Positions 1-64,000 of a DNA stretch of 64,000 nucleotides are shown here, in pieces. The notes beneath the pieces were generated by a model. It worked only from the letters and a program-made list of their open reading frames with translations. It ran no database searches and was not told where the DNA came from. The position numbers and the translations under genes are program-made. How positions within the stretch are numbered: position 1 is the first letter of the stretch; the number at the start of each line of letters is the position of its first letter. The DNA comes from Candidatus Caldarchaeales archaeon (lineage in GTDB: Archaea; Thermoproteota; Nitrososphaeria_A; Caldarchaeales; Wolframiiraptoraceae), in contig JBCNVN010000001.1 in NCBI GenBank assembly GCA_039630055.1, positions 1 to 64,000 on the forward strand. The letters run 5' to 3'.

Positions 1-159
1 GATTGTCATCCAAGATATTGTTATCATGGCCCATATTATTAGCATTAACCAGAGAGGTTTAACATCTGTAAGTCTCAATACTATTAGTAATGTTATTGGA
101 GGCGTAGTCATCAAGATCGCTAGCATCGAGGACTCTATGAAGAATTCTTTAAAGTTCAT
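1..159 (-). CDS. Small membrane protein, 5' part only (runs off window edge)
   Basis: Manual translation MNFKEFFIESSMLAILMTTPPITLLIVLRLTDVKPLWLMLIIWAMITISWMTI; ATG overlaps the stop of the upstream ORF (ATGA coupling); hydrophobic. Confidence 0.6.
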   Translation of the reverse strand, partial: MNFKEFFIESSMLAILMTTPPITLLIVLRLTDVKPLWLMLIIWAMITISWMTI

Positions 160-779
160 CTATCTTTCACCACTCTATAAGGCTCAGATATTATTTCTAT
201 CTTTGGATCTTGCTCAAGCCCTATTGCTTCCTCCCAAGAAACGTATGATGCAGGATATACGAATTTTACGATATAGTATCCAGCGATCTTGAGTGCTGAG
301 GCCAAGGCTGAGTATATGACCAGCTTATTATTGGCGGTGCTTATCTTTATGAGCGGGATCATCAATCCTTCTCTAGACATAAAGACATATACTCTATCTC
401 CATCTTCATCTACCATCCGCCTAATCCTACTTCTAAGATCTCTAAGTCTAGGTATATGGAAAGCGATCAGCCCTATCAATCCTGTTAATCCTATGAGTAG
501 AGCCCAGAAAGTATCACTTCTTCTAGCTACATATTCTCTCAATCCTCTCTTTACATATTCTTCTATATCCATGAACTTCTCTATCTTGAATACTCTCTTG
601 TTATCGATGTTCACATAGACAGATCTTGAATGAATTAGAAGTATCTTCGACCTGTACCCTATAGGTGTAGAGTAGCTTATCTCCAAATTACTTGAGGGGA
701 TATTCTGATGGATAACCTCTAAACTCAATCTTATGACATCTCTCTTACGAGCTAGGTCAACTATCCTAGAAGTATACAT
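156..779 (-). CDS. Hypothetical protein with one central TM helix
   Basis: 207-aa ORF, hydrophobic stretch FWALLIGLTGLIGLIAF, co-oriented with neighbours. Confidence 0.7.
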   Translation of the reverse strand: MYTSRIVDLARKRDVIRLSLEVIHQNIPSSNLEISYSTPIGYRSKILLIHSRSVYVNIDNKRVFKIEKFMDIEEYVKRGLREYVARRSDTFWALLIGLTGLIGLIAFHIPRLRDLRSRIRRMVDEDGDRVYVFMSREGLMIPLIKISTANNKLVIYSALASALKIAGYYIVKFVYPASYVSWEEAIGLEQDPKIEIISEPYRVVKDR

Positions 780-807
780 CTAATGCCTCAATATCCTAAG
801 AGGTTTT

Positions 808-1350
808 TTAACGTTTCTCTATAGGATAGAGTTTTGACTTTAAGATAGCTGTAAGTAGCAGGTTTCCCAGCAGTACAATCGCGATGAAGCTTCCGATGAA
901 TATAGATAGCCAGAATGCGGGTAAGCCTGGGAGAACGAATGAGTAGATATCATATCTTTCTGGAGAACCGAAGATAAACCATAGATATGTTCCAACTATA
1001 ATAGATACTATTATTGACTGTATGAGAGTACTGGTTAAGAAGAATTTACTGGTATGTTTTATGCAGATCTTCCAACCGACGTAGCAAGATACGAAGTTTG
1101 CTAGGGATCCGCCGATTACATCTATAAATGTCCAGCCTACGAAGAATACTTGTCCAGCGACAAAGTTAGATACTGCACATCCTATGGTTAGTCCGATGAT
1201 GGAGGGCCATCCAAAAAGGATGCTCAGAGGTATTAATGCATCTGCAAACCTAACCTGAAATGGTAAGAAGCTTATCAGGGCTAAAGCTATAACTAGTACA
1301 GCGTAGAGAGATGCGAACATCGATGCTAGAACTATGTTCTTCTTCATCAA
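808..1350 (-). CDS. queT: QueT-family transporter (ECF S-component-like, queuosine precursor)
   Basis: YAVLVIALALISFLPFQVRFADAL signature, IGLTIGCAVSN, multiple TM helices. Confidence 0.8.
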   Translation of the reverse strand: MMKKNIVLASMFASLYAVLVIALALISFLPFQVRFADALIPLSILFGWPSIIGLTIGCAVSNFVAGQVFFVGWTFIDVIGGSLANFVSCYVGWKICIKHTSKFFLTSTLIQSIIVSIIVGTYLWFIFGSPERYDIYSFVLPGLPAFWLSIFIGSFIAIVLLGNLLLTAILKSKLYPIEKR

Positions 1351-1508
1351 TACGGGTCTTTTGTTAATATGGAGGAGTTTCTAAAAAAGATTTAAGAACC
1401 TAGATAATTGATTATTGTAGGAAGAGTTGATTTTTCTAGGTCTATTCATCTCTAAGATGTTTATGATGGTTAAATCTATATTTAGCATGGTTTCATCTAT
1501 CTTGGAGG

Positions 1509-1880
1509 ATGTCAACAGTCCCAGATTCTTTACCTGAAGTTATAAGGATAAAGATATGGAGGTTTAGAGAAGATATGCTAAGAGGTGGAGATATAGTATC
1601 TGATGATTTTTTCTCAAGTTTGGGATTAGGTTTTAAGGAGAAGCTAATCGAGGCTGACGCCAAGTATGAAGAACATCTCAAGAAGATACATGATGAGTAT
1701 GGGTTGAGCATGAATGAAGAATATGTATGGACCCTTCCAGAACCTGCCATACTCACATTATCTAGAGATGAATTAGAGAAGGAATCTAAGATAGTATTAG
1801 ATGTATTGTTGAGGGGGCCGATAAATTTAAGATATTGTGACAAGCTTTATAGGCTAGTATTAGAGTATCCTTGTGGTTAA
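1509..1880 (+). CDS. Hypothetical soluble protein
   Basis: 123-aa ORF preceded by GGAGG; typical host codon usage. Confidence 0.7.
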   Translation: MSTVPDSLPEVIRIKIWRFREDMLRGGDIVSDDFFSSLGLGFKEKLIEADAKYEEHLKKIHDEYGLSMNEEYVWTLPEPAILTLSRDELEKESKIVLDVLLRGPINLRYCDKLYRLVLEYPCG

Positions 1881-1915
1881 AAGGATAAAAACTGGTATTG
1901 GATAAGATAGTTTAG

Positions 1916-2059
1916 GCGGGGGTAGCCAAGTCTGGTCAAAGGCGCAGGGCTTAGGAGGATTTGGAAGATAATAGACGGCTGGTTATTCCAAGGCTAAGAG
2001 ACCCTGAAGATTTTGGGGATTCCCATAGGGGTTCGTGGGTTCAAATCCCACCCCCCGCA
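1916..2059 (+). tRNA. tRNA-Leu(TAG) with two introns (1956-2000 at 37/38; 2007-2020 at 43/44)
   Basis: Acceptor stem GCGGGGG/CCCCCGC, anticodon arm CAGGG-CT-TAG-G|A-CCCTG, T-arm GTGGG-TTCAAAT-CCCAC; removing both inserts restores the standard variable arm TCCCATAGGGGTTC. Confidence 0.9.
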
Positions 2060-2432
2060 CATGTATGATCCATAGATTCATAGATGATAAAGCTTCTCCA
2101 AAAGATCTAGCTATTCTTTCTATGAGTATCTTGTATCTCGAGTAATATCATATTGGGATGTTTTAGTGATGATGTTGAAGGTTTTAGATAGGGATGGTTA
2201 CTCTTATTTTACGATTTCGGTTTATAGATTTGTAGATCATCCTTAAGATCTTAAAAAGGAGAATATACTAATTCAATACTATGGCCCTATCCGAAATACA
2301 TGTATCGATAGAAGAGAAGACTGAGAGAATCTATGCAAGAGAGATTCTTAGTCCTTAATTTCTTAAGTATATATCTTCTCATTCCTTTTTTCATACCAAA
2401 AGTTTTTTAACCTCCTTTGAAAGATATAGAGG

Positions 2433-2741
2433 TTGAAGTTTATGAAGAGGTCGGATGTTAAGGTACCCGTTTTACCTGTTGTATATGTCACCCACGATGA
2501 AGAGAAGTATACGATCGAGATCGAGTTGGCTGGAGTTGAGAAGGATAAGATAAGCCTCGAGGTGAGTGAGAGAGGATTCTGTGTCAGGGCGCCTAGAGAA
2601 GACATAGAGTATTTCGGATGCTGGACTCTATCCCACGATGTTAAACCAGAAGAGGCCAAGGCAACTTTCAAGAGCGGGCTCTTAACCGTAACGATTCCTC
2701 TTGCGAAACCCATGAAGGGAAGGGAAGTCCCAATAGAATAG
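2433..2741 (+). CDS. Small heat-shock protein (Hsp20/alpha-crystallin)
   Basis: IELAGVEKDKI and AKATFKSGLLTVTIP motifs. Confidence 0.9.
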   Translation: MKFMKRSDVKVPVLPVVYVTHDEEKYTIEIELAGVEKDKISLEVSERGFCVRAPREDIEYFGCWTLSHDVKPEEAKATFKSGLLTVTIPLAKPMKGREVPIE

Positions 2742-2875
2742 ATACCGGCCACATCGTAATCTCCTCAATTATTTTCATGGAAAAAATTCTAGGATCCTGA
2801 AGGAGTGGGCCACGTTCCTTATCTTTGAGAGTTTGTAGATGAATTCTTATCTAAAGGTTAGATAAATTAATCGAT

Positions 2876-3697
2876 ATGGATCTCGCTATCATAGGTTTAG
2901 GAGCATTCGGTTCATGGCTCGTTCAACAATATCTCGATCTAGGCTTAAAGATTAAAGCGTATGACTTAGATTTGGAGAAAGCTACTAAATTTGAGCCTCT
3001 TGGGGTCACTATATGTAGAGATTTAGGAGAAGCTGTTAAAGATGTAGATGTAGTGATAATATCTGTAGCTTTAGGTAGTGCTCACCGCATAATAATGGAT
3101 GCGTCAAAAGATATGGAGAGGGGGATAATAGTAGATGTATCATCTCTTAAGAAGCCTGTTTACAGTACTTTGAAGAATCTTCCCAAAAGCTTGAAGCCTG
3201 TATGCATCCATCCTTTGTTCGGTCCATCTTCTAAAGGATTCGTGGGTAAGGTTGTGGCCCTCATACCTGTAAGAGATGTAGTAGAGGAATTAGATATTGC
3301 TGAGAAGATGATGCCGGGGGCAAGATTTGTAAGTGTAACGGCTGAAGAGCACGATGAGGCCATGGCATACATACTCTCACTAACCCATATACTATCTCTA
3401 GCAATAGTAGATTTGCTTAAAGATGTAGAAGAGAAAAAGTATGGAGAACTTTCTGGAACAAGTTTTAAACAAATGTGTAAGATGGTCGACCTAGTTCTCA
3501 GCGAGAGTAGAGAGACGCTCACATCAATAATCTACTATAATGAAGATACAGAAAAGATATTTAAGAGATTACTAGATAACCTCTATAAGATATATGAACT
3601 TATAATTGTGAAAGATTATGAAGGGTTAAAGAAATATATTGAAGAAACTAAGGAAAATTATTCTAAACTAGAATTCTTAAAAAAGATATTGTTATAA
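2876..3697 (+). CDS. tyrA: Prephenate/arogenate dehydrogenase
   Basis: GLGAFG Rossmann motif, DVSSLK, HPLFGP, EEHDEAMA. Confidence 0.9.
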   Translation: MDLAIIGLGAFGSWLVQQYLDLGLKIKAYDLDLEKATKFEPLGVTICRDLGEAVKDVDVVIISVALGSAHRIIMDASKDMERGIIVDVSSLKKPVYSTLKNLPKSLKPVCIHPLFGPSSKGFVGKVVALIPVRDVVEELDIAEKMMPGARFVSVTAEEHDEAMAYILSLTHILSLAIVDLLKDVEEKKYGELSGTSFKQMCKMVDLVLSESRETLTSIIYYNEDTEKIFKRLLDNLYKIYELIIVKDYEGLKKYIEETKENYSKLEFLKKILL

Positions 3698-3810
3698 GTT
3701 GTAGCTTTTTCCATCCTATTTAAACCATTAATGATTTTAGAAATATTGGAAAAATACTTCCTATCATCCATAGAGCTAAAAGATTTATTGTAGCCTGAAT
3801 AATTATCGTT

Positions 3811-4434
3811 ATGGATATTTATAGAATTGGAGACATAAAGTACTTGAAAGTTTCTTGGAAGCGTTTAGAAGAGATTGTAGAAGAACTTTCAAAGAAGATC
3901 TCTAGAGATTATGAGTTCGATCTTCTCGTAGGGATACTTAGGGGAGGTTTAGTCGTCGCCCATCTACTCTCAGATATAATGGGGATAGACGAGATCTATC
4001 CAATAGGATGCAGTAGCTATGTAGACGTATATAAACGCTCAAAGCTTAAGATATATCATCCTCTCATCTTAAATGACTTAAAGAAAAAAAGAGTACTAGT
4101 AGTAGATGATGTAGCAGATAGCGGTGTAACATTGAAGAGCATTATTGAAAAGGTTATAGCTCCGAAGAATCCAGAAGATTGTAAGACTGCAACTCTTCAT
4201 ATTAAACCTTGGAGCATCTTTAAGCCAGACTATTATGTTGAGATGGTGGATGCATGGATAGTCTATCCATGGGAGAAGTACGAGATGATAAGACTCCTTG
4301 GTCCAAAATTTATAGAGTTATTAGGAGAAGAGAAGGCGGTAACAGAGTTGGCAGAGATCATAGATAAAGATAGGAGTAAAGTGAGAGAGATACTTTTAGC
4401 TGTAAGCTCTACAAGTAACACCACGGTTTCCTAA
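3811..4434 (+). CDS. Purine phosphoribosyltransferase (type I PRTase)
   Basis: GILRGG, VLVVDDVADSGVTL PRPP loop, WIVYPWE. Confidence 0.9.
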   Translation: MDIYRIGDIKYLKVSWKRLEEIVEELSKKISRDYEFDLLVGILRGGLVVAHLLSDIMGIDEIYPIGCSSYVDVYKRSKLKIYHPLILNDLKKKRVLVVDDVADSGVTLKSIIEKVIAPKNPEDCKTATLHIKPWSIFKPDYYVEMVDAWIVYPWEKYEMIRLLGPKFIELLGEEKAVTELAEIIDKDRSKVREILLAVSSTSNTTVS

Positions 4435-4555
4435 TCCATAATAATCATTAGATGTAAATAGTACATATAGAGGGATATCTTGCAATCTAAGAGGTATAAG
4501 AAAAAGAGATAGATTGTGAGATCTAAATAGTGAGGTTTCTGAGAATATTTATCAA

Positions 4556-5902
4556 TTGAGAGATTGGGTTTTAGGGTGGGGTCTAGAGATGGGGCATGGA
4601 GGCCTAAGGCTTTACGCTGAGATATATGGATGTACAGCGAGTCTAGCCGATGGAGAGATAGCTCTAGGATTATTTAATGAGGCTGGCTGGAAGATCGTGA
4701 ATAGACCGGATGATGCAGACCTTATCCTACTAGTAACATGCGCTGTTAAGAAGCCTACTAGTGATAGAATGCTTCACAGAATTAAGAAGTTAAAAACCTA
4801 TGGAAAGAAGATGGTGATAACTGGATGTATGGCCTCTGGAGAGGGAGAGAGAATAAAACACGTGGCACCTGATTCTATACTAGTTCATCCTAGATCTATT
4901 TTACGAATAGTAGAGGCAGTCGAAAAGGAGATAGACTTGATGGATGAAGATCTTGTGGAGAAGCTTGATCAACCAAGAGTTTTAAAGAATAAGGTTGTTG
5001 GGATAGTTCCAGTCTCGGAGGGATGTAGATGGAGTAGGTGTGGATTCTGCATAGTTCCATTCACTCGAGGCAGATTCTTTAGCTACCAGATGGATAAGAT
5101 AATTGAAGAAGCATATAGATTGATCTCTAGAGGCGTTAAAGAGATATGGCTTACAAGTCAAGATATGGGTAGCTATGGACTAGATCAAGGGAGAAACCTT
5201 CTACCAGAGCTGGTGAGAAAAATATCTATGATTCCTGGAGAATTCTGGATAAGGATCGGTATGATGAACCCCATATACTTGAAGCCAATACTCCGAGATC
5301 TAAGTGAAGTATATCTCCATCCAAAAGTCTACAAATTCTTACATCTCCCAGTCCAGACAGGGTCGGATAAGATACTGAGATTGATGGATAGAGGATACAC
5401 CATCTCATTATTTAAAGAGATAGTATACTTCATGAAGAGTAAAATAGATAGACTCAATCTCTCAACAGATATTATCGTAGGTTATCCTGGAGAAGATGAG
5501 GAAGACTTCGAGGATACTTTAAGACTGCTGAGAGAGGTGGAACCAGACTCTGTAAATATCTCAAAGTTTTTTCCGAGACCTAGAACACCTGCAGAGAAGC
5601 TTACACAATTAGATCCAAAGATAATTAAAGAAAGGAGTAGGATCATCACTAATTTAGCTTCGAGTATTGCATATAAGAAGAATCTTAGATGGATTGGATG
5701 GGTAGGGACTGCGCTGGTAGATGAAGTAGGAGAGCGTGGAGAGGCGATCGCTAGAAACATAGAGTATAAACCAATAGTATTGAGGGGGGAGAATGGATCA
5801 ACTCTTCTCGGTAAGTGGGTGGAGGTAGAGGTTTTAGATGCTAGACCCCACTGTCTAACCGGTAGATTGAAGAAGGTCTTAGATGAAGATGACAGCATAT
5901 AA
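4556..5902 (+). CDS. MiaB-like tRNA methylthiotransferase (archaeal e-MtaB type); true start probably near 4589
   Basis: UPF0004 cysteines (YGC, VTC, TGC), radical-SAM cysteine triad, HLPVQTGSD, DIIVGYPGE, C-terminal TRAM-like domain. Confidence 0.9.
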   Translation: MRDWVLGWGLEMGHGGLRLYAEIYGCTASLADGEIALGLFNEAGWKIVNRPDDADLILLVTCAVKKPTSDRMLHRIKKLKTYGKKMVITGCMASGEGERIKHVAPDSILVHPRSILRIVEAVEKEIDLMDEDLVEKLDQPRVLKNKVVGIVPVSEGCRWSRCGFCIVPFTRGRFFSYQMDKIIEEAYRLISRGVKEIWLTSQDMGSYGLDQGRNLLPELVRKISMIPGEFWIRIGMMNPIYLKPILRDLSEVYLHPKVYKFLHLPVQTGSDKILRLMDRGYTISLFKEIVYFMKSKIDRLNLSTDIIVGYPGEDEEDFEDTLRLLREVEPDSVNISKFFPRPRTPAEKLTQLDPKIIKERSRIITNLASSIAYKKNLRWIGWVGTALVDEVGERGEAIARNIEYKPIVLRGENGSTLLGKWVEVEVLDARPHCLTGRLKKVLDEDDSI

Positions 5903-7028
5903 TTCTATAGTAGTACATTATGGTGAGTTAACACTAAAACGTGGGAGGAGGCCGATGTATGAAAAGATGCTAAAGAGAAATCTTGAGAAAACTTTGGATA
6001 TGAAGTTGAAAAGATTAAGAGGAAGACTTATAGTGAGAGTAAAGAATGGTGATAGTAGGTTATTATGCGATAAGATAGGTAGGGTTTTTGGAGTATCCTG
6101 GTATGCTCCAGCAATTCGTATAAAAGGAGATATTCAAGAAGTAATAGATAATATTATCGAGGTTTTTAAAGATGAGAATGTAAAAAGTTTTAAGATAGTT
6201 GTTAAGAGAAGTGATAAAACTTTTCCTTTAACATCTATCGAGCTAGCGGAGAATATCGGAAGAGAAGTATCTGAGAGGCTGAACATCAAAGTAGATCTGA
6301 AGAACCCGGAGAAGAAAGCATATGTAGAGGTTACAGAGGATGGCTTCTATGTTCTCTTCGATAAAATCAAAGGTCTAGGAGGCTTACCCACAGGCTCTTC
6401 TGGAAGGATCTTATCTCTTCTCTCGGGCGGCATAGATTCGCCTGTGGCCGCGTGGATGATGATGAAGCGTGGATGTGATGTAGACCTACTACATATTCAT
6501 CCATTTCTAAGAAATGAAGAAGTACTGGAGACGAAGATAGAGAAGATAGCTAGAAGCTTATCCAGCTATAGTCTAGGATTAACATTGTATCTATCATCAT
6601 TTAAACCGTTTTTCATAAAGTCTTTTGAGATACCTCCAAAAATGATCTTAGTAACCTTCAGAGCATATATCTTAAGAGTTGCAGATAGACTGGCGAAGAA
6701 TAGAGGATATCTGGGGATAGCTACTGGAGATAGCTTAGGACAAGCAGCATCTCAAACTCTTGAAAACCTCTATGCTGTGAATACATTTTCTCAGACTCCA
6801 GTTTATAGTCCGTTGATAGGTATGGATAAACAAGAGATAGTAGACCTTGCAAAGAAGATTGGAACGTATAATTATAGTATAGAAAAATATAGAGATTGCT
6901 GTTCGATAATAGCTAGACACCCTGAGACTAGAGCTACCTTAGAAGACCTGAGAAAGATATGGGATGAACATAATCTAGAAGAGGCGGTAGATCAAACCTT
7001 TTCCGATCTAGCCGAATATAGGTTTTAG
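5883..7028 (+). CDS. thiI: tRNA 4-thiouridine synthase, no rhodanese domain
   Basis: THUMP domain, GLGGLP, PP-loop SGGIDS, GDSLGQAASQT. Confidence 0.92.
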   Translation: MKMTAYNSIVVHYGELTLKRGRRPMYEKMLKRNLEKTLDMKLKRLRGRLIVRVKNGDSRLLCDKIGRVFGVSWYAPAIRIKGDIQEVIDNIIEVFKDENVKSFKIVVKRSDKTFPLTSIELAENIGREVSERLNIKVDLKNPEKKAYVEVTEDGFYVLFDKIKGLGGLPTGSSGRILSLLSGGIDSPVAAWMMMKRGCDVDLLHIHPFLRNEEVLETKIEKIARSLSSYSLGLTLYLSSFKPFFIKSFEIPPKMILVTFRAYILRVADRLAKNRGYLGIATGDSLGQAASQTLENLYAVNTFSQTPVYSPLIGMDKQEIVDLAKKIGTYNYSIEKYRDCCSIIARHPETRATLEDLRKIWDEHNLEEAVDQTFSDLAEYRF

Positions 7029-7068
7029 ATAAATATTTAAACAGGCCTACTAGATAATCTATCTATCG

Positions 7069-7707
7069 ATGAGCATCTCGATCGATAATAAAACTATTGC
7101 ATTGATTGGTGGAACTGGAAACCTCGGTAGAGGTCTAGCATTGAGATGGGCTAAGTCTTCTCTAAAAACAGTTATAGGCTCACGTAATAGAGAGAAGGCT
7201 GAGAAGGTAGCAAGCCATCTAACAGAGATCGTTGGCAAACCTATCTATGGGTTAACGAATGAAGAGGCATCTAAGATAGGGGAGATAATAATCTTATCGA
7301 TACCTTTCGAGGGATTAGATCATATACTCGGCAGCATAACTCCATATATCGATAATAAGATCGTTATCTCAACTATCGTTGCACATTCAGGGTCTTTGAA
7401 GTCTGCTGGAGAGACTGTGAGAGAGCGTCTACCAAGATCCGTTAAGGTTGCCTCAGCATTCCAGAACATCGGATACAAAGCCCTTCTAGATCTTGATAGA
7501 GAGGTAGAATGCGATGTTGTCGTGTGTGGTGATGAAGAAGCAAAGAGCGTATGCATACAGTTAGCTGAAAAGATACCTGGTGTGAGAGCGCTTGATGGTG
7601 GCCCTATAGAGAACTCTAGGACGATCGAGAACATGACCCACTTCTTAATCTATCTCAGTAAAAAATATAAGAAGTCTTCTCCATGTATAAGATTTTCAGG
7701 GATCTAG
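7069..7707 (+). CDS. npdG: NADPH-dependent F420 reductase
   Basis: GGTGNLGRGLALRW, IGSRNREKA, SAFQN, ALDGGPIENSR. Confidence 0.88.
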   Translation: MSISIDNKTIALIGGTGNLGRGLALRWAKSSLKTVIGSRNREKAEKVASHLTEIVGKPIYGLTNEEASKIGEIIILSIPFEGLDHILGSITPYIDNKIVISTIVAHSGSLKSAGETVRERLPRSVKVASAFQNIGYKALLDLDREVECDVVVCGDEEAKSVCIQLAEKIPGVRALDGGPIENSRTIENMTHFLIYLSKKYKKSSPCIRFSGI

Positions 7708-8390
7708 ATTATCTTGAACTCGTTGAAGACTGATATCATCAGGTAGACTCCGATTATTACTAAAATGATCGAGAGCGCTAATGATAATAATTCTATGTGT
7801 ATGTGTCTCAAGAACTTTTTACCTTTATGTGTTAAATATGAGATAAAACCAAGCCATGCATAATCTAACCATACATGGAATATATACATTATTAAGACGC
7901 CTAGAAGTGATGCATAAGCTAGAAAGCTTGTGATCAATGTTAAACCGACACTCATCCACCATATGATGAAATATGGGTTAAGACTAGTAAAGATGAATCC
8001 GATGAGAATAGCTTGGAAAACGCCTCTCCCGTTTAAGGAAGAATATTTTACCATTCGAGGATCATCTTGGAGCTCTATAGAATTTCTACGAGACCTAAAC
8101 ATTGCTAGAAGAGACCGGATCTCGATTAATCCAAAGATTATCAGAGCTGTTGAGCCTGCTAAACCGATAGAGAACTTTACTAAAGGATTATCTATAAAGG
8201 ATGCTATGCCGATGGAGATCGCTATTACTAGTGGAAGCTCGAATGCTGTATGCCCAAGAGACACTAGTAAGCCAGCCTTCTTACCATGTCCGAGAGAATA
8301 TCTTATGGTTGCTACGGTAAGTGGGCCGGGGGAGAGGGCGCCTGAAGATGAAACCACTACGACAAGCAGTAAGAGACTTAACAGATCCAC
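7704..8390 (-). CDS. LysE-family translocator
   Basis: SGALSPGPL, GHTAFE, LNPYFIIWW. Confidence 0.88.
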   Translation of the reverse strand: MDLLSLLLLVVVVSSSGALSPGPLTVATIRYSLGHGKKAGLLVSLGHTAFELPLVIAISIGIASFIDNPLVKFSIGLAGSTALIIFGLIEIRSLLAMFRSRRNSIELQDDPRMVKYSSLNGRGVFQAILIGFIFTSLNPYFIIWWMSVGLTLITSFLAYASLLGVLIMYIFHVWLDYAWLGFISYLTHKGKKFLRHIHIELLSLALSIILVIIGVYLMISVFNEFKII

Positions 8391-8533
8391 TAAGATCTGT
8401 TCTATTACTCTATAGAGAGATAGATTAACTTTACTCTTTTACCTATACCCCTAGACATAGTGAAGCTGACCAAAAGTTAGAAATAATAAACCCTAAAATA
8501 ATGCTGACAGGCTAGACATTAACGAGGGGAAGT

Positions 8534-8633
8534 GGCCGCGGTGAGGTAGCGGTTAGCCTTCCGGCCTGTGGACTAGTATGAATAGAGGCTGGGGAGAGAG
8601 CCGGATGCCTGGGTTCGAATCCCAGCCGCGGCC
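8534..8633 (+). tRNA. tRNA-His(GTG) with 27-nt intron (8572-8598 at 37/38) and genomically encoded G-1
   Basis: G-GCCGCGG/CCGCGGC-C acceptor, CCGGC-CT-GTG-G|A-GCCGG anticodon arm, CTGGG-TTCGAAT-CCCAG T-arm. Confidence 0.92.
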
Positions 8634-8788
8634 TAAGACATGATCCTAGACCCAATTTTCTATGTTTGCTGACGATTTCTATTTGAGATAGAATACTCAT
8701 GGAGATATTGGAAGCTATGTTGGAGCTTGGAGGATTGGATATATAACTATCATGGAATTACTCCGTTCTAAAAAGTAGATTAATATAA

Positions 8789-9340
8789 TTGTCTAGAAGG
8801 TTTAGTTGTATGAAGTTTCCGTCAATGATCCTGGTCGTCTTTTTCATCATAGGATTGGTTTTGGGTTTTGTCTCAGGTTCACTAATCAATGTATACACTA
8901 CAACTACTACTCTTTTCAATCCTACGACGATAATTTCCCTAGAAGAGAAGACTACTACGAGCACGGTAACCGTAACAATCACTGAGATAACTAACAAGAC
9001 TAATAGAGATAGAGACTCTTCATGCGTAGTCTTTAGAACCAGTAAAGATTTATACAAGATATCGGAAGAAGTCGTCCTAATCTTAGAGAATGATTGTAGT
9101 TATACCTTGACACTTCCTAATCCTGCTCCCTGGTCTATAATAGATGTAGAGGGTGGGATAATCTATTCTCCATTGGCGATACAGGTTATTATAGATGTTA
9201 AACCTGGTGGAGTGTTAGTATGGGTTTGGGATCAGAAGAACGATCTAGGAGAATATGTATCAGCTGGAGTATATTATGCAAAACTGCGCACTTTAGATGC
9301 GGGTATACATGTAGTCGGGTTCGAGATTATCGAGACCTAG
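8789..9340 (+). CDS. Membrane-anchored surface protein with Thr-rich linker and C-terminal Ig-like domain
   Basis: N-terminal TM helix, poly-Thr tract, WVWDQKNDLGEYVSAGVYY resembling FlgD/BsuPI-type Ig folds. Confidence 0.7.
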   Translation: MSRRFSCMKFPSMILVVFFIIGLVLGFVSGSLINVYTTTTTLFNPTTIISLEEKTTTSTVTVTITEITNKTNRDRDSSCVVFRTSKDLYKISEEVVLILENDCSYTLTLPNPAPWSIIDVEGGIIYSPLAIQVIIDVKPGGVLVWVWDQKNDLGEYVSAGVYYAKLRTLDAGIHVVGFEIIET

Positions 9341-9484
9341 CCAGAATCTCCACCTCATGAGAAGCAATTAAATCGACTCGTGTCGAATTGTTCATACTGA
9401 ATCTTTTAATATTTATAGTCTAGATTAAGATTTTTTAACGGCTTCTCGATATTTAAAATATGTAATTGTTAGGGGTGTTGATGT

Positions 9485-10684
9485 TTGGGTAGAAAGTTAT
9501 CACTGGAAGAACAACCTTGGTGTATTGATAAGACTACTGGGAAAGTCTTCATTAATAAAGGTGTCGAGAACGTCTGTATAGATAAGAGTACGATATGCTT
9601 TATAGATGGATTCCATAGCAAACTATACTATAGAGGTTACAGCATAGAAGATTTAGCCCAGAATAGTACATATGAAGAAGTAGTATATCTTCTTCTATAC
9701 GATAAGCTTCCGAATAGAAGAGAACTAGCAGATTTTAGAGGATGGATGAGAGAGGAGAGAGACATTCCGAGAGATGTGGTTGAGCTCCTCTGCAAGATTC
9801 CGAGAGATGTTGAACCGATGGAGGTCCTTAGAACCGCAGTCTCATATCTTGGAAATCTAGATCCGGGAAGACATGATACTAGTAGGGAGGCCATGGTTAG
9901 AAAGACTATTAGGCTAGTATCTAAGATACCTACTATCATCGCATACTGGCATAGAATAAGGAGTAACCAAGCAATAGTAGAACCTGATCCTAGAATGGAT
10001 CATGCAGAAAACTTTCTATACATGATGCATTGTGAGAAGCCCGACACCCTATCCATACGAGCGATGGATGTCTCAAATGTTCTATTAGCTGAGCACGAGA
10101 TGAATGCTTCCGCATTCACCGCGGTCGTAATAGCATCTACACTCAGTGATTACTATAGTGCGATAGTTGGAGCGATAGGAGCTCTTAGAGGGCCACTTCA
10201 TGGATATGCGAACGTGGCCGCTATGAGGCAATTTGAAGAGATAGGCAGTCCAGATAATGTTGAGAAGTGGTATAGAGAGAATATCTTGACAGGTAAGAAG
10301 AGGGTTATGGGTGCGGGCCACAGAGTATACAAGACGTATGATCCTAGAGCTAAGGTTTTCAGAGACTATGCAAAGCAGTTTGCTGATAAGATGGGTGGTA
10401 GGGTTAAAGAATTCTATGAGATAGCTAATAAGCTTGAAGATTTTGTAATGAGAGAACTTTGTGAAACTAGGAATATATGTACTAACTGCGACTTCTGGAG
10501 TGGGATCGTATACTATGCTCTGAAGATACCCATAGATCTATATTGTACATTGTTTGTAGCGTCTAGAACGATAGGATGGTCTGCACATATACTAGAGTAT
10601 ATAGCCGATAACAGGATTATCAGGCCTAGACTCTACTATGATGGTGAAGTCGATAAAGAATACATACCGATAGAGAATAGATGA
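9485..10684 (+). CDS. gltA: Citrate (or 2-methylcitrate) synthase
   Basis: LYYRGY, EHEMNAS, GPLHG, MGAGHRVYKTYDPR, N-x-DF, RIIRP. Confidence 0.92.
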   Translation: MGRKLSLEEQPWCIDKTTGKVFINKGVENVCIDKSTICFIDGFHSKLYYRGYSIEDLAQNSTYEEVVYLLLYDKLPNRRELADFRGWMREERDIPRDVVELLCKIPRDVEPMEVLRTAVSYLGNLDPGRHDTSREAMVRKTIRLVSKIPTIIAYWHRIRSNQAIVEPDPRMDHAENFLYMMHCEKPDTLSIRAMDVSNVLLAEHEMNASAFTAVVIASTLSDYYSAIVGAIGALRGPLHGYANVAAMRQFEEIGSPDNVEKWYRENILTGKKRVMGAGHRVYKTYDPRAKVFRDYAKQFADKMGGRVKEFYEIANKLEDFVMRELCETRNICTNCDFWSGIVYYALKIPIDLYCTLFVASRTIGWSAHILEYIADNRIIRPRLYYDGEVDKEYIPIENR

Positions 10685-10692
10685 AGACTCAA

Positions 10693-10712
10693 CCTTCTCT
10701 CTTCTTCTTTTT
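10693..10712 (+). terminator. Pyrimidine/oligo-T archaeal terminator after gltA
   Basis: CCTTCTCTCTTCTTCTTTTTT immediately after the stop codon. Confidence 0.5.
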
Positions 10713-10829
10713 TATCTAAAAAACTATAAGCTAAAAATTATAACATAGATTTAGAATATCATCTTATTCTCTATCTCTCTTCTTCTTTAATCTTATCTTT
10801 AATGTCATATGCCTATCCCTCGTGAATAG

Positions 10830-11310
10830 TCAAGCCGAGATGACTAGTAAGAATAAAGCATAGATCCCTATAACTGTAATAGAGGATAGACCTTCCAAGA
10901 TCTCTCCTAAGATTACGTAATCTATTGCTCTGAAGAAGTGGGTGTAGGGGTTTAACATCATAAGTAGGTAGACCGGGTAGTAGGATTCTTCTAAGTTTAC
11001 GAAGACTGTAATAGAGAATGATGGAGACATTGGTGGAGATGTTGCTGCACCAACCAGTTGCTGGGCACCTCTAACATCTTCAGCTATTACACCTATGAGT
11101 ATACCTATAGATATAGTTGATATCATTGCTGTAAATATTGTGGCCATCGAGATTACTACTCCTAACAGGGTTTCAAGACTGTGGCCAGTATTCTTAGAGT
11201 AGTCGTCCTACCTACAACGTTAGGTTCAACCAATCCAAAGATCTCTCCAGGTTCTACTTTGAAGCTCATCCTTTCCGATACATATCTTTCGTCAAACTTC
11301 TAGAGATCGA
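10830..11310 (-). pseudogene. Remnant of an ABC-2 exporter: decayed ATPase N-terminus joined to permease C-terminus
   Basis: Minus strand 11269-11162 reads MSFKVEPGEIFGLVEPNVVGRTTTLRILATVLKPC* (decayed Walker A GPNGAGKTT), then another frame gives the ABC-2 permease tail (EDVRGAQQL, LNPYTHF). Confidence 0.75.
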
Positions 11311-11392
11311 CTTTTAGATTCTTTTTGGAGAGAACTCGGGTTGGTTCTCTTCAAGCTATCGTTTTCCAAAAAGTTATATATCGGCTTCGATA

Positions 11393-12205
11393 ATGCTAGT
11401 GAAAATGATTGTTGTAGGTATTGTAGGAGCTGGACAGATAGGCTCTGCTATAGCGAAGATACTTGCTGAGTCTGGAAGGTATCATGTTATCGCTTCTAGG
11501 AGGAATATCTTGAAGATTAGTGAGCTTGAGAGGCTAGGTGTGGAGCTTACCAAAGATAATAGATTTCTAGCTTCTAGATCTGATATAGTGATACTCTCTG
11601 TTAAACCACATAAGGTGGTGGATGTATTGAGAGAGATCTCAGAAGATGTGGTTGGGAAGATCGTTATCTCGGTTGCAGCGGCTATACCTATAAGTAGCTT
11701 GGTTGAGGCTGCTCCGGGGGCGAAGATAGTTAGAGCTATGCCTAACATCGCTATTCTAGTGAGGGGTAGTTTTACAGCATACTCTATCGGGCCCAATCTG
11801 GATAGTGAAGATATAGCTAGGGTTAAAGAGTTGTTTAATCTAGTAGGTGAATCTATTGAAGTAGATGAAGAGCTTATGGATGCTATCACAGCTTTAAGCG
11901 GTAGTGGGCCAGCCTATGTCTCAACCTTGATCGAGGCCATGGCATATGCTGGGCTAAAGGTAGGTCTACCGAGAGAGCTAGCATACTATTCTGCAGCCTA
12001 TACAGTTTATGGTTCAGCTAAGCTCTATCTAGATACAAAGCTCCATCCATCTATAATAAAAGAGATGGTTTTAACGCCTGCCGGGGTTACGGTTGAAGGG
12101 ATATTCTATCTAGAGGAAGGTGGGATAAGGACGGCTATAATGAAGGCTGTTGAGGCAGCAACCAAGAGGGCGAGAGAGATAGCTGAGAAACTAAACAAGA
12201 GGTGA
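11393..12205 (+). CDS. proC: Pyrroline-5-carboxylate reductase
   Basis: GAGQIG, LSVKP, RAMPN, TALSGSGPAY, TPAGVT. Confidence 0.95.
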   Translation: MLVKMIVVGIVGAGQIGSAIAKILAESGRYHVIASRRNILKISELERLGVELTKDNRFLASRSDIVILSVKPHKVVDVLREISEDVVGKIVISVAAAIPISSLVEAAPGAKIVRAMPNIAILVRGSFTAYSIGPNLDSEDIARVKELFNLVGESIEVDEELMDAITALSGSGPAYVSTLIEAMAYAGLKVGLPRELAYYSAAYTVYGSAKLYLDTKLHPSIIKEMVLTPAGVTVEGIFYLEEGGIRTAIMKAVEAATKRAREIAEKLNKR

Positions 12206-12314
12206 AGGATTTAGCGGGGCATATCTATAGATTTTTTATAAGGGTTATTATGATAGATCTATGGCCTCTTCTAGTATTATGGTTTTATAGAGGTAGGAGC
12301 AATATAGATTGTGA

Positions 12315-12429
12315 AGCCCGGTCGTCTAGCGGTCAAACAGAATGGTCAGATTATGGACTAAGGATCTCGGGCTCTGGATCTATTGGGAGGAGAACCCCGG
12401 GGACGCCGGTTCGAATCCGGCCCGGGCTA
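12315..12429 (+). tRNA. tRNA-Gln(CTG) with two introns (12337-12361 at 21/22; 12378-12394 at 37/38)
   Basis: AGCCCGG/CCGGGCT acceptor, TCGGG-CT-CTG-G|C-CCCGG, GCCGG-TTCGAAT-CCGGC; both inserts form BHB central helices (GGTC/GACT and CTCT/GGAG). Confidence 0.92.
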
Positions 12430-12604
12430 TAACAATATTATTCTTCAAGAGTCCTTTATATTATGTAATACTTTGAGCTAGGTAATACATAATATTTATT
12501 AGTTGGTTGATCTCCTTTATATATGAATTCCCAGAATAGGGAACTTCCAAAGATTAGAATCGTGAATGCCTAGACAAAGGCTTAAAGAGGCAGAAAACAA
12601 TACG
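12430..12604 (+). promoter_or_regulatory. Putative CRISPR leader
   Basis: AT-rich non-coding stretch with TATA-like TTTATATA near 12516, on the side opposite the degenerate terminal repeat. Confidence 0.65.
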
Positions 12605-13811
12605 GAATCTCATAGAGAGAATTGAAAGCTCCACCTCGAGCAGAGCTCTAACCCTCGCCGCCTTCCCCTCTAGAATCTCATAGAGAGAATTGAAAGGTGA
12701 AACAAGTAGTATACTCTTGGGTAGTCCGCCTTCACCTCGTGAATCTCATAGAGAGAATTGAAAGATGCAGCAAACATTCCGGCAGGCAACTACTATCTTA
12801 GAATACTGAATCTCATAGAGAGAATTGAAAGTCTACATAAAAGCTTAGAGGCTTATTCAGAATGGTTTTAAGAATCTCATAGAGAGAATTGAAAGTCTAT
12901 GGTCGTCATCACTCATAAAAATATATGGAATACCTATGGAATCTCATAGAGAGAATTGAAAGAGGGGTAGGGGCTTGAGGGGTTGAGGTAACCCCTACAG
13001 CGAATCTCATAGAGAGAATTGAAAGATTCTCAGGTCTTCCTGCGATGTTCTCTCAGTGCTCCACCTTGAGAATCTCATAGAGAGAATTGAAAGTACTCCC
13101 ATTGGATGATCTTGTTAGGTCTAAAGAATGTTGTGAATCTCATAGAGAGAATTGAAAGCCACAGATCTTCGGGGCCATAGTAAGACTGGCTAAATATGAA
13201 TCTCATAGAGAGAATTGAAAGTCTGGATGAATTCCTCAGGCTTAAAAAACATGTAGTCTTTCGAATCTCATAGAGAGAATTGAAAGGAATAATTCAATAG
13301 ATAGTATGCTGACAGGTATGCTGCTATCAGAATCTCATAGAGAGAATTGAAAGATGCTAAAGCCATAGTGGTTACGCTAGCCTTACTCTTCTTCGAATCT
13401 CATAGAGAGAATTGAAAGTTGACTGGTTGTAGGAAGTTAAATATATATTTGCCTGATGAATCTCATAGAGAGAATTGAAAGTCCTCAGTAGGCTTATTCA
13501 CAAAATTGTATGGAGTTCTGAATCTCATAGAGAGAATTGAAAGTCTTTAATTATTTCTCTGAGAAGTCCTAGGTCTTCATCAATGAATCTCATAGAGAGA
13601 ATTGAAAGAAAACACTAAATCTTTTCCGAAAACATTCTTCCATTTTTTTCCGGAATCTCATAGAGAGAATTGAAAGTATCCCCATTAGGATAAATAGGTG
13701 GTTCTACAACATCTATACCAGAATCTCATAGAGAGAATTGAAAGTTGCACATTTCACGAATACTGTTAATGTATGCTTTGTCGTAGGGAATCTCATAGAG
13801 AGAATTGAGGG
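12605..13811 (+). CRISPR. CRISPR array, 19 repeats (GAATCTCATAGAGAGAATTGAAAG, 24 nt) and 18 spacers of about 38-44 nt
   Basis: 18 identical repeats plus a degenerate last copy ending TTGAGGG; 3' ATTGAAAG handle typical of archaeal type I/III arrays. Confidence 0.99.
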
Positions 13812-13860
13812 TTTTTAGGTTAAATACTGGTTCTCAGATTATCTTCTAGGATTATACGGT

Positions 13861-14307
13861 ATGGCTAGGATGCATGCTAGGAGAAGGGGTAGGGCAGGTT
13901 CTAAGAGACCTATCAGTAGGCTTCCTCCCTCATGGCTAAAGATCACCCCTGAAGAGGTTGAGGCTCTAGTCGTTAAATATGCTAAAGAAGGTTATCCTCC
14001 CAGCTTGATAGGTATAGTATTGAGAGACCGGCATGGTGTCCCCCTAGTCAAGCAGGTTACGGGAAAGACTATCAAAGAGATCCTTGAAGAGAATAATGTT
14101 AAACCCCAGATACCTGAAGACTTGATGAACCTACTTGAGAGGGCTAGAAGGATGAGGATCCACTTAGAGAGGAACAAGTCTGATAAATACAATAGGCATA
14201 GGCTTCAGCTTGTCGAGGCAAAGATCCATAGACTCGTTAAATATTATAAGAGGTTGGGTGAACTGTCGGAAGATTGGGAGCCCAGGCTCGTCTATGCTTA
14301 TAGATAG
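13861..14307 (+). CDS. rps15: 30S ribosomal protein S15 (uS15/S13e)
   Basis: MARMHARRRG, IGIVLRDRHGVP, IPEDL, KIHRLVKYYK. Confidence 0.97.
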   Translation: MARMHARRRGRAGSKRPISRLPPSWLKITPEEVEALVVKYAKEGYPPSLIGIVLRDRHGVPLVKQVTGKTIKEILEENNVKPQIPEDLMNLLERARRMRIHLERNKSDKYNRHRLQLVEAKIHRLVKYYKRLGELSEDWEPRLVYAYR

Positions 14308-14357
14308 GTCGATCTGGTATAGTATAGGTCTAGGTCAAGTCCTGATCTTCTAGAAGG

Positions 14358-15788
14358 ATGATCCCGATGGGTTATAAAGGATTCATAGATCTGGTTAATG
14401 AGTCTGTAGATAGGATTAGAGAATATATAGATGGCGGTAGGGCTTTTAATATATTCTGCCATATAGATGCTGACGGTATCTCTTCTGGAGCTATCGTTTC
14501 CGTCATGCTCTTGAGAGCCGGTTCAAGATTCACCATTAGGTCTGTGAGAAGCATAGAAGAGATATTCGCGGCAATCCCACATATCCCAGCCGACTCGGTT
14601 ATAATCTTGACAGATATCGGGAGCGGTTACCTAAATAGCTTGAAGGAGAGGTTTATAGATAGAGATCTCATAATACTGGATCATCATCAACCCGATGGAG
14701 AAGCTTTGGAGAAATGGATACACTTAAACCCACACCTATGCGGTATAGATGGTTCAAGAGAGGTGAGTAGCTCCGGCGTATCATACCTAGCCTCCAAGAC
14801 TCTTAGAGAAGAGAATATAACTCTATCTCCACTCGCTATAGTTGGAGCTCTAGGAGACCTCCAAGATAAATCTTCTGAGAAGAGAGAGTTGAGAGGACTT
14901 AACAAGATGATAGTTGAAGATGCTGTAAATGCGGGTTTAATAAGAGTCATGGACGACCTACTCTTCTATGGTAGAAGCTATAGACCTATACATCTCGCCC
15001 TAGCTTCAACAACCAGCCCATATATTCCGACCATATCTGGAAATGAAGCCCATGCTGTAAGCTTCCTAAATTCTCTTAAGATAAAGCTTAAAGAAGATGA
15101 TAGGTGGAGGGTCTTCGCCGAGCTAGATGAAGAAGAGAAGAAGACGATATATAATGGCCTGATGAAGTATCTCTCCTCAATAAATTTTCAACCGAGCATT
15201 GTAAAAGAGTTGGTGGGTAAGGTTTACGAGCTTACCAAGGAAGAAGACTGGACACCCTTGAAGGATGCTAGAGAGTTTGCATCTCTATTAAATGCTTGTG
15301 GTAAGACTGGGAATGAATGGGTAGGTATAGCTGTGGCCATGGGGTCGAGGGGTGAGCTACTCCTACAAGCTCAAAAGATCTTAGAAGATTATAGGAGAAA
15401 GCTATCAGAGTTGTTGGAGAACTTGGTTAAGAAAGAGGCTTGGCAAGAGCTTAGAAATATAATCGCGATCGATGTCGGATCTTCTGTCGATGATAGAATG
15501 GTTAGCTCAGCCTCATCTATACTATCATCTTCTGAACTCTTACCAGAGGATAAACCGTTGATAATGATGGCCACGAGAGAAGATAGGGTGAAGGTATCTG
15601 CAAGAGCTTCTAGAAAATTAACGGCTAGAGGGATTAATCTTGGACTGGTTATGAAGAAGGCTGCAGAGAGGGTGGGCGGGGTTGGTGGAGGCCATGACGT
15701 GGCCGCAGGTGCAGAGATACCCCTAGGAAAGAAGACCATGTTCCTGGCCGAGGTAGATTCTATTGTCGGAGAAGAGCTTAAAAGTTAA
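14358..15788 (+). CDS. Archaeal RecJ/DHH-DHHA1 phosphoesterase
   Basis: HIDADG, DIGSG, DHH, GGGHDVAAGA; conserved position after rps15. Confidence 0.9.
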   Translation: MIPMGYKGFIDLVNESVDRIREYIDGGRAFNIFCHIDADGISSGAIVSVMLLRAGSRFTIRSVRSIEEIFAAIPHIPADSVIILTDIGSGYLNSLKERFIDRDLIILDHHQPDGEALEKWIHLNPHLCGIDGSREVSSSGVSYLASKTLREENITLSPLAIVGALGDLQDKSSEKRELRGLNKMIVEDAVNAGLIRVMDDLLFYGRSYRPIHLALASTTSPYIPTISGNEAHAVSFLNSLKIKLKEDDRWRVFAELDEEEKKTIYNGLMKYLSSINFQPSIVKELVGKVYELTKEEDWTPLKDAREFASLLNACGKTGNEWVGIAVAMGSRGELLLQAQKILEDYRRKLSELLENLVKKEAWQELRNIIAIDVGSSVDDRMVSSASSILSSSELLPEDKPLIMMATREDRVKVSARASRKLTARGINLGLVMKKAAERVGGVGGGHDVAAGAEIPLGKKTMFLAEVDSIVGEELKS

Positions 15789-16038
15789 AGCATCCGCTAC
15801 TTTAAGTCTAGAGTTTAAAGATCTAGAGGAGGCGATGATAGCATTAAGAGCTATTCAGCCAGATAATTATCCTCTCCCTAGCGGCCTCTCGATACATATG
15901 GAGGCTGAAGGATGTAAAGTATATGTTTACATTGAGTCGAGTAGGACGATAAGATCAGTTCTAGCTACTCTAGATGATGTATTGGCGATGATGAATCTGT
16001 CTATAAGATCAGCTTCTATACTAGATAGAAAATTCTAG
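15763..16038 (+). CDS. pcc1: KEOPS complex subunit Pcc1
   Basis: AIQPDN and RSVLATLDDVL motifs; rps15-RecJ-pcc1 synteny. Confidence 0.82.
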   Translation: MSEKSLKVKASATLSLEFKDLEEAMIALRAIQPDNYPLPSGLSIHMEAEGCKVYVYIESSRTIRSVLATLDDVLAMMNLSIRSASILDRKF

Positions 16039-16487
16039 ATACTGCATATACTGTACTTGGATAGACGTTTATGTGAAGATCTATCTGGAAGCATATATCC
16101 ACAAGGACATGATTTAGGTCTTCCAAGCTTCTCCCATATATCGTCTACCACCTCTCTCGAGAAGACATCCTCTATCTTCCAGCTTATCCTACATGAATCT
16201 CTCAGCGGGGTTCCTAGAGAGTATAATGCAGCCTCCAAGACACCATGCTTCCAAAGCTTCTCAACCACTAAGTGTTCACCATAACTGGTCAATCTAAATC
16301 TTCTACCAACTTTTACTACTAAACCCATCCTTGACAGTTTCTTTATCATGAGTGAAGCAGTCGACTTCGATACCTTTAATTCCTCAACTATCTGCTTGTT
16401 CCTCGCATATCCATCCTCCATAGACCTTCTAAATATTGTTAAGAGATATTCTAGTTCTCTTGCACTAATCTTATGTACGTCTACCAT
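16035..16487 (-). CDS. DtxR/MntR-family metal-dependent repressor
   Basis: EYLLTIF, wHTH LKVSKSTASLMIKKL, KHGVLE, PKSCPCG; last gene of the metal ABC operon. Confidence 0.85.
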   Translation of the reverse strand: MVDVHKISARELEYLLTIFRRSMEDGYARNKQIVEELKVSKSTASLMIKKLSRMGLVVKVGRRFRLTSYGEHLVVEKLWKHGVLEAALYSLGTPLRDSCRISWKIEDVFSREVVDDIWEKLGRPKSCPCGYMLPDRSSHKRLSKYSICSI

Positions 16488-17277
16488 AAACCGTTACACC
16501 TAAGACCGCTATAATAGATGTTAATCCTACTCCGCCGCTTGGAGGGATGGCCATCAGGCTGGCTAGAAGGTATCCGGCCACCATGATCATCACCCCTAGT
16601 AGATAAGAGGCTGAAATATTAAGTCTTCTAAATAATCTCATATAGATGATCCCTGGGATGGCGAGTATAACATGGGTTGCTAGTACACCGATGGTAGATG
16701 ATAGGATCGATGAAGAGATGGCGGTCAAGCTATAGAAGACATATCTGTAGAATCTTATATTCAAACCCATGGCCTCAGCTCCATCCGGGTCGAATGCTAT
16801 GTATTTAAACTCTTTGAATAAGAGATGGGTGGTTGGGACCACTATAGATAATCCGAGGAGTAATCTCAAGATATCCTCGATAGAGCTTATAGTCGATGTT
16901 CCAGCGATGTATGCCCAAGCTTTAGCGAAGGCTATACTGGAGACGAGGCTGGACAAGTATCCAAAGATTATAGTCATAGTGGTTGCAATCGATACTGAGA
17001 AGGCTATAGACATATCTTCTGAGAACCCTCTCTCCATGAGCTCACCCACTATGATCGATAGAGTGATCGCGGTTAAGGTGGATACCAATGGTACTGGGAT
17101 CGGTAGGTCGTATAGAGCGCTTAGATAGACGCCTAAGAGGCTTCCTCCCAAGATCGAGTGGAGAAGCGTTAACCCAAAAGTTACACTTCTCGAGGTTGTG
17201 AGAGGGATGCTTATAGAGCCTACTAGGAGACCGCTCAGGGCAGCGACGATATAGTTTACAATCAGTATCTCAAGCAT
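16471..17277 (-). CDS. Zn/Mn ABC transporter permease (ZnuB-like)
   Basis: Polytopic, LLHSILGG, AFDPDGAEAMGL. Confidence 0.88.
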   Translation of the reverse strand: MLEILIVNYIVAALSGLLVGSISIPLTTSRSVTFGLTLLHSILGGSLLGVYLSALYDLPIPVPLVSTLTAITLSIIVGELMERGFSEDMSIAFSVSIATTMTIIFGYLSSLVSSIAFAKAWAYIAGTSTISSIEDILRLLLGLSIVVPTTHLLFKEFKYIAFDPDGAEAMGLNIRFYRYVFYSLTAISSSILSSTIGVLATHVILAIPGIIYMRLFRRLNISASYLLGVMIMVAGYLLASLMAIPPSGGVGLTSIIAVLGVTVYGRRT

Positions 17278-18037
17278 GGTCTTCTCCTATGATAAATCCT
17301 TGGGGAACCTCTGTTATCCCTGGATAGGCTCTCTTCAATATCTCCAACCTCAATACTTCATCTACTCTACCTATAGCATATATCTTCTTGTTTAGTAGGA
17401 TTACTAGTGGATTGTATGCTATGCACGGGCTTATCTCGTGGGCCACGAGAAGGATGTCGACCCCCATCCTAGAGTGAATTCTACTAAGTAGACCCGCTAT
17501 CTCACATTTTATATCGAAGTCTAACATCGAGAATGGTTCATCTAAGAGGAGGAGCCTAGCCCCTCTCACCATCGCTCTCGCTATAAGTACCCTCTGTCTC
17601 TCACCACCACTTAGCTCTGAGAATAATCTTTCAGAGTATCCTTCTAGCTCAACAAGCCTTAGAGCATCTTCAACCTCTTCTTCAATCTTTCTATTGAATA
17701 TCCTAGGAGGAACGGATTTACTAATGATGCCCATAGAGATGACTTCTCTAACGGTTACTGGAACATGTAGATTTATATTTACGATCTGTGGAACGTAGCC
17801 TACGAACCGCCTAATCTTATTATATTCTCTAACGGAGTCATAGCCATACACTTTGACCATTCCTGAACTGGGTTTTATCATACCGATTATACACTTGAGT
17901 AAAGTTGTCTTGCCGGCTCCATTCGGCCCCATAACCACCGTCAGAAAAGGCGAGTCCAACTTAAATGAAATATTATCCAGTGCCTTCAAACCATCAAACG
18001 TTACGGTTAAGCCGTCTACTGTCAATTCACCTACCAA
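17270..18037 (-). CDS. Zn/Mn ABC transporter ATPase (ZnuC-like)
   Basis: GPNGAGKTT, GYVPQ, LSGGERQR, LLLDEP. Confidence 0.92.
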   Translation of the reverse strand: MVGELTVDGLTVTFDGLKALDNISFKLDSPFLTVVMGPNGAGKTTLLKCIIGMIKPSSGMVKVYGYDSVREYNKIRRFVGYVPQIVNINLHVPVTVREVISMGIISKSVPPRIFNRKIEEEVEDALRLVELEGYSERLFSELSGGERQRVLIARAMVRGARLLLLDEPFSMLDFDIKCEIAGLLSRIHSRMGVDILLVAHEISPCIAYNPLVILLNKKIYAIGRVDEVLRLEILKRAYPGITEVPQGFIIGEDHA

Positions 18038-19085
18038 TTCTCCTCAACCTGATTATCAAGAAGATGACCATCACGGTCAAGACTATGTTAACTATGATAG
18101 AAAGCCATAGTAGGGTGAATGGGTCGATTAGCGGGACATTCGAATAGGTAGAGGTAGGTGATTGAGATGATATTAGAACTGATGCTGATAGAGAGATTAG
18201 TTCAGGGGTATCATAGAAGATGGCAACAGGCACAACGACATATCGTAGGTTCTCTCTTCTGAGTAGATCGATTAGCTTCTGATTCTTCACGGCTTCCTCA
18301 TCGGTGAATATAACAAGATCTGCATCTCCATTTTTCAATCTTGTAAACATGTTCGAGATATCTCTCTCGGATGGTTCTATATCATGTTCACTTACGACGA
18401 TATCAACCTGCTCAAGTCCTAAATCGTTGATAAGGTACTGGAGGATCGGAGAGTATATGATAACTCTGTAATGCTTATCCAACGTGGCTCTAATCTTCTT
18501 CTCCAAACTATCGATGCTTTCCAAATACTTCGACAGTCTTCCACGATAATATTCTGAATAATCTCTATCGATCTCAGCGAGGCTGGATGCGACTGTAGAG
18601 GCTATGGCCCTCAATCCACTTATTGAGTAATAGTAACCATGTGGATTGAGATCGTTCGTCTTCGGATTTACTAGCTGTTTCAACCCATTATCTACATAGT
18701 CTCCATATCCTACTAATTTAACCCTTAAAAGTCCCTCTTCAACCAACTCGTAGATTTTTTCTTCAACTATTAGGTGGTGCCGACCACTCACAACCAGCAA
18801 TCTTGCTTGAGACAACTTTTCTATAAGCGTACCTGTAGGAGGCTCATAATCATGTGGGTCAACATTAGGCGGTATAATCGTTATGACATCTACTCTCTCT
18901 CCACCTATCTCTCTAACTACGGAGGCTATAGGTTCTACCACCGTAACAACCGTTATCTTGCCGACTTCAGCCTCATCAATTCCAAGAGATACAGATGAAC
19001 CTTTTAAGATAGATATGAGGAAAAGTGGTATTATTAATATTGAGAGATGTCGATGTCTGTTATCTTTCTTCAAGAAGTGTTCCAT
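18027..19085 (-). CDS. Zn/Mn ABC substrate-binding protein (cluster A-I) with C-terminal TM anchor
   Basis: DPHDYEP and NPHGYY metal-binding His motifs, signal peptide, C-terminal hydrophobic helix. Confidence 0.88.
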   Translation of the reverse strand: MEHFLKKDNRHRHLSILIIPLFLISILKGSSVSLGIDEAEVGKITVVTVVEPIASVVREIGGERVDVITIIPPNVDPHDYEPPTGTLIEKLSQARLLVVSGRHHLIVEEKIYELVEEGLLRVKLVGYGDYVDNGLKQLVNPKTNDLNPHGYYYSISGLRAIASTVASSLAEIDRDYSEYYRGRLSKYLESIDSLEKKIRATLDKHYRVIIYSPILQYLINDLGLEQVDIVVSEHDIEPSERDISNMFTRLKNGDADLVIFTDEEAVKNQKLIDLLRRENLRYVVVPVAIFYDTPELISLSASVLISSQSPTSTYSNVPLIDPFTLLWLSIIVNIVLTVMVIFLIIRLRRIGR

Positions 19086-19093
19086 ATCCTTCT

Positions 19094-19114
19094 AAGTTTT
19101 ATTGAATAAAACTT
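19094..19114. promoter_or_regulatory. Perfect 21-bp palindrome, candidate DtxR-family operator
   Basis: AAGTTTTATT-G-AATAAAACTT, 8 nt upstream of the binding-protein ATG and just downstream of a TTTAAATA box on the minus strand. Confidence 0.75.
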
Positions 19115-19251
19115 CTATTTAAATCTGCTAAACTTACCAGTTGAATCCATCAATCGTAGAGTTTTTAGTGAGTTTACTTTAGAAAATAGTGTTCCGTAGA
19201 AGCTTAATTCTTAAGTAGTCCTGATAACGATCTAGTGAGTAAGGGTGTTTT

Positions 19252-20625
19252 ATGAGCCACCCATATATCGGATTGACTCGAGAAGAAGTCACCTCTATGC
19301 TTTTAGAGATGGGTTTAAAGAGTATTGATGAACTCTATATGGATATACCTTCCAGATTCTTTATCAAGAACGCTCTACAATACTCTAAACCTTTGAGTGA
19401 AGAAGAAGTTAGACGCCATCTGAAAATTATAACCTCCAAGAATAAGACGGCCAGCCAGTTTAAATTATTTATTGGCGGTGGATTATGGCCCCATATAATA
19501 CCTTCAGCTGTTAAAGAGGTGGTTAGGAGGAGCGAGTTCTTAACATCTTATACTCCTTACCAGCCTGAGGTTTCACAAGGGATGCTTCAAGCATTATTCG
19601 AGTATCAAAGCCTTATGGCGGAGCTTCTAGACGTTGAGGTCGTTAATTCATCTATGTATGATTGGGCTACAGCCCTCGGAGAAGCATTTAGAATGGCTTC
19701 TAGAGTAACTAAACGTAACAAGATACTCTATCCTCGATACATCTCTCCTGAGAGATTGAAGGTTGCAGAGACCTATTCTAAACCATCCAACATTAGACTG
19801 GTAGAATATCTACAGAATAGAGTTGATGGGTTAGCTGATCTCGAAGACTTGAAGAATAAGATAAGAGATGATACTGCAGCTGTCTACATAGAGTATCCAT
19901 CCTATCTTGGTTTTATTCCAACCAATATTCGGGAGATTGGAGAGACAGCACACGACCACAACGCATTATTCATAATAGGCGTAGACCCTATTGCTTTAGG
20001 AATATTTGAGTCTCCTGGAAAGCTTGGAGCAGATATTGTAGTAGGGGAGGGTCAACCGCTTGGGATGCCGCTGAATTTCGGTGGACCTCTCTTAGGAGTA
20101 ATGGGATGTAGGATGGATAGAGAGCTTATACATAATCTTCCAGGCAGACTTATCGGAATGACTCTCACGGTTAAAGGAGAGAGAGCTTATACCATGATCT
20201 TACAAGCTAGAGAACAGCATATTAAGAGAGAGAAGGCTACGAGCAATATCTGTACAAATCAAGCTCTATGCGCTGTCACCGCCGCTGTCTATCTAGCCTT
20301 ATTGGGAAAGAAAGGTATCAAAGAGTTGGGAGAACAGATTCTAGCTAGAACAAAGTATATGATAAATAAGCTATCAAGGATCGGCAAAGTAGAGGTGCCA
20401 CTATTCAAAAATATACACTTTAAAGAGTTTACATATAGGGTTCACGGTGTAAAGTCTGGAGAAATCTTGAAGAACCTGTTAGAGAAGAAGATCTTTGGAG
20501 GTATCGATATTGGCGGAATGTTTAATGGATTAGATGACGGTATCTTGACATGTGTTACTGAAGTACACTCAAGAGAAGACTTAGACTATTATGTGAGCTC
20601 TCTCAGAGAGGTGGTAGAGAGATGA
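19252..20625 (+). CDS. gcvPA: Glycine dehydrogenase subunit 1
   Basis: SYTPYQPEVSQG, FGGP, REQHIKREKATSNICTNQAL. Confidence 0.96.
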   Translation: MSHPYIGLTREEVTSMLLEMGLKSIDELYMDIPSRFFIKNALQYSKPLSEEEVRRHLKIITSKNKTASQFKLFIGGGLWPHIIPSAVKEVVRRSEFLTSYTPYQPEVSQGMLQALFEYQSLMAELLDVEVVNSSMYDWATALGEAFRMASRVTKRNKILYPRYISPERLKVAETYSKPSNIRLVEYLQNRVDGLADLEDLKNKIRDDTAAVYIEYPSYLGFIPTNIREIGETAHDHNALFIIGVDPIALGIFESPGKLGADIVVGEGQPLGMPLNFGGPLLGVMGCRMDRELIHNLPGRLIGMTLTVKGERAYTMILQAREQHIKREKATSNICTNQALCAVTAAVYLALLGKKGIKELGEQILARTKYMINKLSRIGKVEVPLFKNIHFKEFTYRVHGVKSGEILKNLLEKKIFGGIDIGGMFNGLDDGILTCVTEVHSREDLDYYVSSLREVVER

Positions 20626-22151
20626 GCTTTAGACAGGCCAGATGGTCTGAACCTACTATATTCGAGTTATCTAGAGATGGAGCTGTCGGCGTAGACTTCA
20701 CAGATCTAGATGGAGAATTGAAAGAGGCATTGGTTGAGGCCTTAGATGACCTGCCTGAGGGTTTGAGGAGAAGAGAGCTGAATCTTCCAGAGCTCTCTGA
20801 ATTGGATGTTATAAGACACTTTACTAGGCTTAGCCAGATGAACTATGGAGTAAACTCTGGAATTTATCCACTTGGAAGCTGCACTATGAAGTATAATCCA
20901 GCGATAAATGAAGAGATAACAAGCTTTACGGGAATATTCGATGTCCACCCACTACAGCCTGAAGAGACGGTTCAAGGATGCTTAGAGATAATGTGGAGGC
21001 TTGAGCAGATCCTCAAAGAGATTACTGGTATGCATAGGTTCAGTCTCCAGCCTGCTGCCGGGGCTCATGGAGAATTCTTAGGATGTCTAATTATAAGGGC
21101 ATACCATAAGGATAAGGGATTGGAAGAAAAGAATGTTATGATCGTTCCAGATTCTGCTCATGGGACCAATCCGGCTAGCGCGGCCATGGCTGGATACGAT
21201 GTAAAAGTGGTCAAGAGCGATGAGGATGGATGTGTAAGTATAAGCGATCTAAAAAAGATAGTCGACTATAGAGTAGCAGGGATAATGTTGACGAATCCAA
21301 ACACGCTAGGCATATTCGAGAAGAATATTGAAGAGATCGTCGATATAATTCATGGAGTCGATGGATTACTCTACTATGATGGAGCAAATCTAAATGCTCT
21401 ACTCGGCAAGGTTAGACCAGGTGACATGGGGTTCGACATAGTCCATCTAAATCTTCATAAAACCTTCTCGACACCTCATGGAGGAGGAGGCCCCGGATCC
21501 GGACCAGTGGGAGTAGTTGATAAGCTCGTCGACTATCTTCCATCTCCTCTAGTAAATTACGATGAATCGAGAAAGATCTTCTATCTAGATTATGATAGAC
21601 CTAAGAGTATTGGGAAGATCAAGATGTTCTATGGTAATTTCACTGTTCTAGTCAAAGCCTATGGATATTTGTTAAGAATGGGTAGCGATGGGTTGAAGAG
21701 GGTGGCTGAGTCAAGCGTCTTATCTTCAAACTATCTACTCCACAAGGTTAGGAAGTTGAGGGGGGTGACTCTACCATATGCTCCACAATCTTATAGAAAG
21801 CATGAATTCGTGGTGAGTCTATCTAGGCTATTCAAGGAGACCGGTGTATCTGCGAGGGATGTAGCTAAGAGGCTTCTAGACTATGGGTTCCATGCCCCAA
21901 CGATATACTTTCCACTGATTGTTGATGAGGCATTTATGGTGGAGCCTACAGAGTCGGAGTCGAAAAGAGAGATAGATGCTTTTTATAATGCTCTATCAAA
22001 TGTCATTAATGAGGCTTATCAGAATCCAGAATTGGTTAAGACTTCACCCCACAATACCTCTGTAGCGAGAGTAGATGAAGTAAGAGCTTCTCATCCTAAG
22101 ACGATGATCCCATCATGGAGAGTATATACTATGAGGAGTGAGAGACTGTGA
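20622..22151 (+). CDS. gcvPB: Glycine dehydrogenase subunit 2
   Basis: PLGSCTMKYNP, AHGTNPASA, HLNLHKTFSTPHGGGGPG (PLP lysine). Confidence 0.96.
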   Translation: MSFRQARWSEPTIFELSRDGAVGVDFTDLDGELKEALVEALDDLPEGLRRRELNLPELSELDVIRHFTRLSQMNYGVNSGIYPLGSCTMKYNPAINEEITSFTGIFDVHPLQPEETVQGCLEIMWRLEQILKEITGMHRFSLQPAAGAHGEFLGCLIIRAYHKDKGLEEKNVMIVPDSAHGTNPASAAMAGYDVKVVKSDEDGCVSISDLKKIVDYRVAGIMLTNPNTLGIFEKNIEEIVDIIHGVDGLLYYDGANLNALLGKVRPGDMGFDIVHLNLHKTFSTPHGGGGPGSGPVGVVDKLVDYLPSPLVNYDESRKIFYLDYDRPKSIGKIKMFYGNFTVLVKAYGYLLRMGSDGLKRVAESSVLSSNYLLHKVRKLRGVTLPYAPQSYRKHEFVVSLSRLFKETGVSARDVAKRLLDYGFHAPTIYFPLIVDEAFMVEPTESESKREIDAFYNALSNVINEAYQNPELVKTSPHNTSVARVDEVRASHPKTMIPSWRVYTMRSERL

Positions 22152-23257
22152 GAAAGATACCGCTTCTATCGTATTATTCTGAGATCGGTGCAGAGATAGG
22201 AGAGTTTGCAGGATGGATGACACCTCTCTGGTTCACTAATAATAGAGAAGAACATCTAGCTGTTAGAGATAGTGTGGGCATATTCGATATTACCCATATG
22301 ACGAGGATCGCTGTGAAGGGGAGAGATTCAGAGAAACTATTACAGGAGGTCTTAACCATAGATGTTGAGAAGCTTAAGCCGGGGAAGATGAAATACTGTT
22401 TAATATGTAATGAGAAAGGTGGGATAATAGATGATTTAACAGTCTTTAGACATCCCTCTGATAGAGGATTATTCGTAATAGTATGTAATGCGATTACCCA
22501 TGATAAAGTTTTAGGGAAACTATATGAAATATCCCAAAAAACTGATGTAGAGATAATGGATTTAACATTTGAGACCAGTCTATATGCTGTGCAGGGGCCG
22601 AGATCTGTAGAGCTAATGTCAAAGTTCAGTGGGATAGATTTGGGTAAGCTTAAATGGTTTACCGGGGTTGATTGCAAGATAGATGATACTGATGCGTTAA
22701 TCACTCGAAGTGGATATACTGGAGAAGATGGTTACGAGCTTATGCTTTGGAGCTGGGATATAGATATGTTGAAGAAGATATGGAGTAATATAGTCAAGCT
22801 TGGATCCACCCCATGTGGGTTAGCTGCAAGAGATAGTCTTAGACTTGAAGCAGGATATCCACTATACGGGCAAGATATAGATGAGAATATAAACCCTGTA
22901 GAGGCTAGGTTAACATTTGCAGTTGACCTATCTAAGAGATCTTTCATTGGGAGAGATACTGTGGAAAGAGCTATGAAAGAATCAAAGCCTAGAAGAGTCT
23001 TGATAGGTTTCAAAACTATTGAGAGAAGTATTCCTAGAAGAGGCTACCGTATACTAAGTAGGGATTATCATGTTGTTGGAGAAACGACTAGTGGAGGGTT
23101 TTCATTCATCTTAGGCATCGGGATAGGTCTCGGATACATTGATCCACTATACGCTAATGAAGATGAAAGATTGAAACTTGAAGTTAAGAATAAGTACAAA
23201 GAAATAGAAGTAACATTGAGACCGATAATACCTCATAGGATGAAGCAACTTCACTAA
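22148..23257 (+). CDS. gcvT: Glycine cleavage aminomethyltransferase T
   Basis: FDITHM, GGIIDD, RSGYTGEDGYE, RDSLRLEAG. Confidence 0.95.
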   Translation: MRKIPLLSYYSEIGAEIGEFAGWMTPLWFTNNREEHLAVRDSVGIFDITHMTRIAVKGRDSEKLLQEVLTIDVEKLKPGKMKYCLICNEKGGIIDDLTVFRHPSDRGLFVIVCNAITHDKVLGKLYEISQKTDVEIMDLTFETSLYAVQGPRSVELMSKFSGIDLGKLKWFTGVDCKIDDTDALITRSGYTGEDGYELMLWSWDIDMLKKIWSNIVKLGSTPCGLAARDSLRLEAGYPLYGQDIDENINPVEARLTFAVDLSKRSFIGRDTVERAMKESKPRRVLIGFKTIERSIPRRGYRILSRDYHVVGETTSGGFSFILGIGIGLGYIDPLYANEDERLKLEVKNKYKEIEVTLRPIIPHRMKQLH

Positions 23258-23327
23258 TCCTAGGTCTCTGAAAATCTTACAGAAAACTACATATAGACCA
23301 TTCTGAAGATTCATTTTAAGAACTGGT

Positions 23328-24254
23328 ATGAGGTCCCATATTGAAACGTCTAAACTTAGAGTTCTCTTCCTCGCTACACGTCCATGGTCATTTCAGCTGA
23401 CCATCATATCTACTACTCTTGGGCTAGTGTTAGCAACCTATACTCAATCATATAACCTACTACTATTCCCACTGGTCTTGGTTGGGCTCCTCTCAGCACA
23501 TGCCGCAGCCAACTTAGTCAATGATCTATATGATGTTAAGTATGGGGTTGATAAACCATCATCTCCAACTGCAAAGTATAGGAGACATTATCTATTGACA
23601 GGTGAAATCAGTAGAAAAACGTTCATATTAGAGACATTGCTATCATATGGGTTAATGATCTCGATAGCTGCATATCTTACTTTTATTAGAGGATGGATAG
23701 TTCTACTCTTTACCGTTGCAGGGGTATTCATCACATATGCTTATACAGCTGACCCAATAAAGCTTAAGCATCTTTCTATGGGAGAGATAGCTGTATTCTT
23801 AGCATGGGGTCCATTGATGGTTACGGGAACCTATTATGTATTAACAGGTGAACTCAGCTTGACACCAATATATGCATCTATCCCGATAGGATTATTCGTT
23901 TCTTTGGTTTTATTCGCAAACAATATTAGAGATATGGATTACGACAGATCTGCAGGGGTAAAGACTCTAGCCGTAATCCTTGGGAATAGAAGGTCTCTAG
24001 AATTCTATAAATATACAATAATTGTAATATATTTATCGGTTGTATTGCTCACAGCTTTGAGAGTATTATCTATCTTCACACTACTCACATACTTGACAAT
24101 TCCAAGAGCAGTAAGGCTTGTTAAGACATTCTATGAAAAGGTTCCTGATGCAGCTGATCCTATGACCGCCCAATTAGCTTTCAACTTTGGATTGTTACTG
24201 ATTATAGGAGAAGGAGTAGATCAGATAATAGGGGCTTTTATAGATCTATTCTGA
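23328..24254 (+). CDS. menA: MenA/UbiA-family prenyltransferase (DHNA polyprenyltransferase-like)
   Basis: ATRPWS, NLVNDLYD, GEIAVF, NNIRDMDYDRSAGVKTL. Confidence 0.85.
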   Translation: MRSHIETSKLRVLFLATRPWSFQLTIISTTLGLVLATYTQSYNLLLFPLVLVGLLSAHAAANLVNDLYDVKYGVDKPSSPTAKYRRHYLLTGEISRKTFILETLLSYGLMISIAAYLTFIRGWIVLLFTVAGVFITYAYTADPIKLKHLSMGEIAVFLAWGPLMVTGTYYVLTGELSLTPIYASIPIGLFVSLVLFANNIRDMDYDRSAGVKTLAVILGNRRSLEFYKYTIIVIYLSVVLLTALRVLSIFTLLTYLTIPRAVRLVKTFYEKVPDAADPMTAQLAFNFGLLLIIGEGVDQIIGAFIDLF

Positions 24255-24333
24255 CTTTCCAATTTAAACATCTTAGCTACCTCTATATTTTATGTTGTGT
24301 TAGATTTAAAAGGTGCGTTGATCAATTATCTAC

Positions 24334-24456
24334 ATGATCCCATCTACAATCTTTCCATCAGATATTGAGATGCTGATTAGAGAAGTCCAGATGTTGAAAG
24401 CAGAGGTCGCTAAGATAAAAGAAGCCTTGAAGAAGCATGGAATCGAGATTGATTAG
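24334..24456 (+). CDS. Small coiled-coil-like peptide (40 aa), missing from the ORF track
   Basis: MIPSTIFPSDIEMLIREVQMLKAEVAKIKEALKKHGIEID*; heptad pattern and purine-rich coding-like composition. Confidence 0.6.
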   Translation: MIPSTIFPSDIEMLIREVQMLKAEVAKIKEALKKHGIEID

Positions 24457-24498
24457 TTAAGATAAGGTTAATATTTCCAAATACCTATTGACCATAGT

Positions 24499-24795
24499 AT
24501 GACTAAGGTTAAGGTTAGATATCTTGCATTCTTGAGAGAAGAGACGAAGAAGGTTGAAGAAGAAATAGTGCTTCCAGACAACTCAAATATCAACGACTAC
24601 ATTAAAGAACTCCTTAGAAGATATAGTGGATTAAAGAGATATCTTCTTAATTCTGAAGGTGGTCTTAGAGATGGAATAAATGTAGCAGTAAATGGAGATG
24701 TTATCCGTAGGAGTGACTATGATAAGACCATTCTTAAAGATGAGGATGAAGTTGTTGTTATACCTCCAATAGCTGGTGGATCCTCATTCTTCTAA
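24499..24795 (+). CDS. moaD: MoaD/SAMP ubiquitin-like sulfur carrier with SSFF extension after GG
   Basis: VKVRYLAFLRE, VAVNG, LKDEDEVVVIPPIAGG. Confidence 0.88.
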   Translation: MTKVKVRYLAFLREETKKVEEEIVLPDNSNINDYIKELLRRYSGLKRYLLNSEGGLRDGINVAVNGDVIRRSDYDKTILKDEDEVVVIPPIAGGSSFF

Positions 24796-25239
24796 CCAGC
24801 TATAGCTTCCATCTATGTAGACTTCTTTCTTAAAGAGTGGAGGCTCTTTCTTATATCTATCAACCAGCTCGGTTAACGCTTTGAAGGTTTCTTCTCTACC
24901 TCTTCCAGCGGCAACCACTACAACTAGTGGCTCACCAACCTCGAATCTACCTATAAGATGCCATATCCCTGCATAAGCTAGAGAGTATTTCTCTCTTACA
25001 TCTAGACAGATCCTCTCGATTATCCTATCTGCATATTCTTTATATGCTTCTATCTCTAGATGGGAGACATTTACACCTTTTCTACTTAAACTCTTAACTC
25101 TTCCAATGAAGATAACAGTGGCACCGGCTTCTCCCTCGAACCCTACATCTAAGATCTCTTGAAAGAGGTCGTTTAAGTTGAGCTTATCTTTCTCATAGAC
25201 TCCTACCTTATACTTGAATCCTCTAACCACCATGTCCAA
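24784..25239 (-). CDS. moaE: Molybdopterin synthase catalytic subunit
   Basis: GATVIFIGRV, LEIEAY, HLIGRFEVGE, PLFKKE. Confidence 0.9.
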   Translation of the reverse strand: MDMVVRGFKYKVGVYEKDKLNLNDLFQEILDVGFEGEAGATVIFIGRVKSLSRKGVNVSHLEIEAYKEYADRIIERICLDVREKYSLAYAGIWHLIGRFEVGEPLVVVVAAGRGREETFKALTELVDRYKKEPPLFKKEVYIDGSYSWLEE

Positions 25240-25380
25240 TATATGGATATATATAGTGATTCGTAAACGTTATGGTTAAACGCCATTCTTTTGTCAATTT
25301 CTATGAATCCATATACTGTGAAGCCTACGTAAATAGTAAGATTATATGTGATGAATTGATGACGTCATCTCTCGGTAGGT

Positions 25381-26289
25381 CTAAAGTACTTTTATCATAT
25401 TAAAGATCTCGGTAGCTCTCTCATTGAGCTTATTTCTAAAATCTTTCGATAGCATAGATCTGATGCCATAATCTTCTAGAGCAATCGATGTTGCTGAAGC
25501 TCCCACTGAAGATGCCCAAGCGAGATCTCCGCTTCTCGATAATTCTACTAGAAAAGCGCTTCCTAGAACATCTCCCGCCCCCGTTGGATCAACTATCTTA
25601 ACCTTTGGATAAGGTGGAATGAAATACTTCTTCTCTTTATTCATCGCTATAAACCCCTTCGAACCCATGCTTAGTATGATGTTCTCTATACCAATCTTCA
25701 GTAGTCTTTCACCCGCCTTTACCGGATCAGCCAAGCCTGTCATTATCTCTGCTTCTTCTTGGGAAAGTCTTAAAATCCATAAATCCTTCAAAATTTTTAT
25801 ATCTAATTTTTTCTCCAGTCTAATCTTTCCAGATTTATCTACCGTTCTCAGCATCCCCTGAGGATCTAGAGCTGTCTTAAACCTTCTACTAAAATTTACA
25901 ATATCATCTTCAGTTATCTCTCCAGCGACTGGGCCAAGATATATTGTATCCAAGCCCTCCACCTCTTTAATTATTATCTTTGGAGCCTTCTGTATTAAGT
26001 ACATCTCTCTAGCATCATCTCTATATCTTATTCTATATCTAGTTGTTCTGCATCTATTATTCTTGACCACTCTACTAATATCTACTCCAATCTTTGAAAG
26101 TTCTTCCAAGTACTCATCTGGATAGTCTCCGCCAACAATAGAGTAGATCTTTGTAGAGGAACCTAAGATGCGGGATGTTATAGAAGAGTAGAATGAGGTG
26201 CCTCCTGGAGCGGTTTTCATACTTCCATCAACGAACTCTATCTCATCTATTGTTAGATGTCCAAATATCGAGATCTCCAACACGTTCAT
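25381..26289 (-). CDS. PfkB-family carbohydrate/nucleoside kinase
   Basis: GHLTID, PGGT, DPQG, DPTGAGD. Confidence 0.9.
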   Translation of the reverse strand: MNVLEISIFGHLTIDEIEFVDGSMKTAPGGTSFYSSITSRILGSSTKIYSIVGGDYPDEYLEELSKIGVDISRVVKNNRCRTTRYRIRYRDDAREMYLIQKAPKIIIKEVEGLDTIYLGPVAGEITEDDIVNFSRRFKTALDPQGMLRTVDKSGKIRLEKKLDIKILKDLWILRLSQEEAEIMTGLADPVKAGERLLKIGIENIILSMGSKGFIAMNKEKKYFIPPYPKVKIVDPTGAGDVLGSAFLVELSRSGDLAWASSVGASATSIALEDYGIRSMLSKDFRNKLNERATEIFNMIKVL

Positions 26290-26345
26290 CTCTTAAACTA
26301 AGATTGTCATAAAGATTGTTACTTTTTATTCTAGATTCTTCAAGA

Positions 26346-26906
26346 TCATCCTCTTCTAAATGTTATTCCCTCTAGAATTCCTACTCCTATATGTATTCTA
26401 TCTATATGTTTTGATAATTCTTCATGAGTCTTGAATATTGATCCACAGTAAGGACATTTCAATCCTTCAGGTATCTCTAGGTCTGGGAGAGTTATAGATC
26501 TCTCCACGATATTTCCAACTACTGCTCTTAAGATCAATACTCCTAAAATTGTATCTGATTTTACTATTGGCAGTCTACGAATATCTTCTTCTAACATTAA
26601 TTTGATCGCTTCACCTATCTTAGTCTCTGGATCTACAGCTATCAATGGTCTAGATACTAAGTCTCTTAACTTTACTTTCTTAGGGTCTCTTCCTTCTGCA
26701 ACTACTTTGTAAACTATATCTTTTAATGTAAGTATTCCTAAAGGCTTCCTCTCTTCTGTGATAATTATAGATTCATGCTTCTTCTCTTTCATTATCTGCG
26801 CAGCATCATAAACGCTGCTGCCTGATTCAAGTACAAGATAGTCTTTTATAATATAATTTATAACAGGCTGATCTAGAATCTCCTTACCGATTAACTTCTT
26901 AGACAT
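26346..26906 (-). CDS. CBS-pair protein with C-terminal C2H2 zinc finger
   Basis: GILTLKDI, IRRLPIV, CPYCGSIFKTHEELSKHIDRIH. Confidence 0.88.
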   Translation of the reverse strand: MSKKLIGKEILDQPVINYIIKDYLVLESGSSVYDAAQIMKEKKHESIIITEERKPLGILTLKDIVYKVVAEGRDPKKVKLRDLVSRPLIAVDPETKIGEAIKLMLEEDIRRLPIVKSDTILGVLILRAVVGNIVERSITLPDLEIPEGLKCPYCGSIFKTHEELSKHIDRIHIGVGILEGITFRRG

Positions 26907-26986
26907 CTAAAACTATTTTAAAATTCTACAATATATGTTTAAGAGGGGGGTCCGTTAGCTTATCAAGAAATGGGTAGATTTTTAAG

Positions 26987-27418
26987 TTATTCTTTATCCC
27001 TTGATGCCGGTAGGCTTACGGTACCCTGAGAGGCCTTATAATAGGTGTACCGTCTAGGCGTACCCTCTCTTACCAAAGTCCTCTCTCTTACAAGATCTAG
27101 TAGAGAGTGTGAAACCGCTGTAGAATCATAATTATATCCTCTCCTGGCCAATTCTTGAACAGTCTCAGATAGAGTCCTAGGCTTATCGAACCATCCTTCA
27201 TCTATCAAGTTCTTGAGCAATATTGAGCATGTTGGGAGACTTCTAGTTCTCTCCTCTTTAATGGATGGCTTCTCCTCTATTTTAAGTTGGGGTAGAGAAG
27301 ATCTTAAAGCCGATATTATATTTATTAAGGCTTCTTCTAATTTGTCAGGTGTAGCTTCTATTCTAACCGTAGCAGGTCCTAATGTTACCTCTACTTTAAC
27401 TTTTTCTTGATTGCTCAT
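26987..27418 (-). CDS. Putative winged-helix DNA-binding protein
   Basis: C-terminal LIDEGWFDKPRTLSETVQEL...LVRERTLVREG wHTH-like pattern; divergent from nurA. Confidence 0.7.
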   Translation of the reverse strand: MSNQEKVKVEVTLGPATVRIEATPDKLEEALINIISALRSSLPQLKIEEKPSIKEERTRSLPTCSILLKNLIDEGWFDKPRTLSETVQELARRGYNYDSTAVSHSLLDLVRERTLVREGTPRRYTYYKASQGTVSLPASRDKE

Positions 27419-27489
27419 AATTCATCATGTCCAAGTTGAGCAACATTTATAAGCACATCGATCACAATTATATTGGAGGAATATAGGGC

Positions 27490-28527
27490 ATGGAACATCT
27501 TCAACACCATAATAATATGTATATGGAATTTTTTAAAGCTTTCTATGAGATAGGACGACAGACTCTAACCTCTATAGAGGGTCTGAGAATGTACGGTTAC
27601 CCTAGGGAGGATCTCGTTAGAGATTATCTAGATGAATTCCATATTAATTTTGGCTCAACTCTAGATGAATATTTCTTTGAAACTCAAGAAGTTAGGATTG
27701 GTAGAGAACCGAAGAAGGTTATCGCTGTAGATACTTCATCTATAAGAATAGCAGAATCTGCTAGAGGTGTTGTCGTATCTATCAAAGGGGCTGCAGTCCT
27801 TAGGGAGTTAGATGGATCTACAAAAGTAGAGTCTATAGGCCCATTCCTATTCTATATTACGAGAAGAAATATCGTGAAGATCTTAAAGGAGCATTCTGAA
27901 TTATTAAAGTCTAGAAGTGGTTACGATTTCTATCTTTATGCTCAAAAGATTTTGACAGAGCTCTTAGAGAGATGGCTCCAAGAATATGTCGTAGAAAAAT
28001 TCAGAGATTCGATAATATTATTTGACGGCTCTCTGACATCGAGCTCATCTAGTATTTCTCCAGATAGCATTGAAAAGATATTGAAGAAGGCTCTCGAGAA
28101 TGGGAGTGAGGTTCTAGCCTTTTCTAAAACTTGTTTCCTCCAAGTCTCTGGTGAGCCTCTCCAAATAATTCAGACCGAGAAGAAGCCACCATACATAATA
28201 GATCTAACTAGAGCCTTAGAATCCTATAATCTAGGTAGATTCAGATTATATGGGAGAACATATCTAGCACGTCTAGTAAAAGGGTCTCCAGGATATAGAG
28301 TAGATACATATCTTCAGAATGATGCTTCGACTGTTTTCGGCCTCCTACTTAGGAGCGACCCACTAGTATATGGATATCCAGAGACACTAATACTTGCCCA
28401 CGACTACTCAACCTTTACTAGGCTAGATACGATAACTCTTCAAATAATGTTGAAGAAGATGAAGGTGGAGCTACTCTATCCAGAATCTGTGAGAGAAATG
28501 TTATTCAACCCTCTAGATGGAGGCTAG
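27490..28527 (+). CDS. nurA: NurA-family nuclease
   Basis: IAVDTS, LFDGSL, FSKT, YGYPETLILAH motifs. Confidence 0.8.
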   Translation: MEHLQHHNNMYMEFFKAFYEIGRQTLTSIEGLRMYGYPREDLVRDYLDEFHINFGSTLDEYFFETQEVRIGREPKKVIAVDTSSIRIAESARGVVVSIKGAAVLRELDGSTKVESIGPFLFYITRRNIVKILKEHSELLKSRSGYDFYLYAQKILTELLERWLQEYVVEKFRDSIILFDGSLTSSSSSISPDSIEKILKKALENGSEVLAFSKTCFLQVSGEPLQIIQTEKKPPYIIDLTRALESYNLGRFRLYGRTYLARLVKGSPGYRVDTYLQNDASTVFGLLLRSDPLVYGYPETLILAHDYSTFTRLDTITLQIMLKKMKVELLYPESVREMLFNPLDGG

Positions 28528-28530
28528 AAT

Positions 28531-29982
28531 ATGAAGATTTTATCTAAGAGTAGTGATAAGATCGAGTTCTTAGCATATCCAGATGAAGAATTGTTTGAAC
28601 GTGGAGACTATCTTATAGTAGAAGATGGGGGTAGAAGACTCTTAGTCCAAGTAATCGATATAGAGTATGCAGATCTACCTGGGAAGCTTGAAGATACTCT
28701 TAGAGAGCTCTCAATTGAAGATGTACAAGAGGTCTCTTTAGTCGATCCTTACTCTATCGGTTCTCTGATAGCCAAGCTTAGAGAGACCCGGTTAATAATA
28801 GCTAAGTTCAGGGGTATAATCATCAACGGTGAGCTTAGAAATGATGTATTATGGCTTCCATCTAGATTCTACTCAAGGATTCAGAGAGCTTCACCATCAT
28901 TAATTATAGAGTTATCGAAGAGTGGTGGGAGAAGATCGATAGTGTTAGGCGAATTTATGGGAGATTGGTTTACCATTAATGCCGAGTCTCTAGATGGTAG
29001 GCTAACGATAATAACAGGGAAGAAAGAGATGGGTAAATCCCATCTAGCAAAATTGTTAGTTGCAGGTCTCATAGAGTATGGAGCCCGAGTAATTGTATTC
29101 GATATAAATGGTGAGTATAGTGGATTATCACGAAGGATTGATGGTTCAGAGAGCGAGTTATCTGAAAGACTCGTAATACTGATACCGGGAAAAAGTTTTA
29201 AGGTATCTATAGAAGAAACAGGTCTGAAGACTCTTCTAGATATACTTCGATATGTCTATGATACTCCCCCATCCAGCCTTAGAGAATTTAGTAGAATATG
29301 GTATCTTGTAGAGAAAACTTACAGGAGGGTAACCCTTAAAGGATTGATCGAGGCAGTATCTAGAGCTCAGATGAATGAATCTATAAGAGAGGCATTAGTT
29401 AGCAGGCTCTCGTCTATAGAGAGTCTAGAATTCTTTGATGATGAGGATCCCACCACGGTAGAAGAGCTTCTCGAAGGTCTAGAGTATGGTGGAGCACTAA
29501 TAGTAGACCTCTCTACCAGTTTACCTAATGGAAGAAGAGTTGTGGTAGAGTATCTCTTGAGCAAGCTATCATCGATGATGGATAGAAGTCGTGTTCTACC
29601 ATTATTCCTTGTAGCTGAGGAGGCTCATCTATATCTAAGGGAGACTTACTGGGATGACCTGGTTACTAGGATGAGGCATATAGGTATATTCCCAATATTC
29701 GTTACTAATCAGCCCGACATGATCCCAGACTCAGTATACAGGCAAGCAGACAACATATTTCTCTTCAATTTTACAAATGATTCGGATCTCGAGTATCTAG
29801 CTAAGGCTTCTCGGGTAGATGCAGAGACGGTAAAGGGTATAGTGAAAGCTTTGCCTCCGAGGAAATGTCTCGTTATAGGTAGAGTCGTAAATGATCTACC
29901 TGTCGTCGTCAAGGTTAGAGAACTAATGGTGAAGACTATGGGTGAGACCAGGCTCTTCTTTACATCTATTAGAGAACAGTAA
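28531..29982 (+). CDS. herA: HerA/FtsK-family ATPase
   Basis: N-terminal HAS-barrel-like region, Walker A GKKEMGKS, FDINGEY, Walker B AEEAH, RMRHIG. Confidence 0.88.
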   Translation: MKILSKSSDKIEFLAYPDEELFERGDYLIVEDGGRRLLVQVIDIEYADLPGKLEDTLRELSIEDVQEVSLVDPYSIGSLIAKLRETRLIIAKFRGIIINGELRNDVLWLPSRFYSRIQRASPSLIIELSKSGGRRSIVLGEFMGDWFTINAESLDGRLTIITGKKEMGKSHLAKLLVAGLIEYGARVIVFDINGEYSGLSRRIDGSESELSERLVILIPGKSFKVSIEETGLKTLLDILRYVYDTPPSSLREFSRIWYLVEKTYRRVTLKGLIEAVSRAQMNESIREALVSRLSSIESLEFFDDEDPTTVEELLEGLEYGGALIVDLSTSLPNGRRVVVEYLLSKLSSMMDRSRVLPLFLVAEEAHLYLRETYWDDLVTRMRHIGIFPIFVTNQPDMIPDSVYRQADNIFLFNFTNDSDLEYLAKASRVDAETVKGIVKALPPRKCLVIGRVVNDLPVVVKVRELMVKTMGETRLFFTSIREQ

Positions 29983-31810
29983 CACTCTTGGCCAGATTTC
30001 TAGGCTTATCTGGATCGAATCCTTTTTCGATGGTTATATAATATGCTAGAAGCTGGAATGGGATTATGTATATTATCGGAGAAAGTAGTTCCCTTATGGA
30101 CGGTAATCCTAGATACCAGTCTGAGAGCTCCTCCAATTCTCTATCTTCTTCATCTCCAACACAATAGATATCTGCTCCACGAGCTTTCATCTCCATTATA
30201 TTCCCTATAATATGTTTACGTGTACTATCGTTTGGCGCTATAAAGAATACTGGATAACCTTCTTCTACAACACTTATCGGGCCATGCTTACTCTCTCCAG
30301 CTGGATAAGCTATACAGGGAATATAGGTTAGCTCCATAACTTTTAATCTTGCTTCGAGTGCTGTAGCATAGCTTATACCTCTTCCCAAAAAGAAGATACT
30401 TGAGAATCTTGCTGCTTTCTTTGAAAACTCAGCGATAGGCTTCTCCGATTTTTTTATTACTTTCTCAACTATTTGGGGAAGACTTTTTAAATCATCCTGG
30501 AATTCATCTATCTCATGCTGTGAGATCTTTCCTCTCTTCCTCGCGAGTCTCAAGGCTAGTAGAGCTAGAACAGTTAACTGGGATGTAAAAGTCTTGGTTG
30601 CTGCAACACTTATCTCAGGTCCAGCATTCTGTAGAATATATGCTCTCGCAATCCTTGTTAGTGTCGAGCCTAAAACATTGGTTAAACCAATTATGGTGGC
30701 GGCTCTAAATCTTGCATAGTCTAATGCTGTTAAGACATCCGCTGTCTCACCTGATTGGCTCAGCGCGAATATGACGGTGTCCACCCCTATCGAGCTACCA
30801 TAGTTCTCTATAAATTCAGAGGCTATCACAGGATAAGCTGTAAGTCTAGCAAGTTTTGAGAACATGTAAGATCCAACAATACATGCATTATATGATGTAC
30901 CTGAAGCTAGTAAGAATATCTCTCTCCCCCTATCTACTAGCTCCGTTATTAGGTCTAGGTATTTTTCTTGAGTTCTTAATGCTTCTCTGATAGCACTAGG
31001 CTGCTCGAATATCTCTTTAATGAAAAAGTGTGGGAACCCACCCTTAGTCGCCATTTCTAGAGTCCAATCAAGCTCTGTAATCTTTCTCTCAACCCTCAAC
31101 CCAGTCTCTATCTGAATGATCTTGACATCTTCTGGGGTTATTATTGATAAATCTCCATTTTGTAGGAAAATTACCTTATTAGTGTGTTCGATTAGTGCAG
31201 CTACGTCGCTTGCGATAAGTTTCATATCTCTTGCTAAACCTATGACTAGAGGCGACTCATTTCTGGCAACAACTATCTTATCCGGCTCATCAGCATAGAT
31301 AACGGCTATAGCATAGCTTCCTCTAAGTTTTCTAACAGATTCTAATACAGCCTCAGTAAGATTCTTACCAAGTTTCAGATATTCTTCTATTAGATGGGCT
31401 ATAACTTCTGTATCAGTCTTAGACTTGAAGATATGTTTTCTAGCTTCAAGCTCTTGCCTCAGCTCTAGAAAATTCTCCAATACACCATTGTGAACTACTA
31501 CTACTTTTTCTTCACAGTCTAGGTGTGGATGGGCATTAACCTTGGAGGGTGCTCCATGCGTGGCCCATCTAGTATGGGCTACGCCTATTGTTCCAGGCAT
31601 ATCTAGAAAGTTCAGTCTAGAATGTATCTCGTCTATCTTACCAACATCTTTTTTAATGATAACCTTATTACCGAATATTGTTGAGACCCCTGCTGAGTCA
31701 TATCCTCTATACTCTAACCTCTTGAGAGAGCTGTAGAGTATTTTGGCCACATCACCTTCTCTGGTAATGCATCCAGCTATGCCACACATCTTAATCCGAT
31801 TACTCTTCAA
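29969..31810 (-). CDS. glmS: Glutamine-fructose-6-phosphate aminotransferase (true start MCGIA)
   Basis: MCGI, RLEYRGYDSAG, HTRWATHG, SQSGETAD, PRNLAKSVTV. Confidence 0.97.
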   Translation of the reverse strand: MKSNRIKMCGIAGCITREGDVAKILYSSLKRLEYRGYDSAGVSTIFGNKVIIKKDVGKIDEIHSRLNFLDMPGTIGVAHTRWATHGAPSKVNAHPHLDCEEKVVVVHNGVLENFLELRQELEARKHIFKSKTDTEVIAHLIEEYLKLGKNLTEAVLESVRKLRGSYAIAVIYADEPDKIVVARNESPLVIGLARDMKLIASDVAALIEHTNKVIFLQNGDLSIITPEDVKIIQIETGLRVERKITELDWTLEMATKGGFPHFFIKEIFEQPSAIREALRTQEKYLDLITELVDRGREIFLLASGTSYNACIVGSYMFSKLARLTAYPVIASEFIENYGSSIGVDTVIFALSQSGETADVLTALDYARFRAATIIGLTNVLGSTLTRIARAYILQNAGPEISVAATKTFTSQLTVLALLALRLARKRGKISQHEIDEFQDDLKSLPQIVEKVIKKSEKPIAEFSKKAARFSSIFFLGRGISYATALEARLKVMELTYIPCIAYPAGESKHGPISVVEEGYPVFFIAPNDSTRKHIIGNIMEMKARGADIYCVGDEEDRELEELSDWYLGLPSIRELLSPIIYIIPFQLLAYYITIEKGFDPDKPRNLAKSVTVL

Positions 31811-31989
31811 TATAGCATGCTTTTAGAGATTGCTCTTCTAGAATAATCAAGTCTACCATTCTGACCTCTAGAACCTTTAATGGCCAATCCTCCAATATAT
31901 ACAGGGTATTTTCTAAGTATTCTTCATGGAATCTATCTAAACCAATCTACGAGTAAGGGATAAAATAGAGTTAAGACTTATCGTTCTAG

Positions 31990-32718
31990 ATGAATAGAAT
32001 GAATGATAATCTATTAGATGAAGAAGTTAGAGCAGAATTCAGAGGCCGATTAGAGAATTTTCTCAGTATACTTAACTCTCAGATAGAACGGCTTAGAATT
32101 AGATATGTAGAGATGGAGTCGAGAGGTAGAGAATACTTTGAGAAAGTTATTGAGTGCTTGGTGAATATGGATGAAGAGAGAGCTAGAATATATGCTGAAG
32201 AGATTGCTGAGATAAGAAAGCTTGCCGAGATGGTTAAGAAGAGTCAGCTTCTCCTACTACAGGTAAAGATCAGGGTAGAAACTATCGTAGAGATAACTGA
32301 GGTAATAGGATTGATATTTCCTATAACATCTCTACTGGCTGAAGTAGAAGATGAGCTTAGGCCTATCGCACCTGAAGTAGTTCAGAACCTCCATGAACTA
32401 TCAGTCTGTATAGAAGAATTTACATCTACCACGATCCATAATAGGTTGGAGCCTGTGAGATATGAAGAACTGAGTAGAGAGGCGGAGAAGATCTTAATAG
32501 AGGCTCAGAAGCATGCTGTAGAGATCGTTAAGGATAAGTTTCCAGATATTCCTACGCTGGATGAAAACGAGAGGAAAGTCTATGCCTATCTATCTAAAAA
32601 TAGTAATGAGATAGATCTAGAGAGGTGTTCTAAAGAATTAAAGTTGGATGTTAAAGAAGTAAGGAATATTTTAGCATCTTTAGAAGAGAAGGGGTTGATA
32701 GAAGTAGAAGGCGAGTAG
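31990..32718 (+). CDS. cdvB: ESCRT-III/Snf7 protein (CdvB type) with MIM2-like motif and C-terminal winged helix
   Basis: ERARIYAEEIAEIRK Snf7 core, EAEKILIEA, KFPDIP, C-terminal wH (VYAYL...LEEKGLI). Confidence 0.85.
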   Translation: MNRMNDNLLDEEVRAEFRGRLENFLSILNSQIERLRIRYVEMESRGREYFEKVIECLVNMDEERARIYAEEIAEIRKLAEMVKKSQLLLLQVKIRVETIVEITEVIGLIFPITSLLAEVEDELRPIAPEVVQNLHELSVCIEEFTSTTIHNRLEPVRYEELSREAEKILIEAQKHAVEIVKDKFPDIPTLDENERKVYAYLSKNSNEIDLERCSKELKLDVKEVRNILASLEEKGLIEVEGE

Positions 32719-33039
32719 GAGAAGTATCACCGGGAACTTAATAACTACAATACTGGGTCTCTCTTTCCAAAGAATTATAGATATAAAAATTAGTTTGGCA
32801 TAATCTAATGAAGATCATACAATATCAACTTCTTTGATGAGCCTCCTACTCTAGAATATATTCAAGATTGTTACGAAAACCGCCACATACCAAAGGGTAA
32901 TAATTATTGTTTTGAGGGGTAAAATTAAAAATTTTACAATAAATTTATCATTTTATGGAAAATATGTTATAATCTAGAGTGTGTGGGTTGGAAAACCTAA
33001 TAATAGAGTACATTAAAGAACAATATAGATCAGTAGTGT

Positions 33040-33711
33040 ATGTCAAAGACTGTCGATCTATCTTTTAGTAGGATAGGTACCAGTGTAAGGGCAGCCCAAA
33101 AAAAGAGTATTATAAAGATTATTGAAGCTGGTCCTGAGCTTGTAAAGTTAGTTGAAGATGCTGATGATACTGTCATCGATTGTAAGATCTCTAAGGGGCC
33201 AAGAGAATTTTGGAAGATCGATACTGGGATAAAGCTACTCGACAAGCTTATCCATATTATCTCATATTATTCTAGATTTAATATAGAGCTCATAGTAAAT
33301 TATAAATCTGGTAAACCTAGCTACAAGATCGTTGAGGCTTCTGGCAGAGTTTTAGGAAGAACATTCAGAGTTATCGCAGATGAGAGGTCAAGAAGATATG
33401 GGATTTATGGTTATGGGTATGGGCAAGGAATCTTTAAAGAAGCGGTTTCAGAATCAAGGATATCTCTTGAGTCTGGAGCTGGATGCTGGATAAGCAGAAG
33501 CGGAGCTATAAAGGTTTTTGGAAGAGTAGAAGAATTACCAGAAGAATCTATAAAATTATTCTTTGAAGAGTTTTCAAAAGAACTCAATGGTACTATTCAT
33601 TTAGATCTAGTCCGGGCTGAGAGCCCACATAATCTATGGATCTCTGCTTTTATGGCTTTTGGTGAAGCTCTTAGACAAGTATTCCGAGAAGATGAATGGA
33701 GTAAGAAATAG
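33040..33711 (+). CDS. Imidazoleglycerol-phosphate dehydratase (HisB)-like protein lacking metal-binding motifs
   Basis: IDTGIKLLDKL, FFEEFS, TIHLD, AFMAFGEALRQ follow the IGPD fold, but both HHxxE motifs are absent. Confidence 0.7.
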   Translation: MSKTVDLSFSRIGTSVRAAQKKSIIKIIEAGPELVKLVEDADDTVIDCKISKGPREFWKIDTGIKLLDKLIHIISYYSRFNIELIVNYKSGKPSYKIVEASGRVLGRTFRVIADERSRRYGIYGYGYGQGIFKEAVSESRISLESGAGCWISRSGAIKVFGRVEELPEESIKLFFEEFSKELNGTIHLDLVRAESPHNLWISAFMAFGEALRQVFREDEWSKK

Positions 33712-33760
33712 AGATGGTAGAGATCATGAAAGCTCCCTATTGAACCATATAATATTTCGA

Positions 33761-35890
33761 CTACTTTCTATAGATAAACCCTCTTACATCGACGGCGACG
33801 AATCTGTCACCATTAGCTATCAGCGGATTTATCTCAAACTGTTTTATTGAAGGATTCTCAAAGATTATAGATGAGAAATCTGAGATCTTTTCTGCCAGAA
33901 TCTTTAGGTTAACACTTGGTAAACCTCTATATCCTTCTAGTAACTTCTTCATCTTTAACTCGCTTATCATTTCTTCAGCTTCATGAGTTTCTACGGGTGC
34001 AACTCTAACAGAGATATCTTTCATGATCTCTGTGAAGACTCCTCCAAGGCCGATGCTAACTATAGGTCCGAAGATAGGGTCCCAGTCTGAGCCGAGTATT
34101 AATTCTAAGCCATTAACCATCTCCTGTATAATCGCACCCTCCCACTCTACTCCAATCTCAGCTACTCTATCCCTAAGATGTCTATATGCTTCTAACAGCT
34201 CTTCTGGTTTTTTTAATCCTAATATAACTCCACCTACATCGGTTTTATGAGCGATCTTTCTAGAAAAGATCTTCATGACATATGGTGGTGAGAGATCTTC
34301 AATAACTTTTTCTAGTTCTTTTTCCTCTGTAACTTTAATAGTTTTAGGAGCCTCTATACCGTACTGATTTATTATCTCTATAGTATGCTCTAATGATAGT
34401 GGGCCATTAGATAGATCTCCTATCCAGCTTAGTTTATCATTTCTATAAGGATAGTTGAAGGTTCTAGGCATAGGTCTCTTATAAGATGTAAGTGCTGATA
34501 GTGCTTTTATAGCTCTTCTAATATCTGGATATGAAGGTATTCTCAGCTTGTCAAACTTCTCCCTAATCAGCTTGGACCATTCAGACTCTCCATACTCACA
34601 TACAACGGTTGGAGCATTATACTTTCTAATAACATTGAATAACCTATCGGTGATCGTTTCATCTATCGCTGGAGGTTGATGGCTTGGCAGTATCAGATAG
34701 AGATCATAATAACCTTCTGAGCATACTGTTCTGAATACTTGTTCAAATGATTCAGAGGTTCCTTGAGCGGTTAGATCTAGAGGATTCTGGACTATGGCTA
34801 TTTGAGGTATAACTCCATGCTTCTTTAATTCTTCAAGATTTTCCTTCAGCTTTACGGTTAGATCTGGTAATGTTAATCCATGAAGTAAGGCTAGATCCGA
34901 AGAAAGTACAGCGAGCCCACCAGCATTAGTTAAGACGAATAGCTTATTTCCATCTACTGGTCTAAGCATGCTGAAGACCTTGACTACGTCGACCATCTCT
35001 TCTAAATCTTCAACCTCTATCACCCCAGCTTGCTTGAATACACCTCTATAGACCTGCATTCTACCGACCATACTCGCCGTATGAGTGTATGCAGCTTTGC
35101 TAGCTGCCTCCGTCTTGCCAGCCTTCATTATTACCACCGGCTTCATCGTGGAGGCCTCGATAAGAGCATTTAGGAATCTTCTACCATCTCTCACACCCTC
35201 TAGATATATGACGATAACCTTGGTTGCCTCATCATATGCAAAATATTTTAAGAAATCCTCGGTGCTTAGATCGATCTGGTTACCCACGCTAACCACTGCT
35301 CTTACTCCTACTCCCCCTGCTTTAAGACAGTCCATCAATATCTCGCTTATCGCACCACTCTGAGAGATTACAGTGACATTCCCTAATACTGCTTCTGGAA
35401 GACTCTCGGCAAGCCTTCCATCGGATAGGGGTTTCTGAAATGGTAGAAAGAAGGTATCTATACCTGAAAGCATATCGAGTATTCCGATAGTGTTAGGTCC
35501 AAGAACACGGATTCCTGTTTCTACGATCACCTTCCTCAACTTTTCATCTAGATCTCTTCTACCGATCTCTCCGAATCCTCCACTGATAACTATGGCGGCT
35601 TTTACTCCGTTCTCTCCAGCTTCTCTTAAAACATCTATAACAGATTCAGCCGGTATAGCGATTACCACGAGATCAACTCTTTCCCCTATCTCAGAGATCT
35701 TAGAATAAACTTTTACATTGTTTAGAGTACTTATTTTTGGGTTAACTGGATAGATCTCTGCTTTTAGTCTTCCAGAAATCTTGTTCCTCATAAGTTTTTG
35801 ATATATTATGCTACCAAGTTTTGACGGGTCACTAGAAACCCCTATGACGGCAATAGATCTTGGATTAAAGAATGAGTTCAAGTCTTCCAT
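33761..35890 (-). CDS. ADP-forming acyl-CoA synthetase, alpha-beta fusion
   Basis: FFNPRSIAVIG, GPNTIG, SQSGA, HTASM, NPLDL, HKTDVGGV, FEINPL. Confidence 0.92.
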   Translation of the reverse strand: MEDLNSFFNPRSIAVIGVSSDPSKLGSIIYQKLMRNKISGRLKAEIYPVNPKISTLNNVKVYSKISEIGERVDLVVIAIPAESVIDVLREAGENGVKAAIVISGGFGEIGRRDLDEKLRKVIVETGIRVLGPNTIGILDMLSGIDTFFLPFQKPLSDGRLAESLPEAVLGNVTVISQSGAISEILMDCLKAGGVGVRAVVSVGNQIDLSTEDFLKYFAYDEATKVIVIYLEGVRDGRRFLNALIEASTMKPVVIMKAGKTEAASKAAYTHTASMVGRMQVYRGVFKQAGVIEVEDLEEMVDVVKVFSMLRPVDGNKLFVLTNAGGLAVLSSDLALLHGLTLPDLTVKLKENLEELKKHGVIPQIAIVQNPLDLTAQGTSESFEQVFRTVCSEGYYDLYLILPSHQPPAIDETITDRLFNVIRKYNAPTVVCEYGESEWSKLIREKFDKLRIPSYPDIRRAIKALSALTSYKRPMPRTFNYPYRNDKLSWIGDLSNGPLSLEHTIEIINQYGIEAPKTIKVTEEKELEKVIEDLSPPYVMKIFSRKIAHKTDVGGVILGLKKPEELLEAYRHLRDRVAEIGVEWEGAIIQEMVNGLELILGSDWDPIFGPIVSIGLGGVFTEIMKDISVRVAPVETHEAEEMISELKMKKLLEGYRGLPSVNLKILAEKISDFSSIIFENPSIKQFEINPLIANGDRFVAVDVRGFIYRK

Positions 35891-36002
35891 ATTTTCTCCA
35901 TCCTCAATTATATCTATATGGAGTAAGTAATCAACCTTAATACTAGATAGAGGTTTTACTTATCGGAGAAATATTAATTCGATCTTTAGGCTCTTCTTAT
36001 CC

Positions 36003-37349
36003 CTAACTTTCATTCGGCCTGATGAATGTTCCGAGTGCTTTATCTGTAATAACCTCGCCTTCTTCAGCTATCTTAACCCCTCTAAGTATAGTGTACCTTA
36101 TCTTTCCTCTTAGACTCCATCCATCATAGGGTGTTATCTTATGTTTACTATGAAGTTTATTAGATTGAATTATGTTAACTCTCTCTGGATCAACGATTAC
36201 CAGGTCTCCGTCTGCACCAATCTTTAAAGAACCTTTTCTAGGATATATTCCGAAGATCCTTGCCGGGTTTTCTGATAGGGTGAGAGGTATCGTCTCTATC
36301 GGGATCCTACCTTTTAATGCAGCATCAAGCATTAGTGGGAACAATGTCTCGACCCCTATGAATCCAGAGGCGGCTTCCCAGATATCTTTTGTCTTCTCTT
36401 CTAATGTATGTGGAGCATGATCAGATGCTATGCAATCTATTATCTTTCTATTTAAACCATTCAATAAGCTTATCTGATCTTTCTTACTTCTTAGAGGTGG
36501 ATTGATCTTTACGAGTGGACCATATTTTAGCTGGTCTTCATAAGTCATCAACAAGTATTGGGGGCAGGTCTCTCCATAAGCATTAACCCTCATCATCTTA
36601 GCTCTAGCTAGAAGGTTTACAGACTCACCGGTACTCATATGGACTATCAGAACCTTCCCACCTGTTTTCTTTGCATAGATGAGGATTCTAGATACAGCTT
36701 CTTCTTCACATATGTTTGGTCTAGAGTCTGGATGTACAAGCGGATCTCTCCTACCACTACTTTTCACTTTCTCAGTATAATATTTTATAAGCTCGTAATT
36801 TTCTGCATGGAATGCTAGTGTAAAACCGTATTTATGGCTCTTCTCCATGGCCTCGATGATAAGCTTATCAGGTGGAGGAGGGATATCTCCCGTGGTAGGA
36901 CCCATGAAAACTTTGAAGCCGATAGCTCCATCAAACCACATATCTTCTAGTTCATCTATATTTGAGTCATGGAGAACACCGTACAATCCATAATCTACAT
37001 ATGCTTTATTCTTCAAGATCTCTCTCTTCTCCCTCAATCTCTCAGCGGAGTCTACAGGTGGAAGAGTATTAGGCATCTCTAATATTGTCGTCACACCTCC
37101 AGCGGCCGCCGCAAGAGTCCCCGTCATGAAATCTTCTTTATACGTTAGTCCGGGTTCTCTCATATGTACATGCTCGTCTACTACTCCTGGAAAGACTAGT
37201 AGGCCTCTAGCATCTAAGACTTCTACACTATTGCTTTTGAGATCTTTACCTATGGCCTCGATGACTCCGTCCACTATGAGTAGGTCGAGCTCTTCTACCC
37301 CGCTAGGTAGTACTAGCCTTCCCCCCTTTACGAGTATGCTACCGTTCAT
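36003..37349 (-). CDS. Dihydroorotase/allantoinase-family cyclic amidohydrolase
   Basis: DEHVHMREPG, EMPNT, FKVFM, INPPLR, SDHAPH; proximity to pyrB favours PyrC. Confidence 0.85.
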   Translation of the reverse strand: MNGSILVKGGRLVLPSGVEELDLLIVDGVIEAIGKDLKSNSVEVLDARGLLVFPGVVDEHVHMREPGLTYKEDFMTGTLAAAAGGVTTILEMPNTLPPVDSAERLREKREILKNKAYVDYGLYGVLHDSNIDELEDMWFDGAIGFKVFMGPTTGDIPPPPDKLIIEAMEKSHKYGFTLAFHAENYELIKYYTEKVKSSGRRDPLVHPDSRPNICEEEAVSRILIYAKKTGGKVLIVHMSTGESVNLLARAKMMRVNAYGETCPQYLLMTYEDQLKYGPLVKINPPLRSKKDQISLLNGLNRKIIDCIASDHAPHTLEEKTKDIWEAASGFIGVETLFPLMLDAALKGRIPIETIPLTLSENPARIFGIYPRKGSLKIGADGDLVIVDPERVNIIQSNKLHSKHKITPYDGWSLRGKIRYTILRGVKIAEEGEVITDKALGTFIRPNES

Positions 37350-37532
37350 CTTATTCCTCCATTCTACGACTCAACTAATCGTTTACTCTATATATCTATT
37401 TTATTTTAAAAATTATCTAGGTTCTTGGTTTCATCCATAGATTCAATCAATAAACTTTAACATATAAAATCGTCAAGATAAGATGTATACAGAATATTTA
37501 TTATTTAAGTCTGGAGAAGTTATCATCAAGAG

Positions 37533-38288
37533 ATGGGCTCGGACATTGTAGCTTTAATTTTAGCTGGTGGAGAAGGTAGCAGACTTAGACCATTATCCTA
37601 CTATTTTCAGAAATGTATGATCCCGATAGGCTCTAGACAGAAACCATTACTCGAATACATTATACGGAATCTTAAAAAACATTCTTTGAGAGATATCTTG
37701 ATCGCGGTCGGCTATAAAGCTGAACAGATAATCAACTATTTCAGAGACGGTAACGAATATAGTTTAAACATAAGATATGTACATGACAGCCCGGATCTGA
37801 AGGGTACCGGTGGATCACTACTAAATATATTCAGAGGAGGATATCTTCAAGAATATAATACGATACTAATCCACTATGGAGACATACTTTCAAATATTGA
37901 TCTATCCCATATGCTTAAGAATTATAGGGAGAGTGGAGCAGACGTAATGGTTGCATTATCTTCAAAATATCAACTGCCTGTAGGAGTTGCACGGGTAGAT
38001 GAAGAAAACACGATAGTATCTTTTGAGGAGAAGCCTTCAATAAACATATATGTCAGCATAGGTATAGTAATCTTGAACTCAAAGGTTTTGGCTGATCTTA
38101 ATAGACTTGCTACAGATATGAGAAGTCTAGATATTATGTCAGACTTTATCCCTTATCTCATCAAGTCTAAGAGAATGGTTAAAGCGTATATTACAGATTC
38201 ATTCTGGTACGATGTTGGATCGATAGAGAAATATGAAAAGCTTACAAATGAACTAGTTGAGAGATATCTGGCTGATCTAGAGAAATAA
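37533..38288 (+). CDS. Sugar-phosphate nucleotidyltransferase
   Basis: LAGGEGSRLRPL, GTGG, YGDI, FEEKP, WYDVG. Confidence 0.9.
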   Translation: MGSDIVALILAGGEGSRLRPLSYYFQKCMIPIGSRQKPLLEYIIRNLKKHSLRDILIAVGYKAEQIINYFRDGNEYSLNIRYVHDSPDLKGTGGSLLNIFRGGYLQEYNTILIHYGDILSNIDLSHMLKNYRESGADVMVALSSKYQLPVGVARVDEENTIVSFEEKPSINIYVSIGIVILNSKVLADLNRLATDMRSLDIMSDFIPYLIKSKRMVKAYITDSFWYDVGSIEKYEKLTNELVERYLADLEK

Positions 38289-38397
38289 CCGAGATCATTA
38301 TACTGAGTATGCTAGAAGCCTATATCGTTACATATAGTCGTGTAAGCATATTTTTATCGGCTAAAGATTAAGAATAGGCAAGCTCATCTCTTAAAAA

Positions 38398-39348
38398 GTG
38401 AATAGGAGTGAATGGAGATTGAGCCAACTATATTGTAGAGATATAATATCTGCTCTTGAATTCAGTAGGGATATAATGGACTCTATATTCGAAGAAGCGG
38501 ATAGTATTAGAAGAGAGCTGGGAGGCAAGAAGATTCTAGACTATTGTAAAGATAAAATCATGGTCACACTGTTTCTCGAGCCGAGTACACGTACAAGGTT
38601 AAGCTTCCAGTTTGCAATGATAAGGCTCGGAGGCATAGTAATAGACTTCGGGTTAGAGCAAGCTGCAAGCATAGTTAAGGGAGAGAGTTTTGAAGATACG
38701 GTTAAGATGGTCGATGGATATAATCCAGACATAATCGTGATTAGACATAGAGAGCCTGGCTCAGCGGCGAGAGCAGCAGAGATAGCCTCTGCACCTATCA
38801 TAAATGCAGGGGATGGATGGAATGAGCATCCAACTCAAGCATTGCTAGACCTTTACACGATAAGGAGAGAGCTGGGAAGAATAGATAACATAACAGTTGG
38901 AATTATGGGAGATTTAAGATATGGCAGGACTCCAAGTAGTTTAAGCTACGCTTTATCAAGATATAGAGGTGTTAGGATAGTGTATATTGCTCCCAAAGAA
39001 CTACAGATCCGTCGAGAAGTTTTAGATAAGATAGATGGTTTAGTCGAGTTTAGAATGGTTGAGAAAGTAGAAGAAGTTATAGAAGAGCTTGATATCCTAT
39101 ATGTGACGAGGCTCCAACGGGAACGATTCTCTGACCTGGCTGAATATGAGAGGCTAAAGGGAAGCTACATTGTAACAAGCGACTTATTGAAGAAATTTAA
39201 GAGGATACCCTTAATAATGCATCCATTGCCTAGAGTCGATGAGCTCTCGAGAGATGTCGACCTTCTCCCTGAAGCGAAATACTTTGCACAAGCAGAGAAT
39301 GGAGTATATGTTAGAGCTGCTCTAATAAAACATATCCTAACTATTTGA
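38398..39348 (+). CDS. pyrB: Aspartate carbamoyltransferase catalytic subunit
   Basis: EPSTRTRLSF, NAGDG, HPTQALLD, RLQRER, MHPLPR. Confidence 0.96.
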   Translation: MNRSEWRLSQLYCRDIISALEFSRDIMDSIFEEADSIRRELGGKKILDYCKDKIMVTLFLEPSTRTRLSFQFAMIRLGGIVIDFGLEQAASIVKGESFEDTVKMVDGYNPDIIVIRHREPGSAARAAEIASAPIINAGDGWNEHPTQALLDLYTIRRELGRIDNITVGIMGDLRYGRTPSSLSYALSRYRGVRIVYIAPKELQIRREVLDKIDGLVEFRMVEKVEEVIEELDILYVTRLQRERFSDLAEYERLKGSYIVTSDLLKKFKRIPLIMHPLPRVDELSRDVDLLPEAKYFAQAENGVYVRAALIKHILTI

Positions 39349-39430
39349 GGAATTCATCTCAACGAATAGAACGATTAATATTAATAGAAGTAGAGACAAG
39401 TTAATCAACTAGGACCTTCACATTTAGTTC

Positions 39431-40108
39431 ATGGATCTAAGCTTTAGGTCTCTCTTCTATAGAAGAGAGAAGAAGATCATGGACTTTATTGAAGAATATA
39501 TTGAGAAGGTTGTAGACACGGTTAGATATCTTAGAGTGGTCAGTGAATTGGTTAAGAGTGAAAAGATGGGGGATGCAGCACGCCTCTATAACTTTATAGA
39601 TCTCTTAGAGAGTGAGGCAGATAATATGAGGAGGAAGATCTCTGAAGAACTATGTAAGGGGGCCTTCTTCGCCCATCTTAGAGAAGACTTACTAAACCTT
39701 GTAGAAGAGATAGATGATATTGCAGATTCTGCTAAATACTTTGTGAAACAGTTTGTAGAGACTACTCCAAGCTGGGATCTATTGTATTTCGTATTCAATA
39801 TCCCCGAGATGGATAGGTACATCCAATCATGTATCGAGGCCTCAGAGAAGCTACTCCATTCTTTCAGGGTTTTTAGAGAAGATGTGGAGCAGGCTAAACC
39901 AATACTACGAGAGATAGAAGATATTGAGGAAGAGGCTGATGAGCTCAAGACATCATTGATAAAGAATATTCTTAGAGAAGCTGATAGATTTAGGATAATA
40001 GATGTAATACTTGTCAAAGAAATGATTAGTATGATGGATAATATATGTGATTCTGCTGAAGATGCTTCAGACATACTCTTCCAGATAATCGCAGAGGGAT
40101 ATGGGTAA
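39431..40108 (+). CDS. DUF47/PhoU-like phosphate transport regulator
   Basis: Duplicated ESEAD/EEEAD and DDIAD/DNICD motifs; adjacent to a PiT gene. Confidence 0.85.
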   Translation: MDLSFRSLFYRREKKIMDFIEEYIEKVVDTVRYLRVVSELVKSEKMGDAARLYNFIDLLESEADNMRRKISEELCKGAFFAHLREDLLNLVEEIDDIADSAKYFVKQFVETTPSWDLLYFVFNIPEMDRYIQSCIEASEKLLHSFRVFREDVEQAKPILREIEDIEEEADELKTSLIKNILREADRFRIIDVILVKEMISMMDNICDSAEDASDILFQIIAEGYG

Positions 40109-40143
40109 ACACTTTAATAAATGTATACCTCTTTAAGAATTTC

Positions 40144-41049
40144 GTGGAAGAAGCCGAAGCCTTTACGATAGCTATCTTCATATCTTTCTTGTTCAGCTGG
40201 AATAATAGCTCGCTTTTCATAGGCGGTTTAACTAGTTCTGGTATTGTTAAGCTTAGGATTGCAGCTCTCTTTACAGCTCTATCCATGATTATAGGATTTT
40301 CAGCGGAGAGTCAGAAGATGGATCCTGAGAATATACTCCTTTACGACGGATATCACTCTCCGCTTATCACCATCTTGATTATGCTGGCTATCTCAAACCT
40401 CTTAAGCATCCCGATAAGCATATCAAGTATCTCTATAGCATCTTTAATAGGATCATCGATAGCATCGGGCTCCAGACTAAACATTGTTTTTCTCTCTATT
40501 ACAGTATTGGCCTGGCTATTAGCACCCTTATCATCAATGCTCTTAACATCTATCATATATAATATCTTGAGAAAGAGGTTCTCTTCTATCAAGATTGACT
40601 CCCTTCCTCTACTAAATAAGGTTATAATCTATTCTACTACCTTCTATGCTGCTTATGTAATCTCAGCGAACAACCTCGGATTCCTTATATCTATGCTCGA
40701 TAATGATTCCACGATTACTTATGTAACTACTTTTCTTGGGATAGTTTTAGGATCTTATTTCTTCTCAGAACGTATATCCTACATTATGGGCGAGAGGCTT
40801 GCGATACTAAGCCCAGTTAAGCTCTCATCAAGCCTTTTATCATCATCTATAATACTCTGGATACTAACTCAGTTCAGTATACCTTCAGCATTAACTCATA
40901 TAATTCTTGGAGGGTTTATCGGAGCAGCATCAGCCTCTCCTTCATCCATTATCAACATGAGACTCTTCAAGAATCTTACAAGATCGTGGATAATTACTAC
41001 TCTAATATCTATTCCATTATCCTACATCTTAAGAAGTATTATGAGATAG
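40144..41049 (+). CDS. Divergent PiT-family inorganic phosphate/anion transporter
   Basis: Polytopic; WNN and SANN variants of the PiT signature; IPISIS and IPSALTH. Confidence 0.75.
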   Translation: MEEAEAFTIAIFISFLFSWNNSSLFIGGLTSSGIVKLRIAALFTALSMIIGFSAESQKMDPENILLYDGYHSPLITILIMLAISNLLSIPISISSISIASLIGSSIASGSRLNIVFLSITVLAWLLAPLSSMLLTSIIYNILRKRFSSIKIDSLPLLNKVIIYSTTFYAAYVISANNLGFLISMLDNDSTITYVTTFLGIVLGSYFFSERISYIMGERLAILSPVKLSSSLLSSSIILWILTQFSIPSALTHIILGGFIGAASASPSSIINMRLFKNLTRSWIITTLISIPLSYILRSIMR

Positions 41050-41160
41050 ATGTTACGATCTTGAGACTCTACTAATCTTTTAAAACTATGGGGAGCCACT
41101 AGTATCTCTGATATAACGAAGATCTTAAAGATTAGATTAGCGAGGTTAGGAGTGGATTAA

Positions 41161-42246
41161 ATGAGTAGAGACAAGGAGACAAAGATCTTCGAGGTTGATA
41201 CATTAAATATTAACATGGATTATATTAGTGAGGCTGCTGAAGTGATTAGGGATGGAGGCTTGGTTGTCTTCCCCACCGAGACTGTCTATGGGCTTGGAGC
41301 AGATGCGTTGAATCGAGAAGCTGTAAGAAAAGTATACGAGGTTAAGAAGAGACCATTAGATAATCCATTGATAGTACATATATCAAATATGGGTCAACTA
41401 GATAATGTCATATCTAGGATCCATGTAGGAGAAGAAGTCTACAAAATTATGGAGAGGTTCTGGCCTGGTCCTTTAACCCTTATACTTCCAAAATCAAGAG
41501 AATTACCTTATGAGGTGACGGCCGGCCATCAAGTAGTTGCGGTTAGAATGCCTGCCCATCCAGTAGCTTTGAACCTAATAGAATTGAGCAGGACCCCGAT
41601 AGTAGGTCCCAGCGCTAATCCAGCCGGTAGACCATCCCCTACTAGTGGAGAACACGTTAAGAAAGATATGATGGGAAAAGTGGATGTGATAATAGATGCG
41701 GGAGAGACACTATATGGTGTTGAGTCAACGATAATAGACTTGACAAGGGATCCTCCGATGCTTCTTAGACCTGGAGCGATCCCAGTAGAAGAGGTTGAGA
41801 AATATATTCAGAAGAGGGTGGATGTGCCGGATTTTGCTAGAGGACTGGTAAAAGTATCTGAGGCAATATCTCCTGGGATGAAGTATAGACATTATGCACC
41901 TATTACACCTTTAATTGTTATTGAGGCTGGAGATTATTCTAATCTGGAGACCTATTGTAGGAAGATTCAGGAGTATGTTAGAGATTTGAAGAGCTCTGGA
42001 AAGAAGATTGTAATATTGGCCTCGAGAGAGACTAGAGAACTCTATGAAAATATTGATGTACTGGTTTTAGGTTCTAGAAGTAATCTTTTTGAAGTTGCTA
42101 AGAACCTCTTCTCAACCCTGAGGATTATCGATGAGCTTAAAGTAGATTTGGCCGTATCTGAAGGATTTGAAGAGAGAGGGTTAGGATTGACTATAATGAA
42201 TAGGTTACGGAAAGCAAGCGGATACAATATCATAAAGATACCGTGA
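41161..42246 (+). CDS. sua5: Threonylcarbamoyl-AMP synthase (Sua5)
   Basis: FPTETVYGLG, KKRPLDNPLIVH, FWPGPLT, PSAN, SPGMKYRHYAP. Confidence 0.96.
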   Translation: MSRDKETKIFEVDTLNINMDYISEAAEVIRDGGLVVFPTETVYGLGADALNREAVRKVYEVKKRPLDNPLIVHISNMGQLDNVISRIHVGEEVYKIMERFWPGPLTLILPKSRELPYEVTAGHQVVAVRMPAHPVALNLIELSRTPIVGPSANPAGRPSPTSGEHVKKDMMGKVDVIIDAGETLYGVESTIIDLTRDPPMLLRPGAIPVEEVEKYIQKRVDVPDFARGLVKVSEAISPGMKYRHYAPITPLIVIEAGDYSNLETYCRKIQEYVRDLKSSGKKIVILASRETRELYENIDVLVLGSRSNLFEVAKNLFSTLRIIDELKVDLAVSEGFEERGLGLTIMNRLRKASGYNIIKIP

Positions 42247-42477
42247 CTTTCTGAATTATCCATCGTATAGAGTTTAGGGAGTTATCATGGATCATCTTCA
42301 TAAAGTTCTAAGAGGAGATCAGCATCACGTCGTTCTTTGAACACACATACTACATAAACGATTATCAATTATCATGTAGATATGTAAGAGTATGAAGATG
42401 TCAAAGGTTGGAGGAAGCATATATAAATGCTAGGAAATTGAATATAGGAAGATGAAGTTCTTCTACTCTTCTCATTG

Positions 42478-42588
42478 ATGTATGTTATCGCTGTCGCTCC
42501 CAGTAATCCTTTAGTGCCAGTATTCTCAATGATGCTCTTGATTGTAATATTACTGCTGCTCTACTCTATCTACACCATTAGAAGGTGA
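42478..42588 (+). CDS. Small hydrophobic peptide (36 aa) directly upstream of the LAGLIDADG gene
   Basis: MYVIAVAPSNPLVPVFSMMLLIVILLLLYSIYTIRR*; its stop sits in AGGTGA, a ribosome-binding site for the next gene. Confidence 0.45.
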   Translation: MYVIAVAPSNPLVPVFSMMLLIVILLLLYSIYTIRR

Positions 42589-42592
42589 TATA

Positions 42593-43696
42593 TTGAATAG
42601 TGAAAACAAATTGTTCTCGAGATCTTCTTTAGAAGATCAACTGAGAGTTTATAGATACGTCATGGAAAAAAAGACTGAGAGTGCTAAAAACCTCGCCCAA
42701 CAGATTCGAGAAAAATTCCATGTGAGTATACACCCTGACACCATAAAGCGTTGGAAAAAGAGGGGTTCTCGTTTTGACTTCTTGATCGATTACCTAGAAA
42801 CTCCAATATTAGAAATATCGTACTTCACCCTCAGAGACGAGGCAATCAAATTACATAACGTATTCGGCTACGTATTGATAAGCAAGATACTTCATATGAA
42901 GTATGGCATTAGAATCAGTCCCCCAACAATAAATGGGTGGTTGCGGGGTAAAAAGCCCAGAACAACTAATCTCTCACCATCTCCCGAACTCGCTGTAGTA
43001 GCTGCTGCCGTTGTAGGAGACGGTTGTATAACTACTAGTAAACATTTGCGTCCCAAACCTTATGTACAAAAAAAGATAGAATTGTCCATGAAAGACATTG
43101 AACCAGTATTGATGGTAAGAGACTGTCTACTTAAAATTTGCAAATATAATTATATAATTAGTGAAAAACAGGGAAGGTATTGGATTGCTTGTCATAGAAA
43201 GGATCTCGTAGATTATCTAAGTAATAGAGACAACATTCTCAATCTATTGCGATCTTTTCCTATAGAATTTATGAGAATGTTATTTGAGTGTGATGGTCAT
43301 GTTTCTGCTAGTATTTCCACAGTAAACGATAAAGGAAAAATTAAAAAAGTCTTTGATGTAAAAATATGTCTAACGAACTCGGACAAAGAACTTTTAGAGG
43401 AGGTTCAAAAACAACTAGAAAAGTTAGGGATTCGTTCAAAGATATATTTATCCACAAAAGCTGGAACCCCACTAATAATGCCCAACAACTCTAGGATTTA
43501 TATAAGGAAGAAAGATATATACAGATTGTCCATACAGGAGAAATTGTCAATAATGAAATTCTCTACAATAAACTTTATTACTAGAAGAAAAAGACAGAAA
43601 CTGGAAAATATAATCAACATTCTCCAGAAATGCTCAGAGACAGAGGCTGTAGATGAATGGATTAAACTTGTAGCTGAATATATGAAGGGCGAATAG
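42593..43696 (+). mobile_element. Free-standing LAGLIDADG (intein-type DOD) endonuclease with two N-terminal HTH-like repeats
   Basis: LAVVAAAVVGDG and FMRMLFECDG motifs, LTNSDKELLEEVQKQLEKLGI, tandem HPDTIKRW / SPPTINGW helices; no intein splicing residues; A-rich composition unlike the flanks. Confidence 0.85.
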
Positions 43697-43727
43697 CCCC
43701 CTCCCCTCTCTTTATTTTTATTCTTCT

Positions 43728-43784
43728 CTAGGCTAATATAAAATTTTCAAGTCTTGTAATTGGATCTATTACTACTTCTCTCAA
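43728..43784 (-). pseudogene. mvhA: Truncated [NiFe] hydrogenase large subunit, first 13 codons only
   Basis: TTG start a few nt after the mvhG stop, preceded by GAGGGGTGA; reads MREVVIDPITRLE then NFILA*; group 3 large subunits begin IDPxTRxEGH. Confidence 0.85.
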
Positions 43785-43789
43785 TTATC

Positions 43790-44770
43790 TCACCCCTCAA
43801 CCATCTTTATCTTTCCACGTAGCCGTGAGGCGGCTAACGTATATCTATAGAATGTACCCATGAAGTCTGAAAAGTTGTTTAGAGCCTTCTCAATTTCTTC
43901 TTCATTATAGTGGTCTAGGATGCTTGCAAAGTATGATGCTGCCTTACCACCATAGTCTATTACTTCGTCAAGTGGGCCGAAGCATCCTGTACAAGGCATG
44001 GCAGCCTTGACACATAGTGCTCCACATCCTCCACGAGTAACTGGGCCTAAACATGCTAATCCTTGGACTAGAAGACATTTCTCAGGGTCGACGACTATTT
44101 CATGGGGTCTCTTGACCTCCTTTATTAAAACCTTCTCAGGCTTTGTCTCATTTAGAGGACAGTCATAGCATAGGGATCTTTCAGATGCTCCTAGAACAGA
44201 ACCTTTAGCTGGAAGGTTTCCTGATAGAAGAGCCTCGATAGCCTTCCATGTAACTTCGGGGGTTGGAGGGCATCCTGGAATATAGTAATCCACATCTATT
44301 ACTAGGTCTAATGGTAAGAGTCTTGGAAAGAACTCGGGTAGCTTAAGATTTATTCCCTCCTCTAATCTTACATTTGTCATAGGTGTTCTCTTTTCAGAGT
44401 TGCTAATGGTTGGAGCCTCATGATATACATAATTAAATATGTCTTCTTTACTGTATAGGTTGGCTAGACCTGGAACGCCTCCCCAAGATGAACATGCACC
44501 ATAAGCTACAACTATCTTGGACTTTTTCCTTAATAGTTTTACAACTTCTTCATGTTCCTCTAATCTTATCCCACCATTTATGAAGCTGACAGTTATAGAT
44601 TTATCTGGAAGGTTCTCAACATCCTTAACCTTAAAGTCTAGTGCCACCGGCCAGAATACTATATCTACCAAGCTTACTAAGTCTAGGATCTTCTCTGCCA
44701 AGTCTACTACAGATTCTTCACATCCACCACAGCTAGCACACCAGTAGAGAGCAACCTTAGGCTTCTCCAA
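43790..44770 (-). CDS. mvhG: Group 3c [NiFe] hydrogenase small subunit
   Basis: CASCGGCE, GACS, IPGCPP, distal CYDC / CLGPVT / CGALC / CTGC. Confidence 0.92.
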   Translation of the reverse strand: MEKPKVALYWCASCGGCEESVVDLAEKILDLVSLVDIVFWPVALDFKVKDVENLPDKSITVSFINGGIRLEEHEEVVKLLRKKSKIVVAYGACSSWGGVPGLANLYSKEDIFNYVYHEAPTISNSEKRTPMTNVRLEEGINLKLPEFFPRLLPLDLVIDVDYYIPGCPPTPEVTWKAIEALLSGNLPAKGSVLGASERSLCYDCPLNETKPEKVLIKEVKRPHEIVVDPEKCLLVQGLACLGPVTRGGCGALCVKAAMPCTGCFGPLDEVIDYGGKAASYFASILDHYNEEEIEKALNNFSDFMGTFYRYTLAASRLRGKIKMVEG

Positions 44771-45188
44771 CTCTCACCTCACCTTCAACCCTCAAAGGTC
44801 CCAAAGCTTTTATCTCCCTATACATTTCTTGAGCTACTCTAACAAATTTCTCTGCTTCTGAAGCAGATATCCATTCAAGCCTAAACCTCTCCTTCTCTAT
44901 CCCAAAACTCTCAAGCATCTTCTTCAGCAAAGTCATTCTCCTCAATGCTTTATAATTTCCTTCTATATAATGGCAGTCTCCTGGATGGCATCCAGCAACT
45001 AGTACTCCATCAGCACCCCGACTGAAAGCCTCCAAGATAAACTGAGGGTCGACTCTACCTGAACACATAACTTTTATAACTAAAAAGTTTGGAGGATACT
45101 TCATCCTACTCGTTCCAGCTAGGTCAAGCGCAGCATATGAGCACCAGTTACATGCAAAAACGATTATCCTAGGTTCAAAATTCTCCAA
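44757..45188 (-). CDS. mvhD: [2Fe-2S] subunit MvhD
   Basis: CNWCSY, MCSGRV, GCHPGDCHY, WISASE. Confidence 0.95.
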   Translation of the reverse strand: MENFEPRIIVFACNWCSYAALDLAGTSRMKYPPNFLVIKVMCSGRVDPQFILEAFSRGADGVLVAGCHPGDCHYIEGNYKALRRMTLLKKMLESFGIEKERFRLEWISASEAEKFVRVAQEMYREIKALGPLRVEGEVRVGEA

Positions 45189-45194
45189 AACTGA

Positions 45195-47162
45195 TCACCT
45201 CGCTAAGGCTGCTAAGAGCTGAGCCTTAAGCTGGGTATCTTTAAAGCTGAATTGCTGCATAGCACCACTTGGGCATGCGGCTACACAAACTCCACATCCC
45301 TTACATAGAGAAGCATCAACCTTCGCCGACCTCACCCGGTCTATAACCTCTAAACTTATAGCGGTATATGGGCACACACCTATACATATAGAGCATCCGC
45401 TACAAATACTTTTATTGACTACTGCTATCGTAGGCTCTACTATAACTTCTTCCTTGGATAGGAGTGTTACAGCCTTAGAAGCAGCCGCACTACCTGAAGC
45501 AATACTTTCAATAATGTTTTTAGGTCCTGTAACTGCTCCAGCTAAGTAGACTCCATCTGTAGTTGCCTCAACAGGTCTAAGCTTTAGATGTGCTTCTTTA
45601 AGGAAGCCTTCTGGTCCACATCCAACTTTAAGGATTGTTCTGACCTTATCTATACCTTCTGGAGGCTTCATCCCTACAACTAATACTACCAAGTCTGCAG
45701 GTATAGTCACTTCTTCATTTATCGTTTCTTCAAAGAAGCTTACATATATCTCACCATCAGGTTTAACCGTCACCCTTGGAGATTCTTTAAATCTTGCGAA
45801 TCTTATAAAGTGCTCACCGGCTTTTAAGTATAATTGTTCATCTCCTCTACCATACGTTCTAATATCTTTATGGAGTATGTAGATATCCGTATCCGGATAT
45901 GCTTCTCTGATCATTAATGCATTCTTTATAGTTGAGGAGCAACACATCCTCGAGCAGTGTGAGTAAGCATTAGGGGTTGTGTTTAGTGAGCCTACACACA
46001 TTATGAAGACTATCTTCTTAGGCTTAAACCCATCTACTACCAGTTCTCCATTTGTGGGACCATCTCGGACGAGCAATCTCTCAAGCTGGAACAATGTTGT
46101 GATCCTATTGGATAGCTTATACCCATACTCACCTATAGGAGGTTCATAAGGGTCGTAGCCTGCTGCCACGACTACTGCTCCAACATCTAGGTCTATCTCT
46201 TCAAATCTTTCCTCTAAGTTTATTGCGGCTGTGGGACATACCTCTACGCATTTACCACATCTAGTACAGTTCTGCATATCTATAACGTATAGCTTTGGAT
46301 ACGCATCTTTAAACGGTAGGTATATTGCTTTTCTTCTAGATATTCCAAACTCGTATTCATTCGGAACTTCTACAGGGCATATCTTACTGCACTCATCACA
46401 TAGAATACATCTCTCATTAACATACCTAGGCTTCTTCGCTAGCTTTACCTTGAAGTTTCCAACGGATCCATCTACTCCTATCAACTCTGTATTTACGTAT
46501 ATGTTGATGTTCGGGTCTCCAGCAACCTTCTGGATAAGCTCTCTAGCTATATCAGAGCCTTTCAGTTCTGTATAAGGTAATCTTCCAAGCCTAGCCACTC
46601 TTCCACCAAGAATAGGTGCTCTCTCGACCAAGTGAACTTTGAAACCTTTCCCAGCTAGGTCTTGAGCAGCAGCTAATCCTGAAACACCTCCACCGATGAC
46701 TAGCACGCTTCTATCTACCTTAAACTTTATATCTTCTAAAGGTTCTAGCAGAGATGCTTTAGCTACAGCCATTCTAATAAGGATCTTAACTTTCTCCGTA
46801 GCCCTCTCTTTAGTATCTGAATGTGGCCATGAACATAGTTCCCTTATATTCGCCATCTCTAGAACGTATGGATTTAGCCCAGCTTCAGCTAAGGTCGACC
46901 TAAAAGTATGTTCATGCATTGTTGGAGAACATGCAGCTACGACAACCCTGTTTAAACCATGCTTCTTAACGCTTTCCTTGATCAATTCTTGTCCAGGAGC
47001 TGAGCACATGAATAGGTAATCTCTTACCTCTACAACATTTGGTAGATTCTTAACATAATCAACTACTTCTTTAATGTTTACTACGCCTGCAATATTTGCT
47101 CCGCAGTGGCATACGTATACTCCGATTCTAGGCTCTTCACCCATGCTATACACCTCCAGCAA
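45195..47162 (-). CDS. HdrA-like flavoprotein, QmoB-type (MvhD domain encoded separately)
   Basis: CHCG N-domain, GGGVSG, inserted and C-terminal ferredoxin domains, CSRMCC; lacks the FPTxDC cysteine. Confidence 0.88.
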   Translation of the reverse strand: MLEVYSMGEEPRIGVYVCHCGANIAGVVNIKEVVDYVKNLPNVVEVRDYLFMCSAPGQELIKESVKKHGLNRVVVAACSPTMHEHTFRSTLAEAGLNPYVLEMANIRELCSWPHSDTKERATEKVKILIRMAVAKASLLEPLEDIKFKVDRSVLVIGGGVSGLAAAQDLAGKGFKVHLVERAPILGGRVARLGRLPYTELKGSDIARELIQKVAGDPNINIYVNTELIGVDGSVGNFKVKLAKKPRYVNERCILCDECSKICPVEVPNEYEFGISRRKAIYLPFKDAYPKLYVIDMQNCTRCGKCVEVCPTAAINLEERFEEIDLDVGAVVVAAGYDPYEPPIGEYGYKLSNRITTLFQLERLLVRDGPTNGELVVDGFKPKKIVFIMCVGSLNTTPNAYSHCSRMCCSSTIKNALMIREAYPDTDIYILHKDIRTYGRGDEQLYLKAGEHFIRFARFKESPRVTVKPDGEIYVSFFEETINEEVTIPADLVVLVVGMKPPEGIDKVRTILKVGCGPEGFLKEAHLKLRPVEATTDGVYLAGAVTGPKNIIESIASGSAAASKAVTLLSKEEVIVEPTIAVVNKSICSGCSICIGVCPYTAISLEVIDRVRSAKVDASLCKGCGVCVAACPSGAMQQFSFKDTQLKAQLLAALAR

Positions 47163-48435
47163 TTATAGATGCTTTGATAGCTGCAGAGTCGGCTTGGACC
47201 ACTGAGTCGGGTATATCTTTAGCTCCAGCAGCTACTCCTACAACATATATCCCTTTTATATTTGTTGAGGTTGGGTCTAGGTAAGGATTCTCTAAACGTA
47301 TGTATCCATCTTCGCTCAATGTTATAGGTAGAGCGGTTGGATAGTTCGGCTTAACCCCTAAAGCTAATACAACCATTTCAGCTCTCATAGTCTTCTTAAT
47401 CCCAGTGAAAGTATCTTCATAAGTAATCATAAGGTCTTTAGTCTTAGGGTCTTCCTCGATCTTCGCAGGCTTACTCCTAACGAAGTTTATCTTAAATTCC
47501 TCTCTAGCTCTGTTGTAGAATTCTTGGTATCCTTTTCCGAACGCTCTCATATCCATGTAGAATATTGTGCACTCAACATCCGGCAAGTGTTCTTTCGCAA
47601 GTATTGCATGTTTAATGGAGGCAGTACAGCAGAAGGCTGAGCAGTTTGGATTTATCTTAACATCTCTGGAACATATGCATTGTATAAATGCAATACTCTT
47701 CGGATGCTTTTTATCCGACCTCCTCACGACCTCTCCACCTGTTGGACCTGTTGCAGACACCAGTCTTTCAAATTCTAAAGATGTGTAAACGTTTGCATAT
47801 TTTCCATAACCGTAGAGTGGCTGTAGCTTGGGATCCATGAGTTCATATCCAGTAGCAATAATAATGGATGCAACGTTAAGCTCTATCGTTTGAGGCTGTT
47901 GCTCAAAGTCTACTGCTCTCGTTGGGCAGACCCTCTCACATACTCTACAAATCCCTTTAGTAAAGTAGAAGCAATAGTCTCTATCTATTGTTGCTTTTAG
48001 AGGGACTGCTTGAGGGAAGAGGAAATATATCGCTCTTCTATTGCTCATCCCTAGATTAAACTCGTCTGGAACTTTAGATGGACACTTAGACATACAAACT
48101 CCGCATCCAATACATTTATCTTCGATAACGTATCTAGGCTTCTTCAGGATCCTTACATTAAAGTCTCCTACTCCTCCTTTAACATCTAATACTTCTGAAT
48201 ACGTTAAGAGCTTTATCATTGGATGTCTTGCAACGGAGACCATCTTAGGCGTAAGTATGCATGAAGAGCAGTCTAATGTTGGAAATGTTTTATCGAGTTG
48301 AGCCATTTTACCACCAATACTCGGAGCCTTCTCGACCAGATACACTGGGATTCCGTGATCACCGAGATCCAAAGCTGCTTGGATACCAGCGATCCCTCCA
48401 CCAATAACCAATACAGGCTTAGGCAAGCGCGCCAC
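47146..48435 (-). CDS. Short HdrA-like flavoprotein, QmoA-type
   Basis: 429 aa starting directly at the FAD fold (GGGIAG), FPTLDC, inserted ferredoxin, CSAFCC; no N- or C-terminal extra domains. Confidence 0.88.
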   Translation of the reverse strand: MARLPKPVLVIGGGIAGIQAALDLGDHGIPVYLVEKAPSIGGKMAQLDKTFPTLDCSSCILTPKMVSVARHPMIKLLTYSEVLDVKGGVGDFNVRILKKPRYVIEDKCIGCGVCMSKCPSKVPDEFNLGMSNRRAIYFLFPQAVPLKATIDRDYCFYFTKGICRVCERVCPTRAVDFEQQPQTIELNVASIIIATGYELMDPKLQPLYGYGKYANVYTSLEFERLVSATGPTGGEVVRRSDKKHPKSIAFIQCICSRDVKINPNCSAFCCTASIKHAILAKEHLPDVECTIFYMDMRAFGKGYQEFYNRAREEFKINFVRSKPAKIEEDPKTKDLMITYEDTFTGIKKTMRAEMVVLALGVKPNYPTALPITLSEDGYIRLENPYLDPTSTNIKGIYVVGVAAGAKDIPDSVVQADSAAIKASIIAGGV

Positions 48436-49549
48436 CTCCTGAAGCTAAGAATCTCTCTTTCAAATTCGAGAAATAGATTGCGAAGGGTCTGTAAGCTAAG
48501 TGGGACCACTTGGTGAAAGGCACTTCAAGTATCAAGAATGGTGCAACCACCATTAAGTGTATCGAGTAGGTTATGTACGTTGCCAGAGGTAGCTCGATGA
48601 GTCTAAAGATTCCGACGAGAATGCCTGTTACCGTTGTGATGAAGAGTAGGATTATAAACATCCAGTCTGTTGGATGAGAGTAGCTCCACATAGGTTGAGA
48701 TCTCTTAATCCTCCCATAGATAGCTACTGAGGAACCGTAGAGCAATGCTATTGTAGAGAATATGCCGAGGATACTTAGAGGATTGACTAGTAGGAACGGC
48801 TCATTCGTTTGAGTAAATCTAAGCAATGGGACGAATAGTATGAAAGCTGCAGCATATCCGTAGACTATGATCAAATGGTTTATCCAGTTGGATGCTCTAC
48901 ATAACCTAAACTTTATCTGTGTAAATAAGTGTACTGGAATAGTCTTAATGAAGTCTTTAATCATGAACCTTAAAGGTATCTTTATCCTTCTCTCATGATC
49001 ATCCCTCATAATATATCTATACATTCTGTAGAGATTTGTTAAAAGCAATGTTGCAAGTATGAATAAGACTGCTAATCCAGCTGTATCAACTATATGTATT
49101 GGTGCAAAAGTTTCAAGCTCGACACTATCTAATACTATTGGTCCATGTAAGAAATAGATTAATAAGCCCACTATCGCTGCTATAGCTGCCGTCGCTAATA
49201 TTTCTACTTTCTTTGAGTAGTATAGTAGTTTCGAGAGTCCAGTCCAGTCATACTTAGTTGTAAGATACCTTCTAAGAGCCATCATAAAGCCTCCCGGATC
49301 AGCATCTCTAGGGCAATATTCACTACACTCTCCACAGTAGTAGCATAGCCATGGTTCTGGGCTTGATAGAAGCCTGTCTTGGACACCCATCAATGCATAA
49401 CGGATTAGTTTTCTCGGATAATTTGCACGTCCTTCACCAGTGACAGGGCATATAGCAGTACACTGACCACAGTTAAAACATTTAGAGAGACCTTTTGCTC
49501 CCAGTCTAATTATTTCTCTTGTTGTTTGAGGCACAACTAGACTTATCAT
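48419..49549 (-). CDS. qmoC: QmoC-like protein (HdrC-type 2x[4Fe-4S] domain fused to membrane cytochrome b domain)
   Basis: CFNCGQCTAICP, WLCYYCGECSEYCPR, several TM helices with His (NHLII, IHLMVV, KWSHLAYRP). Confidence 0.85.
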   Translation of the reverse strand: MISLVVPQTTREIIRLGAKGLSKCFNCGQCTAICPVTGEGRANYPRKLIRYALMGVQDRLLSSPEPWLCYYCGECSEYCPRDADPGGFMMALRRYLTTKYDWTGLSKLLYYSKKVEILATAAIAAIVGLLIYFLHGPIVLDSVELETFAPIHIVDTAGLAVLFILATLLLTNLYRMYRYIMRDDHERRIKIPLRFMIKDFIKTIPVHLFTQIKFRLCRASNWINHLIIVYGYAAAFILFVPLLRFTQTNEPFLLVNPLSILGIFSTIALLYGSSVAIYGRIKRSQPMWSYSHPTDWMFIILLFITTVTGILVGIFRLIELPLATYITYSIHLMVVAPFLILEVPFTKWSHLAYRPFAIYFSNLKERFLASGGGALA

Positions 49550-49597
49550 ATTTCCGATAGAAGGAAAAAGAAAAAGTTTATTAAGTTTTCTTAAGAA

Positions 49598-49671
49598 AAA
49601 ATATACTATTACTACTATATATACCTCCTAATCGGTTAAGGAATATATTCTAAACTAATGAAGTATATACT
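49598..49671. promoter_or_regulatory. Cluster of ATAT-core palindromic boxes upstream of the qmoC-like operon
   Basis: AGTATATACT (49662), GAATATATTC (49641), TATATATACC (49616), AAAATATACT (49598). Confidence 0.6.
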
Positions 49672-50743
49672 AACAGATTCTTGGAACTATCTCACCTATT
49701 GGTGGTTCAAGGATCCTATATCCACCTACACTCGTCCTGACCACTACTAGACTCATATCCTCTCTAGGTCTCACATCGCCTATTATCTGTGCCTCGACAT
49801 ATCCTACAGAATGTATTTGTTCAAGTACCTCTTCAGCTATTTCTCCTTCTACACCTATGACAGCTACTCCTTCAGATGCTAGTGTAAGAGGGTCTAATCC
49901 AAGCATCCCACAATAATTCTTAACAGACTCTCTTATTGGAATCTTCTCTTCATCGATAACTATAGTGGTATTAGAGGCTGAAGCCCAGTTGTTTAGAGTC
50001 ATTGCTAACCCTCCCCTAGTGGGATCACTAGCGGCATGGATGTTTTCACGGTGTCTTCTAGTAATAGGGATCATCAAGTCTGTTAGAGGTTTAACATCAC
50101 TTACAAGCTGAGATTCTTCAAGCATAACCTTCTCTCTAGCAGCATATATCGCTACACCATGCTCAGCTATAGGTCCTGAAACTATTATCTTATCTCCAGG
50201 TCTTAGATTCTTATCGATTATTAATTGTTCTGCAATACCTATACCAGCCATTGTAATGATTATCTTATCCAGCTGCCCTCTAGGCATGACTTTAAAATCT
50301 CCACCTATCAACTTAACATCCATACTCTTAAGTACAGTGAACATCGAATCTAAGATCTTCTGTAAAACTTCTTCTTCAAACCCTTCCTCAACTATTATAG
50401 AATCTAGGACAGCTATCGGCATCCCTCCAAGCATTAGTAGATCGTTTATTGTTCCAGTGGCTGAGAGTTTTCCAATATCTCCCCCTGGAAAGAATATTGG
50501 GCTAACCGTATAGGCATCCGCTGTTATTATAAGATATCTTCCTCCACCCATAGGTATTGCTGCAGCATCATCTGGAAAATCTATCCCTATCCCGCCTTCT
50601 ACAAACTTCATCCAAGATGGCACCCTTCCGAAGATCAAATCTTCAAGTAGCCGGCTCATCTCTCTACCACCAGAGCCATGTGCAAGAGTTATCTTACCCA
50701 TCTCCACACACCTATCTCTCCAAACCTCTCCAATACTTAACAA
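49670..50743 (-). CDS. hypE: Hydrogenase maturation protein HypE (true start probably MGKITLAHG)
   Basis: LAHGSGG, FFPGGDIG, GGDFKV, DPTRGG, C-terminal PRIC. Confidence 0.96.
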   Translation of the reverse strand: MLSIGEVWRDRCVEMGKITLAHGSGGREMSRLLEDLIFGRVPSWMKFVEGGIGIDFPDDAAAIPMGGGRYLIITADAYTVSPIFFPGGDIGKLSATGTINDLLMLGGMPIAVLDSIIVEEGFEEEVLQKILDSMFTVLKSMDVKLIGGDFKVMPRGQLDKIIITMAGIGIAEQLIIDKNLRPGDKIIVSGPIAEHGVAIYAAREKVMLEESQLVSDVKPLTDLMIPITRRHRENIHAASDPTRGGLAMTLNNWASASNTTIVIDEEKIPIRESVKNYCGMLGLDPLTLASEGVAVIGVEGEIAEEVLEQIHSVGYVEAQIIGDVRPREDMSLVVVRTSVGGYRILEPPIGEIVPRIC

Positions 50744-51005
50744 TTTTATCCATCTCTTTTAATTCTTCTATGGAGAGTTCACCTTCTTCAACAAGCTTCT
50801 CAGAAATCTCCTTGATATATTTGAAGCTTTCAAGAAAGTCTTCTTCACTAAGCTTTGAGATAACTATTCCTGCATGGACGATTACGTAATCTCCGGGAGA
50901 TAACTCATCTACCGCTGAGAATACTTCTCTCGTAACCCCTCCAAAATCTACTTTAACATTCTTTTCAGATACTTCTACCACCTTCCCATATACTCCCCAA
51001 CACAT
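50712..51005 (-). CDS. hypC: Hydrogenase maturation chaperone HypC
   Basis: N-terminal MC, VDFGGV, GDYVIVHAG. Confidence 0.93.
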   Translation of the reverse strand: MCWGVYGKVVEVSEKNVKVDFGGVTREVFSAVDELSPGDYVIVHAGIVISKLSEEDFLESFKYIKEISEKLVEEGELSIEELKEMDKIVKYWRGLER

Positions 51006-52174
51006 TACCTAACCACCTTTAATCCACGGTATCTAGCCCATATAGAGCATGTTCCCTCTAAGCTCACCATGCATGGTCCATAAGGAGTATCTAGGGTACA
51101 CTTAGTCAAGAAGAGAGGACAGTCTACAGGTTTTATCCTTCCCAAGATTACCTCCCCACATCTACATCCTGCCGATAGGTCGTGGGTCCACTCACTCTCC
51201 GAAGGTTCTTTGAAACCGTAGAGGCTTAATCCATCTAGTTCAAGATACTCTTTTCTCAGCTTATATCCACTTGATGGGATGAACCCTATACCTCTCCAAG
51301 CTGCATCACATACGTCAAAGACTTGACCGATCATCTTTTTCGCAAAAGTATTACCCTCCCAACTTACAGCTCTAGTATACTCGATCACTACCTCCGACCT
51401 ACCCTCATCTATCTGTCTAAGTATCTCCGCTATCGATATGAGGACATCTATCGGCTCGAATCCTGAGACCACTGTCGGAATACCATGCTCTTCAGATAGC
51501 TTCTTCCAAGCTTCTCCCCCTATAATTGTTGATACATGTCCAGGAGCGATGATCCCATCTACTCCACCCACTTTCTTTATAGCATAATCGGCTGCAGGTG
51601 GAGTTAACCTACCTGCAACTATAAAACTGAACCCTTTAGGTATAGAGTTCTTTATGATCATTGAGGCGTAGACTGGATATGTAGTCTCAAAACCTATTGC
51701 TAGAAATACTGATTCTCTCCCATCGCTTCTAGCATCTTTAACAGCATCGAGAAGGCTGTAAACTATCGAGACGTCTCCACCAGCTGACCTAGCCTCCGCA
51801 AGACTCTTAACTCCTTCAGTAATCCTGACTGTGGGAAGCCTATAGGCATCACCGTATGTATAAACTCTTATCCCTTCGAGGGCGAGCTTGATCGCTGCCT
51901 CGATATAGAATGATGGAGTTATGCAGACTGGACAGCCTGGGCCTGCTACCAACTCTATACCTTCAGGTAGAATGCTCCTCAGTCCATAGTGAGTCGTGGC
52001 CCACTCATGGGTTCCACAGAAGTTCATTATCTTTACCCTATCAATCCCATTACGTTTAATATTATTCCATAATGTATCTATAATTTTGACTATCTTTGAG
52101 GATAATTCCCGATTACTTCTAAAGATTTTATCGGTAGCCGTTCTTAGGTCTGACCACTCCAACATTATCAACAT
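51005..52174 (-). CDS. hypD: Hydrogenase maturation protein HypD
   Basis: CGTHE, GPGCPVC, GFETT, PGHVS, GPCMVSLEGTC. Confidence 0.97.
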   Translation of the reverse strand: MLIMLEWSDLRTATDKIFRSNRELSSKIVKIIDTLWNNIKRNGIDRVKIMNFCGTHEWATTHYGLRSILPEGIELVAGPGCPVCITPSFYIEAAIKLALEGIRVYTYGDAYRLPTVRITEGVKSLAEARSAGGDVSIVYSLLDAVKDARSDGRESVFLAIGFETTYPVYASMIIKNSIPKGFSFIVAGRLTPPAADYAIKKVGGVDGIIAPGHVSTIIGGEAWKKLSEEHGIPTVVSGFEPIDVLISIAEILRQIDEGRSEVVIEYTRAVSWEGNTFAKKMIGQVFDVCDAAWRGIGFIPSSGYKLRKEYLELDGLSLYGFKEPSESEWTHDLSAGCRCGEVILGRIKPVDCPLFLTKCTLDTPYGPCMVSLEGTCSIWARYRGLKVVR

Positions 52175-52315
52175 GTTTATACAGACTTAAAAACCTAGCA
52201 CTCTTCTAACATTTTTAGTAAGAAGATCGCTTCCGCTAGTCTAGGGATTCAACGTTATCAATCTTCATGATTCGATGTAGGATGTCTTGTATCTGAGGAT
52301 CTTCTGAATTTATCT

Positions 52316-54307
52316 CTATGCGATTGCCTCTACCTTTACTACACGTCTTGGAATTATAGATTCTATCTCACTAAGTATCTGTTTGTCTGTAAACCCTCTC
52401 TGCCTCAGCGTTCTCGCTCCAGATGGACATGATGCTACACAGGTTCCACACCCTTGGCATAATGCTTCTTGAATGAGTGTGGTCTTACTCTGAACATCAT
52501 ATACGGCTGCTCCATATGGGCAAACCGATACACACATCCTACAACCTGAACATGTATTCCTATTAACCTCAGCTATTATCGGCTCTACTTCTATCACACC
52601 CGAGCTTAGTAGCGCTAACGCTTCAGATGCGGCCGCAGCTCCCTGGGCCACAGAATCAGGTATATCTTTAGGCCCTTGACATGCTCCTGCTACGAATACT
52701 CCTGTTGTCACAGTTGAGACGGGGGCTAGCTTTGGATGCTTCTCTAGGAAGAACCCATCTTTATCGAGTGGTACTCTGAATAACTTGGCAAGCTCTCTCG
52801 CATCCTTTCTAGGCTCTATAGCTGTAGCGAGAACCACCATATCTGCCTCAATGTTTTGGACTCTACCGAGTAGAGTATCTTCAAATGTTACTGTCAGCTT
52901 TCCATCTCCATTATCTACAACTTCAGCAGCCTTACCTCTAATGAAGATCACACCTTCTTCTTGAACCTTCCTATAAAATTCTTCATACCCTTTCCCATGT
53001 GCTCTGATATCTATGTATAGATTGTATACGGTAGAGTTTGGTAGTCTTTCTTTAATTAAGTGGGCGAGCTTGATAGCGTACATACAGCAGATTCTTGAGC
53101 AATATATGTGATAATTCTCATCTCTAGATCCAACACAATGTAAGATTACTATCGTTGAAGGAGTTCTACCATCTCTCATAACAATCTTTCCACCTGTTGG
53201 ACCTGATGCACTTGTGAGTCTCTCAACTTCTAGACCTGTATAGACATTTGTGTACCGCCCATATCCATATCTTTTTATTATCGTTGGGTCAAAGAGATCA
53301 TATCCAGTAGCAAGAATAATTGCTCCAACCTCCAGAATTACTTCTTCAGGTTTCTGTTCAAAGTTTATCGCCTTAGTAGGACAGAATCTCTCACAGACTC
53401 TACATATTCCCTTAGTGAAATATAAACAATGCTTTCTATCGATAGTATATTTTCTCGGTACTGCCTGAGGGAATTTTATGTATATTGCTTTCCTAAAGTT
53501 TAATCCCATATTAAATTCATCTGGAACTTTGGATGGGCATTTAGTAGCGCAAACTCCGCATCCTACACACTTGCTCTCATCAACGTATCTAGGCTTCTTG
53601 ACAACCTTGACCTTATAGTTTCCAACATGTCCTGATACTTCTTTTACTTCAGAGTAGGTAAATAAAACGATGTTCGGGTTGGATGCTAAATCAACCATCT
53701 TCGGGGTCAAGATGCATGCTGCACAATCCAATGTTGGGAATGTCTTTTCTAACTGTGCCATCCTACCTCCTATCGATGGTTCTTTCTCCACTAAGTAGAC
53801 TTTCTTACCAGCTTTAGCTATCTTTAAGGCTGTCTCTATACCTGTTATTCCCCCTCCGACGATTAATACAGATTGTTTTACTGGGAGATAGATCTTATTG
53901 AGCGGTTCATGGAATTTAACCCTGTTTACTGCTGCAGAGACTAGAAGCTTAGCTTTTTCTGTAGCTTTATCTACATTGTCTGTAACCCAAGATACTTGCT
54001 CACGGATATTCACCATCTGGAACATGTAAGGATTTAAGCCACCCTCTTCACAGACTCTCTGAAACGTCGCTCCATGCATAGTGGGAGAACAAGAAGCTAC
54101 GACAACATTCGTAAGATTGTAATCCTTGATGTCTTTCTTTATTAGCTCCTGGCCTGGATCAGAACACATATATGGATAGTTTCGTGCTATGACTACTCCA
54201 TCCAGATCTTTAACATACTCTCTTAGTTTCTCAACATCTACCATTGAGGCTATATTAAGACCACAATGGCATATGTATACCCCAATCCTCCTAACCATTA
54301 ACATCAC
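52316..54307 (-). CDS. hdrA: Heterodisulfide reductase subunit A, full length
   Basis: CHCG, GGGITG, FPTLDC, CVGSRD, CSRICCMYAIK, both ferredoxin domains. Confidence 0.95.
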   Translation of the reverse strand: MMLMVRRIGVYICHCGLNIASMVDVEKLREYVKDLDGVVIARNYPYMCSDPGQELIKKDIKDYNLTNVVVASCSPTMHGATFQRVCEEGGLNPYMFQMVNIREQVSWVTDNVDKATEKAKLLVSAAVNRVKFHEPLNKIYLPVKQSVLIVGGGITGIETALKIAKAGKKVYLVEKEPSIGGRMAQLEKTFPTLDCAACILTPKMVDLASNPNIVLFTYSEVKEVSGHVGNYKVKVVKKPRYVDESKCVGCGVCATKCPSKVPDEFNMGLNFRKAIYIKFPQAVPRKYTIDRKHCLYFTKGICRVCERFCPTKAINFEQKPEEVILEVGAIILATGYDLFDPTIIKRYGYGRYTNVYTGLEVERLTSASGPTGGKIVMRDGRTPSTIVILHCVGSRDENYHIYCSRICCMYAIKLAHLIKERLPNSTVYNLYIDIRAHGKGYEEFYRKVQEEGVIFIRGKAAEVVDNGDGKLTVTFEDTLLGRVQNIEADMVVLATAIEPRKDARELAKLFRVPLDKDGFFLEKHPKLAPVSTVTTGVFVAGACQGPKDIPDSVAQGAAAASEALALLSSGVIEVEPIIAEVNRNTCSGCRMCVSVCPYGAAVYDVQSKTTLIQEALCQGCGTCVASCPSGARTLRQRGFTDKQILSEIESIIPRRVVKVEAIA

Positions 54308-55217
54308 CTTTTATAGTAGTGGTTAAAACTATCTTCTTGCCGAGATTCTCTAACATATCCTTGCTGACTCCGAGCTCATGGAACGGAAGATTAAAAGACA
54401 ATCCAATTAGTTGAGTGAAATAGACTATCTGAATATTAGAGATATCTTTAACTTCTCTCTTCATCTTGATCTTAGCTATCTCTAAGTTTAAATGACATAG
54501 TGGGCATGCTGTAACGATACATTCTGTACCGAGCCGGATATATGATTCAAATATTTTCTTGATCATTGGTAATACTTTCTCTTCATTTGTCATCATCAGC
54601 ATTCCTCCACAGCACTTTGTTTTTAAAGGAGAATCGATAGGTTTACCACCTATCCATGAGATCATCCGTTCTATAGAGTTGGGAAATTCTGGGTCATCGA
54701 AGTATCCGTATGGTCTAGTTATCTGACATCCATAATACGGTGCGACTTTCAATCCATCCAACCCTTTAACAATACTCATCTTAAAGAGTTCTTCTCCTAC
54801 ATCATTTACTAGAAAATCTATTATGTGACGTACTTTAAGCTTTGATGATTCTGAATTGTTGAAGACATTATACTTTTTCTTAATCTCATTTAAGAGTTCC
54901 ATGTTTTCTGATATTTCGGTTAAAGTTCTTTTTAGTGATAGAAAGCATGCTGGACAGAGAACAAGGATTTCGGGGACACCCATCTCTAATGCTTTTGCCA
55001 GATTTCTAGCTCCTAGAAAGTATGCTCTCTTCTCATTTAATATTCTATAAAGATTTGATCCACAACAGTTCCAATCTTTTATCTCTGATACCTGTACACC
55101 TATCTTCTTGAGTAATGCGAGGGTAGACTTCCCATAATATCTTGCTATTCCATTTTTAGAACATGAGCAGCCCGGATAATAACTGACGTTTTTAGTTAGC
55201 TTACTATTCATAACCAC
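54291..55217 (-). CDS. hdrB: Heterodisulfide reductase subunit B
   Basis: Two CCG domains: YPGC/WNCCG/CPAC and YYGC/KCCGG/CPLC. Confidence 0.93.
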   Translation of the reverse strand: MVMNSKLTKNVSYYPGCSCSKNGIARYYGKSTLALLKKIGVQVSEIKDWNCCGSNLYRILNEKRAYFLGARNLAKALEMGVPEILVLCPACFLSLKRTLTEISENMELLNEIKKKYNVFNNSESSKLKVRHIIDFLVNDVGEELFKMSIVKGLDGLKVAPYYGCQITRPYGYFDDPEFPNSIERMISWIGGKPIDSPLKTKCCGGMLMMTNEEKVLPMIKKIFESYIRLGTECIVTACPLCHLNLEIAKIKMKREVKDISNIQIVYFTQLIGLSFNLPFHELGVSKDMLENLGKKIVLTTTIKGDVNG

Positions 55218-55224
55218 ACCTCAG

Positions 55225-55737
55225 CTATGCTCTAATCTCTTCAAGATTTTCTAATTTTTCAGGAGATAGAGAGAGGACCCCTTCACGTAGTAATCTGGCT
55301 GATAGAGGTAACATCTTTAAAAGCTTCAGAGGGTTTGTTCTTAGTGAGAAAGTTATCATAAGCCTAGTCTCAGATATCCTACCATACTTATCCACCAAGT
55401 CTACGTATGTCTTCATAAGCTTCGGATAGGTCAATCCATCAGAATATCCATTCTCCAATGCATATCTTTTCAGTGACGTCATAAACTCTCCAATATTTAT
55501 CTTGGCTGGACAGCGTACAGCGCAGAGATAGCATGTTGAACATAACCATAACGTATTGCTTTTTAAAGCTTCTTCGACCAACCCCTCTCTAATCAATACG
55601 ATCAATTGTCTAGGAGTATAATTCATATATTGGTTAAGTGGGCATGAGGCAGAACAGGTCCCACATTGTATACATTTCTCAATTACTGTCCGAATATACT
55701 TACTATCTTTTATAAGATGAATAGTTTGAGAGTTCAA
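55225..55737 (-). CDS. hdrC: Heterodisulfide reductase subunit C
   Basis: CIQCGTCSASCP and WLCSTCYLCAVRCP. Confidence 0.93.
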   Translation of the reverse strand: MNSQTIHLIKDSKYIRTVIEKCIQCGTCSASCPLNQYMNYTPRQLIVLIREGLVEEALKSNTLWLCSTCYLCAVRCPAKINIGEFMTSLKRYALENGYSDGLTYPKLMKTYVDLVDKYGRISETRLMITFSLRTNPLKLLKMLPLSARLLREGVLSLSPEKLENLEEIRA

Positions 55738-55741
55738 GTTC

Positions 55742-56095
55742 TCACCTAATATTATCTTCTAATTCTGACGATTTTCCACTTAGCTTCATGGTCCATTCTA
55801 ATGCATAATCTTCTCCCATTTTGTTTGCTGCAATTATTATCAAACTACTCTCAATTTCTAAAATATCTTTGGATAATTGGGATAGTGTTTTATAGTACTC
55901 AACGAGATTATCTTCTCCATCTAGATGATATTTACAATGATTTATCAGAGATTTGCAACATGTAAAAGCTGTCACTATTCTTTCTGGTACATATACATCT
56001 CTTTTCTTTAAATCGATGATAAGTTCTGCTAAAGACTTCCATTTATCTTCAATCTTGACGAGAGCCATTCTTCCATCTATGTTTTTACCTATCAT
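55742..56095 (-). CDS. Small helical protein resembling the DUF2096 N-terminal domain; first gene of the hdrCBA operon
   Basis: W..LAELIIDLKKR.V.VP and LEIESSLII...GEDYALEW..KL pattern; family assignment from memory. Confidence 0.55.
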   Translation of the reverse strand: MIGKNIDGRMALVKIEDKWKSLAELIIDLKKRDVYVPERIVTAFTCCKSLINHCKYHLDGEDNLVEYYKTLSQLSKDILEIESSLIIIAANKMGEDYALEWTMKLSGKSSELEDNIR

Positions 56096-56125
56096 CCCCT
56101 CTCAGTAATAATTTATAATTCTAAA

Positions 56126-56216
56126 TGTATATAGTTTATGTATAAAATGTTAATTCAGTATATACTTTATTTGTAATGTAAGTATATACTAAATTCGAGC
56201 TCTGCAAGTATATCCG
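56126..56216. promoter_or_regulatory. Tandem AGTATATACT palindromes in the divergent promoter region between the hdr operon and the AbrB-PhoU regulator
   Basis: Perfect copies at 56157 and 56181; variants TGTATATAGT (56126) and AGTATATCCG (56207). Confidence 0.7.
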
Positions 56217-56252
56217 TTTATAATTGTAATAACAATAATTCTTAAATATTAA

Positions 56253-57362
56253 ATGGTATATATTCTATCTGTGATAGTAAGGAGATTGCAGAAAGTTGGA
56301 CATAATACGCTATCTGTTACATTGCCGAATCAATGGATTAAGGAGATGGGGTTAAAAAAGGGTGATGCAATAGTCTTTACTTTTGAGAATGATGGTTCTA
56401 TAAGACTTAAACCGAGCTCGCTAACTGAGAGAGAGAAACAGAAGAAGGAAACAATAATATACTCAGACCAGTGTAAAGACCCCTCCTTACTTGAGAGGTT
56501 AATCGTTAGTAATTATATTCTTGGACAAGATATTATAAGGATAGTCTCTTCGACCTCTCTTAGGGCGAGCTATCTTGAAACCATAAAGGGAACTGTAGGC
56601 AAGCTGATCGGTGTTGCAATAATAGAAGAGACTCCTCTCCAAGTATTACTTCAATGTGTTATCAATCCATCATCCTTTCCATTACAGGTTCTTATTAGAA
56701 GACTTTACATTATAGTATCAACTATGCATAAAGAGCTGTCTGATGCCTTAAAAGAACTCAATTTAGACCTATCTAGACAGATAATCTTGAGAGAGCCTGA
56801 AGCTGATAAGATTCACTTACTGATTTCGCGTCTCCTAACCGTAGCACAAGAGAATAAAGAAATATCTTCAGTTATAGGTATCGAAGATGTTAAAGATATA
56901 ATTCAGTATAGAATTGTATCGATGAATCTAGAGAGGATTGCCGACTGGATAGAGAGCATGTCTAGGTATATTGAGTATCTTGAGCCTAATAGAAAACTCA
57001 TAGGTGAAGAAGCATTAAATTATCTATTTGATATGAGTAACCTATCACATACACTATGTTTCAATGCGATAAGCTCATTATTCTCAGGAGATCTAGAAGA
57101 AGCAAATAATGCTATTCAAAGTTATAAAGAAACTTTTCAAGATAGAGACTCGAAGATTATGCATAAATTGGCTGAGTATATTCAATGTATGCCGTGTGGA
57201 CCATTGATAGGTGTAATAGCTTTTGGCCTAATAAGGGTGGCTGAACTCGGGTCAGAGATAGCTGAACTTGCAATAAACAAGGGAATAAGAAAACCTTCTA
57301 AATATTCAGAAATCCTAGTAGAAGATGAGGTGCTGAAAAAACTCTACTCAATAGAATCTTAA
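56253..57362 (+). CDS. AbrB-PhoU fusion transcriptional regulator
   Basis: [19 protein letters not shown] AbrB domain; PhoU repeats ([24 protein letters not shown]). Confidence 0.9.
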
Positions 57363-57378
57363 TACCCTAAGATAACAA

Positions 57379-59685
57379 TCATATTTCTTCTCTTACCATG
57401 TATCCGGCGATAGCTAATTGTCCTAATGCTATACCCCCATCATTTGCAGGATACTTCTCCGGTAATAACAGCCTCAGCCCAGACTCTTTAATAGCCTCCT
57501 CAACTCCCTCAATAATAAATTCATTTACTGCAGCTCCTCCAGATAGTACCAAGTATCTATGTCTCCTCTTTGCAGATTTAGAAGCTATCAAACCTAAACC
57601 ATATCCGAGAGATTTCTGAACCATGTAACCTATCCTACCCTTATTCACACCATTTTCCAGTAGCTCTACAGCCTGCATGATGATAGAAGTAGTATCTATG
57701 ATCTGATCCTCCATATCAAGTATCTTTACGTTAAGCATCTCCTCACATTTCTCAGATGATGCTTCCAGTCTTATTGCAGGCTCACCCTCATAGGTTCTTT
57801 CAAAGCATAAGCCGAGCAAGGTTGAAGTAGCGTCGAGAACTCTCCCTATGCTAGATGTTTTAGGAGAATTGTTAATATGCGTCAACATCATCTCCAATTC
57901 CATCTCACCTTTTTGAAATCCTTTCTCTACTATCCCAAGTTTTCTAAACAGGTTTATCAGTTCTTTCCCATTCAACACTTTACTCAGTATCCCTCCAAGC
58001 ATTCTAGCTGGATATCTTACTGCTAGGTCTCCTCCCGGCATAGGCTGTAACTCTAGATGACCTACCCTTTTAAAATCTGAATAATCTGCGATTAGGACCT
58101 CACCACCCCACAATGTTCCATCCAATCCATAACCTAATCCATCAACAGCAATTCCAACAACCTCTTCATCAATGTGATGCTCAGCCATCACAGACGTTAT
58201 ATGAGCCCAGTGATGCTGAACCTTGAAGAGTTTTACATCTTTCTCTCTAGCCCAAGCCTCAGCCAGTAGTGTTGATGGATATCTAGGATGTAGGTCTGCG
58301 GTGATGATCGAAGACTTAACATCTATTCTATAGCTTTTTACTAGAAAGCTAATATAACGTTCCAGGTCTCTGAAGCAATTATACTCATCGATATCTCCGA
58401 TGTACTGTGTTAAGATTGCCCGATCATCGAATCCAATAGCACCAGTGCTCTGAAGCATGGCCCCGAAAGCTATTATCGGTCTCTTCAACCTGAAGGGTAG
58501 CTTACTCCATGCAGGTGTATAGCCTCTTCCCCTCCTTAAAAGCATGGGTCTTCCACGGCTAAATCTTACGACACTATCATCCACTCTATTAATTATTCTT
58601 CTATTATGTATGAGAAAATAGTCTACATATTCAGAGAGCTTTCTCCTTGCACAGTCTTCATCGGTACACATGGGTTCATCTTTAGGGTTACCGCTAGTCA
58701 TAATAGCAAATTTATCTAAAGTGTTTTTTAGAAGTAGATAGTGAAGCGCAGTATATGGGAGGAAGATTCCAAGCTGTCTAAGTCCAGGAGCAACTAAACC
58801 TGACACCTTCGAATCTTTTATAATATCTAGTAAGACTATAGGCTTCTCCTTAGACAGGAGAAGGCTTATCGCATCATCCGTTAAGTGAACTATCTTAGAA
58901 GCTGTCTCTATGTCTAGAACCATGACTGCGAATGGCTTGCTCGGTCTCTTCTTCCTAATTCTAAGACGTGTTACAACATCCTCCAAAGTAGCTGACGCAG
59001 CTATATGATATCCACCCAAGCCCTTGACAGCTATGATGTATCCTTCATCTATAAGTTTCGCTGAAGATTTTATCGCATCATATCCTTCATCAATATATTC
59101 ATAGTTTCTCGTGTAGAGTTTTACGAGTGGGCCACATTCTGGACAACTAATACCTTGAGCATGAAATCTACGTCGATCATCTGGATCTGTATACTCAGAA
59201 TAGCATCGAGAGCATAGTGGGAAGTCTTTCATGCTTGTATTCTTTCTATCATAGGGTATGTTTTCTATCATCGAGTATCTTGGACCACAGTATGCACATG
59301 AGTGGAATGGATATAGGTAGAATCTGCTAGATGGATCTAATACTTCTCTTAGACAATCTTCACATATAGACGTATCAGGGGGAATCATCGAACTTCTATG
59401 AACTTGTGGATCGCTCTCAAAGATCTTGAAACCACTATATCCTAGAGGTGTAACTTCAACTAGTTGAAAGCTTTCTACATAAGCTGCAGAGGGTCTATCT
59501 TCATCAAATGCTTTCAAGAATTTTCTAATATCCTCCTCTTCACCTTCAACATGTATCTCCACCGCACTACCACCAATATTCTTTACATATCCATTAACCC
59601 TAGACTTTGAAGCTATCCTATAGATGAATGGTCTAAAACCAACTCCTTGAACTATCCCAACAACCAGTATTCTTACTGCCCTCAA
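57379..59685 (-). CDS. hypF: Carbamoyltransferase HypF
   Basis: GIVQGVGFRP acylphosphatase domain, zinc fingers, KGLGGYH, QHHWAH, NDGGIALGQ. Confidence 0.97.
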   Translation of the reverse strand: MRAVRILVVGIVQGVGFRPFIYRIASKSRVNGYVKNIGGSAVEIHVEGEEEDIRKFLKAFDEDRPSAAYVESFQLVEVTPLGYSGFKIFESDPQVHRSSMIPPDTSICEDCLREVLDPSSRFYLYPFHSCAYCGPRYSMIENIPYDRKNTSMKDFPLCSRCYSEYTDPDDRRRFHAQGISCPECGPLVKLYTRNYEYIDEGYDAIKSSAKLIDEGYIIAVKGLGGYHIAASATLEDVVTRLRIRKKRPSKPFAVMVLDIETASKIVHLTDDAISLLLSKEKPIVLLDIIKDSKVSGLVAPGLRQLGIFLPYTALHYLLLKNTLDKFAIMTSGNPKDEPMCTDEDCARRKLSEYVDYFLIHNRRIINRVDDSVVRFSRGRPMLLRRGRGYTPAWSKLPFRLKRPIIAFGAMLQSTGAIGFDDRAILTQYIGDIDEYNCFRDLERYISFLVKSYRIDVKSSIITADLHPRYPSTLLAEAWAREKDVKLFKVQHHWAHITSVMAEHHIDEEVVGIAVDGLGYGLDGTLWGGEVLIADYSDFKRVGHLELQPMPGGDLAVRYPARMLGGILSKVLNGKELINLFRKLGIVEKGFQKGEMELEMMLTHINNSPKTSSIGRVLDATSTLLGLCFERTYEGEPAIRLEASSEKCEEMLNVKILDMEDQIIDTTSIIMQAVELLENGVNKGRIGYMVQKSLGYGLGLIASKSAKRRHRYLVLSGGAAVNEFIIEGVEEAIKESGLRLLLPEKYPANDGGIALGQLAIAGYMVREEI

Positions 59686-59821
59686 CGTATAATAATCTTT
59701 AATTCGAGAAGATTAATTTATTCTATCAACGCTAGATGACGTATTTCCCCTATGGGCCATACTTGATCATTATCATAGACCGGGAATATAGCTAAATTCT
59801 AGAGTCATGTGATATATTGAG

Positions 59822-60271
59822 ATGCATGAGTGGAGTATCGCTGAGAGCATAATCACAACTATAGTAGAGTCGGTTAAATATGAGAAAATCTTGGAAGTCG
59901 ATATAAGAATAGGTGAGTTGAGGGACCTAAATATCGAGGCCCTTAGAGAATCATTGAGAATACTCTCAGAGGAAACAAAATTAAAGAATACTAAGTTTAA
60001 CATCACTGTATCTAGAGCAGTTTTCAAATGTTTAAGCTGTGGAGAAGAATGGGGCATGAGTGAAGCTCTCAAGATAATGGAAGGATTGATGACCAGGGAA
60101 GGATATATTCTTGAAGAAGATGAGCTAGAGCCTCCAACCCACTTTATTCCAAGCTTGATAGTTGGATTTCAGAAGTGTCCTAGCTGTGGAAGGATGGATA
60201 TAGATGTAAGATCTGGAAGAGAAATTGAGATCTATAGTGTTAAGGTGGAAGAATGCTCGACCCAAGGGTAA
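59822..60271 (+). CDS. hypA: Nickel insertion protein HypA
   Basis: MHEWSIA N-terminus, CLSC and CPSC zinc site. Confidence 0.95.
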   Translation: MHEWSIAESIITTIVESVKYEKILEVDIRIGELRDLNIEALRESLRILSEETKLKNTKFNITVSRAVFKCLSCGEEWGMSEALKIMEGLMTREGYILEEDELEPPTHFIPSLIVGFQKCPSCGRMDIDVRSGREIEIYSVKVEECSTQG

Positions 60272-61005
60272 AATTGGTAGAGAGAAATTTTGAGAAAGTT
60301 GAAAGAATCGTGGCCTTTGCAAGTGGGAAGGGTGGGGTTGGAAAGAGCTTAATCTCATCAGCCACATCGTATATCTTATCCCTTAAAGGATATAGAGTAG
60401 CCTATCTCGATCTAGATTTCTACGGATATGCTGGACCCCTACTCTTTTCAATAGATGGACAGATAAAAGCATGTAAAGAAGGTATCGAATTACCTATCTC
60501 AGCCGGCGTTAAAGTCATGTCTACAGGATATTTTCTAGCTGATAATCCCTTCCCATTGATGGGGAAGGATAAGATAGATTATCTACTAGATCTCTTCTCA
60601 GCCGTAAAATTTGGAGAGATTGACTTAATGGTAATAGATCTTCCCCCCGGATTAGGGGATGAACTAACATATACTCAGAGAATTTTTAGAGATAAGATTA
60701 ACATTGTCCCTGTAACTTTAAGCTCAGAGATGAGTTTAAACGTGGTCGAGAAGCTTGTTAAATATTTGAAGACTGAAGAAATAAGCATTATAGGAGTCAT
60801 AGTAAATATGTTTAACATATTTAGAGAGTATGAGATCGATGAGATAAGAGCGAGGCTCGAATTGAAGATACTTTCTACGTTGTCCTATCATCCCGAGGTG
60901 GAGAATTTTAGAACTATAAAAGAGAAGCTAGAGAACGCACCAAGATTCAAGAAAGAGATAGAAGAAACCGTGGAGAATCTTCTGAAAGAGTTAAGATTAG
61001 ATTAA
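60253..61005 (+). CDS. hypB: Mrp/MinD-family ATPase, ATPase-type HypB as in Thermococcales
   Basis: DPR start, SGKGGVGKS, DLDF, DLPPGLGDE, no CxxC; overlaps hypA. Confidence 0.75.
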   Translation: MLDPRVKLVERNFEKVERIVAFASGKGGVGKSLISSATSYILSLKGYRVAYLDLDFYGYAGPLLFSIDGQIKACKEGIELPISAGVKVMSTGYFLADNPFPLMGKDKIDYLLDLFSAVKFGEIDLMVIDLPPGLGDELTYTQRIFRDKINIVPVTLSSEMSLNVVEKLVKYLKTEEISIIGVIVNMFNIFREYEIDEIRARLELKILSTLSYHPEVENFRTIKEKLENAPRFKKEIEETVENLLKELRLD

Positions 61006-61196
61006 AGAGTTATCCTTTAAGAATCGTTCTACTCCGACCACTATAGTTCACCTATCTATTTTTTACAGATACTCTAGACCATGAGTTCAAGATATCTATA
61101 ATGTTCAAGTATGTATCTAAAAATATTGAGGTATTGGATCCGAGTATTTGCTATGCTTAGAAGTTTTAATATGGTGTTCGATTTAGATTTTAGACT

Positions 61197-62303
61197 ATGA
61201 GAGAACTGGAGAGATTGGCTGCAGAACGTGCACGTGAAGCTGTAAAATATGATAAGCTAGGTATGAAGGAAGATGCGCTGGTTAATTATAGAGAGGCAGT
61301 TCAACTCTTGTTGAAGCTTATAAAGTTCGTGGATGACCCCGTGATGAAGAAAGTGTATGAAGAGAAGATTAAACAGTATAGTGAGAGATTGGAGGTTCTA
61401 TTAGAGAAGAGTACCGAATCATCATCAGCATCTTCAAAAACTAGAGATCGGGAGAACTATCTAATAGTTGATCCTCCACCGATTAAATGGGAAGACATAA
61501 TAGGTTTAGAAGAAGCTAAGAAGGCTCTTAGAGAGAGCATAGTATATCCATCTCTAAGACCTGAGTTGTTTCCTTTGGGATGGCCCCGAGGGATACTCTT
61601 CTTCGGTCCTCCGGGATGCGGAAAGACTATGCTGGCGGCCGCTGCCGCTAACGAGATAGACGCAGTCTTCATGCAGGTTGATGCTTCTATGATTATGTCT
61701 AAGTGGCTTGGAGAATCAGAGAAGAATATTGCATCCATCTTTGAGGATGCTAGAAGATATGAGAGGGAGGGGAAACCTGTAATAATCTTGGTAGATGAAG
61801 TAGATTCATTGACAACTTATAGGGAGAATGAGGTAGGTGGAGAGGCTAGAGCTAGGAACCAGCTTCTAAAAGAGATGGATGGTCTACAAGATAAGGGTAG
61901 GATACCTAGAATATATGTGATAGCTGCAACGAATAAGCCCTGGCTACTTGATGAGCCATTCATCCGTAGATTCCAGAAGAGGATCTATATCTCTCTACCA
62001 AGCTATGAGTCAAGGCTCAACATGTTTAAACACTATACAAAGAGGCTTGAACTTGAAGATGATGTAGATTTTGAAGAATTGGCAAGGATTACAGAAGGAT
62101 ATAGTGGAGCAGACATATATAATATCTCTATGGAGGCGCAGTTAAAGGTTGTAAGCGAGTTCTTTGAGAAAGGTAGAGGAGATAGACCGAGAAAGATTAG
62201 TATGAATGATTTTTATGAGATTATAAAGAAGAACAAGCCAAGTATCGAGGCAGAATCATTAAAGAAGATCTTGGAATGGGCTAGAAGATTTGCATCAGGA
62301 TAA
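61197..62303 (+). CDS. cdvC: Vps4/CdvC AAA+ ATPase with MIT domain
   Basis: MIT (AREAVKYD...Y.ER), RPELFPLGWPRGILFFGPPGCGKT, SKWLGESEK, ATNKPW, RRFQKR. Confidence 0.93.
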   Translation: MRELERLAAERAREAVKYDKLGMKEDALVNYREAVQLLLKLIKFVDDPVMKKVYEEKIKQYSERLEVLLEKSTESSSASSKTRDRENYLIVDPPPIKWEDIIGLEEAKKALRESIVYPSLRPELFPLGWPRGILFFGPPGCGKTMLAAAAANEIDAVFMQVDASMIMSKWLGESEKNIASIFEDARRYEREGKPVIILVDEVDSLTTYRENEVGGEARARNQLLKEMDGLQDKGRIPRIYVIAATNKPWLLDEPFIRRFQKRIYISLPSYESRLNMFKHYTKRLELEDDVDFEELARITEGYSGADIYNISMEAQLKVVSEFFEKGRGDRPRKISMNDFYEIIKKNKPSIEAESLKKILEWARRFASG

Positions 62304-62345
62304 AATCATGCTTCCATTATATCTCTCTATAGAATTATCTTTACA

Positions 62346-62495
62346 TTATCTTAGAACCTCATATATGAATAAGGTTATAATTCCTGCTAAAGCTATCGTT
62401 AGATAATCTGATATAAGCGGCCATCCCGTAGATAACCCTACTATTATCAACATCAACCCTATATAGGTCTTTACAAACTTCAAAGGTCTTCTCAT
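62346..62495 (-). CDS. Small two-TM membrane protein (49 aa), missing from the ORF track
   Basis: MRRPLKFVKTYIGLMLIIVGLSTGWPLISDYLTIALAGIITLFIYEVLR*. Confidence 0.55.
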   Translation of the reverse strand: MRRPLKFVKTYIGLMLIIVGLSTGWPLISDYLTIALAGIITLFIYEVLR

Positions 62496-62587
62496 CTATC
62501 CATTCAGCATCTGATTATTATATAAATTAACTTTTCTACTCTGATAACTCGTTAAATTCGATCTGAACCCAGCCATGGAAACCAAGC

Positions 62588-63313
62588 TTATATATCTTCT
62601 CTGTATAGTCCACGAGCTCCTATGAATGGATTGTAGAGCTTCTCAACCCCTATAGTTGTGGATGGACCATGACCTGGATAGACGCTATAATCATCTGGTA
62701 ATGTAAGAATCTTCTCTCTCAAGGACTTCAATAAGATCTCTAGACTTCCACCTGGAAGATCATGTCTACCTATCCCTCCAGCAAATAATGTATCTCCTGT
62801 AAATACTGCTTCGTCTAGAACATAGGATACGCTTCCAGCAGTGTGTCCAGGTGTGTGCAGTGTCTTGATCTTATTAGAACCAATATTTATCATATATCCA
62901 TCCTCCACATATCCATCTGGTCTAGGAGGCTCATCGACCTCTCCTCCAACTATCTCCTTATAGTCGATTACACTTCTATTAAGTATAGGTACATCATCTC
63001 TATGGATATAGAATTTACATCCTAAATATTCTTTGAGCTCTCTTACAGCCATAACGTGATCGAAATGTCCATGTGTAGCGTATATAGCTTTAACCTCTAT
63101 ACGGTTCCTATCAATACTCTTCAAAATCTTCTCAGCCTCGTCTCCAGCATCCACCAAAACACCCTCTCTATATACTGGGTCAAAGACTAGGTAAGAATTA
63201 CTCATTAAAGGTCCGACCAAGATCCTTTCAACAATCAGCATCGAAGACCCTCCCAAGACTGTATGCATCGATGATATATTAATTCTATCAGACCTCCTAT
63301 TATATTGTAGCAA
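62588..63313 (-). CDS. Metallo-beta-lactamase fold hydrolase (glyoxalase II-like); true start probably MLIVER
   Basis: THGHFDH, HTPGHT, FTGDTLF, YPGHG. Confidence 0.92.
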   Translation of the reverse strand: MLQYNRRSDRINISSMHTVLGGSSMLIVERILVGPLMSNSYLVFDPVYREGVLVDAGDEAEKILKSIDRNRIEVKAIYATHGHFDHVMAVRELKEYLGCKFYIHRDDVPILNRSVIDYKEIVGGEVDEPPRPDGYVEDGYMINIGSNKIKTLHTPGHTAGSVSYVLDEAVFTGDTLFAGGIGRHDLPGGSLEILLKSLREKILTLPDDYSVYPGHGPSTTIGVEKLYNPFIGARGLYREDI

Positions 63314-63502
63314 ATTATTCTACAGTATCTGTAAATGGTTCTAGGTAGTTTGACAACATTTAAATTTTAATCCGGCTACAGACCATCAGGACCTCACATA
63401 CCCATATCGGTGTCTATATGTTATTCGGAAGAAGTTATACAATCTTTAACATAGTTAGAGATGGAGAAACTTAATAATCAGCGTATATAGAGTACTCTGA
63501 GA

Positions 63503-63781
63503 ATGAAGATCCCTGAGAACATCAATACATATTGTCCGAGATGTCGAAGGTATACCGAGCATAAGGTAGCTCTTTATAAGAAGGGTAAAGAAAGGTCTCT
63601 CGCTGCAGGAGCTAGAAGACATGAGAGAGAGCTACATGGTTATGGAGGTCAGAAGTATCCTTTACAACGTAAGAAGTCGAAGACAACCCAGAAGCAGACT
63701 CTAAAACTAATCTGTAAAGAATGCAGTTATACTATCCACAGAGAGGGTATAAGATTAAAGAAGCTAGAGATTAGCCGTTAA
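63503..63781 (+). CDS. rpl44e: 50S ribosomal protein L44e
   Basis: TYCPRC, GYGGQ, LICKEC. Confidence 0.96.
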   Translation: MKIPENINTYCPRCRRYTEHKVALYKKGKERSLAAGARRHERELHGYGGQKYPLQRKKSKTTQKQTLKLICKECSYTIHREGIRLKKLEISR

Positions 63782-63842
63782 AAATCTCTAAACACTGTCA
63801 TAAAGTTAGGTTCAAGAAAGATCATCTCTGAAAAGAATATGG

Positions 63843-64000
63843 TTAGTGAATCGTGATGAGGATCTCGATAAAGCTTACGTACCTCTTCCTACCCCCATCC
63901 AGCTCTGCCTCATCATATCCTAGCTCAATATTCTTTATCTTGAGATTTGAGTAGAAGCTCTTCTTGAGAAGTAGGGCCACATCTATACAGTTACTGATAC
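63843..64000 (-). CDS. albA: Alba-family chromatin protein, 3' part only (start outside window)
   Basis: Manual translation ISNCIDVALLLKKSFYSNLKIKNIELGYDEAELDGGRKRYVSFIEILITIH*, matching the Alba C-terminal half. Confidence 0.8.
   Translation of the reverse strand, partial: ISNCIDVALLLKKSFYSNLKIKNIELGYDEAELDGGRKRYVSFIEILITIH

Follow-up and report, generated by a model that had tools for sequence, protein, structure and literature searches.

An mvhA gene that breaks off after 13 codons beside a free-standing LAGLIDADG gene is probably a real, site-specific minority allele in an archaeal population whose main mvhA is whole. The break lies in a 64,000-nucleotide stretch of contig C1 from a Candidatus Caldarchaeales MAG, hereafter called the window. 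The organism retains the gene: an uninterrupted mvhA is present on another contig of the same MAG, and the cut form is at most a minority variant. On balance, we regard the window contig as a low-abundance path through the assembly graph, in which the junction between a LAGLIDADG cassette and the mvhA fragment represents a site-specific minority allele that was likely made by a nuclease.

Truncated and intact forms of mvhA

The hydrogenase locus lies on the minus strand of the window, with a gene order running from an hdrA-like gene (47146-48435) through hdrA (45195-47162), mvhD (44757-45188) and the hydrogenase small-subunit gene mvhG (43790-44770) to a truncated mvhA frame (43728-43784). The products of mvhD and mvhG matched the Pfam models FlpD (E = 1.5e-58) and Oxidored_q6 (E = 4.1e-25), respectively, over the whole model, confirming the initial annotation of both genes as intact. 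The mvhA frame opens with a TTG codon at 43784 and encodes MREVVIDPITRLE (43784-43746, minus strand). Beyond 43746, five foreign codons (NFILA) lead to a stop at 43728. Alignment with 17 intact orthologues confirmed that the first 13 codons are genuine, and placed the break between codons 13 and 14 (RLE|GH). The uncut site around the break reads ...ACAAGACTTGAA|GGACATGG... Of the 76 genomes of the class, 19 have an mvhG orthologue, and at 17 of 19 loci of the class RLE runs on into GHGK, indicating that the cut in mvhA falls at the conserved motif named in the initial annotation.

The initial annotation also held that no rest of mvhA was visible in the window, and suggested searching the genome for an N-terminally truncated large subunit starting at GH. 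A whole-genome search with Pfam PF00374 gave no second NiFe large-subunit match on contig C1, in keeping with the first point, but instead of a truncated fragment it revealed an intact mvhA of 487 codons on contig C21 (17453-18916, minus strand). The encoded protein matched Pfam NiFeSe_Hases (E = 1.4e-35) and carries RLEGH at residue 11, RICGVC at residue 59 and DPCHAC at residue 452, which we take to be the N-terminal RxEGH and RxCGxC motifs and the C-terminal DPCxxC motif of NiFe large subunits. With these motifs and an adjoining maturation protease, HycI, encoded downstream, C21 MvhA has the features of a [NiFe]-hydrogenase large subunit. The mvh operon of the main population is thus whole, running from mvhG through the 487-codon mvhA to hycI. 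Inferences about metabolism from this MAG should be based on C21; from the window, the operon would be annotated without a catalytic subunit, and Mvh-dependent use of H2 would be scored as absent.

A LAGLIDADG cassette and its family

Convergent with the mvhA fragment lies a wHTH-LAGLIDADG gene (42593-43696, plus strand; LAGLIDADG-1), the stop codon of which is 49 nt from 43746. Its product is a single chain of 367 aa with two motifs and extra winged-helix repeats at the N-terminus. It matched Pfam LAGLIDADG_3 (E = 9.9e-15; score 55 bits, cut-off 22.5), gave a weak HTH match, and weakly resembled the PI-PfuI endonuclease (1dq3, E = 0.026). Both motifs end in an acidic residue followed by glycine: across 13 aligned family members G142-D143-G144 never varies in the first, and in the second an invariant G235 comes after position 234, which is D in the window protein and E in no fewer than 90% of those members. 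A search of 5.8 billion proteins for a close homologue returned only the window's own protein. Scanning JGI metagenomes with this protein gave 198 pattern hits with no relative among them, and a 30-nt pattern from the cassette tail gave 0 hits. Between 42200 and 43900, neither an intron or tRNA family (Rfam, E up to 10; ARAGORN) nor a tRNA fragment was detected, and no intein context was seen around the gene on reading the locus. The earlier description of a convergent LAGLIDADG gene with no intron host is therefore upheld, and LAGLIDADG-1 is a predicted free-standing endonuclease at the core of a mobile cassette family.

The cassette begins with a conserved 5' region on the plus strand (42367-42592), which is a multi-copy repeat and includes a hydrophobic ORF of 36 codons (42478-42588). 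Its start at 42367 is approximate, and the intergenic DNA towards the upstream Sua5 gene is not conserved with the closest relative, G005. It ends with a 3' tail (43697-43745, plus strand) that is C-rich and then A/T-rich, terminating in ...ATATAAAATT. Positions 1-120 of contig C77 are 92.5% identical to window 42470-42589, and further copies of the 5' repeat are found at the end of C8 and at C19 1400-1538. ORF paralogues in the MAG are 28-30% identical to the window protein, and the family thus combines a conserved non-coding part with a divergent ORF of about 0.8-1.1 kb, as a multi-copy element would. A GC-rich repeat is also present at the ends of C9 and C1 and at the starts of C20 and C37.

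The cassette family is represented in 47 of the 76 class genomes, and public loci include Caldarchaeales genera and one Ca. Caldarchaeum subterraneum MAG. The usual position of a cassette is with its 3' end facing the 3' end of a tRNA gene. A tRNA gene lies within about 110 nt of the ORF 3' end at 15 of 23 loci (2 of 4 loci from the window genome, 7 of 10 from its genus and 6 of 9 from nearly closed genomes); the window copy, unlike most of its family, does not stand beside a tRNA gene. One tRNA-Asp site is empty in G005, filled in the window genome (on C20) and in G003, and by eye looks filled in G001. No left-over tRNA fragment was found at cassette sites in the genus. These observations bear on the proposal in the initial annotation that an endonuclease-borne element targets hydrogenase genes. 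The element is indeed a free-standing mobile cassette, and the break site in mvhA recurs in a sister species (see below), but none of 118 cassette-bearing loci holds hydrogenase (MvhA-like) sequence, and the survey of homologue insertion sites that the annotation had called for shows a tie to tRNA genes and none to hydrogenase genes.

Further copies were characterized in G001, from which 17 copies of a repeat of about 1.07 kb were fetched, with 72-88% nucleotide identity; a paralogue encoded there matched Pfam LAGLIDADG_3 (E = 1.4e-16). Their tails extend 42-72 nt from GCCC to the end and abut tRNA genes or, once, a MarC gene, and the window tail is alike in build and length. The 3' tails of six copies enter tRNA-like sequence (a T-arm motif, read by eye). 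One copy is cleanly inserted in the MarC gene, splitting the Pfam profile into positions 4-57 and 57-202. For this copy, Rfam hits to group I and II introns did not exceed chance level, and a bulge-helix-bulge intron was rejected because the duplex fold at the MarC junctions pairs exon with intron and contains no such motif. No MarC orthologue representing the empty site was found in the window genome or in G002, G003, G005, G006 or G007, nor was the remainder of a truncated Lyase_1 gene beside a G001 cassette. The mvhA site was also compared with tRNA T-loops, tRNA flanks and the MarC site, but only partial matches without convincing likeness were obtained, and this line was dropped. Cassettes of the wHTH-LAGLIDADG type, widespread in the class and little described, give rise to strain variation and fragmented assemblies.

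Origin of the cassette-mvhA junction

To place the junction in the assembly, we scanned all 160 contig ends at k = 77, and found 27 exact matches elsewhere in the assembly, which reveal the k used by the assembler. The 1.2-kb segment 42547-43745, a copy of the cassette, is bounded by two 77-nt vertices where the graph branches. The right vertex (43746-43822) is also the end of C21, as shown by the contig-end scan and by a BLAST match of 100% over exactly 77 nt. The left vertex (42470-42546) is also the start of C77 (exact 77-mer matches), and from it the path forks either to the LAGLIDADG segment or to C77 and then C20, the end of C77 being identical to C20 804-880 in an exact 77-mer. Read depth separates the two routes. 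Logan contigs of two public runs from the same study, X1 and X2, which may be the source of the MAG, lead from 43746 leftwards into C21 sequence at a depth of 10.2 (X1; 5,544 nt) and 14.2 (X2). The LAGLIDADG segment has a depth of 3.1-4.35 in X1 and 5.34 in X2, and the intact path from mvhG to mvhA is two to three times as deep in these runs. Summed depth rises to 42-78 over 42406-42607 (70-78 for the 5' repeat, 42367-42592), compared with 10-23 in the flanks. An exact unitig begins at 42367, and X2 has a loose end matching C77 at 42554. Logan contigs on the cassette side stop at 43539 and 43580 (X1 and X2), and those of X1, X2 and a third run, X3, leave 43581-43745 and the junction itself (43745|43746) uncovered, which says nothing either way. 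As no contig crosses it, support for the junction comes from the k = 77 graph of the MAG and from analogy with G006.

The left end of the cassette is a separate matter. The flanking chromosomal gene encodes Sua5/TsaC (41161-42246, plus strand; Pfam Sua5_yciO_yrdC, E = 1.7e-63, and Sua5_C). In G005, tRNA-Asp and a MobA-like gene come next after Sua5; both are on C20 in the window genome. G005 contig C52 is collinear with C1 39434-42240 and then with C20 1939-8162, and positions 1-20000 of its contig C18 are collinear with all of C21, continuing into mvhG. By synteny, Sua5 should thus be succeeded by tRNA-Asp and the MobA-like gene, and mvhG by mvhA. The link from Sua5 to the cassette conflicts with this order and passes through a multi-copy repeat. 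Since the repeat is common to at least three cassettes (C1, C77 and the C8 end), the link carries no weight. ORFs on C20 and C21 read as ribosomal-protein and mevalonate-pathway genes (named from sequence), so that simply deleting the DNA between Sua5 and mvhG would be viable only if the positions of the two loci spared every essential gene. We nevertheless rejected the view that the arrangement must be a lethal deletion, because an inversion would be viable.

A second instance of the break was found in G006, a sister species. Contig C74 of this MAG reads MREAVINPIRRLE and then foreign sequence, the break falling at the same base ±1 nt. By our own arithmetic, chance would bring two random breaks in a gene of 1.46 kb to within 1 nt of each other in about 0.2% of cases. 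The shared breakpoint fits a site-specific event at conserved RxEGH-coding DNA, and it is on this ground that we read the window junction as a real, site-specific break. The mvhA fragment of G006 is joined to an unrelated chromosomal locus, MoeA, and hycI adjoins GH1, MFS and GH4 genes. A search for MvhA gave no match in the G006 MAG, which is fragmented (210 contigs, 84% complete), so that mvhA could be unbinned and the junction a minority path there as well. No LAGLIDADG gene lies within 776 nt to the left of the G006 break, and the best relative of LAGLIDADG-1, 33% identical, is on another contig. The spacer and the sugar-gene island of G006 are unlike anything in the window-genome or G007 loci. 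An inverted match of 9-13 nt near the G006 hycI was judged too weak to use.

These results suggest the following course of events. The main form of the chromosome would run from Sua5 through a cassette to tRNA-Asp and the MobA-like gene, on C77 and C20. A minority of cells would carry the window cassette with its 3' terminus joined to mvhA exactly at codons 13|14, and the junction would then be present in real DNA molecules of the population. The break most likely began with a double-strand cut at RxEGH-coding DNA, which LAGLIDADG-1 or a similar endonuclease may have made and which may have been repaired by insertion or rearrangement. Two cassette copies may be involved in the Sua5 link, through either an assembler cross-over or a genuine rearrangement. 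If the endonuclease cuts RxEGH-coding sequence, selfish nucleases would be linked to hydrogenase loss in natural populations. A bolder version, which we consider unlikely, is that LAGLIDADG-1 or a like nuclease targets or off-targets this DNA and repeatedly knocks out mvhA in hot-spring Caldarchaeales, the cut allele amounting to about a quarter to a third of the population in one species and having become fixed, with loss of the gene body, in its sister. If true, a selfish endonuclease would here have eliminated a gene of core energy metabolism in nature.

The initial annotation had named misassembly as one finding that would undo its reading. If the junction were purely an artefact, the cassette would truly end at a tRNA gene or other DNA, the join to mvhA would be a chimeric read or a wrong edge, and no cell would carry a cut gene. 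Several features agree with such an origin: the depth of the segment is low (3-5 compared with 10-23), the segment sits between two graph branches with a demonstrably ambiguous left link, 43581-43745 and the junction have no Logan contig, the LAGLIDADG-1 protein is known from one contig only, and many contigs of the window genome and of G001 end or become entangled at cassette copies. Both sides of the mvhA junction, however, are unique sequence: no k-mer of at least 16 nt from 43690-43830 has a second site in the MAG beyond the C21 tail, leaving a repeat-driven misjoin at 43745|43746 unexplained. The break is also located where the cassette tail would naturally end, and the MAG of G006, independent and from a different species, has its break at that base too, with the low probability by chance given above. 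We therefore think an artefact rather improbable.

It is also conceivable, but quite improbable, that the whole order Sua5-cassette-mvhA fragment-mvhG is real in a minority strain, through an inversion or translocation with breakpoints at the cassette/tRNA-Asp boundary and in mvhA. The contig as assembled has this order, an inversion would by our reasoning spare essential genes if the two loci are oppositely oriented, and G006 likewise joins its mvhA fragment to an unrelated locus. The event would resemble the recombination between copies of an element proposed for Caldiarchaeum, in a natural population of which locus halves are reported to lie more than 500 kb apart (PMC3293823). Against this arrangement, the Sua5 link crosses the repeat of at least three cassettes, and the reciprocal junction, in which mvhA from codon 14 would be joined to the cassette 5' end, is absent from the MAG. 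Moreover, the tRNA-Asp site is already filled by another cassette (C77/C20), which ends properly at the tRNA.

Comparison with known mobile elements

In heterocyst-forming cyanobacteria, hupL is interrupted by an element that XisC excises. The mvhA locus is similar in that interrupted and whole versions of a NiFe large-subunit gene exist side by side. A programmed, reversible interruption of this kind, which the initial annotation had considered, or an endonuclease family dedicated to hydrogenase genes would suit a break at the most conserved N-terminal motif and the coexistence of cut and intact forms in one population, but is close to refuted: no recombinase gene, direct repeat or second mvhA half is visible beside the segment, the left flank is Sua5 and not mvhA, the family resides at tRNA genes and at no hydrogenase locus, and in G006 the cut form goes with a gene body that is gone rather than displaced. 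The cut form is also the minority in the window population, in contrast to hupL. Likewise, the visible part of the locus shows no sign of an integrative element: no k-mer of at least 16 nt from the junction region is repeated beyond the C21 tail, and no contig of the MAG begins at the right-hand edge of a putative att core.

Free-standing homing endonucleases offer another comparison. SegB is encoded by such a gene in the tRNA cluster of phage T4. Similarly, the cassette nuclease gene stands alone without an intron or intein, is found beside tRNA genes in many copies, and has sites that are filled or empty among relatives. The window copy differs from tRNA-flanking endonuclease genes in abutting a protein gene. 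At the protein level, LAGLIDADG-1 has the same single-chain core as enzymes of the I-DmoI type and PI-PfuI, its two motifs each ending in an acidic residue, but differs from them in its extra N-terminal winged-helix repeats and in its lack of an intron or intein host, there being no intron family at the window locus, no bulge-helix-bulge at MarC, and no mvhA sequence on the left flank.

A further close counterpart is the 'a-b' insertion sequence of Caldiarchaeum subterraneum, a multi-copy element of about 1.9 kb at tRNA genes (Sugahara et al. 2012, PLoS One 7:e32504, PMC3293823). Part 'a' is a repeated non-coding sequence of 545 bp in six copies; ORF 'b' (813 bp), with a predicted role in DNA binding or recombination, has seven paralogues that are alike at the protein level only. 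The element varies among cells of one natural hot-spring population, and recombination between its copies is thought to have scattered the locus halves mentioned above. The authors favour a plasmid-type integrase origin; the terms LAGLIDADG and homing endonuclease have 0 occurrences in their article, and neither insertion in a protein gene nor a link to hydrogenase is reported for 'a-b'. A full-text literature search, as far as the texts were accessible, turned up no account of wHTH-LAGLIDADG cassettes beside tRNA genes in archaea. Like 'a-b', the window family couples ORFs of 270-370 aa, only about 30% identical to one another, to conserved upstream repeats, stands beside tRNA genes, varies between strains and tangles the assembly. 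Judged from the published description of ORF 'b' and from the family member in the Ca. Caldarchaeum subterraneum MAG, the cassettes described here seem to correspond to the "transposable element" left unnamed in the 2012 study.

Intact mvhA and the main arrangement of the locus

In the window, the genes for an HdrA-like protein (47146-48435), HdrA (45195-47162), MvhD (44757-45188) and MvhG (43790-44770) are encoded on the minus strand, together with a truncated mvhA whose TTG start lies at 43784 and whose frame opens MREVVIDPITRLE. MvhD, MvhG and the upstream Sua5 each matched their own Pfam family across the whole domain model. Codon 13 of mvhA ends at 43746, after which the frame reads NFILA and stops. 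LAGLIDADG-1 (42593-43696, plus strand; 367 aa) matched Pfam LAGLIDADG_3 (E 9.9e-15) and, weakly, an HTH family. Between 42200 and 43900, neither Rfam (E-values up to 10) nor ARAGORN detected an intron or any whole or partial tRNA. The gene order, mvhA start and cut described in the initial annotation were borne out when gene order and sequence were re-read; that observation is true of the contig and misleading about the organism.

The assembly is a metagenome-assembled genome (MAG) of 80 contigs, 91.9% complete, in which contig C1 measures 228,745 nt and has the window as its first 64 kb. When the whole genome was searched with Pfam, a [NiFe] large subunit was identified in an open frame of 487 aa that lies at the C21 end. 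This MvhA starts LREVVIDPITRLEGHGK and bears the RLEGH, RICGVC and DPCHAC motifs, with a HycI protease gene next downstream. The remainder of mvhA, for which the initial annotation proposed a search as an N-terminally truncated subunit elsewhere in the genome, is present as this intact copy. By BLAST, the C21 tail had a single match in C1, 77 nt at 100% identity between the C21 end and window 43746-43822. When the terminal 77 nt at both ends of all contigs (160 ends) were compared with the whole assembly, 27 exact matches were found, indicating that the assembler used k = 77. The LAGLIDADG segment lies between two such matches, that of the C21 end and that of the C77 start, which equals window 42470-42546; the C77 end equals C20 804-880. 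Thus, 42547-43745 (1,199 nt) is one of two paths leading out from Sua5 and, at its other end, one of two leading in to mvhG.

In the closest relative (G005), C18 1-20000 is collinear with the whole of C21 and continues into mvhG, and C52 follows the order of C1 over 39434-42240, as far as Sua5, before continuing with that of C20 over 1939-8162. In two further relatives (G003 and G002), mvhG, mvhA and the C21 genes are likewise consecutive, and Sua5 and mvhG lie on separate contigs in all five relatives examined. The stretch is present in two public runs of the same study (X1 and X2), possibly the source of the MAG itself. Logan contigs assembled from these runs lead leftwards from 43746 into C21 sequence (a contig of 5,544 nt and depth 10.2 in X1, and one of depth 14.2 in X2). 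The depth of the LAGLIDADG segment was 3.1-4.35 in X1 and 5.34 in X2, and window 42406-42607 had a summed depth of 42-78. The Logan contigs leave 43581-43745 and the junction uncovered, a gap that is evidence for neither side. On the synteny and the contig paths and depths, the intact mvh operon is the main form and the LAGLIDADG segment a minority. In mvhG (44036-44675), X2 contains a second sequence with about seven single-base differences at roughly 40% of depth, indicating that at least two strains coexist.

The mvhA breakpoint in a second species

In G006, a different species of the genus with 79% identical MvhG, mvhA is cut at the same place, reading MREAVINPIRRLE and then foreign sequence. 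Of 76 genomes of the class, 19 have an mvhG orthologue; RLE runs into GHGK at 17 loci, the C1 contig and G006 being the sole exceptions. In an alignment with the 17 intact orthologues, the two cut alleles depart from them directly after ...CTTGAA, with an uncertainty of 1 nt in G006. By our own arithmetic, two random breaks in the 1.46-kb gene would coincide this closely with a chance of about 0.2%; on this basis, we regard the break site as special and the junction as probably real. Left of the G006 break are 370 nt of unique DNA and then the end of a MoeA gene, with no LAGLIDADG gene. An MvhA query had no match in the G006 MAG (84% complete), in which an orphan hycI without mvhA lies on a contig other than that of the break (C3, 24000-34000), beside genes for GH1, an MFS transporter and GH4, none of which has a counterpart in the genome studied here.

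The cassette family and its insertion sites

Paralogues of LAGLIDADG-1 (25-30% identical) lie on C20, C31 and C47. The region 5' of LAGLIDADG-1 (about 42367-42592), containing a 36-codon hydrophobic ORF, has further copies on C77 (92.5% identical), C19 and the end of C8, so the link from Sua5 to the segment on C1 crosses a repeat common to at least three cassettes. A family profile search found members in 47 of the 76 genomes, with 2 to 29 matches per genome within the genus and many copies at contig ends; public record titles name Caldarchaeales genera, Nitrososphaerales, Bathyarchaeota, Thermococcus, Methanocaldococcus and Archaeoglobaceae as hosts. Across 13 aligned members, G-D-G is kept in the first motif, and an acidic residue with Gly directly after it in the second. 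The 17 fetched copies of the ~1.07-kb unit in another relative, G001, show 72-88% nucleotide identity. Its 3' tail is C-rich, then reads TTCTTCTC, then becomes A/T-rich, ending ...AAAATTA..., and in 6 of these copies continues into tRNA-like sequence (T-arm motif, by eye). The window copy has a 49-nt tail of the same build and length as family tails (42-72 nt), indicating that the junction with mvhA, at RLE|GH, falls at a natural cassette end. Two cassettes in the genome studied here (C8 29812-31354 and C37 509-1375) have the same 5' repeat and an ORF of ~90 aa, with a ~300-aa ORF of unknown family in place of the LAGLIDADG gene; the upstream module thus seems to travel with different cargo.

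A tRNA lies within about 110 nt of the ORF 3' end, nearly always convergent, at 15 of 23 loci (2/4 in this genome, 7/10 in genus relatives and 6/9 in other families, counted in nearly closed genomes). At the Sua5/tRNA-Asp site, G005 has no cassette; one is present in G003 and, in the genome studied here, on C20, and by eye the site looks filled in G001. On contig C55 of G001 (region 12000-19000), a MarC-family gene is interrupted by a same-strand cassette of 1,066 nt (3531-4600, minus), with Pfam positions 4-57 on one side, 57-202 on the other and ACTA on both flanks; as no intron signature was found at this insertion, the cassette probably just splits the gene. On contig C9 of G001 (1-4500), an ORF at 1159-2052 (minus) matches the Lyase_1 (aspartase/fumarase-type) profile as far as position 254 of 312 and stops some 80 nt away from a convergent cassette, measured to the cassette's 3' end. 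The missing part of this ORF was sought in G001 without success, and a second protein gene seems to have been cut here next to a cassette. Across 118 cassette-bearing loci (455 kb), neither MvhA-like sequence nor a PI[TR]RLE site was present. Of the proposed endonuclease-borne element targeting hydrogenase genes, the kind of element stands and the usual target does not: this is a mobile family whose usual targets are tRNA genes, and the insertion sites of homologous endonucleases showed no association with hydrogenases.

Possible origin of the break and comparison with the Caldiarchaeum element

Because the breakpoint recurs, a site-specific nuclease stays in play at modest odds. In the most likely reading, such an enzyme would have made a double-strand cut in the RxEGH-coding DNA of mvhA, and repair would either have inserted the cassette or joined the end to another locus. 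If a cassette was inserted, the Sua5 link on C1 would be an assembler cross-over between cassette copies; in G006, the gene body would have been lost after mvhA inactivation. LAGLIDADG-1 is a putative candidate for the nuclease, but no protein of G006 is closely related to it (best 33% identical), the 118 loci lack the mvhA sequence and site, and the mvhA site and tRNA flanks show no likeness.

Among the papers listed by literature searches, nothing came closer to these cassettes than the Caldiarchaeum element of Sugahara et al. 2012 (PMC3293823), an insertion sequence of 1,868 bp located at a tRNA gene. It comprises a 545-bp repeat, of which there are six copies, and an ORF of 813 bp, predicted to act in DNA binding or recombination, with seven protein-level paralogues; a heterogeneous population and locus halves >500 kb apart are also reported. 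The term LAGLIDADG does not occur in the paper. In our genome, a GC-rich repeat (50-54% GC vs 39% for the genome) precedes LAGLIDADG-2 and is also carried at several contig termini (C9 29328-30027, C20 1-700, C37 1-155 and, outside the window, C1 228639-228745), with similar pieces in G003 (L021) and G002 (L026). It matched no Rfam family, and may be the 545-bp 'region a' of that paper (PMC3293823) or a structured RNA. By description, the cassettes, their GC-rich repeat included, fit the Caldiarchaeum insertion sequence (PMC3293823).

Follow-up and report, generated by a model that had tools for sequence, protein, structure and literature searches.

The Mvh-Qmo-Hdr gene cluster of a Caldarchaeales genome with Dsr genes

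The analysed window, 64,000 nucleotides from a Candidatus Caldarchaeales archaeon of hot springs (GCA_039630055.1, JBCNVN010000001.1:1-64000), contains an operon of five closely spaced minus-strand ORFs that exactly fill positions 43790-49549, neighbours either overlapping by 14-17 nt or standing 6 nt apart. From 49549 down to 43790, these ORFs encode a QmoC-like membrane anchor (48419..49549, 376 aa; NCBIfam qmoC, motifs and hydropathy), a short HdrA (47146..48435, 429 aa; HdrA2 model and a match to 5ODC_A), a long HdrA (45195..47162, 655 aa; HdrA models and a match to 5ODC_A), MvhD (44757..45188, 143 aa; PF02662, 196.6 bits; VhuD model, 136.5 bits, below the cut-off of 215) and MvhG, the [NiFe]-hydrogenase small subunit (43790..44770, 326 aa; PF01058, 88.4 bits; VhuG, 224.2 bits, below the cut-off of 450). 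Thus, the operon outlined in the original prediction is real. A 5' fragment of mvhA, recognized by translation, lies outside this span (43728..43784, minus strand). QmoC, MvhG, MvhD and MvhA all score under the NCBIfam equivalog cut-offs. No ferredoxin gene was detected within the operon by domain and model searches, nor does the operon contain a gene for a CCG-domain protein (HdrB), so that it has no disulfide-reducing site.

An hdrB belongs to a separate set of the soluble HdrABC type, which precedes qmoC by 2.8 kb on its strand and was identified by domain and model searches: hdrC (55225-55737), hdrB (54291-55217) and hdrA (52316-54307, 663 aa), preceded by a DUF2096_N gene (55742-56095, minus strand, domain search). 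Between this set and the operon are hypD (51005-52174, minus strand; HypD, 407.4 bits) and, directly upstream of qmoC, hypE (49670-50743, minus strand; AIRS and AIRS_C domains). Farther out are hypF (57379-59685, minus strand; 775.5 bits, over the cut-off), hypA (59822-60271, plus strand) and a gene for a ParA/Mrp-type NTPase (60253-61005, plus strand). The upstream hdrCBA genes, not mentioned in the original prediction, are a possible second partner for the Mvh hydrogenase.

The best NCBIfam model for the membrane anchor is qmoC (204.8 bits, cut-off 300), which is matched over positions 6-360 of 360. The N-terminal, HdrC-like domain carries two CxxCxxCxxxC 4Fe-4S motifs, at residues 24 and 69, and scores 56 bits against HdrC; the membrane part shows about six hydrophobic helices in the hydropathy profile and conserved histidines, with His135, His225, His292, His331 and His350 invariant among 16 sequences. 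Judging from these motifs, the protein appears to join a two-cluster head to a haem-b-type membrane domain. In a comparison of the AF2 model with solved folds, the matches were EtfD (Z 10.3), NarI (Z 9.2) and HdrC (Z 8.9); membrane-domain matches with Z of 9-10 fall within the chance range for helical bundles, so that they are consistent with this architecture, not decisive. The top match for the membrane part, albeit within that range, is EtfD of Mycobacterium smegmatis (9OJN; VIA Z 10.3, rmsd 4.9, 223 aligned; Foldseek E 0.022). EtfD is likewise a membrane iron-sulfur protein, but its sequence similarity is weak (E 0.0048) and its partners are different. The Mvh-linked QmoC proteins, including that of the window, form a clade together with one other sequence (SH-aLRT 100).

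The two HdrA proteins are of unlike build. The short one matches the HdrA2 model, 777 positions long, over positions 140-559 and 5ODC_A over residues 145-563 (461.6 bits), that is, it consists only of the flavin-binding core with its inserted ferredoxin domain, and it retains the DKTFPTLDCxxC motif of methanogen HdrA along with the four-Cys cluster motif. The long one has the domains of a full-length HdrA, namely, the N-terminal domain, core, inserted ferredoxin and C-terminal ferredoxin domains, aligned with residues 2-646 of 5ODC_A (661.3 bits); it contains four CxxCxxCxxxC motifs and has neither a DCxxC motif nor a fused MvhD domain. In HdrA, DCxxC is a flavin-proximal motif and the four-Cys motif a cluster motif. 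Among clusters of this type, all 13 short subunits have DCxxC and none of the 13 long ones does; the four-Cys motif occurs in short and long ones alike.

Like QmoABC of sulfate reducers, the operon thus combines an asymmetric pair of short and long HdrA-like flavoproteins with a QmoC that unites an HdrC-like two-cluster domain and a haem-b membrane domain in one protein. The differences are several. In the aprBA-qmoABC arrangement, the order is the reverse of that found here, where qmoC comes first, and there is no aprBA in this genome. In QmoB, an MvhD-like domain is fused to the C-terminus (PMC3333476), whereas here MvhD is a separate 143-aa protein, and the long subunit, at 655 aa compared with 736-746 aa for canonical QmoB, ends in a ferredoxin domain. 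The DKTFPTLDCxxC of the short subunit corresponds to YFPKLCPPxCG in QmoA, and the window QmoC is under the equivalog cut-off. In the HdrA/Qmo tree (69 rows, drawn from 34 hand-chosen loci of the best 80 qmoC loci plus three window proteins), a 100/100 branch separates canonical QmoA and QmoB (28 rows) from both window flavoproteins, which are nearer to methanogen-type HdrA. Accordingly, the labels QmoA-type and QmoB-type, proposed originally, hold for size and fail for lineage.

With HdrABC-MvhAGD of methanogens (5ODC), the locus shares MvhA, MvhG and MvhD, a long HdrA alignable end to end and a short HdrA alignable with the core; only the short subunit keeps both the DCxxC and the four-Cys motifs, the long one retaining the latter. 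Unlike in the methanogen complex, a single protein comprises the HdrC-like domain and a membrane haem-b domain, and two dissimilar HdrA subunits take the place of an HdrA dimer. The predicted complex of the short HdrA with QmoC residues 1-130 scored 0.70, compared with 0.01 for the best of three controls, with at least 98% contact agreement between runs and a partner pLDDT of at least 81; the modelled contacts join HdrA residues 253 and 257-260 to QmoC residues 25-34. Among solved complexes, 116 of 157 attain this mark, compared with 2 of 215 mismatched pairs; these counts are only a rough guide because own alignments were used. Since HdrA-HdrC complexes have been solved (5ODC), the model may reflect merely the likeness of this pair to HdrA-HdrC.

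The original prediction took mvhA to be a stub. In the window, the gene indeed consists of 18 codons, LREVVIDPITRLENFILA, followed by a stop. Codons 1-13 (43784-43746) are identical to the start of an intact mvhA of 487 aa on contig C21 of the same genome, and the other five are unrelated. C21 overlaps the contig of the window (C1) by 77 nt, with 100% identity, at the mvhG/mvhA junction. The C21 protein (411 bits against the VhuA model, cut-off 800) has both nickel-ligand motifs, RICGVC from residue 58 and DPCHAC from residue 451 (N-terminal RxCGxC and C-terminal DPCxxC, respectively), and a maturation protease gene is also encoded on C21. mvhG is contained in public contigs from two runs, X1 (contig of 5544 nt) and X2, which extend past position 43746 by 62 and 26 letters, of which 30 and 26, respectively, were compared and equal the C21 continuation. 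Furthermore, the order mvhG-mvhA-protease followed by five C21 genes is repeated in two congeners of the source, G049 and G050.

In C1, the rest of mvhA is replaced by a unique 1.2-kb segment with an ORF for a LAGLIDADG_3 protein on the strand opposite to the operon (42593..43696, plus strand, 367 aa; PF14528, 55 bits). This ORF is single-copy at the DNA level, with protein paralogues of 26-28% identity on C20 and C31; a PHROG search with it gave nothing informative. Public coverage of the segment comes from short, shallow contigs only. On its far side, a repeat-like stretch (42470..42589) forms a branch point of the assembly graph; it is 92.5% identical to C77:1-120, and C8 (at its end) and C19 have weaker copies. 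Thus, given the C21 gene, the public contigs and the synteny, the stub is a minor allele or an assembly path rather than a loss of the hydrogenase, and mvhA is whole in most of the population.

The order qmoC-hdrA-hdrA-mvhD-mvhG-mvhA was found in four of the best 80 qmoC loci, from Archaeoglobaceae, Bathyarchaeia, Thermoprotei and Ca. Geocrenenecus, and, with an intact mvhA, in seven of eight loci from the same taxonomic order as the source. One of these is a repeat of L011, which leaves ten distinct loci with the full order; an eleventh, in congener G054, is the exception, with the same order up to a broken mvhA. The neighbourhood survey suggested with the original prediction thus located the arrangement repeatedly outside this genome. 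The break in G054, a second species, lies at the same codon as in the window, and no MvhA other than the broken copy was detected there. Another congener, G053, has hdrCBA-hypDE-mvhDGA-protease, which is this locus minus the membrane module of three genes, so that MvhADG can dispense with the module. The flanks searched around the clusters of G049, L007, L008 and L009 gave no match to hdrB or hdrC.

A further 24 of the best 80 qmoC loci, from Anaerolineales, Planctomycetota, Desulfobacterales and some archaea, contain MvhD, two HdrA and QmoC without a hydrogenase. These clusters, for which no name was found in the literature searched, share the short/long HdrA pair, with the motif kept in 21 of 21 short subunits, and in a quick tree the long ones form a sister clade to the long HdrA of the window (SH-aLRT 99). 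They differ in order, mvhD-hdrA-hdrA-(small ORF)-qmoC, and mvhG and mvhA are absent from their flanks.

As originally noted, Apr, Sat and Dsr are all missing among the 56 window ORFs scanned with Pfam. Outside the window, the genome does encode dsrA (514 bits) and dsrB (479 bits), both over the cut-off, as well as dsrC, dsrMK-like genes and sat, so that the observation extends to the whole genome (91.9% complete) for aprAB only: the best aprA model match is 23.8 bits, against a cut-off of 641.75, tblastn with AprA and AprB of Desulfofundulus gave no match at E <= 0.001, and the AprB domain was not found, with control genomes likewise giving no match. Within the taxonomic order, the cluster is not bound to Dsr: it occurs in four genomes that lack dsrA, and dsrA is present in two congeners that lack qmoC. 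In the source genome, mcrA was not found; a second [NiFe] large subunit, group-4-like, is encoded on contig C67.

A quinone pool is putative in this organism. The gene called menA in the original prediction is a UbiA-family prenyltransferase ORF (23328..24254, plus strand) that is MenA-like, but its best such models, at 215.7 bits (cut-off 239) and 153.8 bits (cut-off 277), leave it under every curated threshold, so that calling it menA outright goes too far. Across the taxonomic order, 54 of 76 genomes have relatives of this ORF; none was found in two congeners carrying the cluster. MqnA/D were not found in the genome, and the MqnC model scored 22.5 bits (cut-off 428). An apparent MenB match (146.6 bits, cut-off 342.7) proved to be an enoyl-CoA hydratase.

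The original prediction regarded the arrangement as undescribed. However, it is already published: two papers on Ca. Methanoglobus nevadensis and Ca. Methanoglobus hypatiae (10.1101/2022.12.01.518715; 10.1101/2023.09.08.556235 = PMC10945360) report a single cluster in which MvhAGD is combined with two HdrA and a QmoC/HdrC fusion, propose, as a hypothesis, H2-driven bifurcation to menaquinone and ferredoxin, and give 995-2431 RPKM for these Mvh-Qmo-Hdr genes in Ca. M. hypatiae. The locus is thus a Caldarchaeales version of the Mvh-Qmo-Hdr cluster, known first from Ca. Methanoglobus, with the same gene content, an HdrC-like head on QmoC, no AprAB and the same proposed role. An Archaeoglobaceae locus (L007, known here at the family level) has the same order, an intact mvhA and a QmoC 68% identical to that of the window, and its proteins group with the window proteins in both the QmoC and the HdrA trees. 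Unlike Ca. Methanoglobus, the host is a non-methanogenic member of Caldarchaeales, and hdrCBA adjoins the cluster; dsrAB, dsrC and dsrMK-like genes, all encoded here, are reported missing from Ca. M. nevadensis.

By analogy with HdrABC-MvhADG, the cluster could encode an electron-bifurcating enzyme. In methanogen HdrA, the N- and C-terminal iron-sulfur domains dock MvhD and the inserted ferredoxin domain leads to ferredoxin. Here, a group-3c-like [NiFe] hydrogenase, MvhAG, would oxidize H2, and MvhD would pass the electrons to the asymmetric HdrA pair, in which the long subunit would contribute the N- and C-terminal iron-sulfur domains and the short one the flavin-proximal Cys motif. The downhill electron would travel from flavin through the four-Cys cluster of the short subunit, the two clusters of the QmoC head and haems b to the quinone, and the uphill electron from flavin through an inserted ferredoxin domain to ferredoxin. 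We favour, with moderate confidence, such a single membrane-attached complex that transfers electrons from H2 to quinone and ferredoxin, the stub being a minor allele or an assembly path; the function envisaged in the original prediction fits these findings even though its novelty does not hold. Counting against this reading are the putative state of the quinone pool, the independence of the cluster from Dsr in related genomes, the module-free locus of G053, the scores of QmoC, MvhG, MvhD and MvhA under their cut-offs, and the membrane-domain fold matches that fall within the chance range.

It is unlikely, in our estimate, that Mvh mainly serves the soluble HdrABC, reducing ferredoxin and DsrC or another disulfide, with qmoC-hdrA-hdrA as an accessory that either has MvhADG in common with it or draws on a different donor. 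The nearby hdrCBA genes on the same strand and the module-free locus of G053 speak for this, as does a 2018 proposal that in the dsrAB-bearing Aigarchaeota JZ bin_15 an hdr copy clustered with mvh delivers electrons to Fd and DsrC (PMC6053391); yet qmoC-hdrA-hdrA abuts mvhD, hypD and hypE part hdrCBA from it, the flanks of four other loci yielded no hdrB or hdrC, and the paper on Ca. M. hypatiae reports no HdrB at all. Quite unlikely is a simple, non-bifurcating H2:quinone oxidoreductase in which all electrons would run from H2 through flavin and QmoC to quinone, with no part for ferredoxin. For plain transfer, a pair of HdrA-type flavoproteins would be an expensive conduit, and the HdrA core of the short subunit is complete, with its two-cluster ferredoxin insert, even if established redox potentials make H2 to menaquinone strongly downhill with no need for coupling, the flavin-proximal Cys motif is lost from the long subunit, and the operon includes no ferredoxin gene.

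We consider very unlikely the reverse mode, in which quinol and reduced ferredoxin would yield H2 for electron disposal in a fermenter. Relatives in the family are described in PMC9246946 as sugar fermenters that recycle ferredoxin via a membrane hydrogenase, and the genome encodes the group-4-like subunit on C67; against this, dsrAB, dsrC and the dsrMK-like genes consume quinol or reducing power, Mvh-type hydrogenases are established uptake enzymes, and the published proposals are for H2 uptake. That the operon is decaying, with mvhA truly broken and the module non-functional here, seems highly improbable: the departure of C1 after codon 13 and the broken, sole MvhA of G054 would fit, but the exactly overlapping C21 gene, the public contigs that join mvhG to it, the shallow coverage of the replacing segment and the synteny with G049 and G050 all favour the intact form, and every other operon gene is open. 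Returning to the bifurcating, membrane-attached complex, the quinol that it would produce from H2 could, in this Dsr-bearing archaeon, feed sulfite reduction by DsrMK, DsrC and DsrAB.

The five-gene operon is real, with its genes and their order as claimed in the original prediction, which was largely right as an observation. The five ORFs fill the minus strand across 43790-49549, overlapping by 14-17 nt or separated by 6-nt gaps. The first encodes a 376-aa protein with two CxxCxxCxxxC motifs and about six hydrophobic helices, for which the best NCBIfam model is qmoC (positions 6-360 of 360; 204.8 bits, below the cut-off of 300). It is followed by a short HdrA (429 aa), consisting only of the flavin core and an inserted ferredoxin domain, a full-length long HdrA (655 aa), MvhD (PF02662, 196.6 bits) and MvhG. 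Upstream, on the same strand, lie hypE, hypD, hdrA, hdrB, hdrC and a DUF2096_N gene; hypF, hypA and a ParA/Mrp-type NTPase are found beyond these. An mvhA frame begins 6 nt past mvhG and runs for 13 codons, to position 43746, before 5 unrelated codons and a stop; just past it, a 367-aa ORF with a LAGLIDADG_3 domain is encoded on the opposite strand.

The description of mvhA as a stub turned out to be misleading. The window covers the opening 64 kb of contig C1 (228,745 bp), one of the 80 contigs of a genome (G000) that is 91.9% complete. The terminal 77 nt of another contig of this genome, C21 (18,954 bp), are 100% identical to positions 43746-43822, an exact overlap that looks like an assembly-graph branch. 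Past this overlap, C21 encodes an intact mvhA of 487 aa, which shares its first 13 residues with the stub and contains the motifs RICGVC and DPCHAC, along with a maturation protease. The public contigs aligned to this region come from two hot-spring runs (X1 and X2) of one study, from which G000 itself may derive, and mvhG is covered by an X1 contig of 5544 nt and an X2 contig of 247 nt. These extend past 43746 by 62 and 26 letters, respectively, and the letters displayed (30 and 26) match the C21 continuation in reverse complement. Only short public contigs represent the 1.2-kb LAGLIDADG segment, with depth figures of 0.7-6 vs 10-15 on both flanks, contig depth being a weak measure; no bridging contig across 43580-43746 is among the public-contig pieces listed, and nothing is inferred from this gap. 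The congeners G049 and G050 both have mvhG, mvhA, the protease and counterparts of 5 more C21 genes in this same order. Given the C21 overlap, the public contigs, the coverage of the segment and this conserved gene order, an intact mvhA is located directly 3' of mvhG in the main population, and C1 follows either a minor allele or a join via a mobile segment. Deletion of the 19-kb C21 segment was considered as the cause of the mvhA loss in C1 but found no support: the other end of C21 matches no other contig and, in G050, the genes from the start of C21 sit on the hypE side instead. The practical lesson is that a stub at a contig-internal junction may be an assembly-graph branch and should be compared with the other contigs of the genome.

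At its far end, the 1.2-kb segment meets a repeat-like branch point (42470-42589). The LAGLIDADG_3 ORF has paralogues with 26-28% identity on contigs C20 (810-1580) and C31 (1-681) of the same genome, and a stretch of about 120 nt beside this ORF recurs at or near contig ends (C77, the end of C8, and C19:1400-1538). Positions 42470-43745 and these copies appear to form a family of diverged mobile segments at which the assembly breaks. An intein was rejected as an identity for the ORF, which is on the strand opposite to mvhA, the residue following the break being Gly. Comparison of the ORF with PHROGs yielded nothing informative, no tRNA genes were detected in 40000-45000, and repeats around the segment, whether direct or inverted, are short and chance-like. 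In public metagenome contigs, the 28-nt junction sequence had no match, and the search for relatives of the ORF gave 198 pattern matches, 0 of which were confirmed.

The break recurs in another species of the same genus. In G054 (locus L102, contig C74, 780-820), mvhA is lost directly past the Glu codon of R-L-E, 0-1 nt from the break at 43746, and gives way to sequence related neither to mvhA nor to the post-break sequence of G000; no further MvhA was found in this genome, which is 84% complete. The break site lies inside the codons of the conserved hydrogenase motif R-x-E-G-H. Breaks at the same spot in two species, within conserved-motif codons and in one case with a LAGLIDADG gene alongside, suggest site-specific cutting. 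The mvhA breaks may also be assembly artefacts.

The closest homologues of the window QmoC (75-81% identical) come from MAGs labelled Nitrososphaerota or Thaumarchaeota and from Ca. Geocrenenecus arthurdayi (Wolframiiraptoraceae), and G000 accordingly probably belongs within or near the genus Ca. Geocrenenecus. We identified 590 confirmed qmoC-like stretches in the species-genome collection and analysed the best 80. The order qmoC-hdrA-hdrA-mvhD-mvhG-mvhA is found in 4 of these 80 loci, with mvhA intact in all 4. Further, 15 of the best 80 are aprBA-qmoABC loci, and 37 are qmoAB(C) loci with no apr in the flank. The remaining type, mvhD-hdrA(short)-hdrA(long)-(small ORF)-qmoC without a hydrogenase, accounts for 24 of the best 80 (L010, L013, L015, L017, L021, L035, L065-L085) and occurs widely among bacteria (Anaerolineales, Planctomycetota, Desulfobacterales and others), with some archaeal representatives; in L010, a DUF2096_N gene precedes the cluster, as one does hdrCBA in the window.

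Within the order, the qmoC-like gene was detected in 10 of the 76 species genomes, including G000. The loci of 8 of the 9 others were fetched (one being a repeat of L011), and all 8 contain the cluster, with an intact mvhA (486-498 aa) in 7. In this order, dsrA is confined to the genus of the window (8/8 genomes), so 4 genomes have the cluster without dsrA; conversely, two congeners, one of which is only 59% complete, have dsrA but no qmoC. Overall, the survey found the cluster in four archaeal lineages from hot environments, namely, Caldarchaeales, Bathyarchaeia and Thermoprotei besides Archaeoglobaceae, and one genus also has deep-branching dsrAB. In another genus of the order, the cluster opens with two tandem qmoC paralogues (L099, G019:C6, 10057-12350; L100, G021:C2, 7405-9686) that are 50-53% and 34-37% identical to the window QmoC. 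In G058 (L101, contig C22, 7476-8789) and G054 (L102, contig C74, 5527-6696), QmoC is just 41-43% identical to that of the window, whereas HdrA and Mvh are about as near as those of the nearest congeners, which suggests exchange of the membrane subunit.

In phylogenetic analysis, the cluster separates from canonical Qmo. In a QmoC tree of 81 rows, built with a quick method, the five Mvh-linked QmoCs and one Nitrososphaeria sequence form a clade (SH-aLRT 100) apart from the Apr-linked QmoCs. For a careful HdrA tree of 69 rows, 34 of the best 80 loci were hand-picked to span the four patterns and the three window proteins were added; the 28 canonical QmoA/QmoB rows fall on one side of a 100/100 branch, outside of which the Mvh-linked short and long subunits form one 100/99 clade each. 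A quick tree places the long subunits beside their counterparts of the hydrogenase-free type, as sister group (SH-aLRT 99), and the short subunits with the HdrABC-type HdrA of the window, which is 54% identical to the window short subunit. The short subunit retains the DKTFPTLDCxxC motif of methanogen HdrA (5ODC_A), which is missing in the long one; the motif cysteines, counted from the alignment to 5ODC_A, are Cys194 and Cys197, which we take to lie near the flavin in HdrA. Among 158 HdrA-like ORFs scored, a DCxxC-type motif is present in 13/13 short and 0/13 long subunits of the cluster type, and the four-Cys cluster motif is retained in almost all HdrA subunits of this type. With the motif kept in one subunit and lost in the other, the pair is asymmetric, as are QmoA and QmoB, yet separate from them in descent.

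The AlphaFold2 (AF2) model of QmoC (mean pLDDT 78, pTM 0.80) has a head similar to HdrC (Z 8.9, rmsd 2.6, 92 aligned) and a membrane part resembling EtfD (Z 10.3), di-haem cytochrome b561 (Z 10.2) and NarI (Z 9.2), although such Z values can arise by chance for helical bundles. A Foldseek comparison of the model with the PDB returned nothing at E <= 0.001, and the PDB sequence search found no Qmo chain. The modelled complex of the short HdrA with QmoC residues 1-130 scored 0.70, vs 0.01 for the best of 3 controls; this mark is met by 116/157 solved complexes and 2/215 mismatched pairs, rough counts for which our own alignments were used. The runs agreed in at least 98% of contacts, with partner pLDDT of at least 81, and the four-Cys motif region of HdrA is placed against the first cluster motif of QmoC. 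The predicted interface attests likeness rather than binding, since solved HdrA-HdrC complexes already exist.

In the rest of G000, aprA is absent (23.8 bits at most; cut-off 641.75), the search for the AprB domain was negative, and tblastn with AprA and AprB from a Desulfofundulus locus gave no match, in line with the original prediction of a cluster without APS reductase; mcrA is absent as well. Contig C23 carries dsrA (514 bits), dsrB (479 bits), a DsrK-like protein (309 bits; cut-off 400), a weak NarI-like candidate DsrM (38.9 bits) and a sirohaem-type methyltransferase, with dsrC 7 kb from the dsr genes. The dsrA match (C23:20490-21650) was flagged with one internal TGA, which is probably at the edge of the match because the ORF list gives an open dsrA of 392 aa. 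On C15, sat adjoins a phosphodiesterase, with no sulfur gene beside it. A MenA-like gene was considered as a companion of the cluster and rejected, being present in 54/76 genomes of the order but detected in neither G048 nor G049. Outside the window, at about 190000-194550 of C1 (L087, 3000-9334), a second HdrA-type system directly follows a three-subunit 2-oxoacid:ferredoxin oxidoreductase and comprises a 1135-aa protein in which two HdrA-like cores are fused to a C-terminal MvhD domain, a 381-aa fusion resembling HdrC/HdrB (4Fe-4S and two CCG domains) and two ETF subunits.

The arrangement, not recognised as described in the original prediction, is already in print. A preprint on Ca. Methanoglobus nevadensis (Buessecker et al., bioRxiv 10.1101/2022.12.01.518715) describes [NiFe] hydrogenase subunits encoded in one cluster with two HdrA homologues and a QmoC/HdrC fusion, remarks on the absence of AprAB and speculates on electron flow among H2, ferredoxin and menaquinone. 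A second (Lynes et al., 10.1101/2023.09.08.556235) reports this cluster for Ca. M. hypatiae as well, with expression of 995-2431 RPKM, and hypothesizes bifurcation from H2 to menaquinone and ferredoxin. Hua et al. 2018 (PMC6053391) noted that in JZ bin_15, an Aigarchaeota genome bin with dsrAB, one copy of hdr clusters with mvh, and proposed that electrons pass to ferredoxin and DsrC; their main text does not mention Qmo. DiSCo (PMC8477390) lists QmoB and QmoC in Dsr-bearing Nitrososphaeria MAGs. A full-text literature search for 'Mvh-Qmo-Hdr' or Aigarchaeota with Qmo and Mvh returned nothing beyond these papers. Thus, both the arrangement and the hypothesis are in print, with no enzyme characterised, and the reading of the cluster as an H2-driven bifurcating complex, while consistent with the evidence and with what others have proposed, is not new. 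What the present analysis adds is the wider host range, the separation from canonical Qmo, the HdrA motif asymmetry and the variant in G053.

In this congener, the locus (L108, contig C18, 9731-19793) reads DUF2096-hdrC-hdrB-hdrA-hypD-(97-aa ORF)-hypE-mvhD-mvhG-mvhA-protease, that is, the window locus minus qmoC and the two extra hdrA genes. The lack of the three-gene membrane module supports a modular view of the cluster; at the same time, hdrCBA-hypDE-mvhDGA without this module keeps alive the alternative that MvhADG serves the soluble HdrABC. On the modular view, we put forward, as a tentative and on balance doubtful proposal, that qmoC with the short and long hdrA might be a portable 'membrane adaptor' cassette coupling soluble Mvh(/HdrABC) to the quinone pool, the only difference between the congeners being whether it sits between hypE and mvhD (G000) or is missing there (G053); that in this dsrAB-bearing genus it would allow H2 to drive a minimal DsrMK-DsrC-DsrAB sulfite respiration as its donor, with co-reduction of ferredoxin; and that, separately, mvhA may have been hit repeatedly by a site-specific cut at the R-x-E-G-H codons. 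If the mechanism is true, the complex would carry out flavin-based bifurcation with a membrane quinone in the role of high-potential acceptor, and H2 oxidation would be linked directly to the respiratory chain and the ferredoxin pool; such a complex has so far been discussed only for methanogenic Archaeoglobi. G000 and G053 provide a natural presence/absence comparison for what the membrane module adds.
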